Origin: Octopus sinensis
Taxonomy: Eukaryota
NCBI RefSeq assembly: GCF_006345805.1
Contig: NW_021835996.1
Coordinates: 310,001-374,000 of the forward strand
DNA length: 64,000 nucleotides
Direction of reading: 5' to 3'
Shown: piece after piece, positions 1 to 64,000 of the stretch
Layout: each line of letters begins with the position of its first letter
Numbering within the stretch: position 1 is the stretch's first letter
Notes under the pieces: generated by a model
Told to the model about the DNA's origin: nothing
The model's database searches: none
The model's input: only the letters and a program-made list of their open reading frames with translations
Position numbers and translations under genes: made by a program

Positions 1-1070
1 CTGCACTCCATCAACGTCAAATACTGTAGACCGTCCACCCGCTATGCAATCTGGATATTATCAACGGGAATGTCACATTTATAAACATGCCAAAAACCAA
101 TGCTTCTCGAATATTCTCAGATTTTAGCTGTTGGTGAAGATTCTTTTGCTTGCAGTCCACTTTGGGAAGTTTAAAAAGATTGGCTAATTGTCGTCCGATG
201 TGTGTGGCCTCGACCATATTTCGTAGTTGATGTAATGCTTGTAACACCAGTCTTCATCCTCGTCGTCTAAACACTCATTTGTGCTCGTTCACTCTCTGTG
301 AGAGCATCATCAGTGTCAGATGCTCTCCGTCGGGGTGGGCAATAGTCCTTGCCTGAGTGAAGAAAACATGGAAGGACTGAAATGTGAATAAAACATATCT
401 TCCAGCATGGACACAATTTGGAGTAGAAATTTCCGTCAGAATGAGGGAGTCTTCTCGAGTGACTGGATCAAACAACTACAAATAGCACGTAACCATACCT
501 TCTGCCTACATAGTTCAGTATCTACCACATAAGACGAGAATGTCACCACTTTCATTTTTTCGGTGTATTTTGGTGACCACATTGAGGCCTGCCTTCAAAT
601 AATCATTTTCCGGGAATAAAGAGTAGATGATGTCGACTGAGTCCACTCTTCCACTAATTCTGATGATAGGAATGTTGTGGAAATATTTTTGGAACTTGTC
701 CGTATCCAACGTGGCACTCATAATGATAATTCTGAAGACTGGTTAATTTGCAAATATTTTCTTGACAACCTCCGATGGAGACTGTCCTTTCGTGGACCTC
801 ATCCAGGAGGACAACTCCGTATTTCTCCAAATTATTTTCCGACAAAACTTCTTTGAGCAACACTCCGTAGGTCAAATACTTTATAATAGTTTGAAGTGCA
901 ATTGTCAACCCGAATAGAGTACCACACCGCATGTCCCAACTCCACGTCCATTTCTTTCGCAACCCGCCCGGCAGTTTCTCCCAATATGCACATGACTGGG
1001 TATTTATTCAGTTTGTCCATAATTTTGGTTGTTTCTTTATAGACGGGAAGCTGGGACCTGTTTTTTAAAA
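1..1070 (-). pseudogene. DEAH-box RNA helicase (Prp43/DHX15-like) pseudogene, runs off window start
   Basis: Pieces in several frames: RSQLPVY, RVAKEMDVELG..V.YSIR, LLDEVHERT, MSATLD..KFQKYF, GDILV, AHPDGEHLTL. Walker A/QPRR block is missing (ILGET runs straight into AGRVAKEM), most of RecA2/HA2 is missing, and there are frameshifts. A 24-nt GT-AG intron remains near 475-498. Confidence 0.75.
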
Positions 1071-1116
1071 TAAATAAAGAAATAAAACAGGAAAGTAATG
1101 TTTGTAAATGTGCTAA

Positions 1117-1736
1117 TTAAATTATAATCTCAGTGATGGCCAGCAAAAAATCCTGAAACTCCATAACCCCATTTCCATCCATGTTGGTGTCATAACACTT
1201 GAATCGTTCAGTCAGGGACTATAATGAAGAAGACAGTACAACCTCAATAATGATGATAGTCTTGACGTACTGATCAAATCCCAGTCCGCGACCATCCCCG
1301 TCCCCCATTCGAACAACACTCGTGAAGAAATCAGGGCTGAATCGGTAGCCTGAAATGAAACAGACACAACTGACCTCGCAACTGGAGCAAATGCATCATT
1401 TCGGTGGCATTGATCAGACCCGACTTATCCCGGTCGGCCTGACGGAAGTCGTTGGTCCATCGCTGAACTTTGGTGTAAAGATCGGTAAATTGTTGAGGGT
1501 TGACGAACCCTGAGTTTGTTTTGTCGACGGTTTCTAGTTGCACAACCAAGCATACTTATCATTAGACTTTCGTCGTTGAATTCTTTCCGAACTCCTGCAG
1601 ACTATAAGGGGAGGACTACCGTTGGCGAGGGCTCTTTTGAGTTCGGATGCCGTCAGACGACCGTCCCCGTTTACGTCAATACTAGTCAATACAGTAAACT
1701 GGCTTACGATCTGAACAAGGAATACGCATCACACAT
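1117..1736 (-). CDS. Penta-EF-hand calcium-binding protein (ALG-2/PDCD6/peflin-like), 6 exons
   Basis: Removing GT-AG introns 1682-1707, 1595-1619, 1534-1555, 1350-1374 and 1219-1242 (26, 25, 22, 25, 24 nt) gives one ORF: MCDAYSLFRSIDVNGDGRLTASELKRALANG..VDKTNSGFVN..DRDKSGLINATEM..GYRFS..FDQYV..LTERFKCYDTNMDG..*. EF-hand loops have PEF spacing. Confidence 0.85.
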
Positions 1737-1801
1737 TAGTTGGATTTTCTCAATATGAAAATAAATACAAAATGTCAATTCCAGAAAAATGTTAACTAAG
1801 G

Positions 1802-2168
1802 TCAATAAGAAGAAGAACTGATGGCGATCCTGTTTCCCCTCACTATTGCTTGGGACACGTTCTGGAGGAGCCATCTCGTCTCCAGAGGATTGTGTGTTCT
1901 CAAGGTCTTGAGATGTCCAATACACTTGAGGAAGCACAACGACTCCTTCCCAATAGATCCCAGGGTTTCGACAGTAATCGGCTGGAAAACGTAACGATCG
2001 GTGAGCCCATCATATTTCTTCTTCTTGATGTCTTCTGCTTTATCCGCAGCTGTGCCGGCATTACAGGCACTTTCCAACATGTTTGTCTTGGACAAGGAGT
2101 CGGAACATGTTGAATCCCATACGAGAGGCTTTCCTTCCAAAAACGGAAAGATAGTCATCCCGATGGAG
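1802..2168 (-). mobile_element. CRE-like non-LTR retrotransposon 3' fragment (RLE endonuclease)
   Basis: GMTIFPF..GKPLVWDSTC..A..AE..K..KY...F.P..VETLG..AIVRGN motif string. Confidence 0.85.
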
Positions 2169-2547
2169 ACTGTCTCAATTATCTCAATTATAAACATTTT
2201 TTATTCAACAAACATTTTATGTTTATGTAACTAATTAACTCTTTTTCAAGGGCCATTCAAGTATTTTTCCTAGTAGTGCTGAAAAAGAGTCTCAAAACCT
2301 GAAGATTCAATATAAAGACAAAATAAAGATCTATGTTGAAGAGTGCATCTCTGCAATTAACTAACTTGTAGAACTAGCATGGTGCGACTAAAAGAAGAAA
2401 GATTGCCGACGATCTGGATTGAAAGATTTAATTGGATAGTAAATTAATAACTTTTTCTAATCTCATTTAAATTGCCTATCAAGTTATTTAACTAATTAAT
2501 AATGCAGAAAACTTCTAAGTCAAAAAAAATTATGTAAAAAACATTAT

Positions 2548-4339
2548 TCATAAATCAGCGAGTACATCACGACATGTTTCACAAGTGTCTTGAATATTGT
2601 CCTGCTTTTCTCCACAATACTGGCAATATACTAGCTGAGTACCTTGCAATGGGAAGGAGAGACGTCCTCACAGGAAAGAGCTTTAGTAAGACATTTCCAC
2701 TGTTCATCTACGGAAAGTGAGGAGTCAACGTAGATTTGAGTATGATGTGGAGCGTATTTCATCTCCGCCGCATTAGGGGACGTGAGAAAGACACCAAAAT
2801 AAATGTTTGAGTAGCCCAGGGAGCGGAGGCGTCGACCGATATGTTCTAACTGAGGGGGAACAATGATGGAAGTTGTTGTATCAACTCTGGTCCCTTCAGA
2901 TGAATTGTTGGAATCAGTCAAGTACACACACTCGCGAGAGATCACCGATTCTGTTGCACAGTTGAATATCCTCTCCAATAGTTCCAATCGTTTAAAGATG
3001 TCAATACACACAAAGGCGTCGTTGGCTGAAAAAATTGTATAATCACCAACCAGCATAATTTTTTTGGGCAATACTGAGCGGGCGAGTCGTCCAATCGGAT
3101 TTCCTCACACTTTTATTCAATGTGCGTCTAAGAACAGAATAAGTTAGGGCGGCCAATCCCCCTCCGTGCCCGTCCCCCAACGAGGCTATATTTGGAGACT
3201 GAGTACACAGTCTAAATTGACTCATTGACTGCCAATTATCCGTTTATTTAACTTTCTTAGAAAATATCTTGAGGTCAGTTTTAGGTGTGAGAACGACAGT
3301 TCTCCCAATGTGGTTAGACAACACTTTCTCTTCCATCACCATGTCGAACCCTCAGAATGACTCACCACTTATACCAATTTTATGCACTGAACCATTGTGT
3401 GCAACTTGTCTAACAAATTCCTCCCACACCGATGAGAAAGGGATCGCCTGACAGTCCACTAAATAAATGACGTCGGTAACTGCCAGCTGGACAAGTTGCA
3501 GCCCACTAACACAAATCAGTCGTAATGCCAACCCATTAGGGCAATATTCCGTGTCTATCCCAAGCAGTGATTTAGACTGGGCGATATGGCGTATTGCCTC
3601 AGAAAATGCAGCTTGGCAATCAACATAGACCACCCGTACGTTATGATTGTAGCCCATTGCACTAATGTAGTTTAAATTCTAGGAAAACTTCAGTCGAGAT
3701 ATGAGTCCCTCCAACCCGTCGACAGTGAGTGGGCACTGCAGTGGAACACTTTCCGTTAGCTCGTGGAGTTGCATCGAGTATAATTTGCATATTCGGTTAG
3801 TCAACAATGCTCTCATTGGAGGGTTCAGTTGTTCCAAAACAGAAACGGTGTGATTACTGAGAGGAAGACGAGGCCCTTGAGCCATTAGATGGGGTTTTAA
3901 TGCACTCCATATCAAATAGACTGACGCATGGGGGATTACCTCTTTAAGTCAGTCAGTGCATATTAACCAGGACTCAGGTCGTAGTCTCTGCACTTGGTAA
4001 GAAGAAATAAGGCAAGGTTGCGCAAGTGGATGTAAAAAGACATTTTCTTTTCGCTTTTCTTATTAGCCCTTGCTAGTAAGAAAAAAAATTAGACCAGGCA
4101 GTGGTATAGTAGTAGTCAAAATATTTGATTATTTCCTTCTTGTCGTTGTAAAGTGATACAATGTCCCCCAACTTATCATATTGTTCGTTCTGCATGTACT
4201 TACTCAGTATTTTTAGTGGAGCAAATTTTACATGTCCATTCTCCGAATGCACGTATCTGTGTCCAAATAATTCTCCATGTCTAAGCTCTCTCAACACATT
4301 TCTTGCCAAATGCCACGAGAAACCACCAAAATTCCTCAT
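2548..4339 (-). CDS. EXD3: mut-7/Nibbler-like 3'-5' exonuclease (DEDDy plus Mut7-C), multi-exon
   Basis: ExoI LLGIDTEY; LQLVQLA; GLAALTYSVLRRTLNKSVRKSDWTTRPLS..Q..YA/ANDA (ExoIII); Mut7-C-like L..IGRRLRSLG. After a 23-nt intron (2620-2642) a C-terminal CxxC..CxxC ends at TGA 2548-2550. Internal exon boundaries are only partly resolved. Confidence 0.8.
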
Positions 4340-5092
4340 TTAAAATAGTTTATTAGTTTATTTAAAGATTTTTGCTGAAAGAATTAAACTTGAGAAGTAA
4401 TAAATCATAACGCTCTGAAAATGTCAACCTCTTAACTTGGTATTTAATATCTCTCATTTTATTGTAGGTCACAATCATTTAAAGAACTGACTCTCAATTT
4501 TGAGACGTAAATGGGCAGCACTGTTCTGAAAATGTGTTGCTACTTCAAATTCCGCGATCTTTTATAGTGGTGAGGCAGAGGTGCCCAACTTACGGCCGAA
4601 TACTGTTTTACTCACCCCGCAAGAATATTTATGATTAATGACGGTAAATTTAATCAGAGGAAGACCGTTGTTAAACCGTCAATTCAAGACATTTCTGGAC
4701 GTTTTTGAAGCTAAATAAAAAGATGTGCCGTATCAAAATAATTTTGGGTCGTTTAATTATAGAAACGTGTTAAGGAGAGTTTGAATTAATGGGTGTTTCC
4801 TTTTCTTCCTTGATAATAAAAGAATTACATGTGATGTTATAGAAAAAAATAATAATTGATGATTGGTTATTTGATTTTATGTTTGCAACTTGAATTTTTT
4901 GATAACTCCATTCTTTAAATTTAGAATTAGAACAAAAAAATTATTTGTCTATGAGTATGACATTCATCATTTAAAACAACTATACCCCAATTGAAGAATT
5001 AACTAATTCTTGATTCTGGTCTCCAGAAATTTTTCTTTCTTAGAAGAACTGTCTACCAACGTCATTTCAGCCAACTGGCTGGTTGCCGTAAT

Positions 5093-5228
5093 CAATCCTT
5101 CTTGAGGCGTATGAATTCCATCCCTATGCTTCATCACAATGCTTTCCTTCTTGAGGCGTATGAATCCTTCTTCACAATCCTTCTTGAGGCGTATGAATTC
5201 CATCCCTATGCTTCACCACAATGCTTTC
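5093..5228. repeat. Local duplication: ~54-bp unit twice, with a partial copy between
   Basis: caatccttcttgaggcgtatgaattccatccctatgcttca(t/c)cacaatgctttc at about 5093 and 5175. Confidence 0.8.
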
Positions 5229-6319
5229 TAGTGTCTTCTTCATAACAAGTGCCTGAATGTATGTTCTCGTCTGGCCTTGAACAGATAATTTTTCCATATA
5301 GGCCTGGTAACACGTTAAAACCACCCCGTCCCATGTTAGCATAATTGGAATAATCTCCACAGGTTCCTCGTGAAGTTATCTTTAGTTCTCCAGCCAGAAG
5401 ATTGTATTTATATAATTTTTTCACTTCAGTTTGCCTGTGTTTCTCCTGCGATGTAATTCCCATTTCAAATATGGTGTCTCATTCTTCAGCTTGTCGTAGA
5501 TAAAGATATTTGGCTTATTGAACTGAACTTTGGTATCTGTCAATATTGATGCATCCACCCGTGTCTTGATATTTTGGGTCGATGAACTGGATTGTACTGT
5601 TTTCTTCAGACATTTTATAGTCAACCTTGGAATTCTTTTCACGTCTGAACAAGACAGAATAAAATGACTTGTTCTTAATTTAGTTCGATTAATATTCCAC
5701 GTGAGCCTCCCTCAGGGATTTTGCAGTGATAAATTGTTTATCAGCCATTCCATATTTAGAAACAAGAAATCCTGGATATGTCGTCACATGCAGTTTCTGA
5801 TTTTTAATCACTCGCAGGATCCTAAACCTCCTGAGACAAATAGTCACTTTTTCTTCAAGGTGTCCAAAAACTGAAGCACCATTAATTCATTCTTAAAAGC
5901 AATTGATGTCAACCCCCATCCTATGCTCTTTCTTGAAAGGTATAGTTGCTCTTTATTGGCTGGCTTCAGGTGTATTTTCAGTTTGGTAAGCAGTCTTCGT
6001 ATTTGGAAATCAATATCATCAAATTCAAAAGATTCAATATTGATTAATCTAATTTAGTAATTATATAGACAGGGCATACTCATTAGTTACTTTGAAAAGG
6101 TTCGCAGAGTTGTGTTTTTTTTTACGTTGCTTCCCCGGTCTTCAAGAACTTCTAAATATCGATAGCCTTCGACTCCATCTAAAGTTCTGCAGTTCTCCAA
6201 TGATTCTAGATTAGTCACAGACTTCTGACAATTCATCTTATGCCCCGCAACTTCAAATTACTCAACAATAGTATCTATAATTTTTATCACAGTACCTTCT
6301 TTTTGTGCAAGTATCTTTA

Positions 6320-6696
6320 TTATTATTGAAATCAAGATCACCGTCCAAAACATAGAACTAATTAATCAGGTGATCCCGGCTTCTCTGAGGAGGGTCCTCA
6401 TCTTTGCATGGTGCTGCTCCCTAGTCCCGACACAGTATCTATGAGGTCGCGGTGGTGGAGTTTTAGGACCTGTAGGCCCAGGGTTCCTTCCCAAGATTTC
6501 TTTAAATGAGGCGATGAATAGATGTTCATTCGGTCCTTGTAGTGCTTTCCGAAATCTTTCTTGAGTTTTTTTCGATTTTTTCGCGGTTCGTTTCACTGAC
6601 AAACTCTCCCTACGCCCCACAAGTATAACTAATGGAGGGTTCGATGTATTGCCAGTAGATTGATTGGCGTGGTGGGAAGCTGATCCATTGTTTGCA
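6320..6696 (-). mobile_element. 5'-truncated LINE nested in the RLE element, with 16-bp TSD
   Basis: Direct repeat tgtgcaagtatcttta at 6304-6319 and 6697-6712; short (TAA)n tail; ORF ends MRTLLREAGIT*, like MRRFLKEAGIT* of the LINE near 29765. Confidence 0.85.
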
Positions 6697-7287
6697 TGTG
6701 CAAGTATCTTTAGATCATCAACAAAGAATAAATGGTTCATAGAGTATGTCAACATATTAGAATCTTCCTGATTAATCAAAAGTTTTGAAAATTTAGAATT
6801 AAGTATTTTGCTCAGTTGATCCATTACTAATAAGAATAATTGCAGGGATAAGGCGTCTTCTTTGAAAATTCCACAATTTAATTTATCTGTCATTTTTCTT
6901 TTTTTCAAAATGAAGACAACCACTTCACCTTTTTACTAAACTTTTTATAAAGTTGACTATCCATTAAGGAATTTTCCACAATCTACCACATAAAACATGA
7001 ATTCGTGATCCACCGAATCAAAGGGTTTTTTAACATCCTCCCATGATTCAGGTTATATAGCAAAAAATTTGTCCTCAGTCAAATTTGATATATTCAGAAT
7101 GATAAAATAAAATTAGATATATTGACCTAAATGATTGATAAACATTAATTAAATATGACACTAGTAAAGTGAATTTAGAAACAATATACAAAAATAGCAA
7201 AAATATCTTCGTAATTCATAAAAAATTAATTAATTACTGAATATATAAGGGAATAGAAACCGAATTGATAAATGATGTTGTCCTTAT

Positions 7288-7653
7288 ATGGTAATATTTA
7301 CCAAAGTTAGAAATATAGTGATTATTGGAGTCCTTTTTACATGCCAACTTGCGAATTGTCTGGATAAACAAAAATGTGCTGAAGCAATAAATCAACTGGA
7401 ATGCATAAACGACAGTATTAATATGGCAGAAAAAGCAAAACTAAATCAACTAAAACTGTCGGAATTTGCTGAAATATATGGGAGATGCCTAAGCGAAGGA
7501 GCTAGTTGTGTATTCGATTTTAAGTTTAAAGGTAAACGCAATGGTTTTGACTATTTCGGAAATCTGAGATTGGGAAAAAAACAAATAAACGTTTTTTTTA
7601 TTTATCAGATTATAGGAAAATTGAGGAACGCTAATTTAATACTAACAAACTAA
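7288..7653 (+). CDS. Orphan small Cys-containing protein with probable signal peptide
   Basis: 121-aa ATG ORF with basic plus hydrophobic N-terminus (KVRNIVIIGVLFTCQLANC) and several Cys; TATATAAG at about 7242; no family recognised. Confidence 0.45.
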   Translation: MVIFTKVRNIVIIGVLFTCQLANCLDKQKCAEAINQLECINDSINMAEKAKLNQLKLSEFAEIYGRCLSEGASCVFDFKFKGKRNGFDYFGNLRLGKKQINVFFIYQIIGKLRNANLILTN

Positions 7654-8227
7654 CTTAAAATCAGTATTTTCTCATATTACTAATTTGCTAATACAAATAA
7701 TAAAATAATTTTTACTATTTCTTTTCTATAAATAACATTTCATTTGTCGATGTGATGTACGTCACCTCGTGGTGACATTTGGTTACTATGCTATACATAG
7801 CAATAAAAAGACCCACGCTTTCCCCCCATTGTACTCCCTATTCTGAGGGGTCTCTTGACACCAATTGAGCGAGCCAAAACTCCCTCTTTCCGAATCCTTT
7901 CTCCTTTTGTGGAAACATTGAGAATAACGGCCCCTATAGACGTAGAAAACTAAACTCCTTCAATTAAATATCAATAACATCCCTCGAAAATGTACTGAAC
8001 CTGCTTTTGTTCTCTATGCCGATAACATTGATGTTGCCCTCCTTAAGAAACTATACCATTTCATATACTTAATGATTTTTATAAAAAAATTAGCGCCAAA
8101 CTATGTGGAATCAATAACAAACTAAGTGGAACTAGCAGTAAATTATGTGGGTTTAATAACGAACTAAATGGGATCAATAAAGGATTACGTTTATTATAAA
8201 TATTATATCTCGATCCTCGAATAAAAA

Positions 8228-8640
8228 TGCCACGCAAATCATTTAAAGAGAGACATCAATTGCATGAAAATAAAATGGATTTAATTTCAGCTGCAGAATC
8301 AGGTGGGAATTGGAAAAAACGGCAATTGAACTCAATATCTCGAGAAAAACAGCATTTCGTTGAATAAAGGATGGAGTTGAACCTGACACGAGAGGTGGAA
8401 ATTATAGAAAAAAGATTAACAAGGAACATGCCCACTTTATTATATCATGCATCGAAGACGATAACACAATTATTCTTATTGGAATAAAACAAAAATTTGA
8501 ATTGCATTTCCCGAAATTATAAGACTAAGTATCGCTCGAAATCTCGATCAAAATCCGTATACATTAATAAAATCGAGATTCGAGCGTGAAAAAGCTAATT
8601 ATGAAACTAACAAAATTAAGATAAACAATATTGTTAACAA
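8228..8640 (+). mobile_element. Degenerate IS630/Tc1-like transposase N-terminal fragment
   Basis: MPRKSF..AAESGGNW..ELNISRKTAFR*..RGGNYRKKI..IISCIEDDNTI, with stops and frameshifts; HTH/RGG pattern. Confidence 0.55.
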
Positions 8641-9316
8641 AAAATTTTGGACAGTAGGAGCTAGACAGTGACGAGTAAGCCGATGATAGGGACGAGTAGA
8701 AATTGTCAAGTTCCTCTGAGTTGACGGATACCCTCATTGTAGTCGGTGCATATATACATTAATAATCAATAGAGTTGTATTGGGATTGTTTCTAAAACGT
8801 AGTCGGAGGATGGCAATTATATCGTTGATACTCCATGCTCTGTAAGTTAACACAGAAGCCAATAGGAGCAGTCGGTACTCGTTCATCTTTTCATCAAGGC
8901 CGTTGGAGATTTTATTCTTCTGTTGACAGTATACAGAAACTGCATATCGTTGTAAATCCGTACATATGTGTTGTTTTTTCAATGCGGACGTAATTCCTCT
9001 TATACAATCCAATAAAAAACGTCCTTGTGATTACGTAAGCTCATGTATCCCGCTTACCAGTACCTCCCAGTAGAAGATTTGACTTACCTGTAAAAAAGTT
9101 TGGCCACCTCAGTCGTTGGAAAAGTATCTTAAAACAGAACACTCACACTTACCGTGAAAACGTTAGTTTGTCCATTAGAACAAAAGATTTTAGATTGACC
9201 GTCAATCTTCAGTTTACTTGTTTTTACAGAGGTTCAAATTGTTTTCATTCTGATTTACCTTGTCATTTATGGTCGACTACATTGTCTTAAACGAGGTGTA
9301 GTTGAATTTAAAATAG

Positions 9317-9800
9317 TGATTACTTATGAAGACATAACAAAGTAGTGAGGTGTATACATCTGCATTTATGCACGAAGTATGGAATTAAGAATTCCAGGAG
9401 GTTGAAAACTCATTATGTTCAGTCAGTGGTTGCGAATAACTCTGTGGAGATTCGTGTTGATACGACAATAAGTACGAATTTGAGGGTCGAGTATAACAAG
9501 CCGGACATCTTCATACTCGACAAAATGAGGAACACAATCACGCTTATGGAGATTGGGATCACCTCCCAAAAAACCTAAAGCAAGTTGAGGTGAAAAAGCT
9601 CAATAAGCACGATTTGCTTGCCAGTAAACTGGGAGTAATCCATAACGCAAAGTTAACTATAGTACCACTTTTACTAACGTGGGACGGTGCTGTGAGTAAA
9701 TTCTACAAACATCAATTAGTCTCGAAGGACCCAGATCCAGCCTGTGGTCATCCGGTAAACATTGGAGAGCATGCGTACAGAATACAAGTTCTGTATTCCC
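9317..9800 (+). mobile_element. RLE-type non-LTR 3' fragment (related to 55303-58936)
   Basis: RHNKVVRCIHLHLC, VEIRVDTTI, YNKPDIF, EIGITSQ, LTWDG. Confidence 0.85.
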
Positions 9801-9985
9801 AGAGTGAGACCGTAGAATCAAACTCGAGAACAACCACAGAAATTGTCTGCCCTGTAAAATGGATAAATGTGTCTTTCAAAGACATTGGCTCGGGCTCGAA
9901 GAGGAAAAAAATCGACTGAAAGCAGACAAACTAATTTTATCCGGACTTTTCAATTTTGTTTTGAAACATAATTTAAATATTAAAG

Positions 9986-11100
9986 TCAGTAGTTAATGTG
10001 TCTAAGAAGACAACCAACAGCTCCAAAGTAACCCTTAAGTAGAGATAAGAATCAGGCACCTCATGTTTCAAGAAAAGTGCCTTAAGTGCAGTATTGGACC
10101 AGAATTCCAAAGAATTAGACAACTGCTGGAGAGCGAACTCGTTGATCCTCAGGAAATTGCCGACAAATACAATTCTATCGACTCCCTAAAATACATGACG
10201 AAAGTAGACTTGATTGACAGCACAAAGACGTGAAATAGAGGCCAGGTTGTTGCAAATCATAGTGAGAGTGGCGAGTGCAATATCCTCTCTCGTAGCTTGC
10301 TCCCTTGTAGAACTGTCGATCATATTGCCAAAACTATCGTGCGTGTAAGGAAATACCTGGAGGCCACTAAATAGCCAGGGAGATCCCACTCGACGTAGTC
10401 TCCACCATAAATGTCGCGGACAAGTTTGTCGACTCGACTGTTCTCGCCTCGGGCGGCCAAAGCAATGGCCTCCTCATAGTCGTGACAACCAATGAGAAGA
10501 GCACACAATCCTTGGAATGTACCGCCACCAAGTCTACTGGTATGTGTAAAATAAAATACCCAGAGCCACACACTCTCGAAAACTGATCCCTCGAATCCAC
10601 TCTCATAATGCTCACCCCCGAGCCCACATTGACCACTAAATACGGCCGGTGGTTGTCCAGGGAAACATAATGCTTATTGTAGTGGTAATCCAGGCAGTAG
10701 CACTCCCCTGATATGTCGTTCATGAAGTGCAGTCCTCGAATCACTGCTGTCAGCTCGTCCAGTCGCTCGAAGGAAGTCCCGATTGACTTGGATACTCTCA
10801 TTTGTGGATTACCTTCAACTCACTCTCAAACTTAAATGCTCCTCCGCCAGTACAGCACAAACCGTTCTCTATCCCCATCTGCCTCAAGACAGCAATTTTG
10901 TCAGGTAGTTCCGCAGTGGGGAATCGTATAAAGAGAAGTGACCCAGTCTGGTTGTTGAGTGTGACTTGAGCCACTTCTAAATGTTCTTCCACTTCGCAGC
11001 CCTCCACTCCCAAGAGTGTTTTGACGTGACCTGAGAGCGAAGGAGGAAGAAAACAGACCACTTTAGTGAGGGTTCCGCCCACGTCGATTCCACATTGCAT
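9986..11100 (-). CDS. PANK: Type II pantothenate kinase, multi-exon
   Basis: [73 protein letters not shown]; short GT-AG introns (e.g. 10034-10059, 26 nt). Confidence 0.92.
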
Positions 11101-11778
11101 GTAGTTTATTCAAATTAAAAGCAATTTAAGGATATTTGAAATAGTTCATCATTGGTGACTGTGCTCTGTCCACAGTTGACCATCAACATATTCGAGTAGG
11201 GATAATGATGACATTGACGGGTTAATAAATCGTGTATCAAAATTCAATTTGAGTGCACTGGACGATCGAAAAATGCATTTTCAAACGCAAATTGGAAGAA
11301 ATTCTTCAAATTAAGTTTCAGGAAGTCGGAATGTCGCGTTTCGACTAATACTTCAACTCATCTGCTAAATTCGAAGATAATTCTACTTGAACCAGCAAAA
11401 TGGGCGATTTCCCAGAATCCATTTTGTTTCTTACCTATTTTAGTGTTAGGGAACATGAAAACACACATAGAAGAGATCGATTACTATGTTAGATAGTTCT
11501 TGAGAATTAAATGAAGCAAATTGTAATTAAATTTTACTTAAAATTCAATTAAATAACTATAAATCATTTATTTCTTTTTAGATAGGTAATTCAGCATAGC
11601 CAGTAGGAATAACTACATCAGAGCTAACAAATACTTTTCTTTCTATTTTGAAAATTTCATAAACATGGGCACATGACCAGCTACATTGGGTCCTCGTAGT
11701 CCACAAAAGACTTTATAAAAAATATTTTGGAGGGTGGGTTGAATAGAAAAGACAGTTAATTTCTACATCCATCTAGAC

Positions 11779-12552
11779 CAGGGGTGCGCAAGTGCGGCCA
11801 CTCAGGTTTCATCGAGTGATCCCAGAGGATGATGTCGTCTGCATAAATTACCATTTCAGTACGAGCATTGACTGGCATGGACGCAGATGCCATAAAGACA
11901 TTAAAAAGCGTGGGACTCAGCACAGAGCCCTGAGGGACCCCGCGAAGGACTGTTCTGACTTTAGAAAAGACCCCCTGATGCCGCACGACTTGAACCCCGA
12001 CAGCCAGCGCCTTAGACACGGAGAGACCCCACACGTGGCAAAGGAGCTCCGGAGGCCGTCGTGCCACACCGAGTCGAAGGCCTTCTCGATGTCAAGACTA
12101 ACTAACATACCGCACTCTTTCTTCTGAAGAGCCCACTTCATTTCAGAAGACACCGTCCATAAGCACTCTCCACACGAACGACCCTCCCTAAAGCCCCATT
12201 GGAACTCGGGAAGGGCATCAGCCACCGTCAGCTCCTCCAAGCCTTCGGTGCATGATCCTTTCTAAAATTTTAGATACAGCGGGAAGCAAGAAAATGAGCC
12301 AGTATCCCCCGGAGACATCATGAGGCATCCTGGATTTTCCGATAAGGATTACCTCAGCCACTTTCCATCTAGAAGGAATCATCCCAAGTCGCAAGGTCCC
12401 GCTAAACAAGACCTGTAAGGCGGTGATGGCCGCAGGCGGTGTAAGGCGGTGATCAACAATATCGAAAAAATAATGCAGAAAATGTGCGGCCGTGGAAGAG
12501 AAGGAAAAAAAATGCTATGCGGCCGCAAACCAAAAAAGCTTGCGCACCCCTG
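11779..12552. mobile_element. Non-autonomous hAT (Buster-type) element, 774 bp, filled with a LINE RT fragment
   Basis: Perfect 14-bp TIR caggggtgcgcaag / cttgcgcacccctg; 8-bp TSD atctagac at 11771-11778 and 12553-12560; subterminal gcggcc motifs. Confidence 0.9.
11801..12440 (-). mobile_element. Internal LINE reverse-transcriptase fragment (frameshifted)
   Basis: PSRWKVAEVILIGK, QWGFREGRS, LDIEKAFDSVWH, GVPQGSVLSPTLFN, YADD. Confidence 0.88.
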
Positions 12553-12767
12553 ATCTAGACTTTCCAGATGAGATGTTGTCAGGTAAAATATAGATAAACA
12601 TCTTGCAGTTGTGAATTATATCAAAATCCACGTTTTTTCCAGATTCGAGAATCGTCAAAATGCTTTAAAATTAATATTTCGATGTAGATAAAGCCGAAAT
12701 CGACTTATAAACAAAATTATTAGGTTTGTTTTAATTAACAAATAAAAAAGTTGTAAAGAAAATGTAT

Positions 12768-13219
12768 TTATGAATTATTAATATATTTACGAATTATTGC
12801 AGTTCTCTAAAAATATATACAAATAATAATACTTGATGGTGTGAATCTACGCGATGTGGTCGTTTATGCGTACGACGGTCATCAATAGTAGTCAAATCTG
12901 GAATGTACATTCTCCACACACGATCTGTTCATTCTTAAAAAATAATTACCTAAGAAAAAATTAATATCTCGGCCTTCTACAAATGAAGATTTACGGTGTT
13001 GTGCTATTTTTGATGAGCCAGTAATAATGCTGTCTATAAAATCGTTTGTGACACTGAGAAGAGCCTATAATTTATCATATATAGGTCCACTGTTTGGACT
13101 TCATTATCCATAATTATGTTCATATCCACGCTATCTATCAACTCCTTTACTTTCTTTTTATTGAAAATAGCATATTTGAACATTGGGTGTTGTGCAGTTG
13201 GCGTGACACGACGACTCAT
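12768..13219 (-). CDS. TAF12: TFIID subunit 12 (histone fold), 4 exons
   Basis: Removing introns 13065-13090, 12925-12949 and 12807-12832 (26, 25, 26 nt) gives KKKVKELIDSVD..ALLSVTNDFIDSIITGSSKIAQHRKSSFVEGRDINFFLDRVWRMYIP..HHQRTAIIRK, the TAF12 signature (DDFI..HRKS..L.R.W.M.IP..H..R..IRK). Confidence 0.88.
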
Positions 13220-13312
13220 AACAAATGGAACTATTTTATTATATATTTATAAAAATTTTGAATTATAAAAAATTATTTTAACAAATAAAATTTTTTTAAC
13301 TAAAGAATCCAT

Positions 13313-14546
13313 TCAAGTCATATCAACAACAACTTTGCCTTTTACTCCCCCATTTCGTAGGTGATGGTAAGCTTTTGGGAGGTCCCTCATTCCAAAGACA
13401 GAATCAATCATTTGCTTCACCTTAAATACAGAACCAAAATAAAAACTTGAGCCTGCTCTACCATCCGACCAACAAAATCGAGGACCTTTACATCTGGCCT
13501 ATAAAATCCATAGACATATTTCTTTCTATCAGAAAATCTCCCCAACATGTCATAAAGCACTCCAAAGGTGCCAGAAATATCACCCGCGTCGATCTGGTCA
13601 AAAATACGAGAAGTAGTAGAGACAAGTCGAGCATTTCTGCTGAGTAAAATATGGCCAAGCAAGTCTTCATTTAACGTGGGAACAAAATTGAGAACAAGGT
13701 CATATCCATTCCCCGCCACTGAGTTAATTTTTATGAGGTAATCATCTTCATTTGAGTCAACGACAATGTTTGTCCCCAAAGATTCCACAAATGTGGCTGC
13801 ATGAGATCGACATGTCCCCACCACGACCGAATCTTTTGAAAGAATTCCTTTCAGATACTAATCAACTTAATAAACGAGTAGAAACTATAACAGCAAAGGA
13901 ACCAAGTCCTCCTGATGCCCCAAGAACAAGACAGCGAAGAGATCGGCCTTCTATATTCTTCACTCCAGCCTGATTTAAGCTGGCTAGGAGCGTATTGGCC
14001 ACAAATGGAAGTGCTGCTGCCTCGACGTGACTCAAGCAAACTGGTTGGGAAGAAAGCTATCAAATCAGATCTTATGAGAACTTTATCTTCGCTAACTCTT
14101 ACTATTGTGCTGTGAGTTCCCTGGCGTTGGAATATTCCTAAAGATCCCCACACGTCATCTCCAACTGAAAATTTATTACAGCCCTGGCCAGTGTCTATCA
14201 CTACTCCACTAAAGTCTCTTCCAGGGACAAAAGGAAATTCTTTTTCCGGAAATATTCGACCAATTGATTTGAGTCGACTAATTTTGGGCAGAACTGATCT
14301 TCCATATCCCTCTATTTTGTTGAGTTTGGAATTTAAACCAATCATCATTAGGTCGATGGGGTTCACACTGGCAGCTTTTATTCTTACAATTACGTCGTCC
14401 ATTCGTGTGATCGGAGGAATTTCTGTTTCACGCAATTTTAATGATTCAAATCCACCATATTCAGTTACGGACCATGATTTGTGAGAATTGTTCCTTTTTG
14501 TAAATTTGAGTAGATAAGTAATATTCCTTTTACAAACGGCCAACAT
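13313..14546 (-). CDS. RTN4IP1: Reticulon-4-interacting protein 1-like mitochondrial MDR oxidoreductase, 5 exons
   Basis: AASVNPID..GYG..EFPFVPGRDFSGVV, EAAALPFVA, LVLGASGGLG, C-terminal GKVVV; four 25-28 nt introns; basic N-terminal targeting-like peptide. Confidence 0.88.
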
Positions 14547-14752
14547 AGTTTTTATTGAATATTTAAAATAAATAATATTCGAGAACGTAATTTTAATTAA
14601 TTGAGGTTAATATTTAAATAAAATCTATAATTATTATCAACTGTTTCGATAGTTCTCAATCTTTAATAGCCAAAAAAGTTCCTTGTCGAGATCACTATTC
14701 TGCCACTGATATCTCTTACTTCACGTCTTTTTTCTTTCAGTTTCTTTCTGTA

Positions 14753-15052
14753 ATGAGCAAAATTGTTCTTGCATCGAATTTGGCCTTTTAACTATTCGTC
14801 TTGGGACAAAAAGTTTCTTTCCTTCGAGAATTGTTAAAATAGTACATGACACGATAAAGTTAACGATGTTAAAACTGGTCAGAGCATAGTCAACTTAATT
14901 TGTGAAACTTGTCGAGTCAGCGTTGTTGTATTCAAAATAAGCTGTCAATTTGTCTGGACGAGAGGATATGTTGTCGAAATCCAATATTACAAAATTGGAT
15001 TAAATATCTAGCTAATTTTGAATTTTTTAAATATTTATTTCAAATTTATTAA
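14753..15052 (+). CDS. Putative small spliced orphan gene, divergent from RTN4IP1
   Basis: Two GT-AG introns of 27 and 26 nt (second at 14916-14941) join MSKIVLASN..NLICETCR/LSICLDERICCRNPILQNWIKYL..*; no homology recognised; may start further upstream. Confidence 0.3.
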
Positions 15053-15751
15053 TCTAATCATCACGCTTGTTATTATTTGTCTTGCCAGTTTATCCTGCAC
15101 TGAATGCGATTTTAGTGTTTAGAAATACTGGATACATTATTTCTCTTAATATATAAGAAGAAACATTTCAAAATGTAGGTTTTTATTAATTCCAGAATAT
15201 TTTATTGTTTGAGCTCTTTTCAAAAAGCGTAATATCCTCCTATGAATTTGGAGGTTTTTTGAGATAATCATTGAATTGCTGCATTCTTTTTGGCTATATC
15301 TTGCGATCTCTTTGATGCTTGCCTATCTAGTCTCTCTCTGACATTTAGTTTGAGACGTGCGTTGGACTGCACATTCTCGAGGGCGGAGGGTTCAACACAG
15401 CCAGAGAAGAGTAGGAAAGGTGTGTGAAGTGCCCCTTTGGTACACTCTGAAGGCTCAGTATTTTGTTAAGCAATTAAATAATGTATTTTCATTTAATACA
15501 GAGGGTTAGTGTTCAAAGTTCGGCCGTCTCTAAAAATCTCGAACTTTGTTGGATATTTACTTATTGTTACCCCATATCACCGAGTTATAGAGAAAAAAAA
15601 GTCTTAGCTAATCAAGTGATCCCAAACCATGGAAATGGAGGTTTTGTCCGACGTGGACGAGAGTCCTGGATGGCTCTCCAAAAAGGGCATTTCGATAGCT
15701 CAAAACAGGGACGATTTTTGACGTAGTTAAACAAAGATTCGTATAGGGGAC

Positions 15752-15995
15752 TCACAGGAATAAAGGTTGTCCTCCCCATTTTTTGTTGCCTTTTGATGAA
15801 AACTGCCTAAAGGGTGTTGGATAAGAGGTTCCGGTCAAATAATCTTTTGCGGCTTCATAAATGGTGGATAATTTCATTAGGGAGGAGCGGGAGATGGCCA
15901 TCGACCACGATTCGCTTGCGTAGGTTAGATTCCGTTGTATGAATTGATGATATACTGTTGATAGGGCTTTAGTGTTCTTACTGAAGGGTTTTGAA
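15752..15995 (-). mobile_element. LINE RT C-terminal fragment
   Basis: VYHQFIQRNLTYASESW thumb-region pattern. Confidence 0.55.
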
Positions 15996-16407
15996 ATCAT
16001 TGTTAAATATAGACATGTTTTTTAATTTTTATTATTCTTATGTTTTCAATCCTTTAATTTTATTTAAGTTAAATGACAGTGTTTTTAAGTATTTGCCATT
16101 TGGGCTGCGTATAATATTCCATATACACGAATGCCGCATTTCTGCAAATTTAATGATTAATTTTTTGTTGTAATCGTTTTTAACGCAGTATTAATTTTTT
16201 TCTCTTTATTACAGTATCTTAAATCAACGGCATTGTACCTTCTTAGTTATTATAAAGAGCATTTTTATGGTATATTTAAAATTTTTGATAACCTGGAAAA
16301 TGAACATATTTTAGGAATTTGATTTGGTTAAATTAAAAGATGAACAAAATTCCTCAATTCTAAAAGTGGAATTTGATGACATTCTATCTGATTTTGAATC
16401 TTTATTT

Positions 16408-16881
16408 TTAACGATTAAATTTATTTCAAATCAAAAGAGAAATAGTCATTGGCAGATAGCCAGAGTATTGCCTCTGACTATTGCTATAGATATTCTTTCG
16501 ATTAAATACCGGTGCTCACACGGGTCGCCGGTAACCCTTTCGATTAATGAGGCAATACGCTGGAGTAGGGTCCGAGTAGAAGGCCCCTGTATTCCTGACG
16601 TCTCAACAGCCAGGGGGACAAACACTCTCCCATTCCCAATTCCAGCGTATTTCTCAGCTTTTCTTTTCTCAGTCCGTTCAGACGGGGCTCCAGGATTCTC
16701 GATGCATAATTTGATATTCTGATTAGAAAAGGAGTTCACACACGTGACGTCCCAAACCAGACACTTTCCCCTCTGGAATGGAAATGTAGTCATCCCATCG
16801 GGTCTTCTGCCGTCCTCTACGAAAATCCCTGCAGGTTCCAATTGTGTGTGGAATCCCGCAGTTCGAAGAAATCGACAGATG
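16408..16881 (-). mobile_element. 5'-truncated CRE-like non-LTR element
   Basis: EPAG..DGRRPDGMT.FPF..GK.LVWDVTC..VETSG..SIAIVRGN; candidate 10-bp TSD atctttattt at 16398-16407 and 16882-16891. Confidence 0.88.
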
Positions 16882-17109
16882 ATCTTTATTTAAAAACTAT
16901 TTTAATTCATGAAACATTTATGTTGAATGCTTAAAAAACTGATCAGCTGCAGATAAGAATGATGGGTTTTACAGGTCAATGGTAAAAAATATTAGATCAG
17001 AGTTTGATCATTAGAAATTAAAGCATGTTGAAAATATACAGAAAAAAATTATTCGAAAATTCCCGAATTAAATGGGACTATTCAGAACTTCAACTAATTT
17101 TCGAAAAAT

Positions 17110-17400
17110 GATCTCACAAACGGAAAATTTATTGCTTTATATGAAACCCAAATGATATGACGCAACATTGTCTAATTTTATCCAGCGATACAAGAAGACA
17201 GGCACAATCCATCGGAAACCAAGATCTGGAAAGCCAAAACTACTTAATGGAAATTATTTGAAAAAATTAATAAAGTATTCCGAAAATAATCCAACAAAAA
17301 CGTTAAGAGAGATCTCAGATGAAATTACGCAACTAACAAATAAAACAATCTTCTCATGAATATTTATAAGAAATCTTAACGAAAATGTTTTCGGTCGAAA
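17110..17400 (+). mobile_element. Tc1-like transposase N-terminal fragment
   Basis: FIQRYKKTGTIHRKPRSGKPK..NPTKTLREI (paired-like HTH and GRPR-like linker). Confidence 0.7.
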
Positions 17401-17899
17401 TCGACTTTTTAATCAAATTAAGAAAATCTTAGTATAACTTGAATTCTTTATCCCAATGAATTCAATCGACAAGCTATCAAAAATTTTGAATCGCGATGAA
17501 CAAGCATGTACATCTAACCCGGTTCTAACCAGAATTAGTAAGCCTCCACTACGGCCAGTAGGTCTGTCGCTTCTTATAAAGATAAATCCTAAAAGCCAGG
17601 ATATAGGCTGGGCGCGGGTTTTGTTTCTTGTAAGAGGCAGATATCAATTGAGTGCTTTTCCAGGAACATTTTCAGTTCAGTGATTTTCCCACTGGGTCCA
17701 TTTATGTTTAGTAGTAAAATTCGAAGAGATTTCGTAAGTCCAGGAATGGATTCAACATCTCAAAAGAGGATCAGAAGTACCTTTGACAAGAGTGGAAAGT
17801 CGTAAGAAAGGGAATGCCGTCCAAAAAGAAACAATTGAACGTTATGAAGGTCTCATAAACCCCCAACATTGATTTTTAATTTTATTTAAACATCAAGGC

Positions 17900-18520
17900 C
17901 ACGGTCGAGCCCGAACAAATAGTCACGTAATCCAAAAGCATTCTAGCAGTAACCCAATCCTCCCTCGGTAAACTTCAAACGAGCCCACACAAAATCGCAC
18001 CGGGCGGCTAGTCGGTTTCGCCGGAAAATTGGTCGGCAATCTAAAGTTCTGAATAATCAGATGCTACAGAGAAGCCGTTTTTATCATAAGAATAACGTTC
18101 GGTTAATCTATATGTCCTTAGTTGGGCCTCCTCGATTCTCCTCCTCTTGGTCCAAGATACCAGCAGACCCATGATACGAGGCGTAGGAGATGAACGGTTC
18201 AAAGTATTGGCAATAAATGTTTGCCAATAACGGGTGGGAACCGTTCCTCCATAATCCAGATAAACTTCTCACCACTTTTGTTTTCTGTTCACGTTTCCGA
18301 AGTGTGTTCTCTGAGTGTGGAGAAAAGTAAAGATGCATGTAGAGAGTCACTCCAAGGACCGTCTGTCTTCTGTTGAACGGCATGGCCACATTATTCAGCT
18401 TCAAAGCGACTGTCTTCCTTTCAAATCTTTTATCAGATGTAAAAAGGGACGTAGGGTCTTCGCAGCGTTCACAACGAGCCGGGTATCAGTTAGCCAGACA
18501 TTGAGGCAATCCATATGACT
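17900..18520 (-). mobile_element. Degenerate LINE RT 3' fragment
   Basis: VLGVTL..HL.FSPH, IYCQYFEPFISYAS; related to 47100-47765; boundaries approximate. Confidence 0.65.
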
Positions 18521-18711
18521 AAATTAAGGAAAATAATATTTTAGTTGAAAGAAATAACGTTTATTATTAAATTTAAATATTGATCAATTTAAATTTAAGT
18601 TTTAGTATAGGCGTCAGCTGATCAATTTAAATTAGTGATTGTCATCGTGGAGCCAGTCTGTCAAATAAATAGAATTCAATCCGATTTGAAAAATTGACAA
18701 GTTCATACAAA

Positions 18712-19775
18712 ATGGAGTCAACAGAAATACTTGAGATGACCAAAGAAGGTTTGCACTATCATTTGGTGACACGAGTAGTAGAGGATCAACATGTGGAGGA
18801 TTTGCGGATGAAAAAGAAGAGTCTACGCCAACCTTCGTAAGAATCACAATCTATAAATCACTAGAATCGGTCTCCAATATCTTAAACTGTTCTTGAGTAT
18901 GCTTTACGCTTTGTTTGCAATGTGTATCTCTTCCTACGTGGCAGTCATCGTCAATGACACTCGGCCCGACACTGACCAGTACCCTCCACTCCCAGATCTA
19001 ATTTTGGACAACTTGGCCTACATGGAGTATGCCTTTTACTATGCAGAGTTCTGTGGGATATTCTTAAATATAATTTGGCTACTAATATTGGTGTTCCACA
19101 AGCACAGGTTGGTCTTGAATTTTAATCTTAGGATTATTCTTATTCGTCGTTTTTTCACTATTTTGGGGACGATTATAATTTTAAGGACTGTAACCACCAG
19201 GATTACTTCTCTTTCTGTTCCAAACAAGCACTGGCCCTGCACTGACGTAACAGTTTAAAATCATACATAGTTTACGACCGACCTTTTCCTCGACCGTTTG
19301 GCTAAATCTTATGAAATATTAACACGGATGTCAATGCTAACAAACGGAATTAGAACTTGTGGGGATTACATGTTTAGTGGACACACTGCCCTGATCACCC
19401 TCATCAACTACATGATTGTAGAATGTAATCTGTTGTTGGGCCACTTTAGATTCTCCGAACGATCTGTATTTCCTTCGGTCTATTTCTTGGTTTCTGAATT
19501 TTATGGGAATGTTTTTTATTCTTGCATCTCACGAGCACTATTCGATTGACGTGTTTATTGCATTTTTTGTGGCTTCTCGGATTGCTTCGTACTACCACGC
19601 GTTGAGTAACTGCAGAGTGAATGAGATGGCTTACATGCGCCGGTTCTGCTTTGAGTTTCCACTTTTGTATTTCTTTGAACAAAATGACGACTCGAGAGTA
19701 TTGAACGAATATCATATACCATTTTACGATTACTTTTGTTCATTCTACCAATCCAGACGTGATCATTCCGATTGA
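18712..19775 (+). CDS. Sphingomyelin synthase family protein (SMSr/SAMD8-like, no SAM domain), multi-exon
   Basis: D1 PPLPDL.LD, D2 TSLSVP..H..C, D3 CGDYMFSGHT, D4 HEHYSIDVFIAF; first intron 18837-18864 (28 nt), others similarly short. Confidence 0.88.
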
Positions 19776-20483
19776 TTTGTTATTTAATGTCTTTTCTTTT
19801 ATTTTTTTATAAAATTATTTTTGGGCCTGATAAGATTCAATTTAATATTTGCGACATTGGTTTTTCAAAGTTGTTGGATACTAAGATTTTTGACTTCGAA
19901 TGGAAATGGTCGATGCTAAATAACCGGCGATAATTATCGGACTAAGGCCAAATTTATGAAACTCTTGTGGTTTTGTATTATACTTACGAAAATGGTGATT
20001 AACTTGGATAGGCATTGCTTTAAGATGTCCAGATTATTTTTTAGTCCAGAATTTACTGGTACCGTGCAAAGTTTCCATTTTATTTTGGTTTATTGTTGTT
20101 TCACGTGCGGATAGTTAGACAAAAGGATGTGCATAGTTAGACGAGTACATTTAGAATCTAATATTGATGCTATTATTATTTGTCATCTGTGAATATAGAC
20201 TTCTAATAAGAATATAAATACACGACTGTTGGGAATGAATAGACTAGTTGATGATTTGGAAAAAGATGTTATGTTGACAAACATCCAGGATATTATGGCT
20301 ATGTGATTTTTACAAAATCTGTGAAATTGAAAAAATAGTAAATATTTTTAAATATTTTACGAATAAAAATTATAAATAAATTAATTTAGCGCTGTTTGCT
20401 GATAACTGTTGTTTGTTGGTGCTATTTTATATTTAGTCATCTAATTTTAGAGAATTTATCATATTAATATTATACCATAGTTT

Positions 20484-22261
20484 ATGAATCAAATGGAATA
20501 CAAGCTTTATCAAAAAATGGAAGAAATGATCAGCGGAATGTGTAAGCTCACGGAATCTATGAACGCTCTCGCGATAACACAAAAAGAAGCTCTGGCCAAC
20601 TTCGCTGAGGATAATCATAAATTTCAAAACCTTATCGACAGTCTAGCCTCGAAAAAATCATTTCAGCAAAAGGTTCAGCTATCCTATTCACTTTAGATTT
20701 CCGAGAATCACAGTTCTGAGTCATCGGTGAGTCGGTGAAATACTTTATTTTAGGCTTCTGTGAATTCTTACGAAAATTCTACGTTTATTGAAAGGAGTAT
20801 GTTGCTTTTATAATTAATTCTCTTCAGTTGATGAAGAAGCCTGTAAACGACAGCAAACGCCCGTTAAGTCGAGTGAAAATGGTTTTCCGGTTCCTTGCAG
20901 TTTTTTAGATACGTCGAAGGACGAAATGGTGCTTACTACTGTTATTTGTTGTGTCTATTTTTGCAGGACAATGCGAAGGACAGTGAAGTTCCCTCAAACC
21001 AATTTTCTGTTTTTATATTTATTAATTTTTAGTTCAACTTCGGGAATAAGACAGATGAGTCTACAAAGCCTTTTTCATTTTTTCAGGGGTTTGGAATTTC
21101 CACTTCAAAGTAATTTATTTATCCCTATATTAGTTACTTAAATTATCAGTCAATAATTAATTTAATTTATCAGTTAACAAAAAATCCTATACTTTTAAAA
21201 CTGTTATTTTAAAATAGTATTTCAAGCGAAAACCCGATAACCAAAACAACTGATAAACTTCCCAAGTTGAATATTATTGATATTGAAATAGTGATTCAAT
21301 ATTCCAACCTGCATTTTCTGCTCCTTCTCTTTTTGGGTTCGTAGTGTCATTTAAGTGATTTATTTAGTTTCAACAAACCATCCATTCCCACTATCGCGTA
21401 TTACTTTGTTGTGTTTCTGATTTTAGTCCTAACCCTGAAAACCCTATCGATACTTCGTCTCTATTTGGGTAGACGATTTCTTAATTATTTTAGTACGAAT
21501 CAAATTGCCGATACTACACCAAAATCATCCAGCTCCGTATTCGAAAGTACGTGATTTACCTTAATTTTATAGATTCTTTTTCCGATATCTTTAAAAAGTA
21601 TGTTTTCTAAAAATATAGCAAGTTCGCAACCTCCGTTCTCATCTGGATTTCAACAAACAGGAAATCGTAGTTTATTCAACCAACCTGTGAAGAGTATATT
21701 TGATACTACCAAAGAAGAAGTCCAAGGAGACGGTTGGTCCTAGGTTTATCACTTCAGACGAGGAAGACGAGGGCAATAAGTCTTTTGCACAGAATTACGA
21801 CGCGATTGTTAGTCTGGCTCCAGTAGAAGTGAAAACCGGGACGGAGAACGATGATGTCCATTTTAAAGCACATTGCAAAGCCTTTCGCTTTAATAATGAG
21901 TTGAAGGAGTATAAAGAATTCGGAATTGGGGACATTGAGATTCTTTACAATAAGGAAGCCGGTTTTTATCGCGTGGTAATGTATCGAGACACTGTTTTTT
22001 ATTTGTATAATATTTTATAGTTGTTGACTGTTTGCATTAATCATTGGATTACGGGTTCTTCGTTAGTTCCAAAAACAATGAAGAAGCCTAACTCGGTCAA
22101 TTGGGCAGCAACGAATCAGGTTACTGAGGAAGGCAAGATAGAAACGTTTGCTGCTCGTTTTGAAAAAGAGGAGGAAGCACAAAAGTTTATTGAGGTGTTT
22201 AAGACTTCTAAGGTTTTTGTTTTCTCTAATTTGCTTTCAGGAGTCTTGCGCGTCAAGATAG
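20484..22261 (+). CDS. Nucleoporin-like protein: N-terminal helical segment, FG/F-rich low complexity, C-terminal Ran-binding domain; many micro-exons
   Basis: RanBD: VEVKTGTENDD.HFKAHCKAFRF..YKEFGIGDIEIL..RVVMYRD..VCINHWI..FAARF..EEAQKF. Upstream exons encode FNFG, FQGFG, SLFG twice, separated by repeated short GT..AG introns. Exact 5' structure is uncertain. Confidence 0.7.
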
Positions 22262-23175
22262 TAAATTTTTTGATTTTTTTCCTTTTCGATGATATTTTGT
22301 TTTGTGTTATCAATTCATTTGATTATCATATTTAAGATGACTAGCAATAAATGTTTTTATATCCTCCTCGACCATTCACCAGCGCAACTATTGACTTTTC
22401 CTGATCCCTATTCCCGATGTGGTTGCAATTCCATTTTTTAGAAAATACAAATGCTTTCTTGTTCATCACTCAGTCCCATGCACGCTCCCTAGTGTTAGTT
22501 GTACGCATAGAATTTTTTTCTATTGTTACACCAATATTAAGTTTAGTCAGTAATCTTTTGTCAACATTTGTATCCCGTTCCCAGGTTTCTGCTTAAGCTG
22601 TTATCCAAAGCTTACTACCTTAAATTTTATTTTTTGAGGAGAATTATTAAAAATATTTTTTACAGTTAGCGCGTTCAGGGAAAACTTTGTTAATAGTCTT
22701 TTAGTTTCGATGGTTTTTCAAATGAATAAATGAATTTAGGATACGACAGTAGTGAAGTCATTGCGTTTTTTTTGATGTTCCTGTCAGGGGTTGATATTGT
22801 CGAGAGATTGAGACTTGGGTGGTTTTTGATTATACTGGCCGTGGCAAAAAATTGAATTCCTTGATTGTGCTGGTTTCCTACGCATATGGTCAGTCAGAGT
22901 AGACTTAGTTTGAGGGATTGAATTTTGTTGGTTTAATTTTGACGAGGCATACATAAAGTAACTGATACAAATCATTAAAATAAACGACAAGAAATACATC
23001 TCAGAATCAAATACCAACAAGAAGACTTCATTTATACTTGTTACAGAAAACTACCCAGAATCAGTAGCATATTTTGGGAGGTAGAAATTCTTTTTAATTA
23101 AACATAAATAATTGTAAAAAAACAATTTTAGCAACTTCCAAATTAATAAAAAAGCGCTAAATTTTGCGTGTCGTT

Positions 23176-25266
23176 ATGTCAAAAAATTCGTTTAGTTTCC
23201 CGTATGATCCTTACGGAATCCAAATCAATTTCATGGATGATATGCAAAAGTGTTTTGATATTGGAGGGGTGGGAATATTCGAAAGTCCTACAGGCACGGG
23301 GAAGTCACTCAGTCTCATATGCGGCAGTCTTACTTGGCTAACTAAACATAGAAAAAACATGGCAAAACAACGTGACGCTCTCGCCCAAGAAATTTTCAAA
23401 CGTGAACAAGAAAAACAGACTGACTGGGTGTCTCAGCACCACCTGGTGTCCTCTCTTAAACGAAGAAGAGACGAGATTGAAGATAGTCTCCATCAAATTT
23501 CACTTCTCAAAGATAAAGAACTAGCACTCGACAAACCAAACATTCTTCGCGTGTTTTACTGTTCTCGCACACATTCTCAACTTACCCAATTTATCGACCA
23601 GTTTAAAATGACCGACTTTTCTGGAGAATTCCGATTAGTAACAGTTGCTTCCAGACAACAACTATGTTTAAATGAAGAGATTCGAAATCTACCCTCGCTG
23701 AACAGACGTTGTATAGAAATAATCAAAAACAAGACTTGTCCTTATTACAAAGCTTCAAAAAGTGATCTTTTAACTGAGAAAATCTGTTCTCGACCATTAG
23801 ATGTAGAAGATATGTTCAAAGCCGGAAAAGAGACAGGCGCATGCCCATTTTATGCTGCCAGAGAAAGTGTGGATTATGCAGAATTATTGGTTGTTCCGTA
23901 TTCTATTCTTTTACATGAACAAACACGTCTAAGCTATAATTTAGACTTATCGGGTCAAATAGTAATCATAGACGAGGCACATAATTTGATGGAGGCGATA
24001 AGTTCGATTTACAGTGCTGAAATTCCCCTATCAACTGCTCTTTGTTATTCTGAGATGCTGGGAATATATAATTCAAAATACTCGAATAAGTTATCTTCTT
24101 CGAATGTACTATCTATTAAAAAGATCATATTTTTCGTTGACCGTCTGATTGCTTTTATGAAGAAAATGGACCATAAACAGGCATGCTTTACTCTTTCTGA
24201 TTTTATGTACCAATCAGGCCTGGTTGATGTGCGTGTGGCACATTTGGCTACTTTTTTGGAACACTCATTACTCACAAGGAAATTGAGTGTCTCTAAAGGG
24301 GAAGATATGGACTGTGTTGATAAGTTCGTTGACTGTATTGCTTATTACGACTCGTTTGAAGACGGGAGAATTATTCTGAGTACCACCCCCGTTGTCTCTA
24401 TTAAATATATTCTGCTTAATCCAGCCGCCCGTTTTATTGAACTCGCCACAAAAGCACACTCTCTTGTATTCGCTGGAGGGACGTTAAGACCATATGATGA
24501 AATTAAGGAACTGATTTCTCTTCATACGAACAAGAAATTAATTGAACACTGCAGTTCTCATGTCAGTGACTCCCAAAACAGCCTCCTTCTTGCAGTTGGG
24601 ATTGGTCCTGGAGGAATGGAAATAAAACTTAATTATTCAGCTCAAAAAAACGATTCCCACGTCAGACAAGTCTGTAGTGCATTGGTTAATTTGTCACGAG
24701 TTGTGCCTCGTGGGGGAATCGTATGCTTTTTCCCCTCTTATGAGTTTGAGGAGCGGTGTCATGCTGTGATCAAACAACAGTTTGGGGATTTTCTACGTAA
24801 GAAAAGAAAGCTCTTTCGAGAGCCTAAAATTTCTTGCCAAGTTGACCAAGTGCTTCGAGATTATGGGATTTCTCCGAGCGAAAGTATTTTGTTTTGTGTT
24901 ATTGGCGGGAAACTGAGTGAGGGAATAAATTTTCGCGATGATTTGTGTCGACTGGTGGTGGTTGTTGGTGTTCCTTTCCCCAATGTAATGACTGAGGAAT
25001 GGAAGGCTAAAATGGACTATATAAAGAACAAGGATAACAGTGATAGGATTACTTGCATGCGTGCAGTTAATCAGAGTATAGGACGGGCCATTCGACACAA
25101 AAACGACTTTGCTGCAATTGTCCTTTTGGATTCTCGATATGGAAATTCTTCTCTCTCGGATTATTTACCTTCCTGGCTTATGAGAAACCATTGTATTGCT
25201 ACCAGTTTTCCTCACGCATTGACTGCTCTTCGTAATTTTTTTATTCTCCATAAAGATTCTTATTGA
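23176..25266 (+). CDS. DDX11: Fe-S DNA helicase DDX11/Chl1, single exon
   Basis: FSFPYDPYGIQ, FESPTGTGKSLSLICGSLTWL, YCSRTHSQLTQF, four Fe-S Cys, IIDEAHNL, GGTL, FFPSY, GGKLSEGINF.DDL.R, MRAVNQSIGRAIRH..D. Confidence 0.95.
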   Translation: MSKNSFSFPYDPYGIQINFMDDMQKCFDIGGVGIFESPTGTGKSLSLICGSLTWLTKHRKNMAKQRDALAQEIFKREQEKQTDWVSQHHLVSSLKRRRDEIEDSLHQISLLKDKELALDKPNILRVFYCSRTHSQLTQFIDQFKMTDFSGEFRLVTVASRQQLCLNEEIRNLPSLNRRCIEIIKNKTCPYYKASKSDLLTEKICSRPLDVEDMFKAGKETGACPFYAARESVDYAELLVVPYSILLHEQTRLSYNLDLSGQIVIIDEAHNLMEAISSIYSAEIPLSTALCYSEMLGIYNSKYSNKLSSSNVLSIKKIIFFVDRLIAFMKKMDHKQACFTLSDFMYQSGLVDVRVAHLATFLEHSLLTRKLSVSKGEDMDCVDKFVDCIAYYDSFEDGRIILSTTPVVSIKYILLNPAARFIELATKAHSLVFAGGTLRPYDEIKELISLHTNKKLIEHCSSHVSDSQNSLLLAVGIGPGGMEIKLNYSAQKNDSHVRQVCSALVNLSRVVPRGGIVCFFPSYEFEERCHAVIKQQFGDFLRKKRKLFREPKISCQVDQVLRDYGISPSESILFCVIGGKLSEGINFRDDLCRLVVVVGVPFPNVMTEEWKAKMDYIKNKDNSDRITCMRAVNQSIGRAIRHKNDFAAIVLLDSRYGNSSLSDYLPSWLMRNHCIATSFPHALTALRNFFILHKDSY

Positions 25267-26262
25267 TTGTAATTTTTTTTATTTGAGTCTCATTTCCACT
25301 TCCGTAGACTCACTTCGAGATAGAATTTTGGTTAGTTATCCCACGTTAGAGAGATAAAATTTATGTTCTGCAGTGTCTTCAAAGTTTGCAAACAAATGAT
25401 GTCTTAAAAACGGACCGAATTTGCATAAAACCTGGCATCACGTCATCGAAATTTTTAGAAGAGGTGTATACTCAAGCCTGCCTAACAAATTATGAGATTC
25501 TACTATCTATATTTTATTTAAAGAACGCTTCTAAATTTTTTTGCTGTGAGTTCTAACTTCTCGCACAACGCTGTCCCCAATTTTGAACACAGAGATATAA
25601 TTTTTCGACATCCGCTTTTTTGACAAATCAATTAGATCAAAAATACATCTAATATTAGACTAAATATTGATACCCTTCTCTCATGGTATAGGCTCTTATG
25701 GGCTTAATTAATACAAGGTGTTGATGAGTATTCTTGCTTGACATTGACAGCAGGATTTATTTTAAAGAACTTTTAATTATTATGAAAATATTTTTGTACA
25801 CCATGGAAGCAGACACTGCAACGCTCCATACGTATATCAACTTGAGCTTCTTGAAATGTAGTCAAGTGTACAATTTGCCGTGGTATTTAAGTCAAATAAG
25901 CAACTAGATTTTTTGAGTCGAATTCCACAATAGAAGTATCCGAACTTGGTCGCAATGCTAAAAAATGCATCAGTCCTCGGATCGAAGTATGCATATGAAA
26001 CTTTTTTGAACAAACATACACGAATAAAAACAAAGTATTGACTGATAAACACTTAATTCCATTTTACGTAAATTGTCTTCAAAATTTACTCCTTGTTTAG
26101 ATAAAATAATAGACACCGATGAACAAAACCGGGGATAGGACGTCTCATTGGGAGGTGCCGTTGTTTGTTCTAAATGAATAGTAGCGTAGAGAAGAGTAGA
26201 TAACGAATTATTCGAATGAAATTTTCATCGAGTATTAATTTTAATATTTGTATTATCTAGAC

Positions 26263-27628
26263 CAGCGGTTCTCAAATGCGGCCCGCAGGATTTTTTTGCG
26301 GCCCCTCTAGAGTAACTAACTTTTTTAATTTTTTAATAATGTTAAAATTTAATTATTTATTGATCGTTCCAAAGATATAACCGAAAATAGTTTCGATCAA
26401 TTAATATGGCATCACTGCATAATTCACCAGGAAAATCTTATCGCCAAGTCCATTAAAATGGAACATGTTTCCAAAAAAGTCGTTAATATCGTTAATTGGA
26501 TACGCTCAAAAGCGCTCAATCACCGATATTTTAAATCTTTTTTGGAAGAAGTTGATGCTGAGTATGGAGATGTTATTTTTCATACTGAAGTGAGGTGGTT
26601 AAGTCGTTCGAAATGCCTTAATATTTTATTAAAGGTTCTATAAATTGCTTCCAGAAATTAAGGAGTTTACCAAAGACAAAGTAATTTCGATGAACTTTAC
26701 GATGAAAGATGGATTGCCGATTTGGCTTTTTATGTTGATTTAACCACGCATTTGTCGGATCTCAATGTTGAATTACAAGGAAAAGGCAAACTCTGTTATC
26801 AGTTATATGGATATATTTCTTCGTTTATCGAAAAATTATATTTATGGATGACTTCCCTTAAAGAGGGAGATACATCTCATTTTTATTCACTATCTGAAAA
26901 CAACGAAGGCGCTGCTTATGAAAAATACATATCCATAATTGGTGATTTAATTAATCAATTTGAAGCACGTTTTGGGGTACATTTATATAAATTTAATTTT
27001 TAGAATTTTAAAGAATTCCTTCTCTTAATGAAAATATTCGCAACTCCATTCAGCGTGGAAATTAAGGATGCGCCTGCAAAGTTTCAACTAGAACTCATTA
27101 ATTTACAACATGATATAGAACTGCGGCATTGTTCAAAAAAGCGTCCATTATTAATTTATACGAATTAATTCCTCAAGACAAATTCAAAAATATAACACAC
27201 AATGCATATATGAATATATCAATGTTTGGATCTACTATTTATGCGAATCAATATTTAGTAAAATGATTCGCATAAAAAATAAATATCGTAACAAACTCAC
27301 GGATAATCACTCGAGTCAGCTTTTACGAACTTCTTTGACTTTACTTATTCCGGATTTCAAAAACTTAATAAACAAATAATACTTTCTTTTTAGTTACAAA
27401 CGCCTTTTTTTAGATTTTTTAGCTTGTAATTCTTTATAAAGGAAATGGAAATTAAAAAAAAAACAGAGTCCAAAAACTCATTACGCATCAGCAGTGGCTG
27501 CACTTCGGATTGCAAGCGAGTTACCGGCTTGGAAAATATAAAAATATATAAAATATTTTTTGTGCGGCCCGCGAAGCTAATCTTAATTATCGATTTGGCC
27601 CTTGAGCTAAAAAGGTTGAGAACCCCTG
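26263..27628 (+). mobile_element. Internally deleted hAT (SPIN/GTF2IRD2-like) transposon
   Basis: TIR cagcggttctcaa / ttgagaacccctg; TSD atctagac at 26255-26262 and 27629-27636; HCIIHQE, HTEVRWLS, LNVELQGK; probable 27-nt intron 26977-27003. Confidence 0.92.
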
Positions 27629-27974
27629 ATCTAGACTGCTGATTGAGTCAAATGCTTTTATAAATAAAATTACAGTCTTACGCCCGTTTTGAACGCCAAG
27701 TGTTCCAAAACAGAGGTTGTTCCAAACACAGAGGTTGCTCCAAAAATTGTATGAAAATGTTTTATTATTGTGTACATAATTATACTTTGTTAATTGTAAA
27801 CCTGAGAATTCAACGGTAAACTAAAATTGTTTGAAATAATCAGCAATTTTTTGTTCACAGCTATATTTAAATTGCATATGAATTTTGTTCTAAACTAATA
27901 AAAATCTTTGAGACAATCTGGCAACATATTTAAAACGTTTCCCTCAAATTTATTTATGTTATCAATGCCTGTAG

Positions 27975-29185
27975 TTACGTAAGAAAAGGTGGTCATCCCA
28001 TCAGATCTTTTTCCATTTCCACGATCTAGGCCCACTAGCTCTAGCTCCTAGGGGAAGCCTGTTGATTCAGGAACTCGTACGACAACAATATTAACAGCGG
28101 AGTGCCGAGGAGCTCCCCCAGCACTTTGTTTGCAAGAGAGTGGGTGGAAACCTTTAACGTCAACCATTTTCAATATCTGCATTGATGTTGTTCCCAGATG
28201 TCAAGTCCGAGTCTCAAGGCGGTACCAATGTCTCAAGGTATCCTCTAATAATGTTCCGAGGTCAGCAATTGGCATAGCATTTAGCCATCTGGGGATTTAT
28301 GTAGAATCTCTAAGGATAGCCTTTGACAGAATGAGTGAAAGGACAGGAAAGCCAGGAGGGCAACGTACAGGGCAGATCTTAGGTCAGCTCCGCAGAATTA
28401 AGTAATAGTTTACATTACGTCCACTCAGTATTATCGAAACGAATGTTTAGGATCGATTCGGCATACAATCTTAACGTATTATTCAAAAGAATGCAATATT
28501 TCATTTTGTATATATCAGGGCGAGAATCTCAATAAGTATAATAGTTTGGAAACGTCAATGCAATTTTTGAAAATTAATAAAGCCATGAGAGAGTCAAATA
28601 GAAAGAAGCGTTTATAAAAACGGAACATTTCGACACTCTTAGCTTGGAGGTGGTTTTGCGAATTGCACTCTTCAAAAGGATACCCAAGAAAATTAATATC
28701 ATTAAAGTGTGTTTTTTTGTGCCTGCCAAGATTTCCGAAATTTTTATATTACTAAACCAAAATTTTGTGTTGAAAATGAGATATTTATGATCTCAGTTTT
28801 TTGGTATTAACTATCAGCCCTATTTTTTTCTGGACAGGAACAATTTTAAATAACTCATCCAAGACCATATTAGCAGGATTCCCAATAGTAGCATCGTCGA
28901 GGTACCAGAGGTTGAAAAGTGTCGTAAAATTACGAGTCACATCGTCGATAAACAGAGCAAATAGTAAGGATCCGAGAGGGTCACCTTGTTGGACTCCAGT
29001 CCAGGAACGGACGGTGTGCTTTTCAAAGACAAGCGAATTTCCAAACCCGTAAGCAAGTTGAGCCAGTCTCATGATCTCAGGCGTACGGCGCGAGCGCAAT
29101 TTCAACATACAGTTCCTCCTCAGACTGTTGAACGCGTTTTAGCCTCACTGCAAAGATATTCGGGGATTGTCTTGTATCGGCCCTA
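27975..29185 (-). mobile_element. Degenerate CRE-like non-LTR fragments (RT and RLE)
   Basis: NAFNSLRR, GVQQGDPLGSLLF, WYLDD at 28785-29150; GKRSDGMT near 28000. Confidence 0.75.
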
Positions 29186-29715
29186 ATTAATTGAATCTTC
29201 GTTTTGGAAAAAGTTTAACAATTTCAATTTTTTATCGTAGTTTAGGCTCATAAAACGTGAAGATAACAAGGAAAAAATGATCAAACAGAGAATACAAAAC
29301 TGAATTGTTTATTTTCTATATAAAAAACTCGTCACTAAATTAAAAGAAGAAGAGAAGGAAAAGGGAGAAGAACCAAACAAAACCAATAAAGCGAAATAAC
29401 CGAGTTTCTTTGCTGATTGGGGTTTAATCTGATAAATTTGTAATCGAATTTATTCTTTTTTAAGACAGATAGCGTCTTGCGGGTCCTAACCCTGCTTTAA
29501 TTTACTTTCCAACTTGATTATTTACCAATTTCATAGAAATATAAAAATTGAAATGATTTTAATTAATGTTGCTGATATAACCAAGAAATACATTTTCAGT
29601 GAGAAATGCTTCCGCTAGTAATTTCATCATTTATGGAAGATGATCACTTTCCAAATCATTTTCAACGTACACAAACCACTTAAGGCACCACTTAACAATC
29701 CTAATCGATCACAAC

Positions 29716-30640
29716 TTATTTATTTATTAGGACCAAAAACACCGTAATAACCATAATTAACTATTTCAGGTGATCCCAGCCTCTTTTAAAAACCTTCGCA
29801 TCTTTTCTCTGTGCTCTACAGCGCATTGTCTAAGAAGTCGGGGATCCCAAACATTGACTTTTTTCCTGAGGTCTCCCCCGTTTTCTTTCACGATTTCTTC
29901 TAGTCCTTTTGGTTAAATTTTGTTCCCCGTGACATCCGCTAAGAGGTTTACAATCTCCATTTGAATATTGTCGATTTTTTTGACATTTTTATATGCTAGA
30001 TTGCTTCCCCATACTGTACATCCGTAACCAATTGTCGGTTTAATGTATTGGGTGTATAGAGACTCTAATCCGTAAGTTCCTTTGGCGTCTTCCAAGTTTA
30101 CAAGAAATGCTTTAAGAAAGTTTAGTTTCTTATTGCATTTCGTCAACACGTTTTCCGTATGGGGAGTGAAGGTTAGAAAAATGTCAAAAATGATCCCTAG
30201 TATCTTTAGAGTTTTATTTTGAGGAATTGATTTCCCTTTCATGGTCACATTTATCGACAAATTTCCCAGTCTTTTGTTAGTTGTGAAAAAGGTTAGCTCA
30301 GAATTTTCTGGCTTTGCTTTCAACAGATTGGCATTGAACCATATACACAAGTTATTTATATTTTTCTGTAATCTTCTTGTAGCTTCGCTGACACATATAT
30401 CCTTCGATGCAACGATTATATCATCCGCATATGTAGTAAAATGCCATTCTTGTTTTCAGAAAGAGCCATATCGTTCAACATTAGGTTGAATAATACGGGG
30501 GATAGAGGGGAACCTTGTGGCACTCCATTCGGTAGTAGTCTTGATGCAGATCTTCGATTGCCCTTGTAGACTCTACCCCGACGTCCATTCAAAAAATTGT
30601 TAAGCCATAGTTTTAAATTTGGTTTCATATTCAATGAGTA
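29716..30640 (-). mobile_element. 5'-truncated LINE (RT domain to 3' end)
   Basis: GVPQGSPLSPVLFN, YADD, KILGIIFD, YTQYIKPTIGYG, ends EAGIT*; (TAAA)n-like tail near 29716. Confidence 0.85.
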
Positions 30641-30644
30641 AATT

Positions 30645-30721
30645 TAAACTCATAGTTGTTTGTTGAAACAGACCCTCCACAATAGCTAGGTCGCGGTGAG
30701 CGAAGCGAGCTGCCGAGCTAG
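30645..30721 (+). mobile_element. Solo Helitron 3' end
   Basis: Near-identical to about 38010-38086, ending gcgaagcgagctgccgagCTAG followed by T. Confidence 0.85.
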
Positions 30722-31719
30722 TTTTAAATAATATTGTTTGTGATGTCTGGAAAACGTGTTAAAAGATGTAGAAAATTTATCCAAGAAAATCGTGTATTTT
30801 TTTGAATTTCAAAAGTAACAACATATTCCGAAAAATCTTTGTTTAAAAAACGTGTCGGCAAGTATTTTAATCTTTAATGTGTTTTCCTTTTCCTTATAAA
30901 ATTCCAGAACTATTTTGTAGAAGAACAAACAAAATTTTTTGGCCAAATGTGACAAAATCTAGATTAAATTGTAACAAAATAGAATGTGAAGCACGCATAA
31001 TTTTTCAAATATCAAATATTTGTTAGATTAATTGATTTAAAATAGTCACTTCCACGGGAAAAATTATAAGGACCATGATTATTAAGACGAAATTTCTTGT
31101 AATGTCTATTGTTGTAAGTCCGATATACTAAATATAGTCAAATAAAAATGTTTATACTCATAAGTTATGAGTCATAACACATATTATGGCCGCAACAAAA
31201 AATGATATCAGGAATGACAAAATGATTGTAATTTGAGGAATGGCTGACTAATAATTACAAGAGTAAAATGTAAAATTTACAGAGGTATGTGTGGTTTTAA
31301 TTTCATAAATTAAATGATAAAATTCCTTATTTCCTTCTGGTAAAGTGAATTTCACAACAATCTTTATATTGCCAGTTTTATTTGTTAATATTTGCCCGAT
31401 TTCTAAATTGTAAAATCAAATAAATACTATTGGTCGTTTCACTACATGAATCCTCGATGCACAAATTGCACGAACTGAAGTTATTTGATCTTGTATCAAT
31501 GGAAAATTGGAGAACATTTTTGCGCATAATAAAACGAACTTTTTTGAGAATAAACGAAAAATCTAAATATAGAAAAGAATTCAAGCGACTACTAAATGAA
31601 ATGGTTTCGTTTAAAATTTTTATTGTATATTTTGATGAAAACTTTCTTATCTGGGACGATGCAACATTGTAAATTATATTTGGTTTTACACGCGTAAATC
31701 CAATTTTATTATTAAACTT

Positions 31720-32814
31720 TGTCACCGGTTTTATAGCCCACTGGGTTGGATAACCCACCTACTGCCATATTTTATAATAATAATATTTTTCATATATTTA
31801 ATTTCATTGGAAAAAATGATTTTCTTAATTATTTTAATAATTTATTGTTCTTTTTTTAACTATTTTAGCGTGAAAACTATAACTTTTTATTAATAAAGTT
31901 TAAAAACTGTGAAAATAAGTAGGGTTGTTCAATAAGTTCAATTAGAATATGGTTCTTTTGAAATTAACGACAAACCAACTTAATGAAATAAAAAATTTTG
32001 ATGACACCACTACTATATTCGATAAAGAGAAAAGGAGAAGGCTCAGGACGCTTAAAAATCGTTTTTGCTTTAAAGTTCCTGAAAGAACGTATATAAAAGT
32101 CGGAAATAAAAAACTGCGTTTTTTTACTCTAGAAGAAAGTGAGCTAAAGTTAAAAATTATTGAGGTATCTATTTCAAAACAATTGAAGATCGAGCATATG
32201 AATACTCATTTTGGTAGAGACCACATGAAACTACCAAATGGGCGCCCTTCAAAATTTTTATGGGGGATAAAAGAGATTCGGAGCTGGAGAGAAAATGAAA
32301 AAACGTCGTAAGTGGAAATATGACGCAGAAGACATTGAAATTAGAGATACAGTGCTGCTGAAACACGACAGGGATGATAACCCTGGTAACCGGAGATACC
32401 CATTATATGACGAACTGGATATAAATAAGTACACAGTTTCAGAAAAATTTGAAACTACGTGTACTATTAATAAAGAAAAATTTGAAACTACGTGTAGATA
32501 ATGGAGAATCAGTATCCACCGTTCATTTTAGTAGATTAAAAAAAATTTGATTAAAATTTTGATTTTTTTAAAGAATTAATTCTTATTTTTTATTGACTCC
32601 CATTAAATAAATAAAATTTTATTTATTTAAAAAATGTAAAGCACAAATTAATGATGTGTGATTTATGCAACATGCAGAAATATAAAAACTAATAAAAAAG
32701 AAGAAAATCATAGTTAATTATATTTTCTGATGATTTTTAGATTATATTTATATTTTTTTGGTAGTTTTTTCGATGGTGGGTTATCCAACCCGGTGGGCTA
32801 TAAAACCGGTGACA
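31720..32814 (+). mobile_element. Ginger-like (integrase-type) DNA transposon, internally deleted
   Basis: 40-bp TIRs with 1 mismatch (31720-31759 / 32775-32814), TGT..ACA termini, 5-bp TSD aactt; integrase zinc-finger half EHMNTHFGRDH; catalytic core deleted. Confidence 0.8.
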
Positions 32815-33085
32815 AACTTTATTATATAAAATTACTAAAATCACCATAAATATATGTTCCATTGACTTAATTTCTGGGTCATGTTTCCTATTAAAACAAA
32901 AAGAATATAAGCGAAAATTTTTGTTCAACATGTAATTCGCATAAGGAACTTCTAAATTATGTTAAATATTTTTTATTAGTAACCTTGATACCACAGTTTA
33001 ATTTTTAAAGTGTTAGAGCAATTAAGTACAATGTTATTTGTTTGATTTTGGATAATTTGAAAAAAATCTCACGAATTAAAAAATA

Positions 33086-34642
33086 CAGTAGACTATCCAT
33101 TTAACGAAAAAAAATTTAACGAAAATATTCATTTTACGAAAGTCAAAATATTTTTTACGTTTTTCCTTAGATAAATTCAAAAATAAAAATTTTTTTTCTT
33201 TGTATTAGTGAATATTTAAATATATTTAACGAATATTTAAATAACGAAAATTAAAATTTTGATAAAATTTTAAAATAATTTTTCCTCGCTATTTCTTTGT
33301 AGTAAACCATGTGTACAAGGGTGAACAATATGAAGAAAAAGAAAAACTTATCAAATTCAACAAAAACTGGAAGTTATTGATTTCAAGAAGAATAATCCTG
33401 CTGTTACTCAAGAAAATTTGGCTCAGCGGTTTAATATGCCTATTGGAGTGATCAATTCAACGTTGAAGAAAATGCAATTGTATGGATCAAGGCGTCACAA
33501 ACAAAAAAAGATTACATTTAAAAGTTGTACTGATAAGATATGAACCACTATATGCATGGATTCAGAACAAACGTTTCTGTAATCACACCATAACTAATGA
33601 AATGGTACGCGAAATGGCACTCAAAATTGCTCAAAGATTTTATATTGAAAATTTCAAAGCATCTCACCCATGGATTTCACGCTTTAAGGAAGAGTATGGA
33701 AGGAGATAAAGAGCATCCGTTGGTAATCGGAAAATTCAAAAATCCTCATGGTTTTAAAAATATTAATATGAATAATCTTGGGATTCAATATGCAAATAGC
33801 AATAAATCTTGGATGACCAGTTTAATTTTTAAAAACTGGGTTGAACGGTTAAATTCCAAAATGAGTGTGGAAAATAGAAAGATTTTGCTTCTTTTATATA
33901 ATGCGCCAGTTCACTATTTTGATGGCGAATTCAGTAATATCGAGTTGTATTTTCTTCCTCCAAAGACAACATCTAAGATTCAACCAATTGATCAAGGGAT
34001 TGTGCATTCATTTAAATCGTTGTATAAAAAAGGAATGACTAGAAATTTGAGTATGGGAACAAATATAGGAACATTGTCATATACAGATGAACTTACCAAA
34101 TTCAAATTAGTGAATGCTCTACCTTTAATTATTGAGGCTTGGAACGAAGTCACAGTGGACACTATCAAAAATTGCTTCAACAAGGCATTAAATAATTGGG
34201 CGAAGATAGATGAAAAAATACTTGAAGAATCCACTGACGAAAAAGGTATTAAATTTAAATCACCTTACAATTAGAGATAATAAAAGTGAAATTATGATTG
34301 AGTTTCCTGTCTGTGCACCTGTCGTCTGCGAAGAAAACGCGTATCTTGATACAATACAATGTGAGGAAGAAAATGAGCATGAAGAAATAGATAGCACAAA
34401 TGACAATCCCATTGGTTATGCAGATGCACTTAAATATTTGGAAAATATTGAAAAATATTTTTTGCAAGAATCTGGTGAACATATTCACCTAATTACAAAT
34501 TTGAGAAATATATTGGCAAAAATTAAAAAGAAAGAACCTAAAATTACCGATTACATGACACATTTTTAATTAAACAATTTTTTTCGTTAAATTCATTTAA
34601 CGAATGCTCAATTTTCATTTTCGTTAAATGAATAGTCTACTG
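33086..34642 (+). mobile_element. pogo/Tigger transposon, defective
   Basis: 25-bp TIR cagtagactat(c/t)catttaacgaaaa, TA flanks; CENP-B-like HTH (FKASHPWISRFK), PLVIGK, SWMTS, LLLYNAPVH (catalytic D to Y), QPIDQG; frameshifts and a deletion removing the first catalytic D. Confidence 0.92.
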
Positions 34643-35873
34643 TATATACTTTTTAATGTACACTCATTTTGAATTGTATTTGGAATTAAAGAGAGGTTTG
34701 ATAAAAATATTGCTTCCTTTCGAGAATTGTTAAAACTATATATCTGAGATGCAAGAGTTGCAAAAAAGCACAACACTGGGAGAACCATTAAACTACGTTA
34801 TTAAATAACTATTATGTATATCATTTAACGTCGTAATCATCCAATTTGGATAAAAAGTTTATCACATACTTATTTTTTTAAAACAAAATTTTTTATTATA
34901 ACAAATGAATTTTAATGATTTGATGGGCAAAAAATGACCGAATTGTGAAGAAGCTTGGCTCTTCGCAATTATCGGAGGGACCATTATGTGGGGCGATAAC
35001 ACAGGAAGAGGTTGAAAGGGCAATTGCTGGGTTGAAGAACAAGACGCCTGGCTTCGACTACATCCCTCCGAAGTTGTTAAAGAAGGCCCCTGAAATCTTG
35101 ATACGAGCATTGACTATGTTGTTTCACGCCAGCTGGACGTTCGGGCACCTTCCATCGGCGTGGAAGCATACGATTGTTCGAATGATTCCAAAATCTGGTA
35201 AATCGACACTGCTGGCACAGAACTACCGGCCAATTAGCCTCATTTGTGCTTTCTCTAAGACAGGGGTCACCAAACTTTTTGCACTCGCGGGCCGGATTGA
35301 CCCCAACACAATGAACGCGGGCCGGAGCACGTGCATAGGATTATAATTTTACTAGAAATTCATAAGTGTGTTTTTTACAATAAAAACTAATTTAAACAAA
35401 AATAAAGTAAACAAAAATTTTAATGAGAGCTATGGAACTGTGATCTTTTTTTGTATAAGTTCATCAATATTTGGTTTTAAATTGCTGCATCCTATCATGA
35501 GAATTGATTTTAAGTGTCCGTCAGTCAATCTTGCACGATGGGCAGACTTAACATATTTCATCCTAGAAAACGTTTGCTCACATTGGTAAGTTGTGCCAAA
35601 TATAGAAATCATCTTTATCGCAAAATTCTTTAGTCTCGGAAACTCATCATCCTTGAGATATTCGTAGAACTCAGCGAGTTTGGTCCGTCTGTGACAATCT
35701 TTGAGCTGTTCATTTGATTGTAAGTCAATAACTTCTAATTGTAATTCATGTTGAACATTTTCAACATTACAAGAAAATGGATTTTCGAACAAAATTATAT
35801 CGCTTTCAATTTTGTCAAGTTCAGAAAACTTATGTAAAAAATGATGTTTTAATCTTAATAATAAAATGGTATG

Positions 35874-35938
35874 GTGTGTGTCTGTCTGTGTGTCTGTCTG
35901 TCTGTGTGTCTGTCTGTCTGTCTGTCTGTCTGTGTGTG
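35874..35938. repeat. (GTCT)n/(GT)n microsatellite near the Helitron 5' end
   Basis: gtgtgtgtctgtctgtgtgtctgtctg... starting about 20 bp inside the 5' TC. Confidence 0.9.
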
Positions 35939-35964
35939 CACACCAACTTCAAATTGGCAATACG

Positions 35965-36954
35965 ATGTCCTCGACTTACATGATGAGGTCCTTAAAACCT
36001 TCCCCCCCAAAAAAATTAAAAAAAAATTTTCTGCATTTTGGTTAAAATGAACAACTACAATGTCCTCGACTTACATGATGAAGTCCTTAAAACCTTCCCC
36101 CCCAAAAAAATTAAAAAAAATTTTCTGCATTTTGGTTAAAATGAACAACTACAATGTCCTCGACTTACATGATGAAGTCCTTAAAACCTTCCCCCCCAAA
36201 AAAAATTAAAAAAAAATTTTCTGCATTTTGGTTAAAATGAACAACTACAATGTCCTCGACTTACATGATGAGGTCCTTAAAACCTTCCCCCCAAAAAAAA
36301 TTAAAAAAAAATTTTCTGCATTTTGGTTAAAATGAACAACTACAATGTCCTCGACTTACATGATGAAGTCCTTAAAACCTTCCCCCCCAAAAAAAATTAA
36401 AAAAAAATTTTCTGCATTTTGGTTAAAATGAACAACTACAATGTCCTCGACTTACATGATGAAGTCCTTAAAACCTTCCCCCCCAAAAAAAATTAAAAAA
36501 AAATTTTCTGCATTTTGGTTAAAATGAACAACTACAATGTCCTCGACTTACATGATGAAGTCCTTAAAACCTTCCCCCCCAAAAAAAATTAAAAAAAAAA
36601 TTTCTGCATTTTGGTTAAAATGAACAACTACAATGTCCTCGACTTACATGATGAAGTCCTTAAAACCTTCCCCCCCAAAAAAATTAAAAAAAAATTTTCT
36701 GCATTTTGGTTAAAATGAACAACTACAATGTCCTCAACTTACATGATGAAGTCCTTAAAACCTTCCCCCCCAAAAAAATTAAAAAAAATTTTCTGCATTT
36801 TGGTTAAAATGAACAACTACAATGTCCTCGACTTACATGATGAAGTCCTTAAAACCTTCCCCCCCAAAAAATCAAAAAATTATTTTCTGCATTTTGATTA
36901 AAATGAACAACGCGAATGTCCTCGACATTCATGATGAGGTCCATTAAAACCTTC
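35965..36954. repeat. Tandem array of a 94-96 bp unit, 10 full copies plus 1 partial, inside the Helitron
   Basis: Unit tgtcctcgacttacatgatga(a/g)gtccttaaaacctt(C)n(A)ntt(A)nttttctgcattttggttaaaatgaacaactacaa starts at 35966, 36061, 36155, 36251, 36346, 36442, 36538, 36634, 36729, 36823, 36917. Confidence 0.97.
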
Positions 36955-37164
36955 AAGGCAAAAATCTCACGTATTAAGAATATCCTTGATGAAAACGACA
37001 GCGAGAATATTAACAATGATGAACTCCCAATTATTCGCGATAAAGAAATTCAATTCATCCTATGTTTTTCTCTTTAAAATTAAATGCATATATCATTATC
37101 GACCATGAATCAAAATTAAAGCTATTATCATATTTGACTTTGACAGAATGTGCAATCACAGATT

Positions 37165-37630
37165 GCACGACTTTGAATAGAGTGTGCAATTAACAGATTT
37201 TGAAAAACCACTTTGATAGTTGAAACCAGATTAGCACAATCATTAACACAATTTACCACCAATTGACGCACGACCTTGAATAGAGTGTGCAATTAACTGA
37301 TTTTGAAAAACACTTTGATAGTTGAAACCACATTAGCACAATCATTAACACAATTTACCACCAATTGACAGCGCAATCAGAAGAATTTGCGTAAAAATAT
37401 TAGCTATTTAGTTAAGTTTTTCGTGAAGATAGAATTTATTTTCGGTATGCCTCTTTTCCTAAATTTTTTTATTATTCAAAATAATTTTTTCAATAGATAA
37501 CCGAAAGAGGGAAGACGACCTTAAGAAAAGAAGTTTTTCGTAAAGATAGAATTTATTTTCTGTATGCCTCTTTTTTCCTAATATTTTTTATTATTCAAAA
37601 ATAATTTTTTAAATAGATAACCGAAGGAGG
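37165..37630. repeat. Two further two-copy duplications inside the Helitron
   Basis: About 102-bp units at 37165 and 37268; about 100-bp units at 37414 and 37531. Confidence 0.85.
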
Positions 37631-37656
37631 AAAAATGAAGCTGAAGAAAGATGGCT

Positions 37657-37974
37657 AACGTAATAGAGGCGACGATATTAACAGGTAAGTATTGAGGTGA
37701 GGATGTTTATATTCCACGAATTCCGATAATTTCTGATGAATTACCATTTAGATTTAAAAGGCTGCAATTTCCTTTGAGGATGAGTTTTGCAATGACAATA
37801 AACAAGGCCCAGGGACAGTCATTAAAGGTAGTTGGGTTATTTTTAGAGAGTGAGTGCTTTTCACATGGACAGCTGTATGTGGGATGCTCGAGGGTAGGCA
37901 GAAGAGAAAATTTATTCATATATGCCAAGGAAGGACGGACGACAAACATCGTTTATCAACAGGCGATAGAATAG
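37657..37974 (+). pseudogene. Helitron Pif1-like helicase C-terminal fragment
   Basis: IEATILTG..IPRIP..LPFRFKRLQFPLRMSFAMTINKAQGQSL..FSHGQLYVGCSRV..TTNIVY. Confidence 0.92.
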
Positions 37975-40900
37975 GGTTACATTAAACCAGGTAGTTTTAT
38001 ACATCTACATAAACTTATAGTTGTTTGATGAAACAGGCCCTCCGCAGGAGCTAGGTCGCGGTGAGCGAAGCGAGCTGCCGAGCTAGTTCTTTGATAATTC
38101 CAATTTGGAAAGTAATGTCGATCTCATTACAGTTTGCCTCACAAAAACTTTTAAAACAAGAAAAGTGTGAAAACTGACGTACTCCAAGTTGTGACTCGAA
38201 TAACATCAATTTTTGTCGAAATGCTTTAATTATCCTGTAGAAATCACAAATTAAGTTTTCCTTTCCTTGTAATTTCAGATTTAGCTCATTCATGTGAGTT
38301 GTAACATCAACCAAAAATGATAATTTTGATAGCCAAGCAAGATCTGATAATTCGGGATAATAGTTATTTTTACTGGTTAGAAAAATATCAATCTCACTTC
38401 GGAGTTTATAAAATCTATTTAATACATTACCACAGCTAAGCCATCTAACTGCAGTGTAATATGGTAAGTCAAAATATTCAGATCCAAAATCGTCAAGTAA
38501 AACTTTAAACTGACGGTGATTAAGTGAGCTCCCTCGAACAAAGTTTATTATGCGAATAACTGGATTCAACACACATGAAATATTAAGAGCCTTCGCACAT
38601 AGTGCGTGCTGATGAAGGATGCAATGAATGAACAAAGTGTTTGAAATATGTAATTCCTCCAATTTATTAGTTATTTGCCCAACTAGACCCTTTTTAGAAC
38701 CAGCCATATTCTTTGCCCCGTCAATCGTAACACAACTCAGTTTCTCCCATTCAAGGTTATAGTCACTTATAGTTTGTTCCAATTCATCAAAAATATCTTT
38801 TCCAGTGGTTGTTCCATGAATAGAACAAACAGATGCCAGTTCTTCAGTTATGGAAATATTCTCATCAACTCCACGAATAAAAATAAGAAGTTGCGATGTT
38901 CCCGAAATGTCAACTGACTCATCCAATGCAAGAGAATACCACAACATATTACTTGTCTTTTCACAAATTTGTAAATATATATTTTTTCCAAGCTCTTCAG
39001 TTCTCCGTGATACAGAACTCGCCGACAAACTTATTCCATCAAATAAGGAAGAATTTAGTGGGCACAAACAATTAACTGCTTCAATAATGCAATTTTTGAT
39101 ATACATCCAATCACTAAAGGGTTTCCCGTGTTGTGAAATAATTTTCGTTATCTCGTATCCAGCTCTTGTTACATTTTCATTATTTTCAAAATTTTTTTTA
39201 TAAGGCCTTGTTGAATTTGTAAAGTGCGTTTCAGTGATTCAACTTTATCCTCACGTAGCTTTCCAGTGTACTTGGAATATATCGGAGCATGATTCGTTTC
39301 ATAATGACGTCGAATGTTATACTCCTTCATAACAGAGAGATGTTCGTGGCATATTAAACAATAAGCTTTCTGCTTTAATTCATCTTTCGCAAAAAAATAC
39401 TTCAATTCCCATAATTTATTGAATACACGGCATTCGCGGTCAACTTTTCTTTTCATATTAGACATAGCAACAAAGAAAAATTTAACGTTAATGCTGATAA
39501 GTTTTTTTTCGAATTAAATCTTGCAAAATAGTTTTATTTAAGTTAATTATTAAGGTATTAATTGAATATCTCGAAATAGTGCGCGGGCCGGATCCGGCCC
39601 GCGGGCCGTAGTTTGGTGACGTCTGCTCTAAGACAATGGAAAAGATTGTCTTTAACAGACTCTCTGGTCATATAGAGTCACAAAATTTGCTTTTACCCGA
39701 ACAATGGGGATTTCGTGGAGGAAGATCCACAGGGGACTGCCTCAGGGAATTAGAGCACCAATTATCCCGTGCTGACAGAAATGAAGCATGGCTAACTGTG
39801 GTGTGTCTGGATCTGGCCAAAGCCTTCGATAGGGTGTGGCACCTGGGCCTACTCTCCAGAATCCATGACATCGGAGCCGGGATAAAGACCTATCGATGGC
39901 TGGAGAGCTTCTTGTCAGGAAGACAATCATTTGTCCGCTGTGGAAACCGCCTATCGGGGTGTGTGGAACTTAGAAGGGGAGTCCCGCAGGGATCTATCTT
40001 GAGTCCACTTCTGTTCAACCTCTTCTTGGCGGACATTCCTCTGCCGTCGACACGTACTGGCAAGCTCGTTATCTATGCTGACGATATCCTGGTCATGGAT
40101 ACCTCGAAAAGGATATCGCAGTCTTGGAGACGACTGAAATCATACATTGCAACGCTAAAGATGTGGACTATAGAGAAGGGTTTGACCCTAGCACCGGAGA
40201 AGAGCACCATTTCATGGTTGCGGAGAGGGAGTCGCTATGCGGAGTCGTGTGCATATGCGATGAGTAGCTATGTGATGGATCTCCCGAAAAGCAAAAATCT
40301 TTCTTACCTGGGAGCAACCATCAACTGTCGTGGCTCGTACGTAGAGCATATAGCAAATCAGAGAAAGAGGAGTGTGAGGATCCTCAAAAGCTTAACCAGG
40401 TTCCATCTGGATCCGGAAACGTACATCTACGTATACAAAACGTGTGTGCAGCCAGTCCTCACATATGGCTACGAGGGCTGGTACGGTACGGAGGAGAGTG
40501 ACTACCTGATCGAACAGTTGGAAAAGACAAGACGTTTCGCTATGAAATTGGCTTACGGAGTACAACTTGACGGAAGGTTAAAAGACTCACAAGAATCCTC
40601 TGTGCCCACGATCCGGATGGTCTTGGAGAATTGTCGTCAAACATGACTAGTATTGGGGATACGCATGGAAAGAGACACTTCGGTGCCTTGTTTTTATCTC
40701 CCCGCCGATGATTTCTTCCTTGTTTTTCTTTTTCTTTTCGCTCAATAAACACTATTCTATTCTATGGGCAAAAAATGGTCTTTATCGAAATATTTTTTTG
40801 ATAAGAATTAAAACCGCACTTAAATTGCAATCATCTGATTTGATTTTAATTTCGAATTTATAAATATATTCATATATTTTAGCTCCATTCCTCTGTAGAA

Positions 40901-42259
40901 TATCTCTTGGCAGCCCCAATAAGATCCACTATCTTATATTCTGTTTTTTGTCTACTCTGAGGCGGCTCTTCGAGACTTGAGACCAGTCCTTCGAATAGAA
41001 AAAAACTACGATTGCTTTTGCAGATGATATCCAACAATAAAGAAAAGCTCAAGGTCCTAATTTAGAAGATAACAGAGAAGCTGTTAGATTGGTCACTAAA
41101 TGTGAACATAGAAAGAACAGAGATCACGAAGCTGATTAAAAAAAGACCATACTAAGAAACCAAGGCGCAAAAACAAGAAACTGGACTCTCTCCTTATTGA
41201 ATCAGATAATATTACAAGAAGTAAAATCCATACTTACACAACACTCAAAAACAGGAGAAGACCTGGCTTGCTCGCAGAGGATTTACGATTAGGATTTTAC
41301 GTACAAATGAGAGTTAGCAAAATTTTCAGTATGAACTCACATTGTTTTGTACGAACCACGCTTCAGAGGCTGTGCAAAGAAAATATTTCCGGATTTCCTT
41401 GACGAAAACCTTAAAAGCATTGTGAACCACCTTGAAAGCAAAAAAGGCGGTTTGGGATAGAACGAAATGGAGAAACCTGTCCAGAGATTTGATTTATTGT
41501 GTTGCACATTCTTCGTCATCGCCATTGAAATCCTTAGTGCTATTAATACTTGTTTACATCCCCCGCGGTTTTCCTGTCTATCAAACAAGAGAAACCGTTT
41601 TTTGTGTAGACAAAGATCTAGAAGTGTCTTCTTTATTTCATAATCTACAAGGTTTTTGTACGTAACAGGAGGGTTTTGTAGTTAATTGGAGGTCGTTTGT
41701 CTTAAAAATTTTCTCGGCTTAAAACATTATACTCTTGACAATGCATACAGGATTTGAATTTTAAGAGTTTAAGAATCTTAAAAATAAACATTAAACGCTT
41801 TTTGAGTTTTATTTCAGTAAAGACATGGCGTAACAAACTGAATGTTTTTTAAATCAATATTTCGCTCTTGTAAATATTTATTGTTGCATTTTTCTAAATA
41901 AATGAAAGGAGAAAAAATACAGGCGTAGGCAAACTAAATCCGACAGAGGGAGTACTGCCTTGTTTTTAATAAAAAAATTGAATTCAATGATATTTTTTCA
42001 ATAAAGACGGATTCAAGTCTGCATGTGTAATTTTTTATAAAAAGTTACCGTGTTCAGGAAATATAATATAAAATGTCACTTTCAAATCAAGCACAACGGA
42101 ATGTACGGCCTGCGATCAACAAAATTTATCCACCTTCACTTTAATACGACGTTATAAACCTAATAAATCAGATTAATTATTTGTCGGTTTTATTGTATTT
42201 ATGGTAAGTAACCCACAGTTTTTTGTTTCTCATAAAATGATTACCCAGTCCCAGGTATG

Positions 42260-42400
42260 TGGCTTCCTGCTGATAAAGAGAAACACAGTAATCCCGTCTG
42301 GTCTCTTCCCGTCCCCCCGATCGATCCCAGTGGGTTCGATTATTAAGGAGATTTTGGCGACTTTTAAGGCTTTAGAGCAGCGTGCCGCGGAATACGACCA
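42260..42400 (-). mobile_element. CRE-like fragment
   Basis: EPTGIDRGDGKRPDGIT on the minus strand. Confidence 0.7.
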
Positions 42401-42607
42401 GCGTTGTATCTACATGATAGCGCGTGCAGATCAAAGCGACAATTGGTTAATTGTGCCTAGAAACTTTCATTTAATGATTTAAGTTTTCAAATAAGACAGT
42501 TTATAAGGAAAGAAGTTTGTGCGTAATTTGATTTCATCTAAATATGAATATCCCGAAAAAGTTATCTTTTTTATATTTTCAAAGAACTTTAATCTAAAAA
42601 TAATTAA

Positions 42608-43810
42608 TGGGATCACAATTTTTCCATTTGAAGAGGGGAAATCCCTAGTCTGGGACGCAACCTGTGTGGACACTCTCTGTCCTTCCAACATTGTCGGGAG
42701 CGCAGTGTACAGACTGTATGCCGCGGAAAAAACGATGAGGGCAAATGAGGGAAAATATGAAGCTCTGCGAGACCGATTCGTGTTCTGTCTGATTGTGGTC
42801 GAGACAACTGGAGGAATAAGTGGGAAATCGTTTCGCTTCCTAAAGAAGCTTGGACGCTTAGCCACATTAAAAAGCCACGACACACGTGAGACCCGGTGGC
42901 TTCTCCAGTTGATCTCCGTTGCTATCGTGAGAGCCTCTCACGATTTAATTAAAAGGAGAATTGATCATGAAGTGATTACTCTACATTGTATTATTCACCA
43001 AGAAGCACTATCTGCGCAAACGTTTCCGTAAGAAATTTTAGAAGTGATGGAATTGGTCATAAAAATGCTCTTTTGTATATGAAGGAATCTTTCAATGACA
43101 GGTTAAAAATGAATGTTTAAATATAAAAAGGTTTAAGGATTTTAGAAAAGAAAAGGCAACTTTATTGTTCGTTATAAACCCTCCATGGCTAAAGTCAGCA
43201 CTTTAAATTTATTCCCATTTGAAATTAACGCAGCTGAGTTCGAAATGCAGCTATTGGACTTGACATGTAAAAAATTATGGGCATCAAAGTTTATTCGCCT
43301 TTCAGAATTACTTGAAACCTTGGAACAGAAACATTTTCTGGTAAAATTAAAAATGATATTAATGCTATACAAAAGAAACTTGAAGATGTGATTTTCGAAA
43401 CTTGGAATTATCTTCCAGATTCTTATTATGAATTAAAAAAATTTGCAGACGGAATTTTGACAATATTCGGGTCCATTTATATGTGTGAACAAAGTTTTTC
43501 TCATATGAATTATATAAAATCGAAATTACGGAACAAAATTACAGATTCGAATTTGGAATCTTACCTCAGATTAAAATTAACAACTTACGACCCAGACATT
43601 AACCAACTCTCCAAAGAAATGAGGAATCACATTTCTCATTAATGTGTCTAATTAATTTAATTTCTTAAAATGAATTCTTAATTATTTTTTAAATTAATTT
43701 TTCGAAATTTCCAAAAATGTTCAAAATTGGCTCTTCTCCAAAAGTATTTGCCGACCCCCGGTGAGAGGCAACGCAACGTCAATAATGTTGGTGGGGTCCA
43801 CTTCGGATAG
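42608..43810 (+). mobile_element. CRE-like 3' fragment split by a hAT remnant (pieces 42608-42933 and 43761-43810)
   Basis: GITIFPFEEGKSLVWDATC..SVAIVR resumes after the hAT end as VRGNATSIMLVGSTSD*. Confidence 0.85.
42945..43760 (+). mobile_element. hAT transposon remnant lacking its left end
   Basis: HCIIHQEAL, TIFGSIYMCEQSFSHMNYIKSKLR..HISH*; right TIR tttgccgacccccg followed by target gtgagagg. Confidence 0.85.
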
Positions 43811-43812
43811 AT

Positions 43813-45020
43813 CAGTGGTTCTCAACCTTTTTTGTCCGCGGATCCCTTGTGAGTAAATGAAAAATTTCGCGGACCCCCTACATATTTATTAAGTTTTTTG
43901 TCAAAAAAATTTTACTTATCTAAAAACAAAATTTATTATTAAATCAATAGAGAAAATTAGTGAGAAGGTTGATATTGTTTTTTCGAGGCAATTTTTTCAA
44001 TAAGAGGCTCGGTTGTCGACAAGCAAACCCTGATGTCATCTTCAATATTCAGTCTTGCGCGATGATTATTTTTTATATTGAGAAGTGCTGAGAAGCCATG
44101 TTCGCATAAATATGTTGTCGGGAATATAAGCAACAAATTTAATGCATTTGCGCTTACGGAAGGATAATGCTTACACATTTCGCACCAAAATCTTGATGAA
44201 GCAAGTTTTTCATACAAATCTCTTGCGTTTGAATTATTGATCATGTCAATAAAAGCCTCTTCGATATTTTCATCGACCAAACGTGGATCAACACTGAATG
44301 GTGTACGAATGAATTTCAAATCAATTTTGTTCAATTCTGGAAAGTATTTATTTACTTCTTGTTGAAGATATGTTAAATGTGCATAAATAAGTTCGGTTAT
44401 TTTGTTGATTTCAAATGCATCTATATTTACAGATTGTTCTTCAAAAGATTCAAACATAGTAAAATTATTTAGTTTTATTTTTTCTTTCCACAGTGTTAAC
44501 TTCATCAAAAAAGCACTAACAATTAATATGAAACAGTTAACAAACTTAATTTTATCCACAAAATCAATTATTGTTTCATGTCTTCCCTGAAGCGATTTGT
44601 TGAGTGAATTTATACGAGAGAAGACATCTCTCAAGTAAGCAAGTTTAGATAGCCATGAACTATCCATTAATTTCGAAATAAATTCCGATGATTTAGAATT
44701 GTTTTCGCGAATAAAATATTCAGATAATTCATTCCTCAAAGAAAAAACTCTGGCAAGAATGTTTCCCCGAGATAGCCATCTCACCTCAGTGTGGAATAAC
44801 AAAGCCTTTCCATCCTTTTCAAATTCCTCGCAAATAAGTCTGAAAATGCGCGAATTTAAAGCACTCTTTTTAATATAATTTATGATATGTACGACATCAC
44901 CGAGAACATATCTTAAATCTGAAGGTAATGTTTTTGCAGCAAGTGCATAGCGATGTAGCATACAATGCATATGTTTCGTTTCCTGGTTAGCAAGTCTAAC
45001 TTGGCTGCCAGACATAGCTG
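43813..45020 (-). mobile_element. Buster-type hAT (ZBED5/SCAND3-like), 5'-truncated
   Basis: TIR cagtggttctcaacc at 43813 after ggatagat; HCMLHRYAL, HTEVRWLSRG, LAYLRDVF, FPTTYLCEHGFS, QPSH*; probable 30-nt intron 44516-44545. Confidence 0.9.
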
Positions 45021-45327
45021 TTTCTTGGCAGAAGCTCTAAAGGAATCGAAATAAGGCTTTCAAACAGTCGAAATATGTAAACATTTTTAGATTTTTCTTA
45101 ATTTTTTAAACTGATATCTTCAAAATCGAGCACAAATCTAATATAGATCGGAAAGGCCTACAATTCAAAATTATGTAGGATAAATTTTATTTTTATCATG
45201 GATACTCGAAAATTTTATTAATTCTACTTAAATAAAATTAATTCTCACACATAGGTCTATTTATTCAGAATAATATCAAAAATTGGAAATTTACGATTAT
45301 AAATCGCAAAACAGTTTATTTTCAAAT

Positions 45328-46408
45328 TTATACATCAATCAACTCCCACAGACGAATATCGTTGTCATAGAAAGATGCAGAAATAACCTTGTTAGGCTCC
45401 GCCCAGTCACAAGCATATACCAATGTCTCATGTTCTAAATATCCAACAGTAACATTCGTTTCAGCTAAGAAAAAATATTTAATAAAAACCTGGATCCGAC
45501 ACGTCGATTACTCTCAATCCAGAATGGGTAACAGACACTAAAAGAATGTGAGGGTTGGACGGGCAAAACTTTAACCCCCACACACCTCCTCCTAAATTAG
45601 TAGATGATATATGTTCTCCCGAGAAATTCCTTTTGTCGAGAATATTCAAACATTGATCGTATCTAAAAAAGTGATTCCCGTCCTTACCCCCCTGTGTATA
45701 CTGTGTTTCCAGAACATAGAATCCCACAAACTCCATATTTATATCTAGAATATAGAAATGAAAGATCAACTTTCGAAATGATACTTGCGGGTTACTACCA
45801 ACCCTAAGATCAGAAAGTTTTAAAAGACCTTCGTCGTCACCTTAGTAAATATTGATTTCAAAAACAAACCTGAGTAAAACAAATTACTGTCAGAATCAAA
45901 ATGAACTTTCCAAATCTGTGAATTATGTAATGAAAATGTATTTATAGTAACACAATCCTGGCCAAGTTGGCAATAGTGAACACGGCCGTGTAAATCAGAG
46001 GATATAAGCATATCTCGGGAATCAATGTCTAATGACAAAAGATGTTTATCGTTCAATTGAGTGGAAAAGAGTCGAGTAATCATTTTGTCGTCCACTGTAT
46101 AGCCACAAACGTGACCATTAGCGTCAATTGAGATAAATTGACTCTTTTTTTCTCGCCAACAAATATCGAGAATGGCGGAAGTTGGTAAAGAGTAAATCGG
46201 TTCTAAATTTGATATATTGTATAAACATAGTTGTCCTTTATATAATCCCTATAAATGTTATATTTTTAAAAAAAGCCTCATTCAATTGGTACGATCCGCA
46301 TATAAAACTATTTATTGGATCTTGATCAATAGGACAAGTAGAAATAACACAAGGATGTGGAGATGATTTTTGTTTATTTAATGTTAAAGTTGACACTGTG
46401 TGAGCCAT
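45328..46408 (-). CDS. DPH7: Diphthine methylester hydrolase DPH7/WDR85-like WD40 protein, multi-exon
   Basis: CGSYQL..G.L.LY, SAILDICW, LGGGVWGLK, HETLVYACDW..SASFYDN.IRLW; first intron appears to be GC-AG (46249-46276). Confidence 0.85.
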
Positions 46409-46599
46409 GCTAAAAAATTAAAAGTTTAAAATATTCCTAAAAAAATATTAATATATAACAAAAAATTCTATATTTTGTAAGTAATTTGATATACGGACCC
46501 TCTGAATAAAGTGCTCACGAACTCGCGCTAGAATCTATTTGGGCATATTCCAAAATTGGACCCTACTATACAGAGAAAAAATTTGTATTTATTGCCCAA

Positions 46600-47080
46600 A
46601 AAATCAAAACCAAAAATACAAAGGAAAATAATTAACGGGGAGATAAAAAAGGGACCGAACTTCCTCTTTTAGTGCTACCCAAACTATGATGATAAGACAC
46701 AGGTTTTCTCCAGGATCATCTCGGCACGGGGGATTCTTGCGAGTTTTCTAGGCGTCCGTTAAGTTGTAATCCGTAAGTCAATTTCAATGCAAACGTCTTT
46801 TTTTCCAACTGTTTCCTCCGTACCGAACTAACCCTCCTAGTCATATACGAGAACTGGCTGTACACAAATTCTGTATACGTAGATGTACGTTTCCAGACCC
46901 AGATGGTACCTAGTTAAGCTTTTAAGGATCCTCGCACTCATCTTCCTCTGATTTATTACATGGTATGACAGCTTACAATTTCTTCGAGGTAGTATAAATT
47001 CAAGCTCTTGGGAGATCCAGCCATGGTGCTCTTCTCAGGTGCTAGGAACAAATTCTTTTCTACTGTCCACTTCTTTAGCA
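46600..47080 (-). mobile_element. LINE 3' fragment (family of 39634-40765)
   Basis: KWTVEKNLFLAPEKST; nucleotide similarity to about 40160-40740. Confidence 0.8.
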
Positions 47081-47099
47081 TGACAATGTGTGGCTCAAG

Positions 47100-47765
47100 G
47101 TTAAATTGAAATTTTTCAAGGTCAAAAAAATGTAACCGGTTGCCCATACGTATCCAGTCACATATTACATAACTGGATCACTGCTAACCGCCTGTCAGTA
47201 ACTAGGTTTTATTCTGGACAACAACAAAATTCAGTTTTTCCGGACTCAGAAGATCCTAGGAGTTACGTTCAATGCGCGCGTGTGCTTCTCTCCACACGTG
47301 GACAACATATTCATAACGTGCAAAAGGAAAACCAATATATTAAAGTGTCTCTCTGGAATTTGGAAGTTTGGAAAGCACTCAGTACTTGGATGTCTATACA
47401 ATCAGTACATCCCGCCTTGTTTCTCGCATGCATGCACGGCATGTGGCAACTCCATTTTCTGGTCCAATAAACAGAAGAGTGAGGCGAGCCGGAAAAGAAC
47501 TCTAGCATTCACGGAGCGTTGGACAAAATGCAAGCTTTCGACTCATACAAGCATGGAAAACCTCTTGATACTATATAAACGATCAGATGAAGACATGGAG
47601 AAATACGACCACTACGTGCTCGCGCGGGAACCAAGAGGAAAATCAGGCCGACATAAGGAGTCTCCTCGTGCGTGTCGGGATCACGAAACGTTACTTGCTC
47701 TGTCTTTCGTGTTAAAAGATAAACTCCGTTATGGGAAATTTAATATTTTATATATTTTTTTTTAA
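47100..47765 (+). mobile_element. Degenerate LINE RT 3' fragment
   Basis: KILGVTFN..CFSPHVDN..CLYNQYI. Confidence 0.65.
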
Positions 47766-47989
47766 TTTTTGAATTTTATTTTATAATAAATAATAATAAC
47801 GTGTTTGTATTTCTATGCCGAAGAAAATTTCTGTCAAAGACAAATTAGACATATAATTTTGATGGATGTGAAGGTTCTGAGCCCTTAAGAGAACCCGAGT
47901 GACAAACATTCATTTCTGGACAAGGTTGTTTTTACTTCGTTTAAAATGTAATAATTAAAAAAAATCAAATATGCCTAAATTTTTATAGA

Positions 47990-48752
47990 TTAAGAAATGA
48001 TAATTTAGTTGTTTCCGGACCATTATTACAATCTACCGCTAAAAAAGCAGTACAAATTTCAAATCCTAAAAATACTACTCCGCTGCTTCAGCCGCTTGAT
48101 CTGGGAATAATTCGTTCATATAAAACATTTTACTCACACGAATTGGTTAAATTTATATGCTTGTTTGAAGGCGAAGAATTAATATTAGATGGTATTCAAA
48201 GTAGACAAATATGAAATAATCTTTTAAAGTCTATCAAATATAAATATGAGAAATGTTTTGTTAGCAATTGAAGATGCTTGGATGAATGTTACTATAAAAA
48301 CGATCACGAATTGCTGAAATAAAATTAATGAGCAACGTACAGATGATGTTCAAAAAAATGTAATCAGATAAATGAAGAAAAGATCGAAGAAACTGTTATA
48401 TCAGTAGAAATCTCTGGTATAGAAAATGACGAGGCGTTATATGACGGTGTTGAAAAATGCCAATCTACTAAGAAACTAATTTCTACAATTAATGAGATGG
48501 AAGATGGTATTTTCAGCTTGCTCCAGAGGTATTAACTGCATTTTATAACTTTAAAAAGATAACGATGGATCAATTAATTAAAAAGTACAAAATCTGAGAT
48601 AAAATAACGGATTATTTTAAAAACAAAAATTAAAATCGTTAGATGTGAATTAAAATAAAGATCTTTTTTTGTTTTCAACTAACAAAACGTTATTTTATTG
48701 TTAGTATAAAAAACCCCTCTTTCTGGGGAAACTCAGAAAAGAGGTTAGACTG
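47990..48752 (+). mobile_element. Degenerate pogo/Tigger remnant with right end
   Basis: PKNTTPLLQPLDLGIIRS, DAWMNVTIKTITNC; ends ..gaggttagactg followed by TA. Confidence 0.7.
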
Positions 48753-49214
48753 TATTTTGTTTATAAACAATGGAGCTATTTCTTTTCATTCTAATTAACA
48801 CGCCAGGACAATTAGCGATTTAACAGTTAATGTAGATTTCTAAAAAACCATTATTCTTAAGATACGACATTTTGCTCAGGAATTTCTCGCGCAAGCATTA
48901 TGATTTAATTAAATAATAGAATTCCGATCATTTTTATAGCATTTATATTTTTTGAAATTATCTGAATTATTTAAAATCAATGAATCGTAGTGGCAATTAA
49001 TTTGTATTGATCTCTGCTTTTATTATTCAAAAGAATAGATTTTAAGCCACTTCATGTTAGCACTAGGTATTAATTATGATTTAATGCATTTTTGATTATA
49101 CAAACTGTATGAGTTATGGTTAGATTAGTCGTTACCACCTGGCCTATCGTTATTTCAGTTTTATTTTTATAATTGCAGTTAAACAAAAATTCGGAAAAAA
49201 ATAAAATTGTTTCA

Positions 49215-49617
49215 ATGTTTCCAAATTTGTTACTATCTAAAAACTCGTTAAATTGTTCAAAATGTGATCACATTGAAACATTAAAATTGAATAAAACTTC
49301 AAAGTAGTTTTTACCTTTACCTACATTTATAAGCACGCATCCTAAGCATTCGATGAAAACTAAACTGAATCAGTTTTCAAAAGTATTTGATTCAAGTACT
49401 CCACTCAATCAAAAAATTAAAATTGCGATCAAAAAAACGACTCAAAGTTATAATTTCAATAATATATAAAGACTGTATTTTAGTAAAATATTGTTTTCAA
49501 GACCCATTCAGTTCTCCTCCAGATGATTTTATCGATAAAATTACGCAACTTTGTATCCTTGAAAAACAATCAAAAAATATAGAGATTAAGAAAAAATACA
49601 AATCAAAAAAGAAATAA
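49215..49617 (+). CDS. Putative spliced orphan gene (about 115 aa, basic C-terminus)
   Basis: GT-AG introns of 30 and 25 nt join MFPNLLLSK.. to ..DPFSSPPDDFIDKITQLCILEKQSKNIEIKKKYKSKKK*; no homology recognised. Confidence 0.35.
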
Positions 49618-50577
49618 ATATAAGTTTATAAAGTTTTATTATACACTAATATAATGTTTTATTGGCATTAAAATATTTTCATTAGTATAGATCTTTAAAA
49701 TATTTTCAAAAACAGTTTTTTGATCAAATTGAAAAAATTTAAGTTTCGGTTAAAATTTATCCAAACGATAAAATTTTAAATATACATAACAAGAATATAA
49801 AAACAAAGTGCAATTATCAATTAATTAAAAAGTACAAAAATCTATTAAATTAATAAGTATATAATTTCGATAATTTCAATGACAATTGATGAAACTATTG
49901 TTTCAGATTTACTGACAACTGATCTATAATCAATGATTACTTTTTTTAAACCGTCCTATTTGAAACCTCTGGAGTCACAGGAAATCTCACTACGTCCTTC
50001 ATCTATAGCATCTGGAGAATGATTCCTATCTGTAGAAGATTGATGGGAATCGTCGTGGTTCTGACAAAGAATTTTGATTGCCGTTTTTTGAGGGAACAGT
50101 CAAGCAATTTTTGCCTCAACGTAAATGATTTTTTTTAATTTTTTCTTTATTTTTCGACGTATTAGACAATTTTTAATTAAAAAATAAAAGATCAGGTTTG
50201 TAATTTCTGAGTCACAATATCGTAAACTGACTATTAAAGAGATAATAGAAAATTTTTTCATTTTGTAGCGTGGTTTGTGAAGTTATCTTTCTCAATTTTC
50301 AAATGAATAAATGTTTAATGATGTGTGTAAAAATTTGATAACCTCAATAAAAGAAATCATCTAAATCAATACCATCTGGTATTCGCATTTTAATAAATAG
50401 AGACATATGGATATCCAGAAATGAATGAACAACAAAAGCAACAACCCTCTATCAATGAGAAAGTTCCCGCTAGTGTATATGTATTGGTTCTTGTGATTCT
50501 ATTTGGATTGGTCATTATTTGTACAGTTATTTTTATATTTTACGGAATTTCTTGACTTTAAGTTATTCGTCATATCA

Positions 50578-51990
50578 TAAAAAAATCCGCTCTGGTCTCG
50601 TCCCGGATGCACTCAGGGACCAACTCAGTCGGGTACAAGAAATCGATGCCGTCGTTTCACGACGGACGTATGACAGGATTGTGAAGAAGCTCAACTCTTT
50701 GCAGCTGCTAGAAGGACCATTATGTGGAACGATAACACAAGAGGAGGCTAAAAAGGCAATAGCTGGGTTGAAGAACAAATAACCTGGTTTCGACTACATT
50801 CCTCAGATAAACTTTGATGCAAGGACTGACTATGATGTTTGAAACTAGCTGGACATTTGGACATCTTCCATCGACATGGAAATGTACGATCGTTCGAATG
50901 ATACCAAAACCTGGTAAATCAAAACTGCTAGCAATGAACTATCGGCCGATTAGTCTGATTTGTGCTTTCTCTAAAACTATGGAAAAGATTGTCTTTAACA
51001 GACCTTCTTGTTATGTAGAATCACAGAATCTGCTTTCGTCCGTACAATGGGGATTCTGTGAAGGAAGATTCACAGGGGACTGTCTCATGGAATTAGAATA
51101 CCAACTATCACGTGCCTACAGATCTCGCAAAAATTTTTGCTAGCGTATGGCACTTGGGCCTACTTGCGAGAGCCCATGAGACTGGAGCCGGAATAAAGAC
51201 CTATCGATGGCTAGAAAACTTCTTGTGTAGAAGGAAATCTTGTTTGCTGTGGGAACCGCCTATTGGGATGTGTGGAACTTAGAAGGGGCGTCCCGCAGGG
51301 ATCTGTCTTGAGTCCACTTCTTTTCAACCTCGTCTTGTCGGACATTCCCCTACCGTCTGTACGTACTGACAAACTTGTCATCTACGCTGATGATATCCTA
51401 GTTATGGATACCTCGAAAAGAATATCACAGTCTTGGAGACGACTAAGTCGTACATTGCCGAGTTAAAGAAGTGGACTGCTGAGAAAGGCTTGACAATAGC
51501 ACCCGAGAAGAGCACCATTTCATGGATGCAAAGAGGAACACGTTGTGCAGCTACGCTATGAGTGGTTATGATATGGGTTTGAATCTACGCTTCCTCGGAG
51601 TAATAGTCAACTGCCGTGGTTCGTACGCCGACCACGTAGCTAAACAGAGAAGAGGAGCGTTAGAATCCTCAAAAGCTTAACCAGGTTCCATCTGGATCCG
51701 GAAACGTACATCTACGTCTACAAAACGTGTGTACAGCTAGTCCTCACATATGACTACGAGGGCTGGTATGGTACGGAGGAAAGTGACTACCTTGTCGAAC
51801 AGTTGGAAAAAACAAGACGTTTCGCATTGAAACTGGCTTATGGAGTACAACTAGAAGGCTCGCAAGAATCTTCTGTGGCCACAATCCGGATGGTTTTGAA
51901 AAAAAGTTGTCGACACCGACAATAATTGGGGATACGCATTGAAAGAGACACTTTGGTACTTCGTTTAATCTCCTCGTTATTCTTTCTTTA
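50578..51990 (+). mobile_element. Degenerate LINE, paralog of 34942-40765
   Basis: Collinear nucleotide and protein similarity; RT motifs with stops and frameshifts. Confidence 0.9.
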
Positions 51991-52329
51991 CACCTATATG
52001 CGATAAAATTCTTCTCAAAAATCTGAATCAGTTTTTAAATAAATACGTCCCTTAATGATATGTTTAGTCGGTATTATTATTCAAGAAATCTCCTCTGACC
52101 TTGGTTTAATCTATATTTATCAAATAGTTTTGGCACAGTTTTTTATGAATATTTTCCTTAGTTTTACAAAAGACATTCCTTTGCGATTTAAAAGAGCACA
52201 TAATATGAAGATCAAGTAACCTCAGTAGATAAATGTGTGAAAATAAAACAACTTAATAATTGGTATTTTACTTCACTGTCATCCAGTGTTTTATTTACTC
52301 TAAGTAGATTTTTAGTTTCATTTCCTAAC

Positions 52330-53430
52330 GTCGTCGGAAGGGCTGCCTCGTCCGTGATAATAACGTCATCGGCATAAATAAGCACATTCGAATTTCAGTT
52401 TTTTCCATGATTTTGGAACGCATCCTCTCTGGAGGCTCGAATTAAAAAGGTTTGTGAGCCAAGACACCAAACAATTTGGTGCATGCTTAAAACAGACCAT
52501 TGGAATCTTGTCATATCCTGTGGCCGCATTTTTGGCTGCCCTTATTGCTTCAAGAGTCTCAGACTAGTAATTGGATAGCGTCTCAATCTTCTTGTGTAGT
52601 TTGCTGGAGGAGGTTTTGGTAAAGACGCACATCGGTCTGCTTCCAGAATAGCTGCAAACTGATTTCGCAGGAGTTCGGTTGTCTCCTCTTGGCTCGACAG
52701 GCATCCTCCCGGGAGTCCCACGCGAATTACTTCAGCTTTTATTTGGGTTCCAGTTATTTTACTGTAAGCTGTCCAAAATTTTGGGTTTTTTGGATGGAGC
52801 ATTTTTGATTGGCGTAACCAAGCACGTTCTTTTTCAATTTGAGCTGTATGACAAAGTGATTTTTCAATAGCACTTATTCATTCTTTCATTAAAGTTCTGT
52901 CGACATAAGTCTATTTTTTAAAAACAATGTTTATCATAGACCCCGGAAGTATTTGGGATTTTCTGTTTTGAGTAGATTTTTTCAGAGTACTTCACCATGA
53001 AGCTGCTCAACAGGCTTCTAATGTAGTCATCTGTTCTTTCTATTGCATCTTCATTCTTCTCGACTGTTAAACAGGAGTTTCCAAGATTAAAAGAAATGAA
53101 TAGTTTATAGAAGGCCCAGTCCGTTTTTACGGTTCTATAGTGCAAAAAGATATCCTCCATTAATGTCGGGTACAGCATCATCTGGGGAGTATGATCACTC
53201 CCGATGTCTTCGATTTTCCTCGGGAGTTCACATAAGAACTTCAATAAGGGTGAAGTTAGGAACATCCCTAAGAAATAATCTCCATAACATGAAAAATGAT
53301 TTGGCTCTTCCCATGTCCAAATATCAAAACCAACTTGATCGGATATAGCCCGCAGGATTTTTCTATCTGCCGATTTCTTTTCGACAGCCATAAGATAGGC
53401 ATTTATTATTATTATTAAAAGCACTCCCGA
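52330..53430 (-). mobile_element. Degenerate LINE (APE endonuclease end, linker, RT start)
   Basis: GSDHTP, NPKFWTAYSKI, ATGYDKI, YADD remnant. Confidence 0.7.
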
Positions 53431-53442
53431 GAAGTCATAAAA

Positions 53443-54980
53443 CTAATTAAGCTTCCCTTGTGCCGCGTGAACAACAATACTGTCCCACAACCTTCTCCAG
53501 GTGCCTCTCCTCTTTGCCAATTCTCTTAGATTGTCGAGATCATCAGCAGTTTCGAGTTTCCTCCCAATAGTTTTGAGATCCTGATTTAGCACCGATGGAA
53601 GTGTTGTCCTTGGTCTTCCTCGGAATGCGTCTCCGCATTGCATGAAATATGTTTCCATAGCAATGTTTGCAGGAGTGGCGAAGTCCATCCGCAGAATGTG
53701 GTCAAATAGCCTCCATCGTGATTTCAGAATTTCGATCGAAAGAATTTCTGAGTTGCATAATTTGTATAGGTTGTCGTTTGTAATCTTCTGCTACCCCGTT
53801 TCTTCTTGTTGCCTTGCAAATTCTTCTGACAAATCCTTCACGGATTCTTCTGCCCTAATTGTCAATAACGTTAACCCTTTTCCTACTAATGTGCGCATTG
53901 CGGATTCTCACAAAATTGCAACGTGGAATGTAAGAGGACTTAGTACCAGGAAATTGGACTTGGGGCACGTGCTTCGGGAGAATGGTATAGGAAAAGAAAT
54001 CCTGCTGTCTTCGTTCGCTGGAAAAAGGAAGCAGGGTAGACCGAAACTAAACTGGACATCTGAAGTAGTGAAACTTACCGGACATCATTTGTCGGAAATA
54101 GCAGAGCTGGTGGGGGATAGAGTTTCGTGGAGGGACTTGTCTTACAGAATCGCCAATGGCCGGAATCGGCTGAATATGGCTTAACTAACTAACTAACTAA
54201 CTATAGAGACATAAGCTTTCTAAAGGCTCCATTTGAAAAGATTTTCCTTCGGGTAACATCCTCTGTGTCTCCCAGGAGCGTTTCCAACTTTTTGTGCCTT
54301 CTCCATGATTCATCAATGCGTCTTTCCAATCGGCTTAAGGATATATTCGGTTTTTTCGGTGTTCACAGTGAGAAACCATTTTTCGAATTTGTTCGGGAGC
54401 ATATTATTGAGAATTTCTGAGAATTTCTCCGTCGTCTGACACAAAGTCCAAGTCATCTGCGTAGGATATCTCGTGATAATCATTTTTATAACTGATTTAA
54501 AGTCCCTCAAGATACACAATAAAAAGCACGGGAGATAGCGAGTATCCTTGTGGAACACCCCGATAGGCATTTAAAATTTAGATCTCCAGCAATTAGTGAA
54601 AATTGGTTGCGTTTGAAGAAATCAGCAATTTTGTTTTTCGCTAATTTTTTTAGAGTACATTTCTCAATCAGATCCACTCTTGTCCAGATAATTATTAACT
54701 CGAGAGAGACAAATTCACAGATGGTTTCGTTTTCTATTATCAAGTTTTTTCTCTTCAACTCATTCATATAGAAGATGGCCGTACCCGTGGCAGTAACCCC
54801 ACCATCCCTCCACTGGACATCATATGAAGTATAGCCATCCAAGGTAAATATCATTCCATGTTTTAATTTTGACTCGTTTACTACTAAGATATCCGGCTGG
54901 TGGAAAGCAACGAGCCGGATTAGCTCGGAACGCCGTCTCCATATTGATCTAGCGTTCACTAGGGTGACCACAGAGAGCCC
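53443..54980. mobile_element. Patchwork of RTE-like and APE-domain LINE fragments on both strands
   Basis: Minus: HILRMD..RGRPRTTLP (53443-53780), YADDLD (54210-54510), NARS..NESKL..AGDLN (54507-54980). Plus: IATWNVRGL and GHVLR..GKRKQGRPK with a (TAAC)n tail at about 54182-54202. Confidence 0.75.
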
Positions 54981-55063
54981 TTAATATGATAAATGTTCTT
55001 TTTCTGTCAATAAAATTTTTTTTTTTTTATTCAAAGTAATTATTGAAATAAGTTAGTCAATGA

Positions 55064-55215
55064 TTAAAAGGCACTTGCGGTTGCACGCATGATGGAGTGT
55101 GCATTGCCGCGAACGACAGCTATTCCAATTTGTTGGAATAACCATGACACTTCTCGAGGCTCCCCACGTCGCCTAGCAACTTTTCCTCCGACTTCTCTGA
55201 TGAAAGAAGTCGTAA
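55064..55215 (-). mobile_element. CRE-like extreme 3' fragment
   Basis: GEPREVSWLFQQIGIAVVRGNAHSI. Confidence 0.75.
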
Positions 55216-55302
55216 GAGGGCAATAAAATATAAAAAAATTCAAAATTTGAATAAAAATAATCATAAGTTTTCCAAAACAAAGTCTTTTTTATAAGAATTT
55301 TA

Positions 55303-58300
55303 GAATAAATAAGGAATTTAAGTTGTTGTGGTGTTGTGCATGTCCGTTCCTAATGATATGAGGAAATCGAATCCTAGGGGCCTTCCTGCGAAAAAGGATA
55401 AAAATAACATAACAAGTGCAGGAGTGTCGTCTCTGGGGCTGGATAACAGCACAAGGACTAGTATTCATGACAATCCAATTGCTGGGAATCCTACTATCCC
55501 AACTAACTTGCATTCCCTTTCGGCCATTATCGATGATGCTAGTTGTGTTTCTGAAGCTGAGTGGGTGTCTCAGATTGTTTATGCCACGAAGCAAAGAATT
55601 GGGAGGATACCAAGAGGTGGATGGAACCTTATCCGTGAGAAGTTTAATTCAAAATTCTCGAAGAGTGCAAGTCTCAGTCAACTCAAAGGAATGGTTAAAC
55701 CAATGAGAGTGGATAATAATTATAGAAGCAATTGCCATCAGAAGCAATTTCTTGAGAGCTCAGAAATTTCCACTTTTAGAAAGTGTCTAGAAGAGTTGAA
55801 TATACAAATTAAGAATATTGAATCGATTCCAAGGGATTCACGTAAACCAACTCCAAAAATTCAAAATAAATATTTGAAAACTGATATATTGACAGGATTG
55901 AATTCGGCGATATATTATATTACGAAAGATAATCATCCTAATGATATCGATAGCATTTCTGATATTCTATATGCTGCTCAATGTGCGTATTTATCTCTAA
56001 CCATGAGAGACAAAGCACAGAGCACATGGGTAGAAAATATTGAAAAGAAAATTTCAAAATTATCTGCAGAATTGGAAGTTGTTAATTCCCATTCCAATCA
56101 AACACTACCTCCATCTGAAAAGCAAAAGGTAATGGATGTTCTCTGTCGCTATGGGTATAAGAAAACTAAGAAAGGTGAGCTGTCGAGGATTCAGATATTA
56201 TTGCAAGACCTGATTAGGATTAACAATAAGAAAATAGAAGTTCATAATTCAAGGAAGCAATTTCGTAAGGATAATCAGTGCTTTGAATTAAATCGAAAAA
56301 GATTCTATCGAGACTTAACAAAGAAAGAGGAAGTGACGCTGTATGGATTTGATGATGAAGAATGTGTCTCTTTTTGGCAAAAAGTCTGGAGCGAGAGAAA
56401 TGAGAGGCCTCAATCTTATGACGTTGTTGGAAAACGAACTACTTGTGCTGAACATATGCTTCCAGAGTTTACGGAAGAGTTTTTTGGAAATGTTATTAAG
56501 TATCTTCCTGACTGGAAGGCATGTGGATGTGATGGGATATATAACTTTTTCATTAAGAAGATGGAGTCATTACATGGATTTCTGTGTCACGAGATAACCC
56601 GAATAATTAATGGAGAGTACATGCCTGAAAGTTGGTTTTACACTGGAATAACATATTTGATTCCTAAAAAAGATGATTGTGAGACCCCGAAGGACTTACG
56701 TCCTATAACGTGTATGCCGACATTGTATAAACTTGTCACCAAATGTGTTAATGTAAAACTGGCTGATTTTGTCGAGGCATTTGGCCTAATTTCAGACAAC
56801 CAACTTGGAACGAGGAAGTATTGTCAAGGCGCCAAGGAGCAAGCTCTCATTAACCAATGTTTGAACAAGGAGTACGGGAATGGCCTTTATTCTGCTTGAG
56901 TCGATGTGAAGAAAGCATATGACTCAGTTGATCATGATTTTTTGTTTCACGTTTTGGATTGTTCTGGAATCCCGCTTTGGATCGTAAACTTTGTGAAGAG
57001 CGTAGTTAAGAAGTGGGCAGTAAAGCTGCATATGGAAGGTAGAAGAATTGGATCAGTGAAGTTAAACCGAGGAATTTTACAGGGAGACTCATTGTCTCCT
57101 TTACTATTTGTTATGGTATTAGATCCTCTAAGCAGGATCCTTAATTCCGTGTTTCCAAAACTTGAAATTAACCAGGAAGATCCCAATATGTTAACATATT
57201 CCACTAATCATTTGCTATTTATTGACGATCTAAAAATATTTGCTCTCAAACAAGACACTTTACTCAAAATGATGGAAGCTGTTAACGGATTTTTTAAAAT
57301 TGTTGGTTTGGAGATGAATTCAGAAAAATCAGCGTCTAATTTGGAATCATTATCATGTTGTAAGACTATTGATGGAATCAATGGATATCGGTATTTGGGT
57401 GTACTTGAAGATGGTGGAAGCAATGTTCTTAAGAATAGAGTTATGGACTCTATCTTTGAGAATGTTAAGAAGAGGATAACTATGCTATCGAAAACAAAAC
57501 TCAACTCTGTGAATCTGTTTCGTGCTATAAATGAATATGCATTGTCACTATATAATTATTATATTGGGCTAATCAATATTGAACCTTCTGAATTTGATGA
57601 TATTGACAGACAAATACGGCAATTGCTTACGTCGCTCAGATTACATCTCAAACCTGCAAATAAAGAGAGACTGTATTTAAACCGGAAGGCTCTTGGAAGA
57701 GGGCTTTCATCAGTTACTTTCAAAAGTGAACTAATGCTCTTTCAGTTCCTTACGAGTCTGGAAAATATGTCAACTATATGCTTACGGAGGGCGGGGATTC
57801 TGCGTGTAATTAAAATGAATAAATGGCATTTGGCTATGATCGCAGGATTTCTATCCTCCAAATATGCAATTATTGATAAGAAGAGTATTACTATAGAGTC
57901 TCTAAAGTCCAGTCAGATACAATATTTACAAAAGAAAATTAGTTCTAAAGCACTACATTCTGTGCTTTTCAAATGTGTGGATGAACCTAATGTTGATTTA
58001 CCTGCATCCTCAGAATGGCTATCTAATGGAAATAATGGGCCACGAAGCGAAGCATTGTATTGTCTTTTGCAAGATCGAAACTTGTTCTTTGCATCCGCTG
58101 ACTCATTATGCAATCATTGTAAGAAAAGCAAGAAAACTGTTGACCACATGGCTACTCAGTGTGGTAAAATGCTCAACAGTGATTATCTCCGGAGACACAA
58201 CGAAGTTGTGAAGTGTATTCACCTTAACTTGTGCCGAATGTATGGACTCAAAAAAGCAAGACGATTGAAGGGACATTCTGTTCAGTCAACACTGTCGACG

Positions 58301-58936
58301 GGAAAAGTTGAAATCAGGGTTGATTCTACAATCCTCACCGAAACAAAAGTAGAATATAACAAGCCAGATATCTTTGTCCACGACAAAGTCAGAAACGAAA
58401 TAAATCTAATTGAAGTGGGTATTACTTCACAGGATCGCCTCAAGCAAGTGGAGGTTGAAAAGTGTCACAAGTATGACCTATTGGCAAGTGAGCTTTCGCT
58501 TCTGTATAGCTGTCAAGTAAAAATAATTCCTGTGGTTATGACATGGGATGGAGTTGTCTCGAAATGCTTCAAAAATTATATGAAGAAACTATCTATTGAA
58601 GCAGGAACGAGGACATACATCCAATCCGTTGTACTGAAAAGAACGCTTGAGAGTATGATGATCGAACACAAGCACGGAATGAAGGTATCTGGTGAAGAAT
58701 ACGCTTCTGCTTCCAACCGGTATGTGGAGATGGCATGCAAAAATTAAGACGACCCAATGAATGCTAAAGAAGATGCAATGGTTGAATCAGATGTGGTAGT
58801 GGGGAGTAAGAGGCAGCTGGAAGTAGACTCTTCTTCCAAGAGAAGGAGAGTGGATATCAGCGAGCTGGAGTGAGATCTGCTTAGTTTCTGATTAACTATT
58901 AATTTATTATTGGTTTAAAAACGTTAAAAAAAAATA
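55303..58936 (+). mobile_element. Apparently full-length RLE-type non-LTR retrotransposon (R4/Dong- or NeSL-like); single ORF 55340-58873 with two in-frame stops
   Basis: 12-bp TSD ataagaatttta at 55291-55302 and 58937-58948; A-rich tail; RT (CGCDGI, LRPITC, GILQGDSLSPLLF, FIDD), CCHC knuckle, RHN, PD..D..E; TGA 56897-56899 at a conserved Trp position and TAA 58745-58747. Confidence 0.93.
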
Positions 58937-59367
58937 ATAAGAATTTTATAAATTTTCTAATACAATTTTCGAAATGTTTCAAATCCCGAGGGTCTGTCAA
59001 AAACGAAGGTTTCCACCTTCGAAACCTTGGTTGTAAAAGTTTGTGAAAATCCGATTATTTTAATCTTTTAAGTTTCAAAGATTCCCTATTTCTAAGTACA
59101 AATCTAAAATAATAGCATTGAAACTCTATTTTCCTAGGCGGAGAAATCTCGGAAGATTTTTTTAAGCATTTAATATAGACATAACACAGAAAAGTGGTGT
59201 TCTGTGTCATTCTAATGCAACTTCATTCGTCGTTGGTAACTTGATTGATTTCCAAAGCTTTAAGGGATCTTAGTAAAATGATATATTTAATTTTTTAAAT
59301 AAACATTAATATTATTTATATTGTTGATAATTTACAATAATTCACAAAGAAATATATTTATCCTACT

Positions 59368-60097
59368 ATGGGCTTGTTGGACAAAATATTTGGGAAAAAG
59401 AATGATGGATCTGTTCCAACAATCGCAGAAAGTATTAAAAGAATTAGAGAAATGGAGGAAATAATGTCAAAGAAAGAAGAATTTATTTCTAAAAAATTTG
59501 ATGAAGAGCTCAAACTGGCAAAACAACTCGCAGCCAAAGGTGACAAACGAGGAGCTCTCTCAGCGTTGAAACGAAAGAAAAAATACGAAAAACAACTGCA
59601 ACAAATAGACGGAACTTTGACAACATTAGAATATCAAAGAGAAGGTCTCGAAAATGCCGGAACAAATAAAGAGTTGATGACTGTCATGTCCCAGGCAGCG
59701 AAGGCTCTCAAAATGTCGGGAGGAATGTAAGTTTCTCACTAAAATAATCTTAAAGTGATCCGGATAAGGTTCATGATGTAATGGACGAGATTGCTGAACA
59801 ACGAGAACTCGCTGATGAGTTTTCCGATTTAATTTCGACTCCCATCGGGGCTCAGCAGTACGACGAGGCAGATAATATTTGTTACTCGATACATTAGGGA
59901 GAATTGTTGGATGAATTGAAGGAATTGGAGAACCAAATCCCGCTTCCTGCCTCGTCTTCTGGCGTACCACTTCCTTCTGTTCCTGAATCAACCCCCACGG
60001 TCATTCCTTCTGAGGCTGATGAAGGTGTATTGGGGGATAATTTAGGTATTTAGAGGATGCACAATTGCAAGATCTTCTTAAGTGGTCTGCTGAGTAG
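59368..60097 (+). CDS. CHMP4: ESCRT-III subunit CHMP4/Snf7, 4 exons
   Basis: KRGALSALKRKKKYEKQLQQIDGTLTTLEYQREGLENA, DKVHDVMDEIAEQ, ELLDELKEL, L..W C-terminal helix; introns 59727-59755, 59868-59897 (GC-AG), 60025-60053. Confidence 0.93.
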
Positions 60098-60912
60098 TTC
60101 TATATATCTTTACTCTCATTAAAATATAATGACCTGTTTTTATCTTAGTTAAGGATGAAATACTCTACTTTAGAGTGCATATACATTAGATCTAAAGGAG
60201 ATATGCTATTTTGTGAATAGTTTTTTGAAATATTATATGATGTCTCTAAGATTGAATTAATATTTGAGAGTACACTTAATCGCCATATCGCACAGTCTCG
60301 GGCTTTACTGACTTAGGTCTCGGTTCTCGTCCGGGCGCTGCTCATCCGGCGGAAGGTTACACGCGTCTACGATGCTAAAAAACTTGATGAGTGACGCCGT
60401 CATCTAAGAAGACTTACTGCGGAACTGGATTGTCTATTTTGAATCCACAAAAACAAGCAAAGATCATTCCTTGGCCCTACTTACGATTAACTAAAAATAA
60501 ACTTTTTACTTAAAATAAAGTGTGCGTCTTGTCTGTGCGGAGCTATAAAATACTATGGCTTTGCGGAGGGATATATTATTATTTATAGGCTTGGAAATAT
60601 TTGCCGAATCAAGAAATACAGTGTAGTTAAAATTTACAGATTACATGCTCTAATATCTATAGGCTCTACTTAAAGGCAGTTCATCGAGCTACTTAAAAGT
60701 GGTCTGTTTGTTACAAAAAATAACTTTATATTATTTTGGAAAAATCTATCACAATCAGAAAACCATATTTTGCAATTATGATTGGTTACTATTGATACGC
60801 AAGTTCAGATAATAAATCAAAATTTATTCATTGGCGTCTAAGAAATCAAATAAACATTTCTTAGAAATGGCTTAGGTCGAAAAAATTTCAGAAAAGAAAA
60901 ACAATCATAATA

Positions 60913-61380
60913 CAGTGAAACTCGTCTAAATGGGCCTCTAAATGTACCGAATCTTTCCATATACCGGCTTTTTTCTCAGGTCCAAATTTTTTACAGTTTT
61001 TTTCAATATAATTTTGACCTCTTGATTCCGAATCCTCTACCGGCCGTAGTCAATCGTGCATACCGTATAAAGATATATTACTGTTATTTTTAAAAATTAA
61101 ACAATAATAATTTTTAAAATTATTTGACTTGATCTTGAAGGTTATCGCAATTTGTGAATCTTCAATTGTGACGAGATTGGATTGTATTTCCGTTCCTTGC
61201 CTGACAAAACTCTTACTATCAAAAGTTCCAATAAGTCTTGTGAAGCTTTCCACGGAGCGTTTGACAGTCAAAAACTTAAACCTTTTAGCATTGGAAAATC
61301 TTGTCAATTGGGAAATAAGTTTAACAGTGTAGTCTTGTGTAGATACCTTTTTCAACAAAACGTAAAGTATATCGAATGCA
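60913..61380 (+). mobile_element. Degenerate pogo/Tigger remnant with left end
   Basis: TA followed by cagtgaaactcg; DEIGLYFRSLPDKTL, KLKPFSIGKS. Confidence 0.65.
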
Positions 61381-61429
61381 AAACGTTCTAAAAAAGTGAA
61401 AAATTCAATATTTCTTTGCCGATTTAAAC

Positions 61430-62215
61430 GGAAATTCTTTGTTTGGTGTGTACTCAAGAAATTTCAGTGGCTAGAGAATATAACATTCGACGTCACTACG
61501 AAACCCACCATGTTGAAGAATATAATAGCTTGATGGGAAAAATGAGAAAGGATAAGAGCATTCACTACTTGTATGTTTTCAGAATCGGCAATCTTTTGCC
61601 AAATTTCGAGATGATAATGAGGATCATCAAAACCATATAGTGATCGTGATTTTATAAAATCATGAATTATGAAAGCTACTGAAATCATATGCCCTACTAA
61701 TTGACCTGATTTCGAAAGCATTAGTCTTGCAAAAATACTTTGGTGAATAGTATTTTAGATTTTGCCGTTGATTTTCATAATCAACTTTAGGTGAAAATCA
61801 CTTATTCATTACCTTTTCATTGCTATTAACGATAGGACTGACATACTGGATGTGGTTAAGTTAGCTCTTTTATTCATAGTGTGGACAAGAATTTGACGGT
61901 CACAAAGGAATTTCTTGATTTGATATCTATGACAAACTACACTACCACAAATGAAATATTCGAATCTCTTGTCATTGTCTAAGATAAGTTTGGAGTGTTA
62001 TTGTAGCTACAGATGATGTTTTTGCTCAATTCAGAGAGAAGTTACGGCTGCAAATGCAAGATGTGATTTTTGGATATTTCACTGTATTTTGCCTCAGGAG
62101 GTACTCTGCATTAAATCGAAGCGGTCGTCTGGACAGTAAATTTTGTCTGTGTCAGAGGTCTAAATCACCGTTTTGATTTTAACCACGGATTATCATATCA
62201 CTCCGAGGTAAGGTG
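61430..62215 (+). mobile_element. Heavily degenerate hAT (SPIN-like) transposase remnant
   Basis: CLVC..EYNIRRHYETHH, FHCILPQE, YHSEVR. Confidence 0.75.
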
Positions 62216-63231
62216 TATAGATTATCGCAGTCGTTCTTGAACCTTTTTTTGACTCACCTTGGCATCTAAATAATTTTTCGCCTAACCCTTATCGATGTAA
62301 AAAAATATTAAATTAATGAGATGGATGGTGTTGTTTATCAATGACTAATCTTTCTATTTCTGGATTTTTTAACAAAAGACATTCTCGAACATCATGCACA
62401 ACATTCAGTCTCGGACGATTAACTGATTTCAAAATGATCAATGATGAAAGTCATTGTTCGAAGAGATATTTAGTTGGAAACAACAGCACAAAATCGATTA
62501 CATAAAAAATCCAAAATCCATTAGATTCGTAAGAATTTATTAATTCGATAAATTCTTTTTGAATTTTAGAAAGTAAATCATAAACTTTTACAAAAAAGGA
62601 TTGACAAAAAGTTCAAGATTTATTTCATTAATTTAACCTATATTTTTCAACTTCTTTCTTCAATTCAAGTAAATGGGAAGTTATTTAATTTTTTAAATTT
62701 TCTATTTGATTCAAATTTAGATAGCAGATGTAATCATTCAACTTATCAAACATAGTAAAATTAGAATTTGTTTTATTAGCAAATGCACTGCTGATGTTTC
62801 ACACCGTTTTTAACCACGAAATAATATCCATAGCTGAGATAATTATCGTTTTATTTTTAAATCTAAGAATACGAAAAGTTTTCTATCCGCGGTGCGGCCA
62901 CTGGCGAATCTTAATTTCCTAATATGTATTGACTGTACATAATTAATTATCTTTCAAAAAAATACGAAAAGTTCTTTGCTGTTATAACTGATGTTGTATA
63001 TAATTAAGAAATGTAAATGATTTTATGCCAATTACATGATTGAATCGATACATCTGTACTCCGCTTAAGAATTACTCTATTCTAAGTTATGTAACTTTTA
63101 TCACATACTTGAAGACTACACTTATTCTAAAATATAAATTATTTTATATTTACGCGTAAAGCATTACTAAGAAAACAAATTAGTGAATTTAAAGATTAAA
63201 AATATAAGTGAACTTTGATAAATATAATAAA

Positions 63232-64000
63232 TTAAACATCATCAGTTGATATGATTGTAGAACTCGTGGATGTGACCTCTGTCGAATCACACTAAGATAA
63301 GGCAAAGGATCTTACATGACCCTTCACTATTTTGACTAATAACTCGAGCAACGTCGCAGCTTCATGTCTGGCGCTTCGGTGATAGAGAGTAGCCAGATTC
63401 GACAAAGCCGTTAAAATAGAATCTCTTAGCAATATTTACATTCTGCCATACCCATAGGTATCTACTATTTTGATCCATTTAGGGAGAACTCCATTCAACA
63501 ATTCAGATCTACTTTGCCCAATTGTCCCTTTACGTTCCCTTTCTTCTGCAATCTCCCAAATAGACAAGCCAGAGTCTCCAACATCAGAAACTCTGTCCAT
63601 TTTCGACTGAAATTCACTGATCACGGACTTATATAAAGCTTCGGCCTCGTCGAACTTGGTTAGTTTAAGGTATGCAGATGCCTTCGAATGACTGACAGTG
63701 AGTACCAAATTATTAGTAGTCTTCATTATATTCAGATCATCTCTGTCGGCCAATCCACGGTAAATATCCAACGCCCGCAAATAGTAACCCTCCACATCAC
63801 CATACTTTCCTTGGTGTTGACAGACAAGACCAAGATTATTCAGCTGTTTGGCTGTATCAGGGTGGTCGTATCCCAATGTCTGTTCCCTAATCATCAATGC
63901 TCTCTTGCAGAGAGGCTCAGCTTCTCGATAACGTCCTCGTTTTCCCAATAAAATCGCCAAATTATTGAGAGTTGCAGCGACAGAGGGATGATTGTCACCC
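63232..64000 (-). CDS. KLC: Kinesin light chain, 3' part (continues beyond window)
   Basis: HPSVAATLNNLAILLGKRGRYREAEPLCKRAL.IRE..LG.DHPD.AKQLNNL; NNL|ASAYLK after a 24-nt intron 63682-63705; LSNLATLY; last exon predicted. Confidence 0.93.

Follow-up and report, generated by a model that had tools for sequence, protein, structure and literature searches.

Introns have been described in several groups of transposases. Ginger1 transposons include one to four introns at conserved positions (Bao et al. 2010, PMC2836005), and the part of that paper drawn on here lists none for Ginger2. Intron gain and loss are both recorded for CACTA and grass Mariner-like transposases (Buchmann et al. 2014, PMC4158355) where, in the sections used, positions follow clades, one CACTA gain is inferred and a localized Mariner-like gain is cited. 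Predicted introns in the Paramecium Tc1/mariner elements Sardine, Thon and Anchois are mentioned in a supplement legend (Arnaiz et al. 2012, PMC3464196). A report of introns in Paramecium LINEs was not confirmed, as the word is absent from the main text of PMC5405496. Transposase production by the P element needs splicing of the third intron (PMC4158355), and gains in domesticated transposon genes of mammals were scored from an intronless transposon ancestor (PMC3257199). Ultra-short host introns, under 30 nt, are known in dicyemids and myxobolid myxozoans (PMC13644364, PMC6736024); in the parts consulted, these reports concern host genes, not transposases.

The elements analysed here share features with each of these systems. 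As in Ginger1, the integrase-type transposase of element c below is interrupted by predicted GT-AG introns, whose positions recur in related families. However, element c has the 5-bp AT-rich TSD of Ginger2/Tdd, not CCGG, and the introns here are 21-38 nt long. In CACTA and Mariner-like transposases loss prevails and gains are single, whereas here about 31 clade-restricted positions were found in one genome, in two superfamilies, with further calls in pogo. The Paramecium elements likewise have predicted introns in transposon ORFs in a host with tiny introns, and the P element likewise has a transposase that needs splicing, which for the elements here we infer from sequence. The mammalian genes share the intronless transposon ancestor as reference, but are single-copy, whereas the carriers here are multicopy, with TIRs and TSDs, and recently spread. 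As transposase introns, with their gains and losses, have already been published, the earlier note on this DNA went too far in proposing an undescribed system, although introns of this size on this scale were not found in the literature searched.

Transposons and likely short introns in the window

The window (the whole 64,000-nt stretch that was analysed) includes the following transposons and segments.

26263..27628, plus strand: hAT element (a), non-autonomous, defined by TIR positions and an 8-bp TSD
26977..27003, plus strand: micro-intron a, 27 nt, GT..AG, phase 0, in-frame TAG at its end
31720..32814, plus strand: Ginger2-type element (c), 1095 bp after an internal deletion (about 1846 bp when full-length)
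32165..32188, plus strand: micro-intron c, 24 nt, GT..AG, phase 0, in frame, stop-free, before the zinc-finger His
33086..34642, plus strand: pogo/Tigger-type element (d), 1557 bp, having lost about 240 bp internally (about 1800 bp when full-length)
34246..34276, plus strand: likely micro-intron d, 31 nt, GT..AG, between the DDE exon and the C-terminal tail
35261..39625, minus strand: SPIN-like hAT, intronless, interrupted by an insertion at about 35863-38086
43813..45005, minus strand: Buster-type hAT (b), 5'-truncated, TSD in 11 of 12 copies
44516..44545, minus strand: micro-intron b, 30 nt, GT..AG, phase 2, in frame, stop-free

The elements are transposons of the types named in the earlier note, but the window copies are deletion derivatives or truncated, not whole elements. 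The four segments that it had picked out as micro-introns lie where it had placed them: each has GT..AG ends and is fixed in its family, and a, b and c are absent from homologous proteins, in which they correspond to exact gaps of 9, 10 and 8 residues, respectively. The segments thereby fit spliceosomal (U2-type) introns as predicted from sequence, their removal restoring the ORF and leaving no gap against homologs for a, b and c, and restoring the frame only for d.

Element a is TIR-bounded and encodes only the C-terminal half of a transposase. An 8-bp TSD was found for 14 of the 15 TIR-to-TIR copies, all of 1350-1387 bp, and a search for a full-length parent found none. The transposase falls with the GTF2IRD2-like set (best identity 41 %), as expected for a GTF2IRD2/SPIN type. 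The 8-bp TSDs of the hAT Buster/SPIN group follow a TA-centred pattern, and both a and b have the short TIRs and 8-bp TSD of this group. The 27-nt GT-AG form was present at 25 of 28 scorable junctions. Splicing would give an RF..PF spacing of 19 residues, as in all 37 scorable outside homologs (56 examined, 19 unscorable), against 28 if unspliced. The position is common to two related families, which have other sequences there (27 and 28 nt).

Of 119 scorable database proteins, 112 lack exactly 10 residues at segment b. The transposase is 57 % identical to P0002 and has ZBED5/FAM200-type homology; Pfam hAT matches were under the curated cut-offs. A sister family also has an intron at this position (28 nt). 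Full-length Buster copies (about 2.3 kb) include two micro-introns, the second one upstream of b, 26, 28 or 31 nt long depending on subfamily, with a dN/dS of 0.23-0.25 for the flanking ORF.

Element c fits Ginger2/Tdd in its termini (TGTCA, conforming to TGTNR), its TIRs, its AT-rich target duplication (5 bp in 10 of 11 rows and 4 bp in one, judged by eye) and its domains, an H2C2 zinc finger and DDE core lacking YPYY and GPY/F (alignment by eye). PF00665 was present in its homologs and PF17921 in three of five. The 4-bp CCGG/CCGT TSD of Ginger1 was not found. All 17 junctions of segment c were GT-AG, and four full-length homologs have nothing opposite it. Seven families have an intron of 24-26 nt at this position, with unrelated sequences. 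The deletion in the window copy took out three further micro-introns of 21-26 nt. In full-length copies, removing all four extends the longest ORF from 202 aa to 420 aa.

Segment d, supported by frame restoration, is the weakest of the four, as frame-restoring AT-rich GT..AG segments can be had by chance at 21-42 of 347 positions (6-12 %) in the element's own coding sequence. The element is of pogo/Tigger type, with a TA duplication in 17 of 18 copies and a match to Pfam DDE_1 (PF03184, E=3e-34). A length of 29-31 nt had been proposed; of the 29-nt and 31-nt forms, only the latter brings the tail into frame. The 3' end is TAAAG in 22 of 31 copies, which allows the 31-nt acceptor only, and TAGAG in the other nine, including the window copy, where a second AG 2 nt upstream of the acceptor would give the wrong frame. 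No position in common with d was found among the pogo families of the same genome used for comparison.

Survey of putative transposase micro-introns

In about 1.9 Mb, which included 57 hAT/Ginger clusters, 67 GT-AG calls of 20-38 nt were made at 31 positions in 30 of the clusters, and additional calls were found in pogo. At least one call was present in 12 of 17 longer Ginger clusters and 9 of 13 longer hAT clusters. These calls fell within 16,005 residues of transposase, compared to four calls in 20,361 aligned residues of LINE ORFs, which matches the counts for false signals (4 and 5). The aligner also gives high scores to false A/T signals (AA-TT gain 935 vs GT-AG 1320), and a few calls, each from a single family, are open to doubt (AT 0.59-0.68).

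A reading of the segments as fixed insertions in dead families, or as long-read assembly errors, instead of introns is extremely improbable. Homopolymer frameshifts in many copies and the chance rate for d-like segments favour it. However, up to seven families have a different sequence and length at the same position, both flanks are under purifying selection (dN/dS between distant families is saturated or based on few codons), and LINE ORFs of the same assembly give only the background rate. Copy-specific insertions absent from the consensus, an outcome that the earlier note had allowed for, do not describe segments that are family-fixed. Precise intron loss was found in no copy at 162 junctions (a few loci overlap, so some copies are counted twice).

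The positions track the transposase tree, each of the 31 being confined to one clade. Fourteen are common to two or more related families, and at these the intron sequences are unrelated and have been turned over. For 60 of the 67 introns, retention would break the ORF. Stop-free introns of 3n length made up 7 of 67 in the transposons and 2 of 271 in the host, but this comparison was dropped, as the gene finder treats introns of this kind as coding.

The earlier note had suggested an on/off switch, or a means of passing as host genes. It is very unlikely that at least some of the introns act as regulated switches whose retention in certain cells or life stages keeps the transposase off. Tissue-specific intron retention has been shown for the P element. 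The breakage of most ORFs on retention, the four Ginger positions kept across deep divergence, transposon splice-site scores below those of the host, and the splicing control reported for P and Ac/Ds in the sources consulted in part would all suit a switch. However, any intron would by default break the ORF in this way, neither b nor c shifts the frame or contains a stop, no internal motif was evident by eye at common positions, and intronless families coexist with the others. These include the youngest burst among the families tested, that of the SPIN-like element, which lacks a micro-intron in the window, as the earlier note had observed, and also in a full-length copy elsewhere.

Selection of introns because they let transposase mRNA pass as host mRNA, with better expression or less silencing, is hardly credible. 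The high proportion of longer clusters with calls and the absence of precise loss are compatible with it. Against it, the intronless SPIN-like family is young (100 % identity in 18 matches, and at least 97 % in 40 of 41), a long gene of the host has no introns in the window, and intronless copies of a fungal transposon family are more highly expressed, according to the part of the source used. Neither suggestion is thus supported, given the turnover of intron sequences, the intronless youngest burst and a persistent intronless Ginger lineage (68-99 % identity).

Host genes and host organism

Host introns were those of the ab initio gene models predicted in this analysis, including two in the window.

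9973..11100, minus strand: host gene model, presumably pantothenate-kinase-like, predicted introns of 26, 26, 53 and 24 nt
13313..14546, minus strand: host gene model, which we take to be oxidoreductase-like, predicted introns of 25, 28 and 26 nt

A length peak at 22-29 nt appeared only with GT-AG, for which 258 of 496 introns were 20-35 nt, compared to 56/332, 66/397 and 102/436 for other signals. Donor-acceptor spacing counts gave a noisy excess at 21-30 nt. The transposon introns are host-sized, as had been proposed, with a median of 26 nt against 26 nt for predicted host introns (Mann-Whitney p=0.37). However, their AT content is higher (0.83 vs 0.68), and the host splice matrices give them lower scores (median 0.98 vs 2.39).

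Within a larger assembly, these contigs seem to derive from a second organism, with a compact genome. GC content is 34-37 %, 46 % was self-masked, and near-identical proteins carry an octopus label. The portions of the reports consulted give 36.7 % GC and 49 % repeats for D. japonicum (PMC13644364, PMC6736024), and dicyemid host introns are also close to those here. Going by its intron size, GC content and share of repeats, and by the octopus label, the host is probably a dicyemid, a tiny parasite of the octopus that was co-assembled with it.

Probable origin and inheritance of the introns

Judged on these comparisons, the segments are probably ordinary spliceosomal introns, gained repeatedly, one at a time, in this lineage and then inherited. 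A short AT-rich insertion would be nearly neutral because removal by the host spliceosome would leave the transposase intact. Because cut-and-paste elements copy through DNA, the intron would reach every daughter copy, while in retroelements introns would be lost through the RNA stage. Length would be held at 21-38 nt, as such sizes are what this host splices, and the sequence would drift except at the splice sites.

The earlier note had left gain and shrinkage side by side; gain fits better, and shrinkage less well, because the positions are restricted to particular clades and missing from outside relatives. The outside homologs are protein records, and these relatives appear to be uninterrupted (one has introns of its own elsewhere), judged from full-length proteins that come from unannotated contigs, both short and long; uninterrupted genes were seen in DNA only for distant loci. 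That the introns are old, predate entry to this host and shrank to its size, the relatives having lost them or been recorded from RNA, is unlikely. The conserved Ginger1 positions and the dominance of loss in CACTA transposases, in the parts of those papers used, are in keeping with old introns, as is the depth of the Ginger clade with four common positions, where synonymous sites are saturated. At the outside locus L264, an intron lies 8 nt away from a shared Ginger site, but no position coincides exactly. Outside Ginger2 DNA showed five separate introns, with the four shared sites uninterrupted; this comparison could draw on only three proteins and four loci from outside. The restriction of each of the 31 positions to one clade also argues against old introns. 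So do the two Buster families with both b positions, which are sister to gap-free outside proteins and nested among many more, including 599-aa proteins on 59-447 kb contigs. No Buster relatives were found in viral contigs, and the prokaryote genomes searched yielded one distant locus (32 %).

Intron number does not simply track residence time in the host. The intronless family F46 is 62 % identical to its best outside relative and the two-intron family of b 57 %; with the persistent intronless Ginger lineage, this does not uphold as a rule that intronless families are newly arrived. As to the source of gained introns, tandem duplication is unsupported, as repeats at the junctions resemble those of host introns. 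Introners, which are self-copying introns, would appear as many near-identical introns at unrelated sites; no sequence repeated between intron positions was seen by eye in the printed calls, but old gains would have decayed.

Tentatively, the lineage may keep inserting micro-introns, with some 30 independent gains from a known intronless ancestor, each locking the transposon to its host, a one-way valve that allows entry but no horizontal escape. Introns under 30 nt are generally considered unspliceable in most animals, and each gain would lock the transposon in for this reason. A limited host range for these elements is thus a prediction. Such transposases are mis-annotated because database gene models (P0001 and P0121) read through the introns.

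Few intron gains are clear-cut, as the ancestral state is seldom known. If the introns are spliced and were gained in this lineage, both of which are likely, a single genome with about 31 micro-introns specific to particular clades, of which some are old and others restricted to a single family, and with outside relatives that are apparently uninterrupted, would form a rare natural record of how new introns originate. The rate, site preference and source of intron gain would become testable, and the shortest animal introns could be seen when new.

Probable micro-introns in the transposases of the window

The earlier note had described four short segments interrupting transposases, and each runs from GT to AG where it had been placed. 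They belong to families rather than to single copies, being fixed across all four:

26977..27003, segment a, in a SPIN-like hAT transposase
44516..44545, minus strand, segment b, in a Buster hAT transposase
32165..32188, segment c, in a Ginger2-type transposase
34246..34276, segment d, in a pogo/Tigger transposase

The predicted exact gaps were found for a, b and c. Segment a corresponds precisely to a 9-residue gap in 37/37 scorable homologs (56 examined), b precisely to a 10-residue gap in 112 of 119 scorable proteins, and c to an 8-residue gap in four homologs, one of them from the same organism. Neither b nor c shifts the reading frame or contains a stop codon. Two database gene models of these elements, P0001 and P0121, translate through micro-introns and carry 10 and 9 extra residues, respectively. 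For d, given as 29–31 nt, the 31-nt form restores the frame and the shorter form does not. The tail beyond d is coding, since other pogo families here run from the core through a similar tail in a single frame, though a comparable segment would be available by chance at 6–12 % of positions. From sequence, we are confident that a, b and c are introns, with splicing predicted, and consider d a probable one, likewise predicted to be spliced. A variant at 34272-34276, found in 9 of 31 pogo copies, adds a rival AG, placed 2 nt upstream of the acceptor that restores the frame.

The window copies are deletion derivatives or truncated. Full-length c elements contain four segments (24, 23, 23–24 and 26 nt); among the 16 combinations of removals, an ORF of >310 aa appears only when the last three are removed, and removal of all four leaves no insertions relative to homologs at these sites. 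Full-length b has a second segment upstream, of 26, 28 or 31 nt depending on the subfamily (GT-AG in 9/9). Between two subfamilies, dN/dS for the spliced b ORF is 0.25 (359 codons) and 0.23 (333 codons), and 5 of the 26 inner bases of the 30-nt segment differ, which is closer to pS (0.24–0.29) than to pN (0.07–0.08). TIRs and TSDs are consistent with hAT (8 bp), Ginger2/Tdd (5 bp) and pogo (TA).

Seven loci (L079, L080, L085 and L087-L090) represent a non-autonomous Ginger c subfamily whose interior includes a foreign piece; when translated, this piece is similar by eye to short retroelement-like ORFs at 1802-2200, 16446-16889 and 42507-43031 of the window. A fragment of a further hAT family lies at 43295-43639 (plus strand); three micro-introns were called in a longer copy of that family outside the window.

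Source of the contigs and extent of the introns

Octopus kidneys are the dwelling place of dicyemids. The window (G000:C12467:310001-374000; about 35 % GC, genes densely packed) is part of a 2.72 Gb assembly of 13,516 contigs, and near-identical proteins in the protein database are labelled octopus. When the best 40 candidates were scored for each of six transposon queries, all the matches listed were on contigs numbered C49 or higher and at positions up to 0.89 Mb. Our stitched sample was 46 % self-masked. Animal introns <30 nt have been reported from no groups other than myxobolids and Dicyema (PMC13644364), and the D. japonicum genome has a GC content of 36.7 %, consists of repeats to 49 % and has introns averaging 38 bp (PMC6736024). 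We infer that these contigs derive from a dicyemid-like parasite co-assembled with its octopus host.

Host genes were modelled on the unmasked part of 1.46 Mb with a gene finder whose intron-length prior was flat over 15–150 nt; it predicted 496 introns in 82 models. Of these ab initio GT-AG introns, 258 were 20–35 nt long, peaking at 23–26, while three false signal pairs gave 56/332, 66/397 and 102/436 in that range and no comparable peak. Genes in this genome are otherwise intron-rich, and at 23176-25266 (plus strand) there is an intronless DEAD_2/Helicase_C_2 helicase of ~700 aa, which we take to be DDX11-like. Another such exon, 50 % identical to it, stands alone within 3.1 kb on contig C13 at 11.9 Mb. 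On C12467 upstream of the window (L134-L139), a set of four transposon fragments appears twice with its order kept, at ~212-230 kb and ~31 kb further on at 244-261 kb. This is either a segmental duplication or a repeat in the assembly.

Transposases were surveyed by tblastn in the 1.46 Mb sample and 123 loci (90 % clustering, regions <300 bp excluded), giving 26 Ginger-like, 31 hAT and 18 pogo clusters. From each Ginger or hAT cluster, the single best copy was aligned with a purpose-written spliced aligner, which called 74 introns, 67 of them 20–38 nt, in 30 of 57 clusters. Their median of 26 nt equals that of the predicted host introns (p=0.37), and their AT content is 0.83. At least one call was made in 12/17 longer Ginger and 9/13 longer hAT clusters; many other clusters are fragments. 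Several pogo clusters also have 24–25-nt calls, less secure for resting on a single reference. Among 14 signal pairs, GT-AG had the highest total gain (1320), but AA-TT also scored 935 and TT-AA 722, because false signals can bracket a genuine AT-rich insert. The cleaner control comes from this sample's LINEs, whose reverse-transcriptase ORFs gave 4 calls in 20,361 residues (59/60 clusters), the false-signal level. Micro-introns in transposases, as predicted from sequence, are a real feature of the whole genome.

Intron positions and their origin

Ginger transposases have 17 intron positions, 9 of them shared (IQ-TREE, 28 rows). Four are common to one eight-family group, in 7, 7, 6 and 6 families (not every copy is complete, some being partial and some deleted), where introns of 22–38 nt are unrelated in sequence at shared positions. 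The remaining Ginger clades have different positions, and one four-family clade has none. The hAT transposases have 14 positions, 5 shared (FastTree). The a site is common to three families that form a clade, and both b sites are common to two sister families, one with a third intron. Adding 163 outside proteins leaves the b pair as the sister group of P0002 and P0006 and keeps the a clade separate, in a tree with local supports only and several long branches. Clusters of b's outside relatives include decapod-labelled proteins and 599-aa proteins on contigs of 59–447 kb; the nearest are those of P0002 and P0004, decapod-labelled proteins among them. At 57 % identity, they are too distant for recent transfer to be called. 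One contig assigned to a gammaproteobacterial MAG carries a nearly complete hAT transposase (L269:1553-3233) and is probably a eukaryotic contaminant.

Short AT-rich insertions may arise and be tolerated where the host spliceosome removes them. Since these elements are copied as DNA, the introns would then ride along to daughter copies, and intron sequences would drift afterwards. A check for junction repeats found no source sequence for the inserts. Multiple clade-specific gains are the simpler reading, as an intron-rich ancestor would entail loss in nearly all outside relatives; the weakness of this reading is that outside records are proteins and that the Ginger outgroup is thin. An outside Ginger2-like element on a metagenome contig (L264:219-2135) has five introns (31, 256, 28, 44 and 36 nt) in places of its own that match none of the four Ginger sites held in common, and therefore this group likely gained introns independently in a second short-intron host. 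Short introns were not found in the other outside Ginger loci, L265-L267.

Regulation, precedent and significance

The introns had been proposed as a regulatory switch or disguise. Transposon splice sites do score lower than host sites, and the four Ginger sites were kept through deep divergence, but introns at shared sites have no evident internal motif, and b and c would leave the frame open if retained. Moreover, the intronless SPIN-like family (in the window at 35261-39625, minus strand) has the most uniform copies, with 18 matches at 100 % and 40/41 at ≥97 %, and identities in an intronless Ginger lineage span 68–99 %. Nothing here shows regulation, which seems unlikely. Intron presence was also to be related to family age: intronless families exist, but they are not simply newcomers, a reading not upheld by best outside identities of 62 % for the SPIN-like family vs 57 % for b.

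Tc1 has short introns, and Ac and Tol2 also contain introns. Published work describes 1–4 introns in Ginger1 genes (PMC2836005), predicted introns in Paramecium Tc1/mariner ORFs (PMC3464196), introns acquired by domesticated transposon genes in mammals (PMC3257199), higher expression of intronless Glomhopper copies (PMC13465315), and introns lost but seldom gained in CACTA transposases (PMC4158355). The last cites intron gain in grass Mariner-like elements, splicing-based regulation of P and Ac, and a proposal that losing introns makes horizontal transfer easier. Transposase introns were absent from the available parts of PMC13085455 and PMC9942856, and from a term search of PMC5405496. Searches of literature outside most subscription journals and Repbase listed no paper on micro-introns in the transposases of dicyemids or myxozoans, nor any on mobile Buster or SPIN elements gaining introns. 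The feature is real and genome-wide but not an undescribed system, as transposase introns as such are already in print. Its value is not as a switch; it lies in the many apparent gains for which the ancestral state is known, and in a prediction open to test, that micro-introns, probably unspliceable in most animals, would keep these transposons within their present host.
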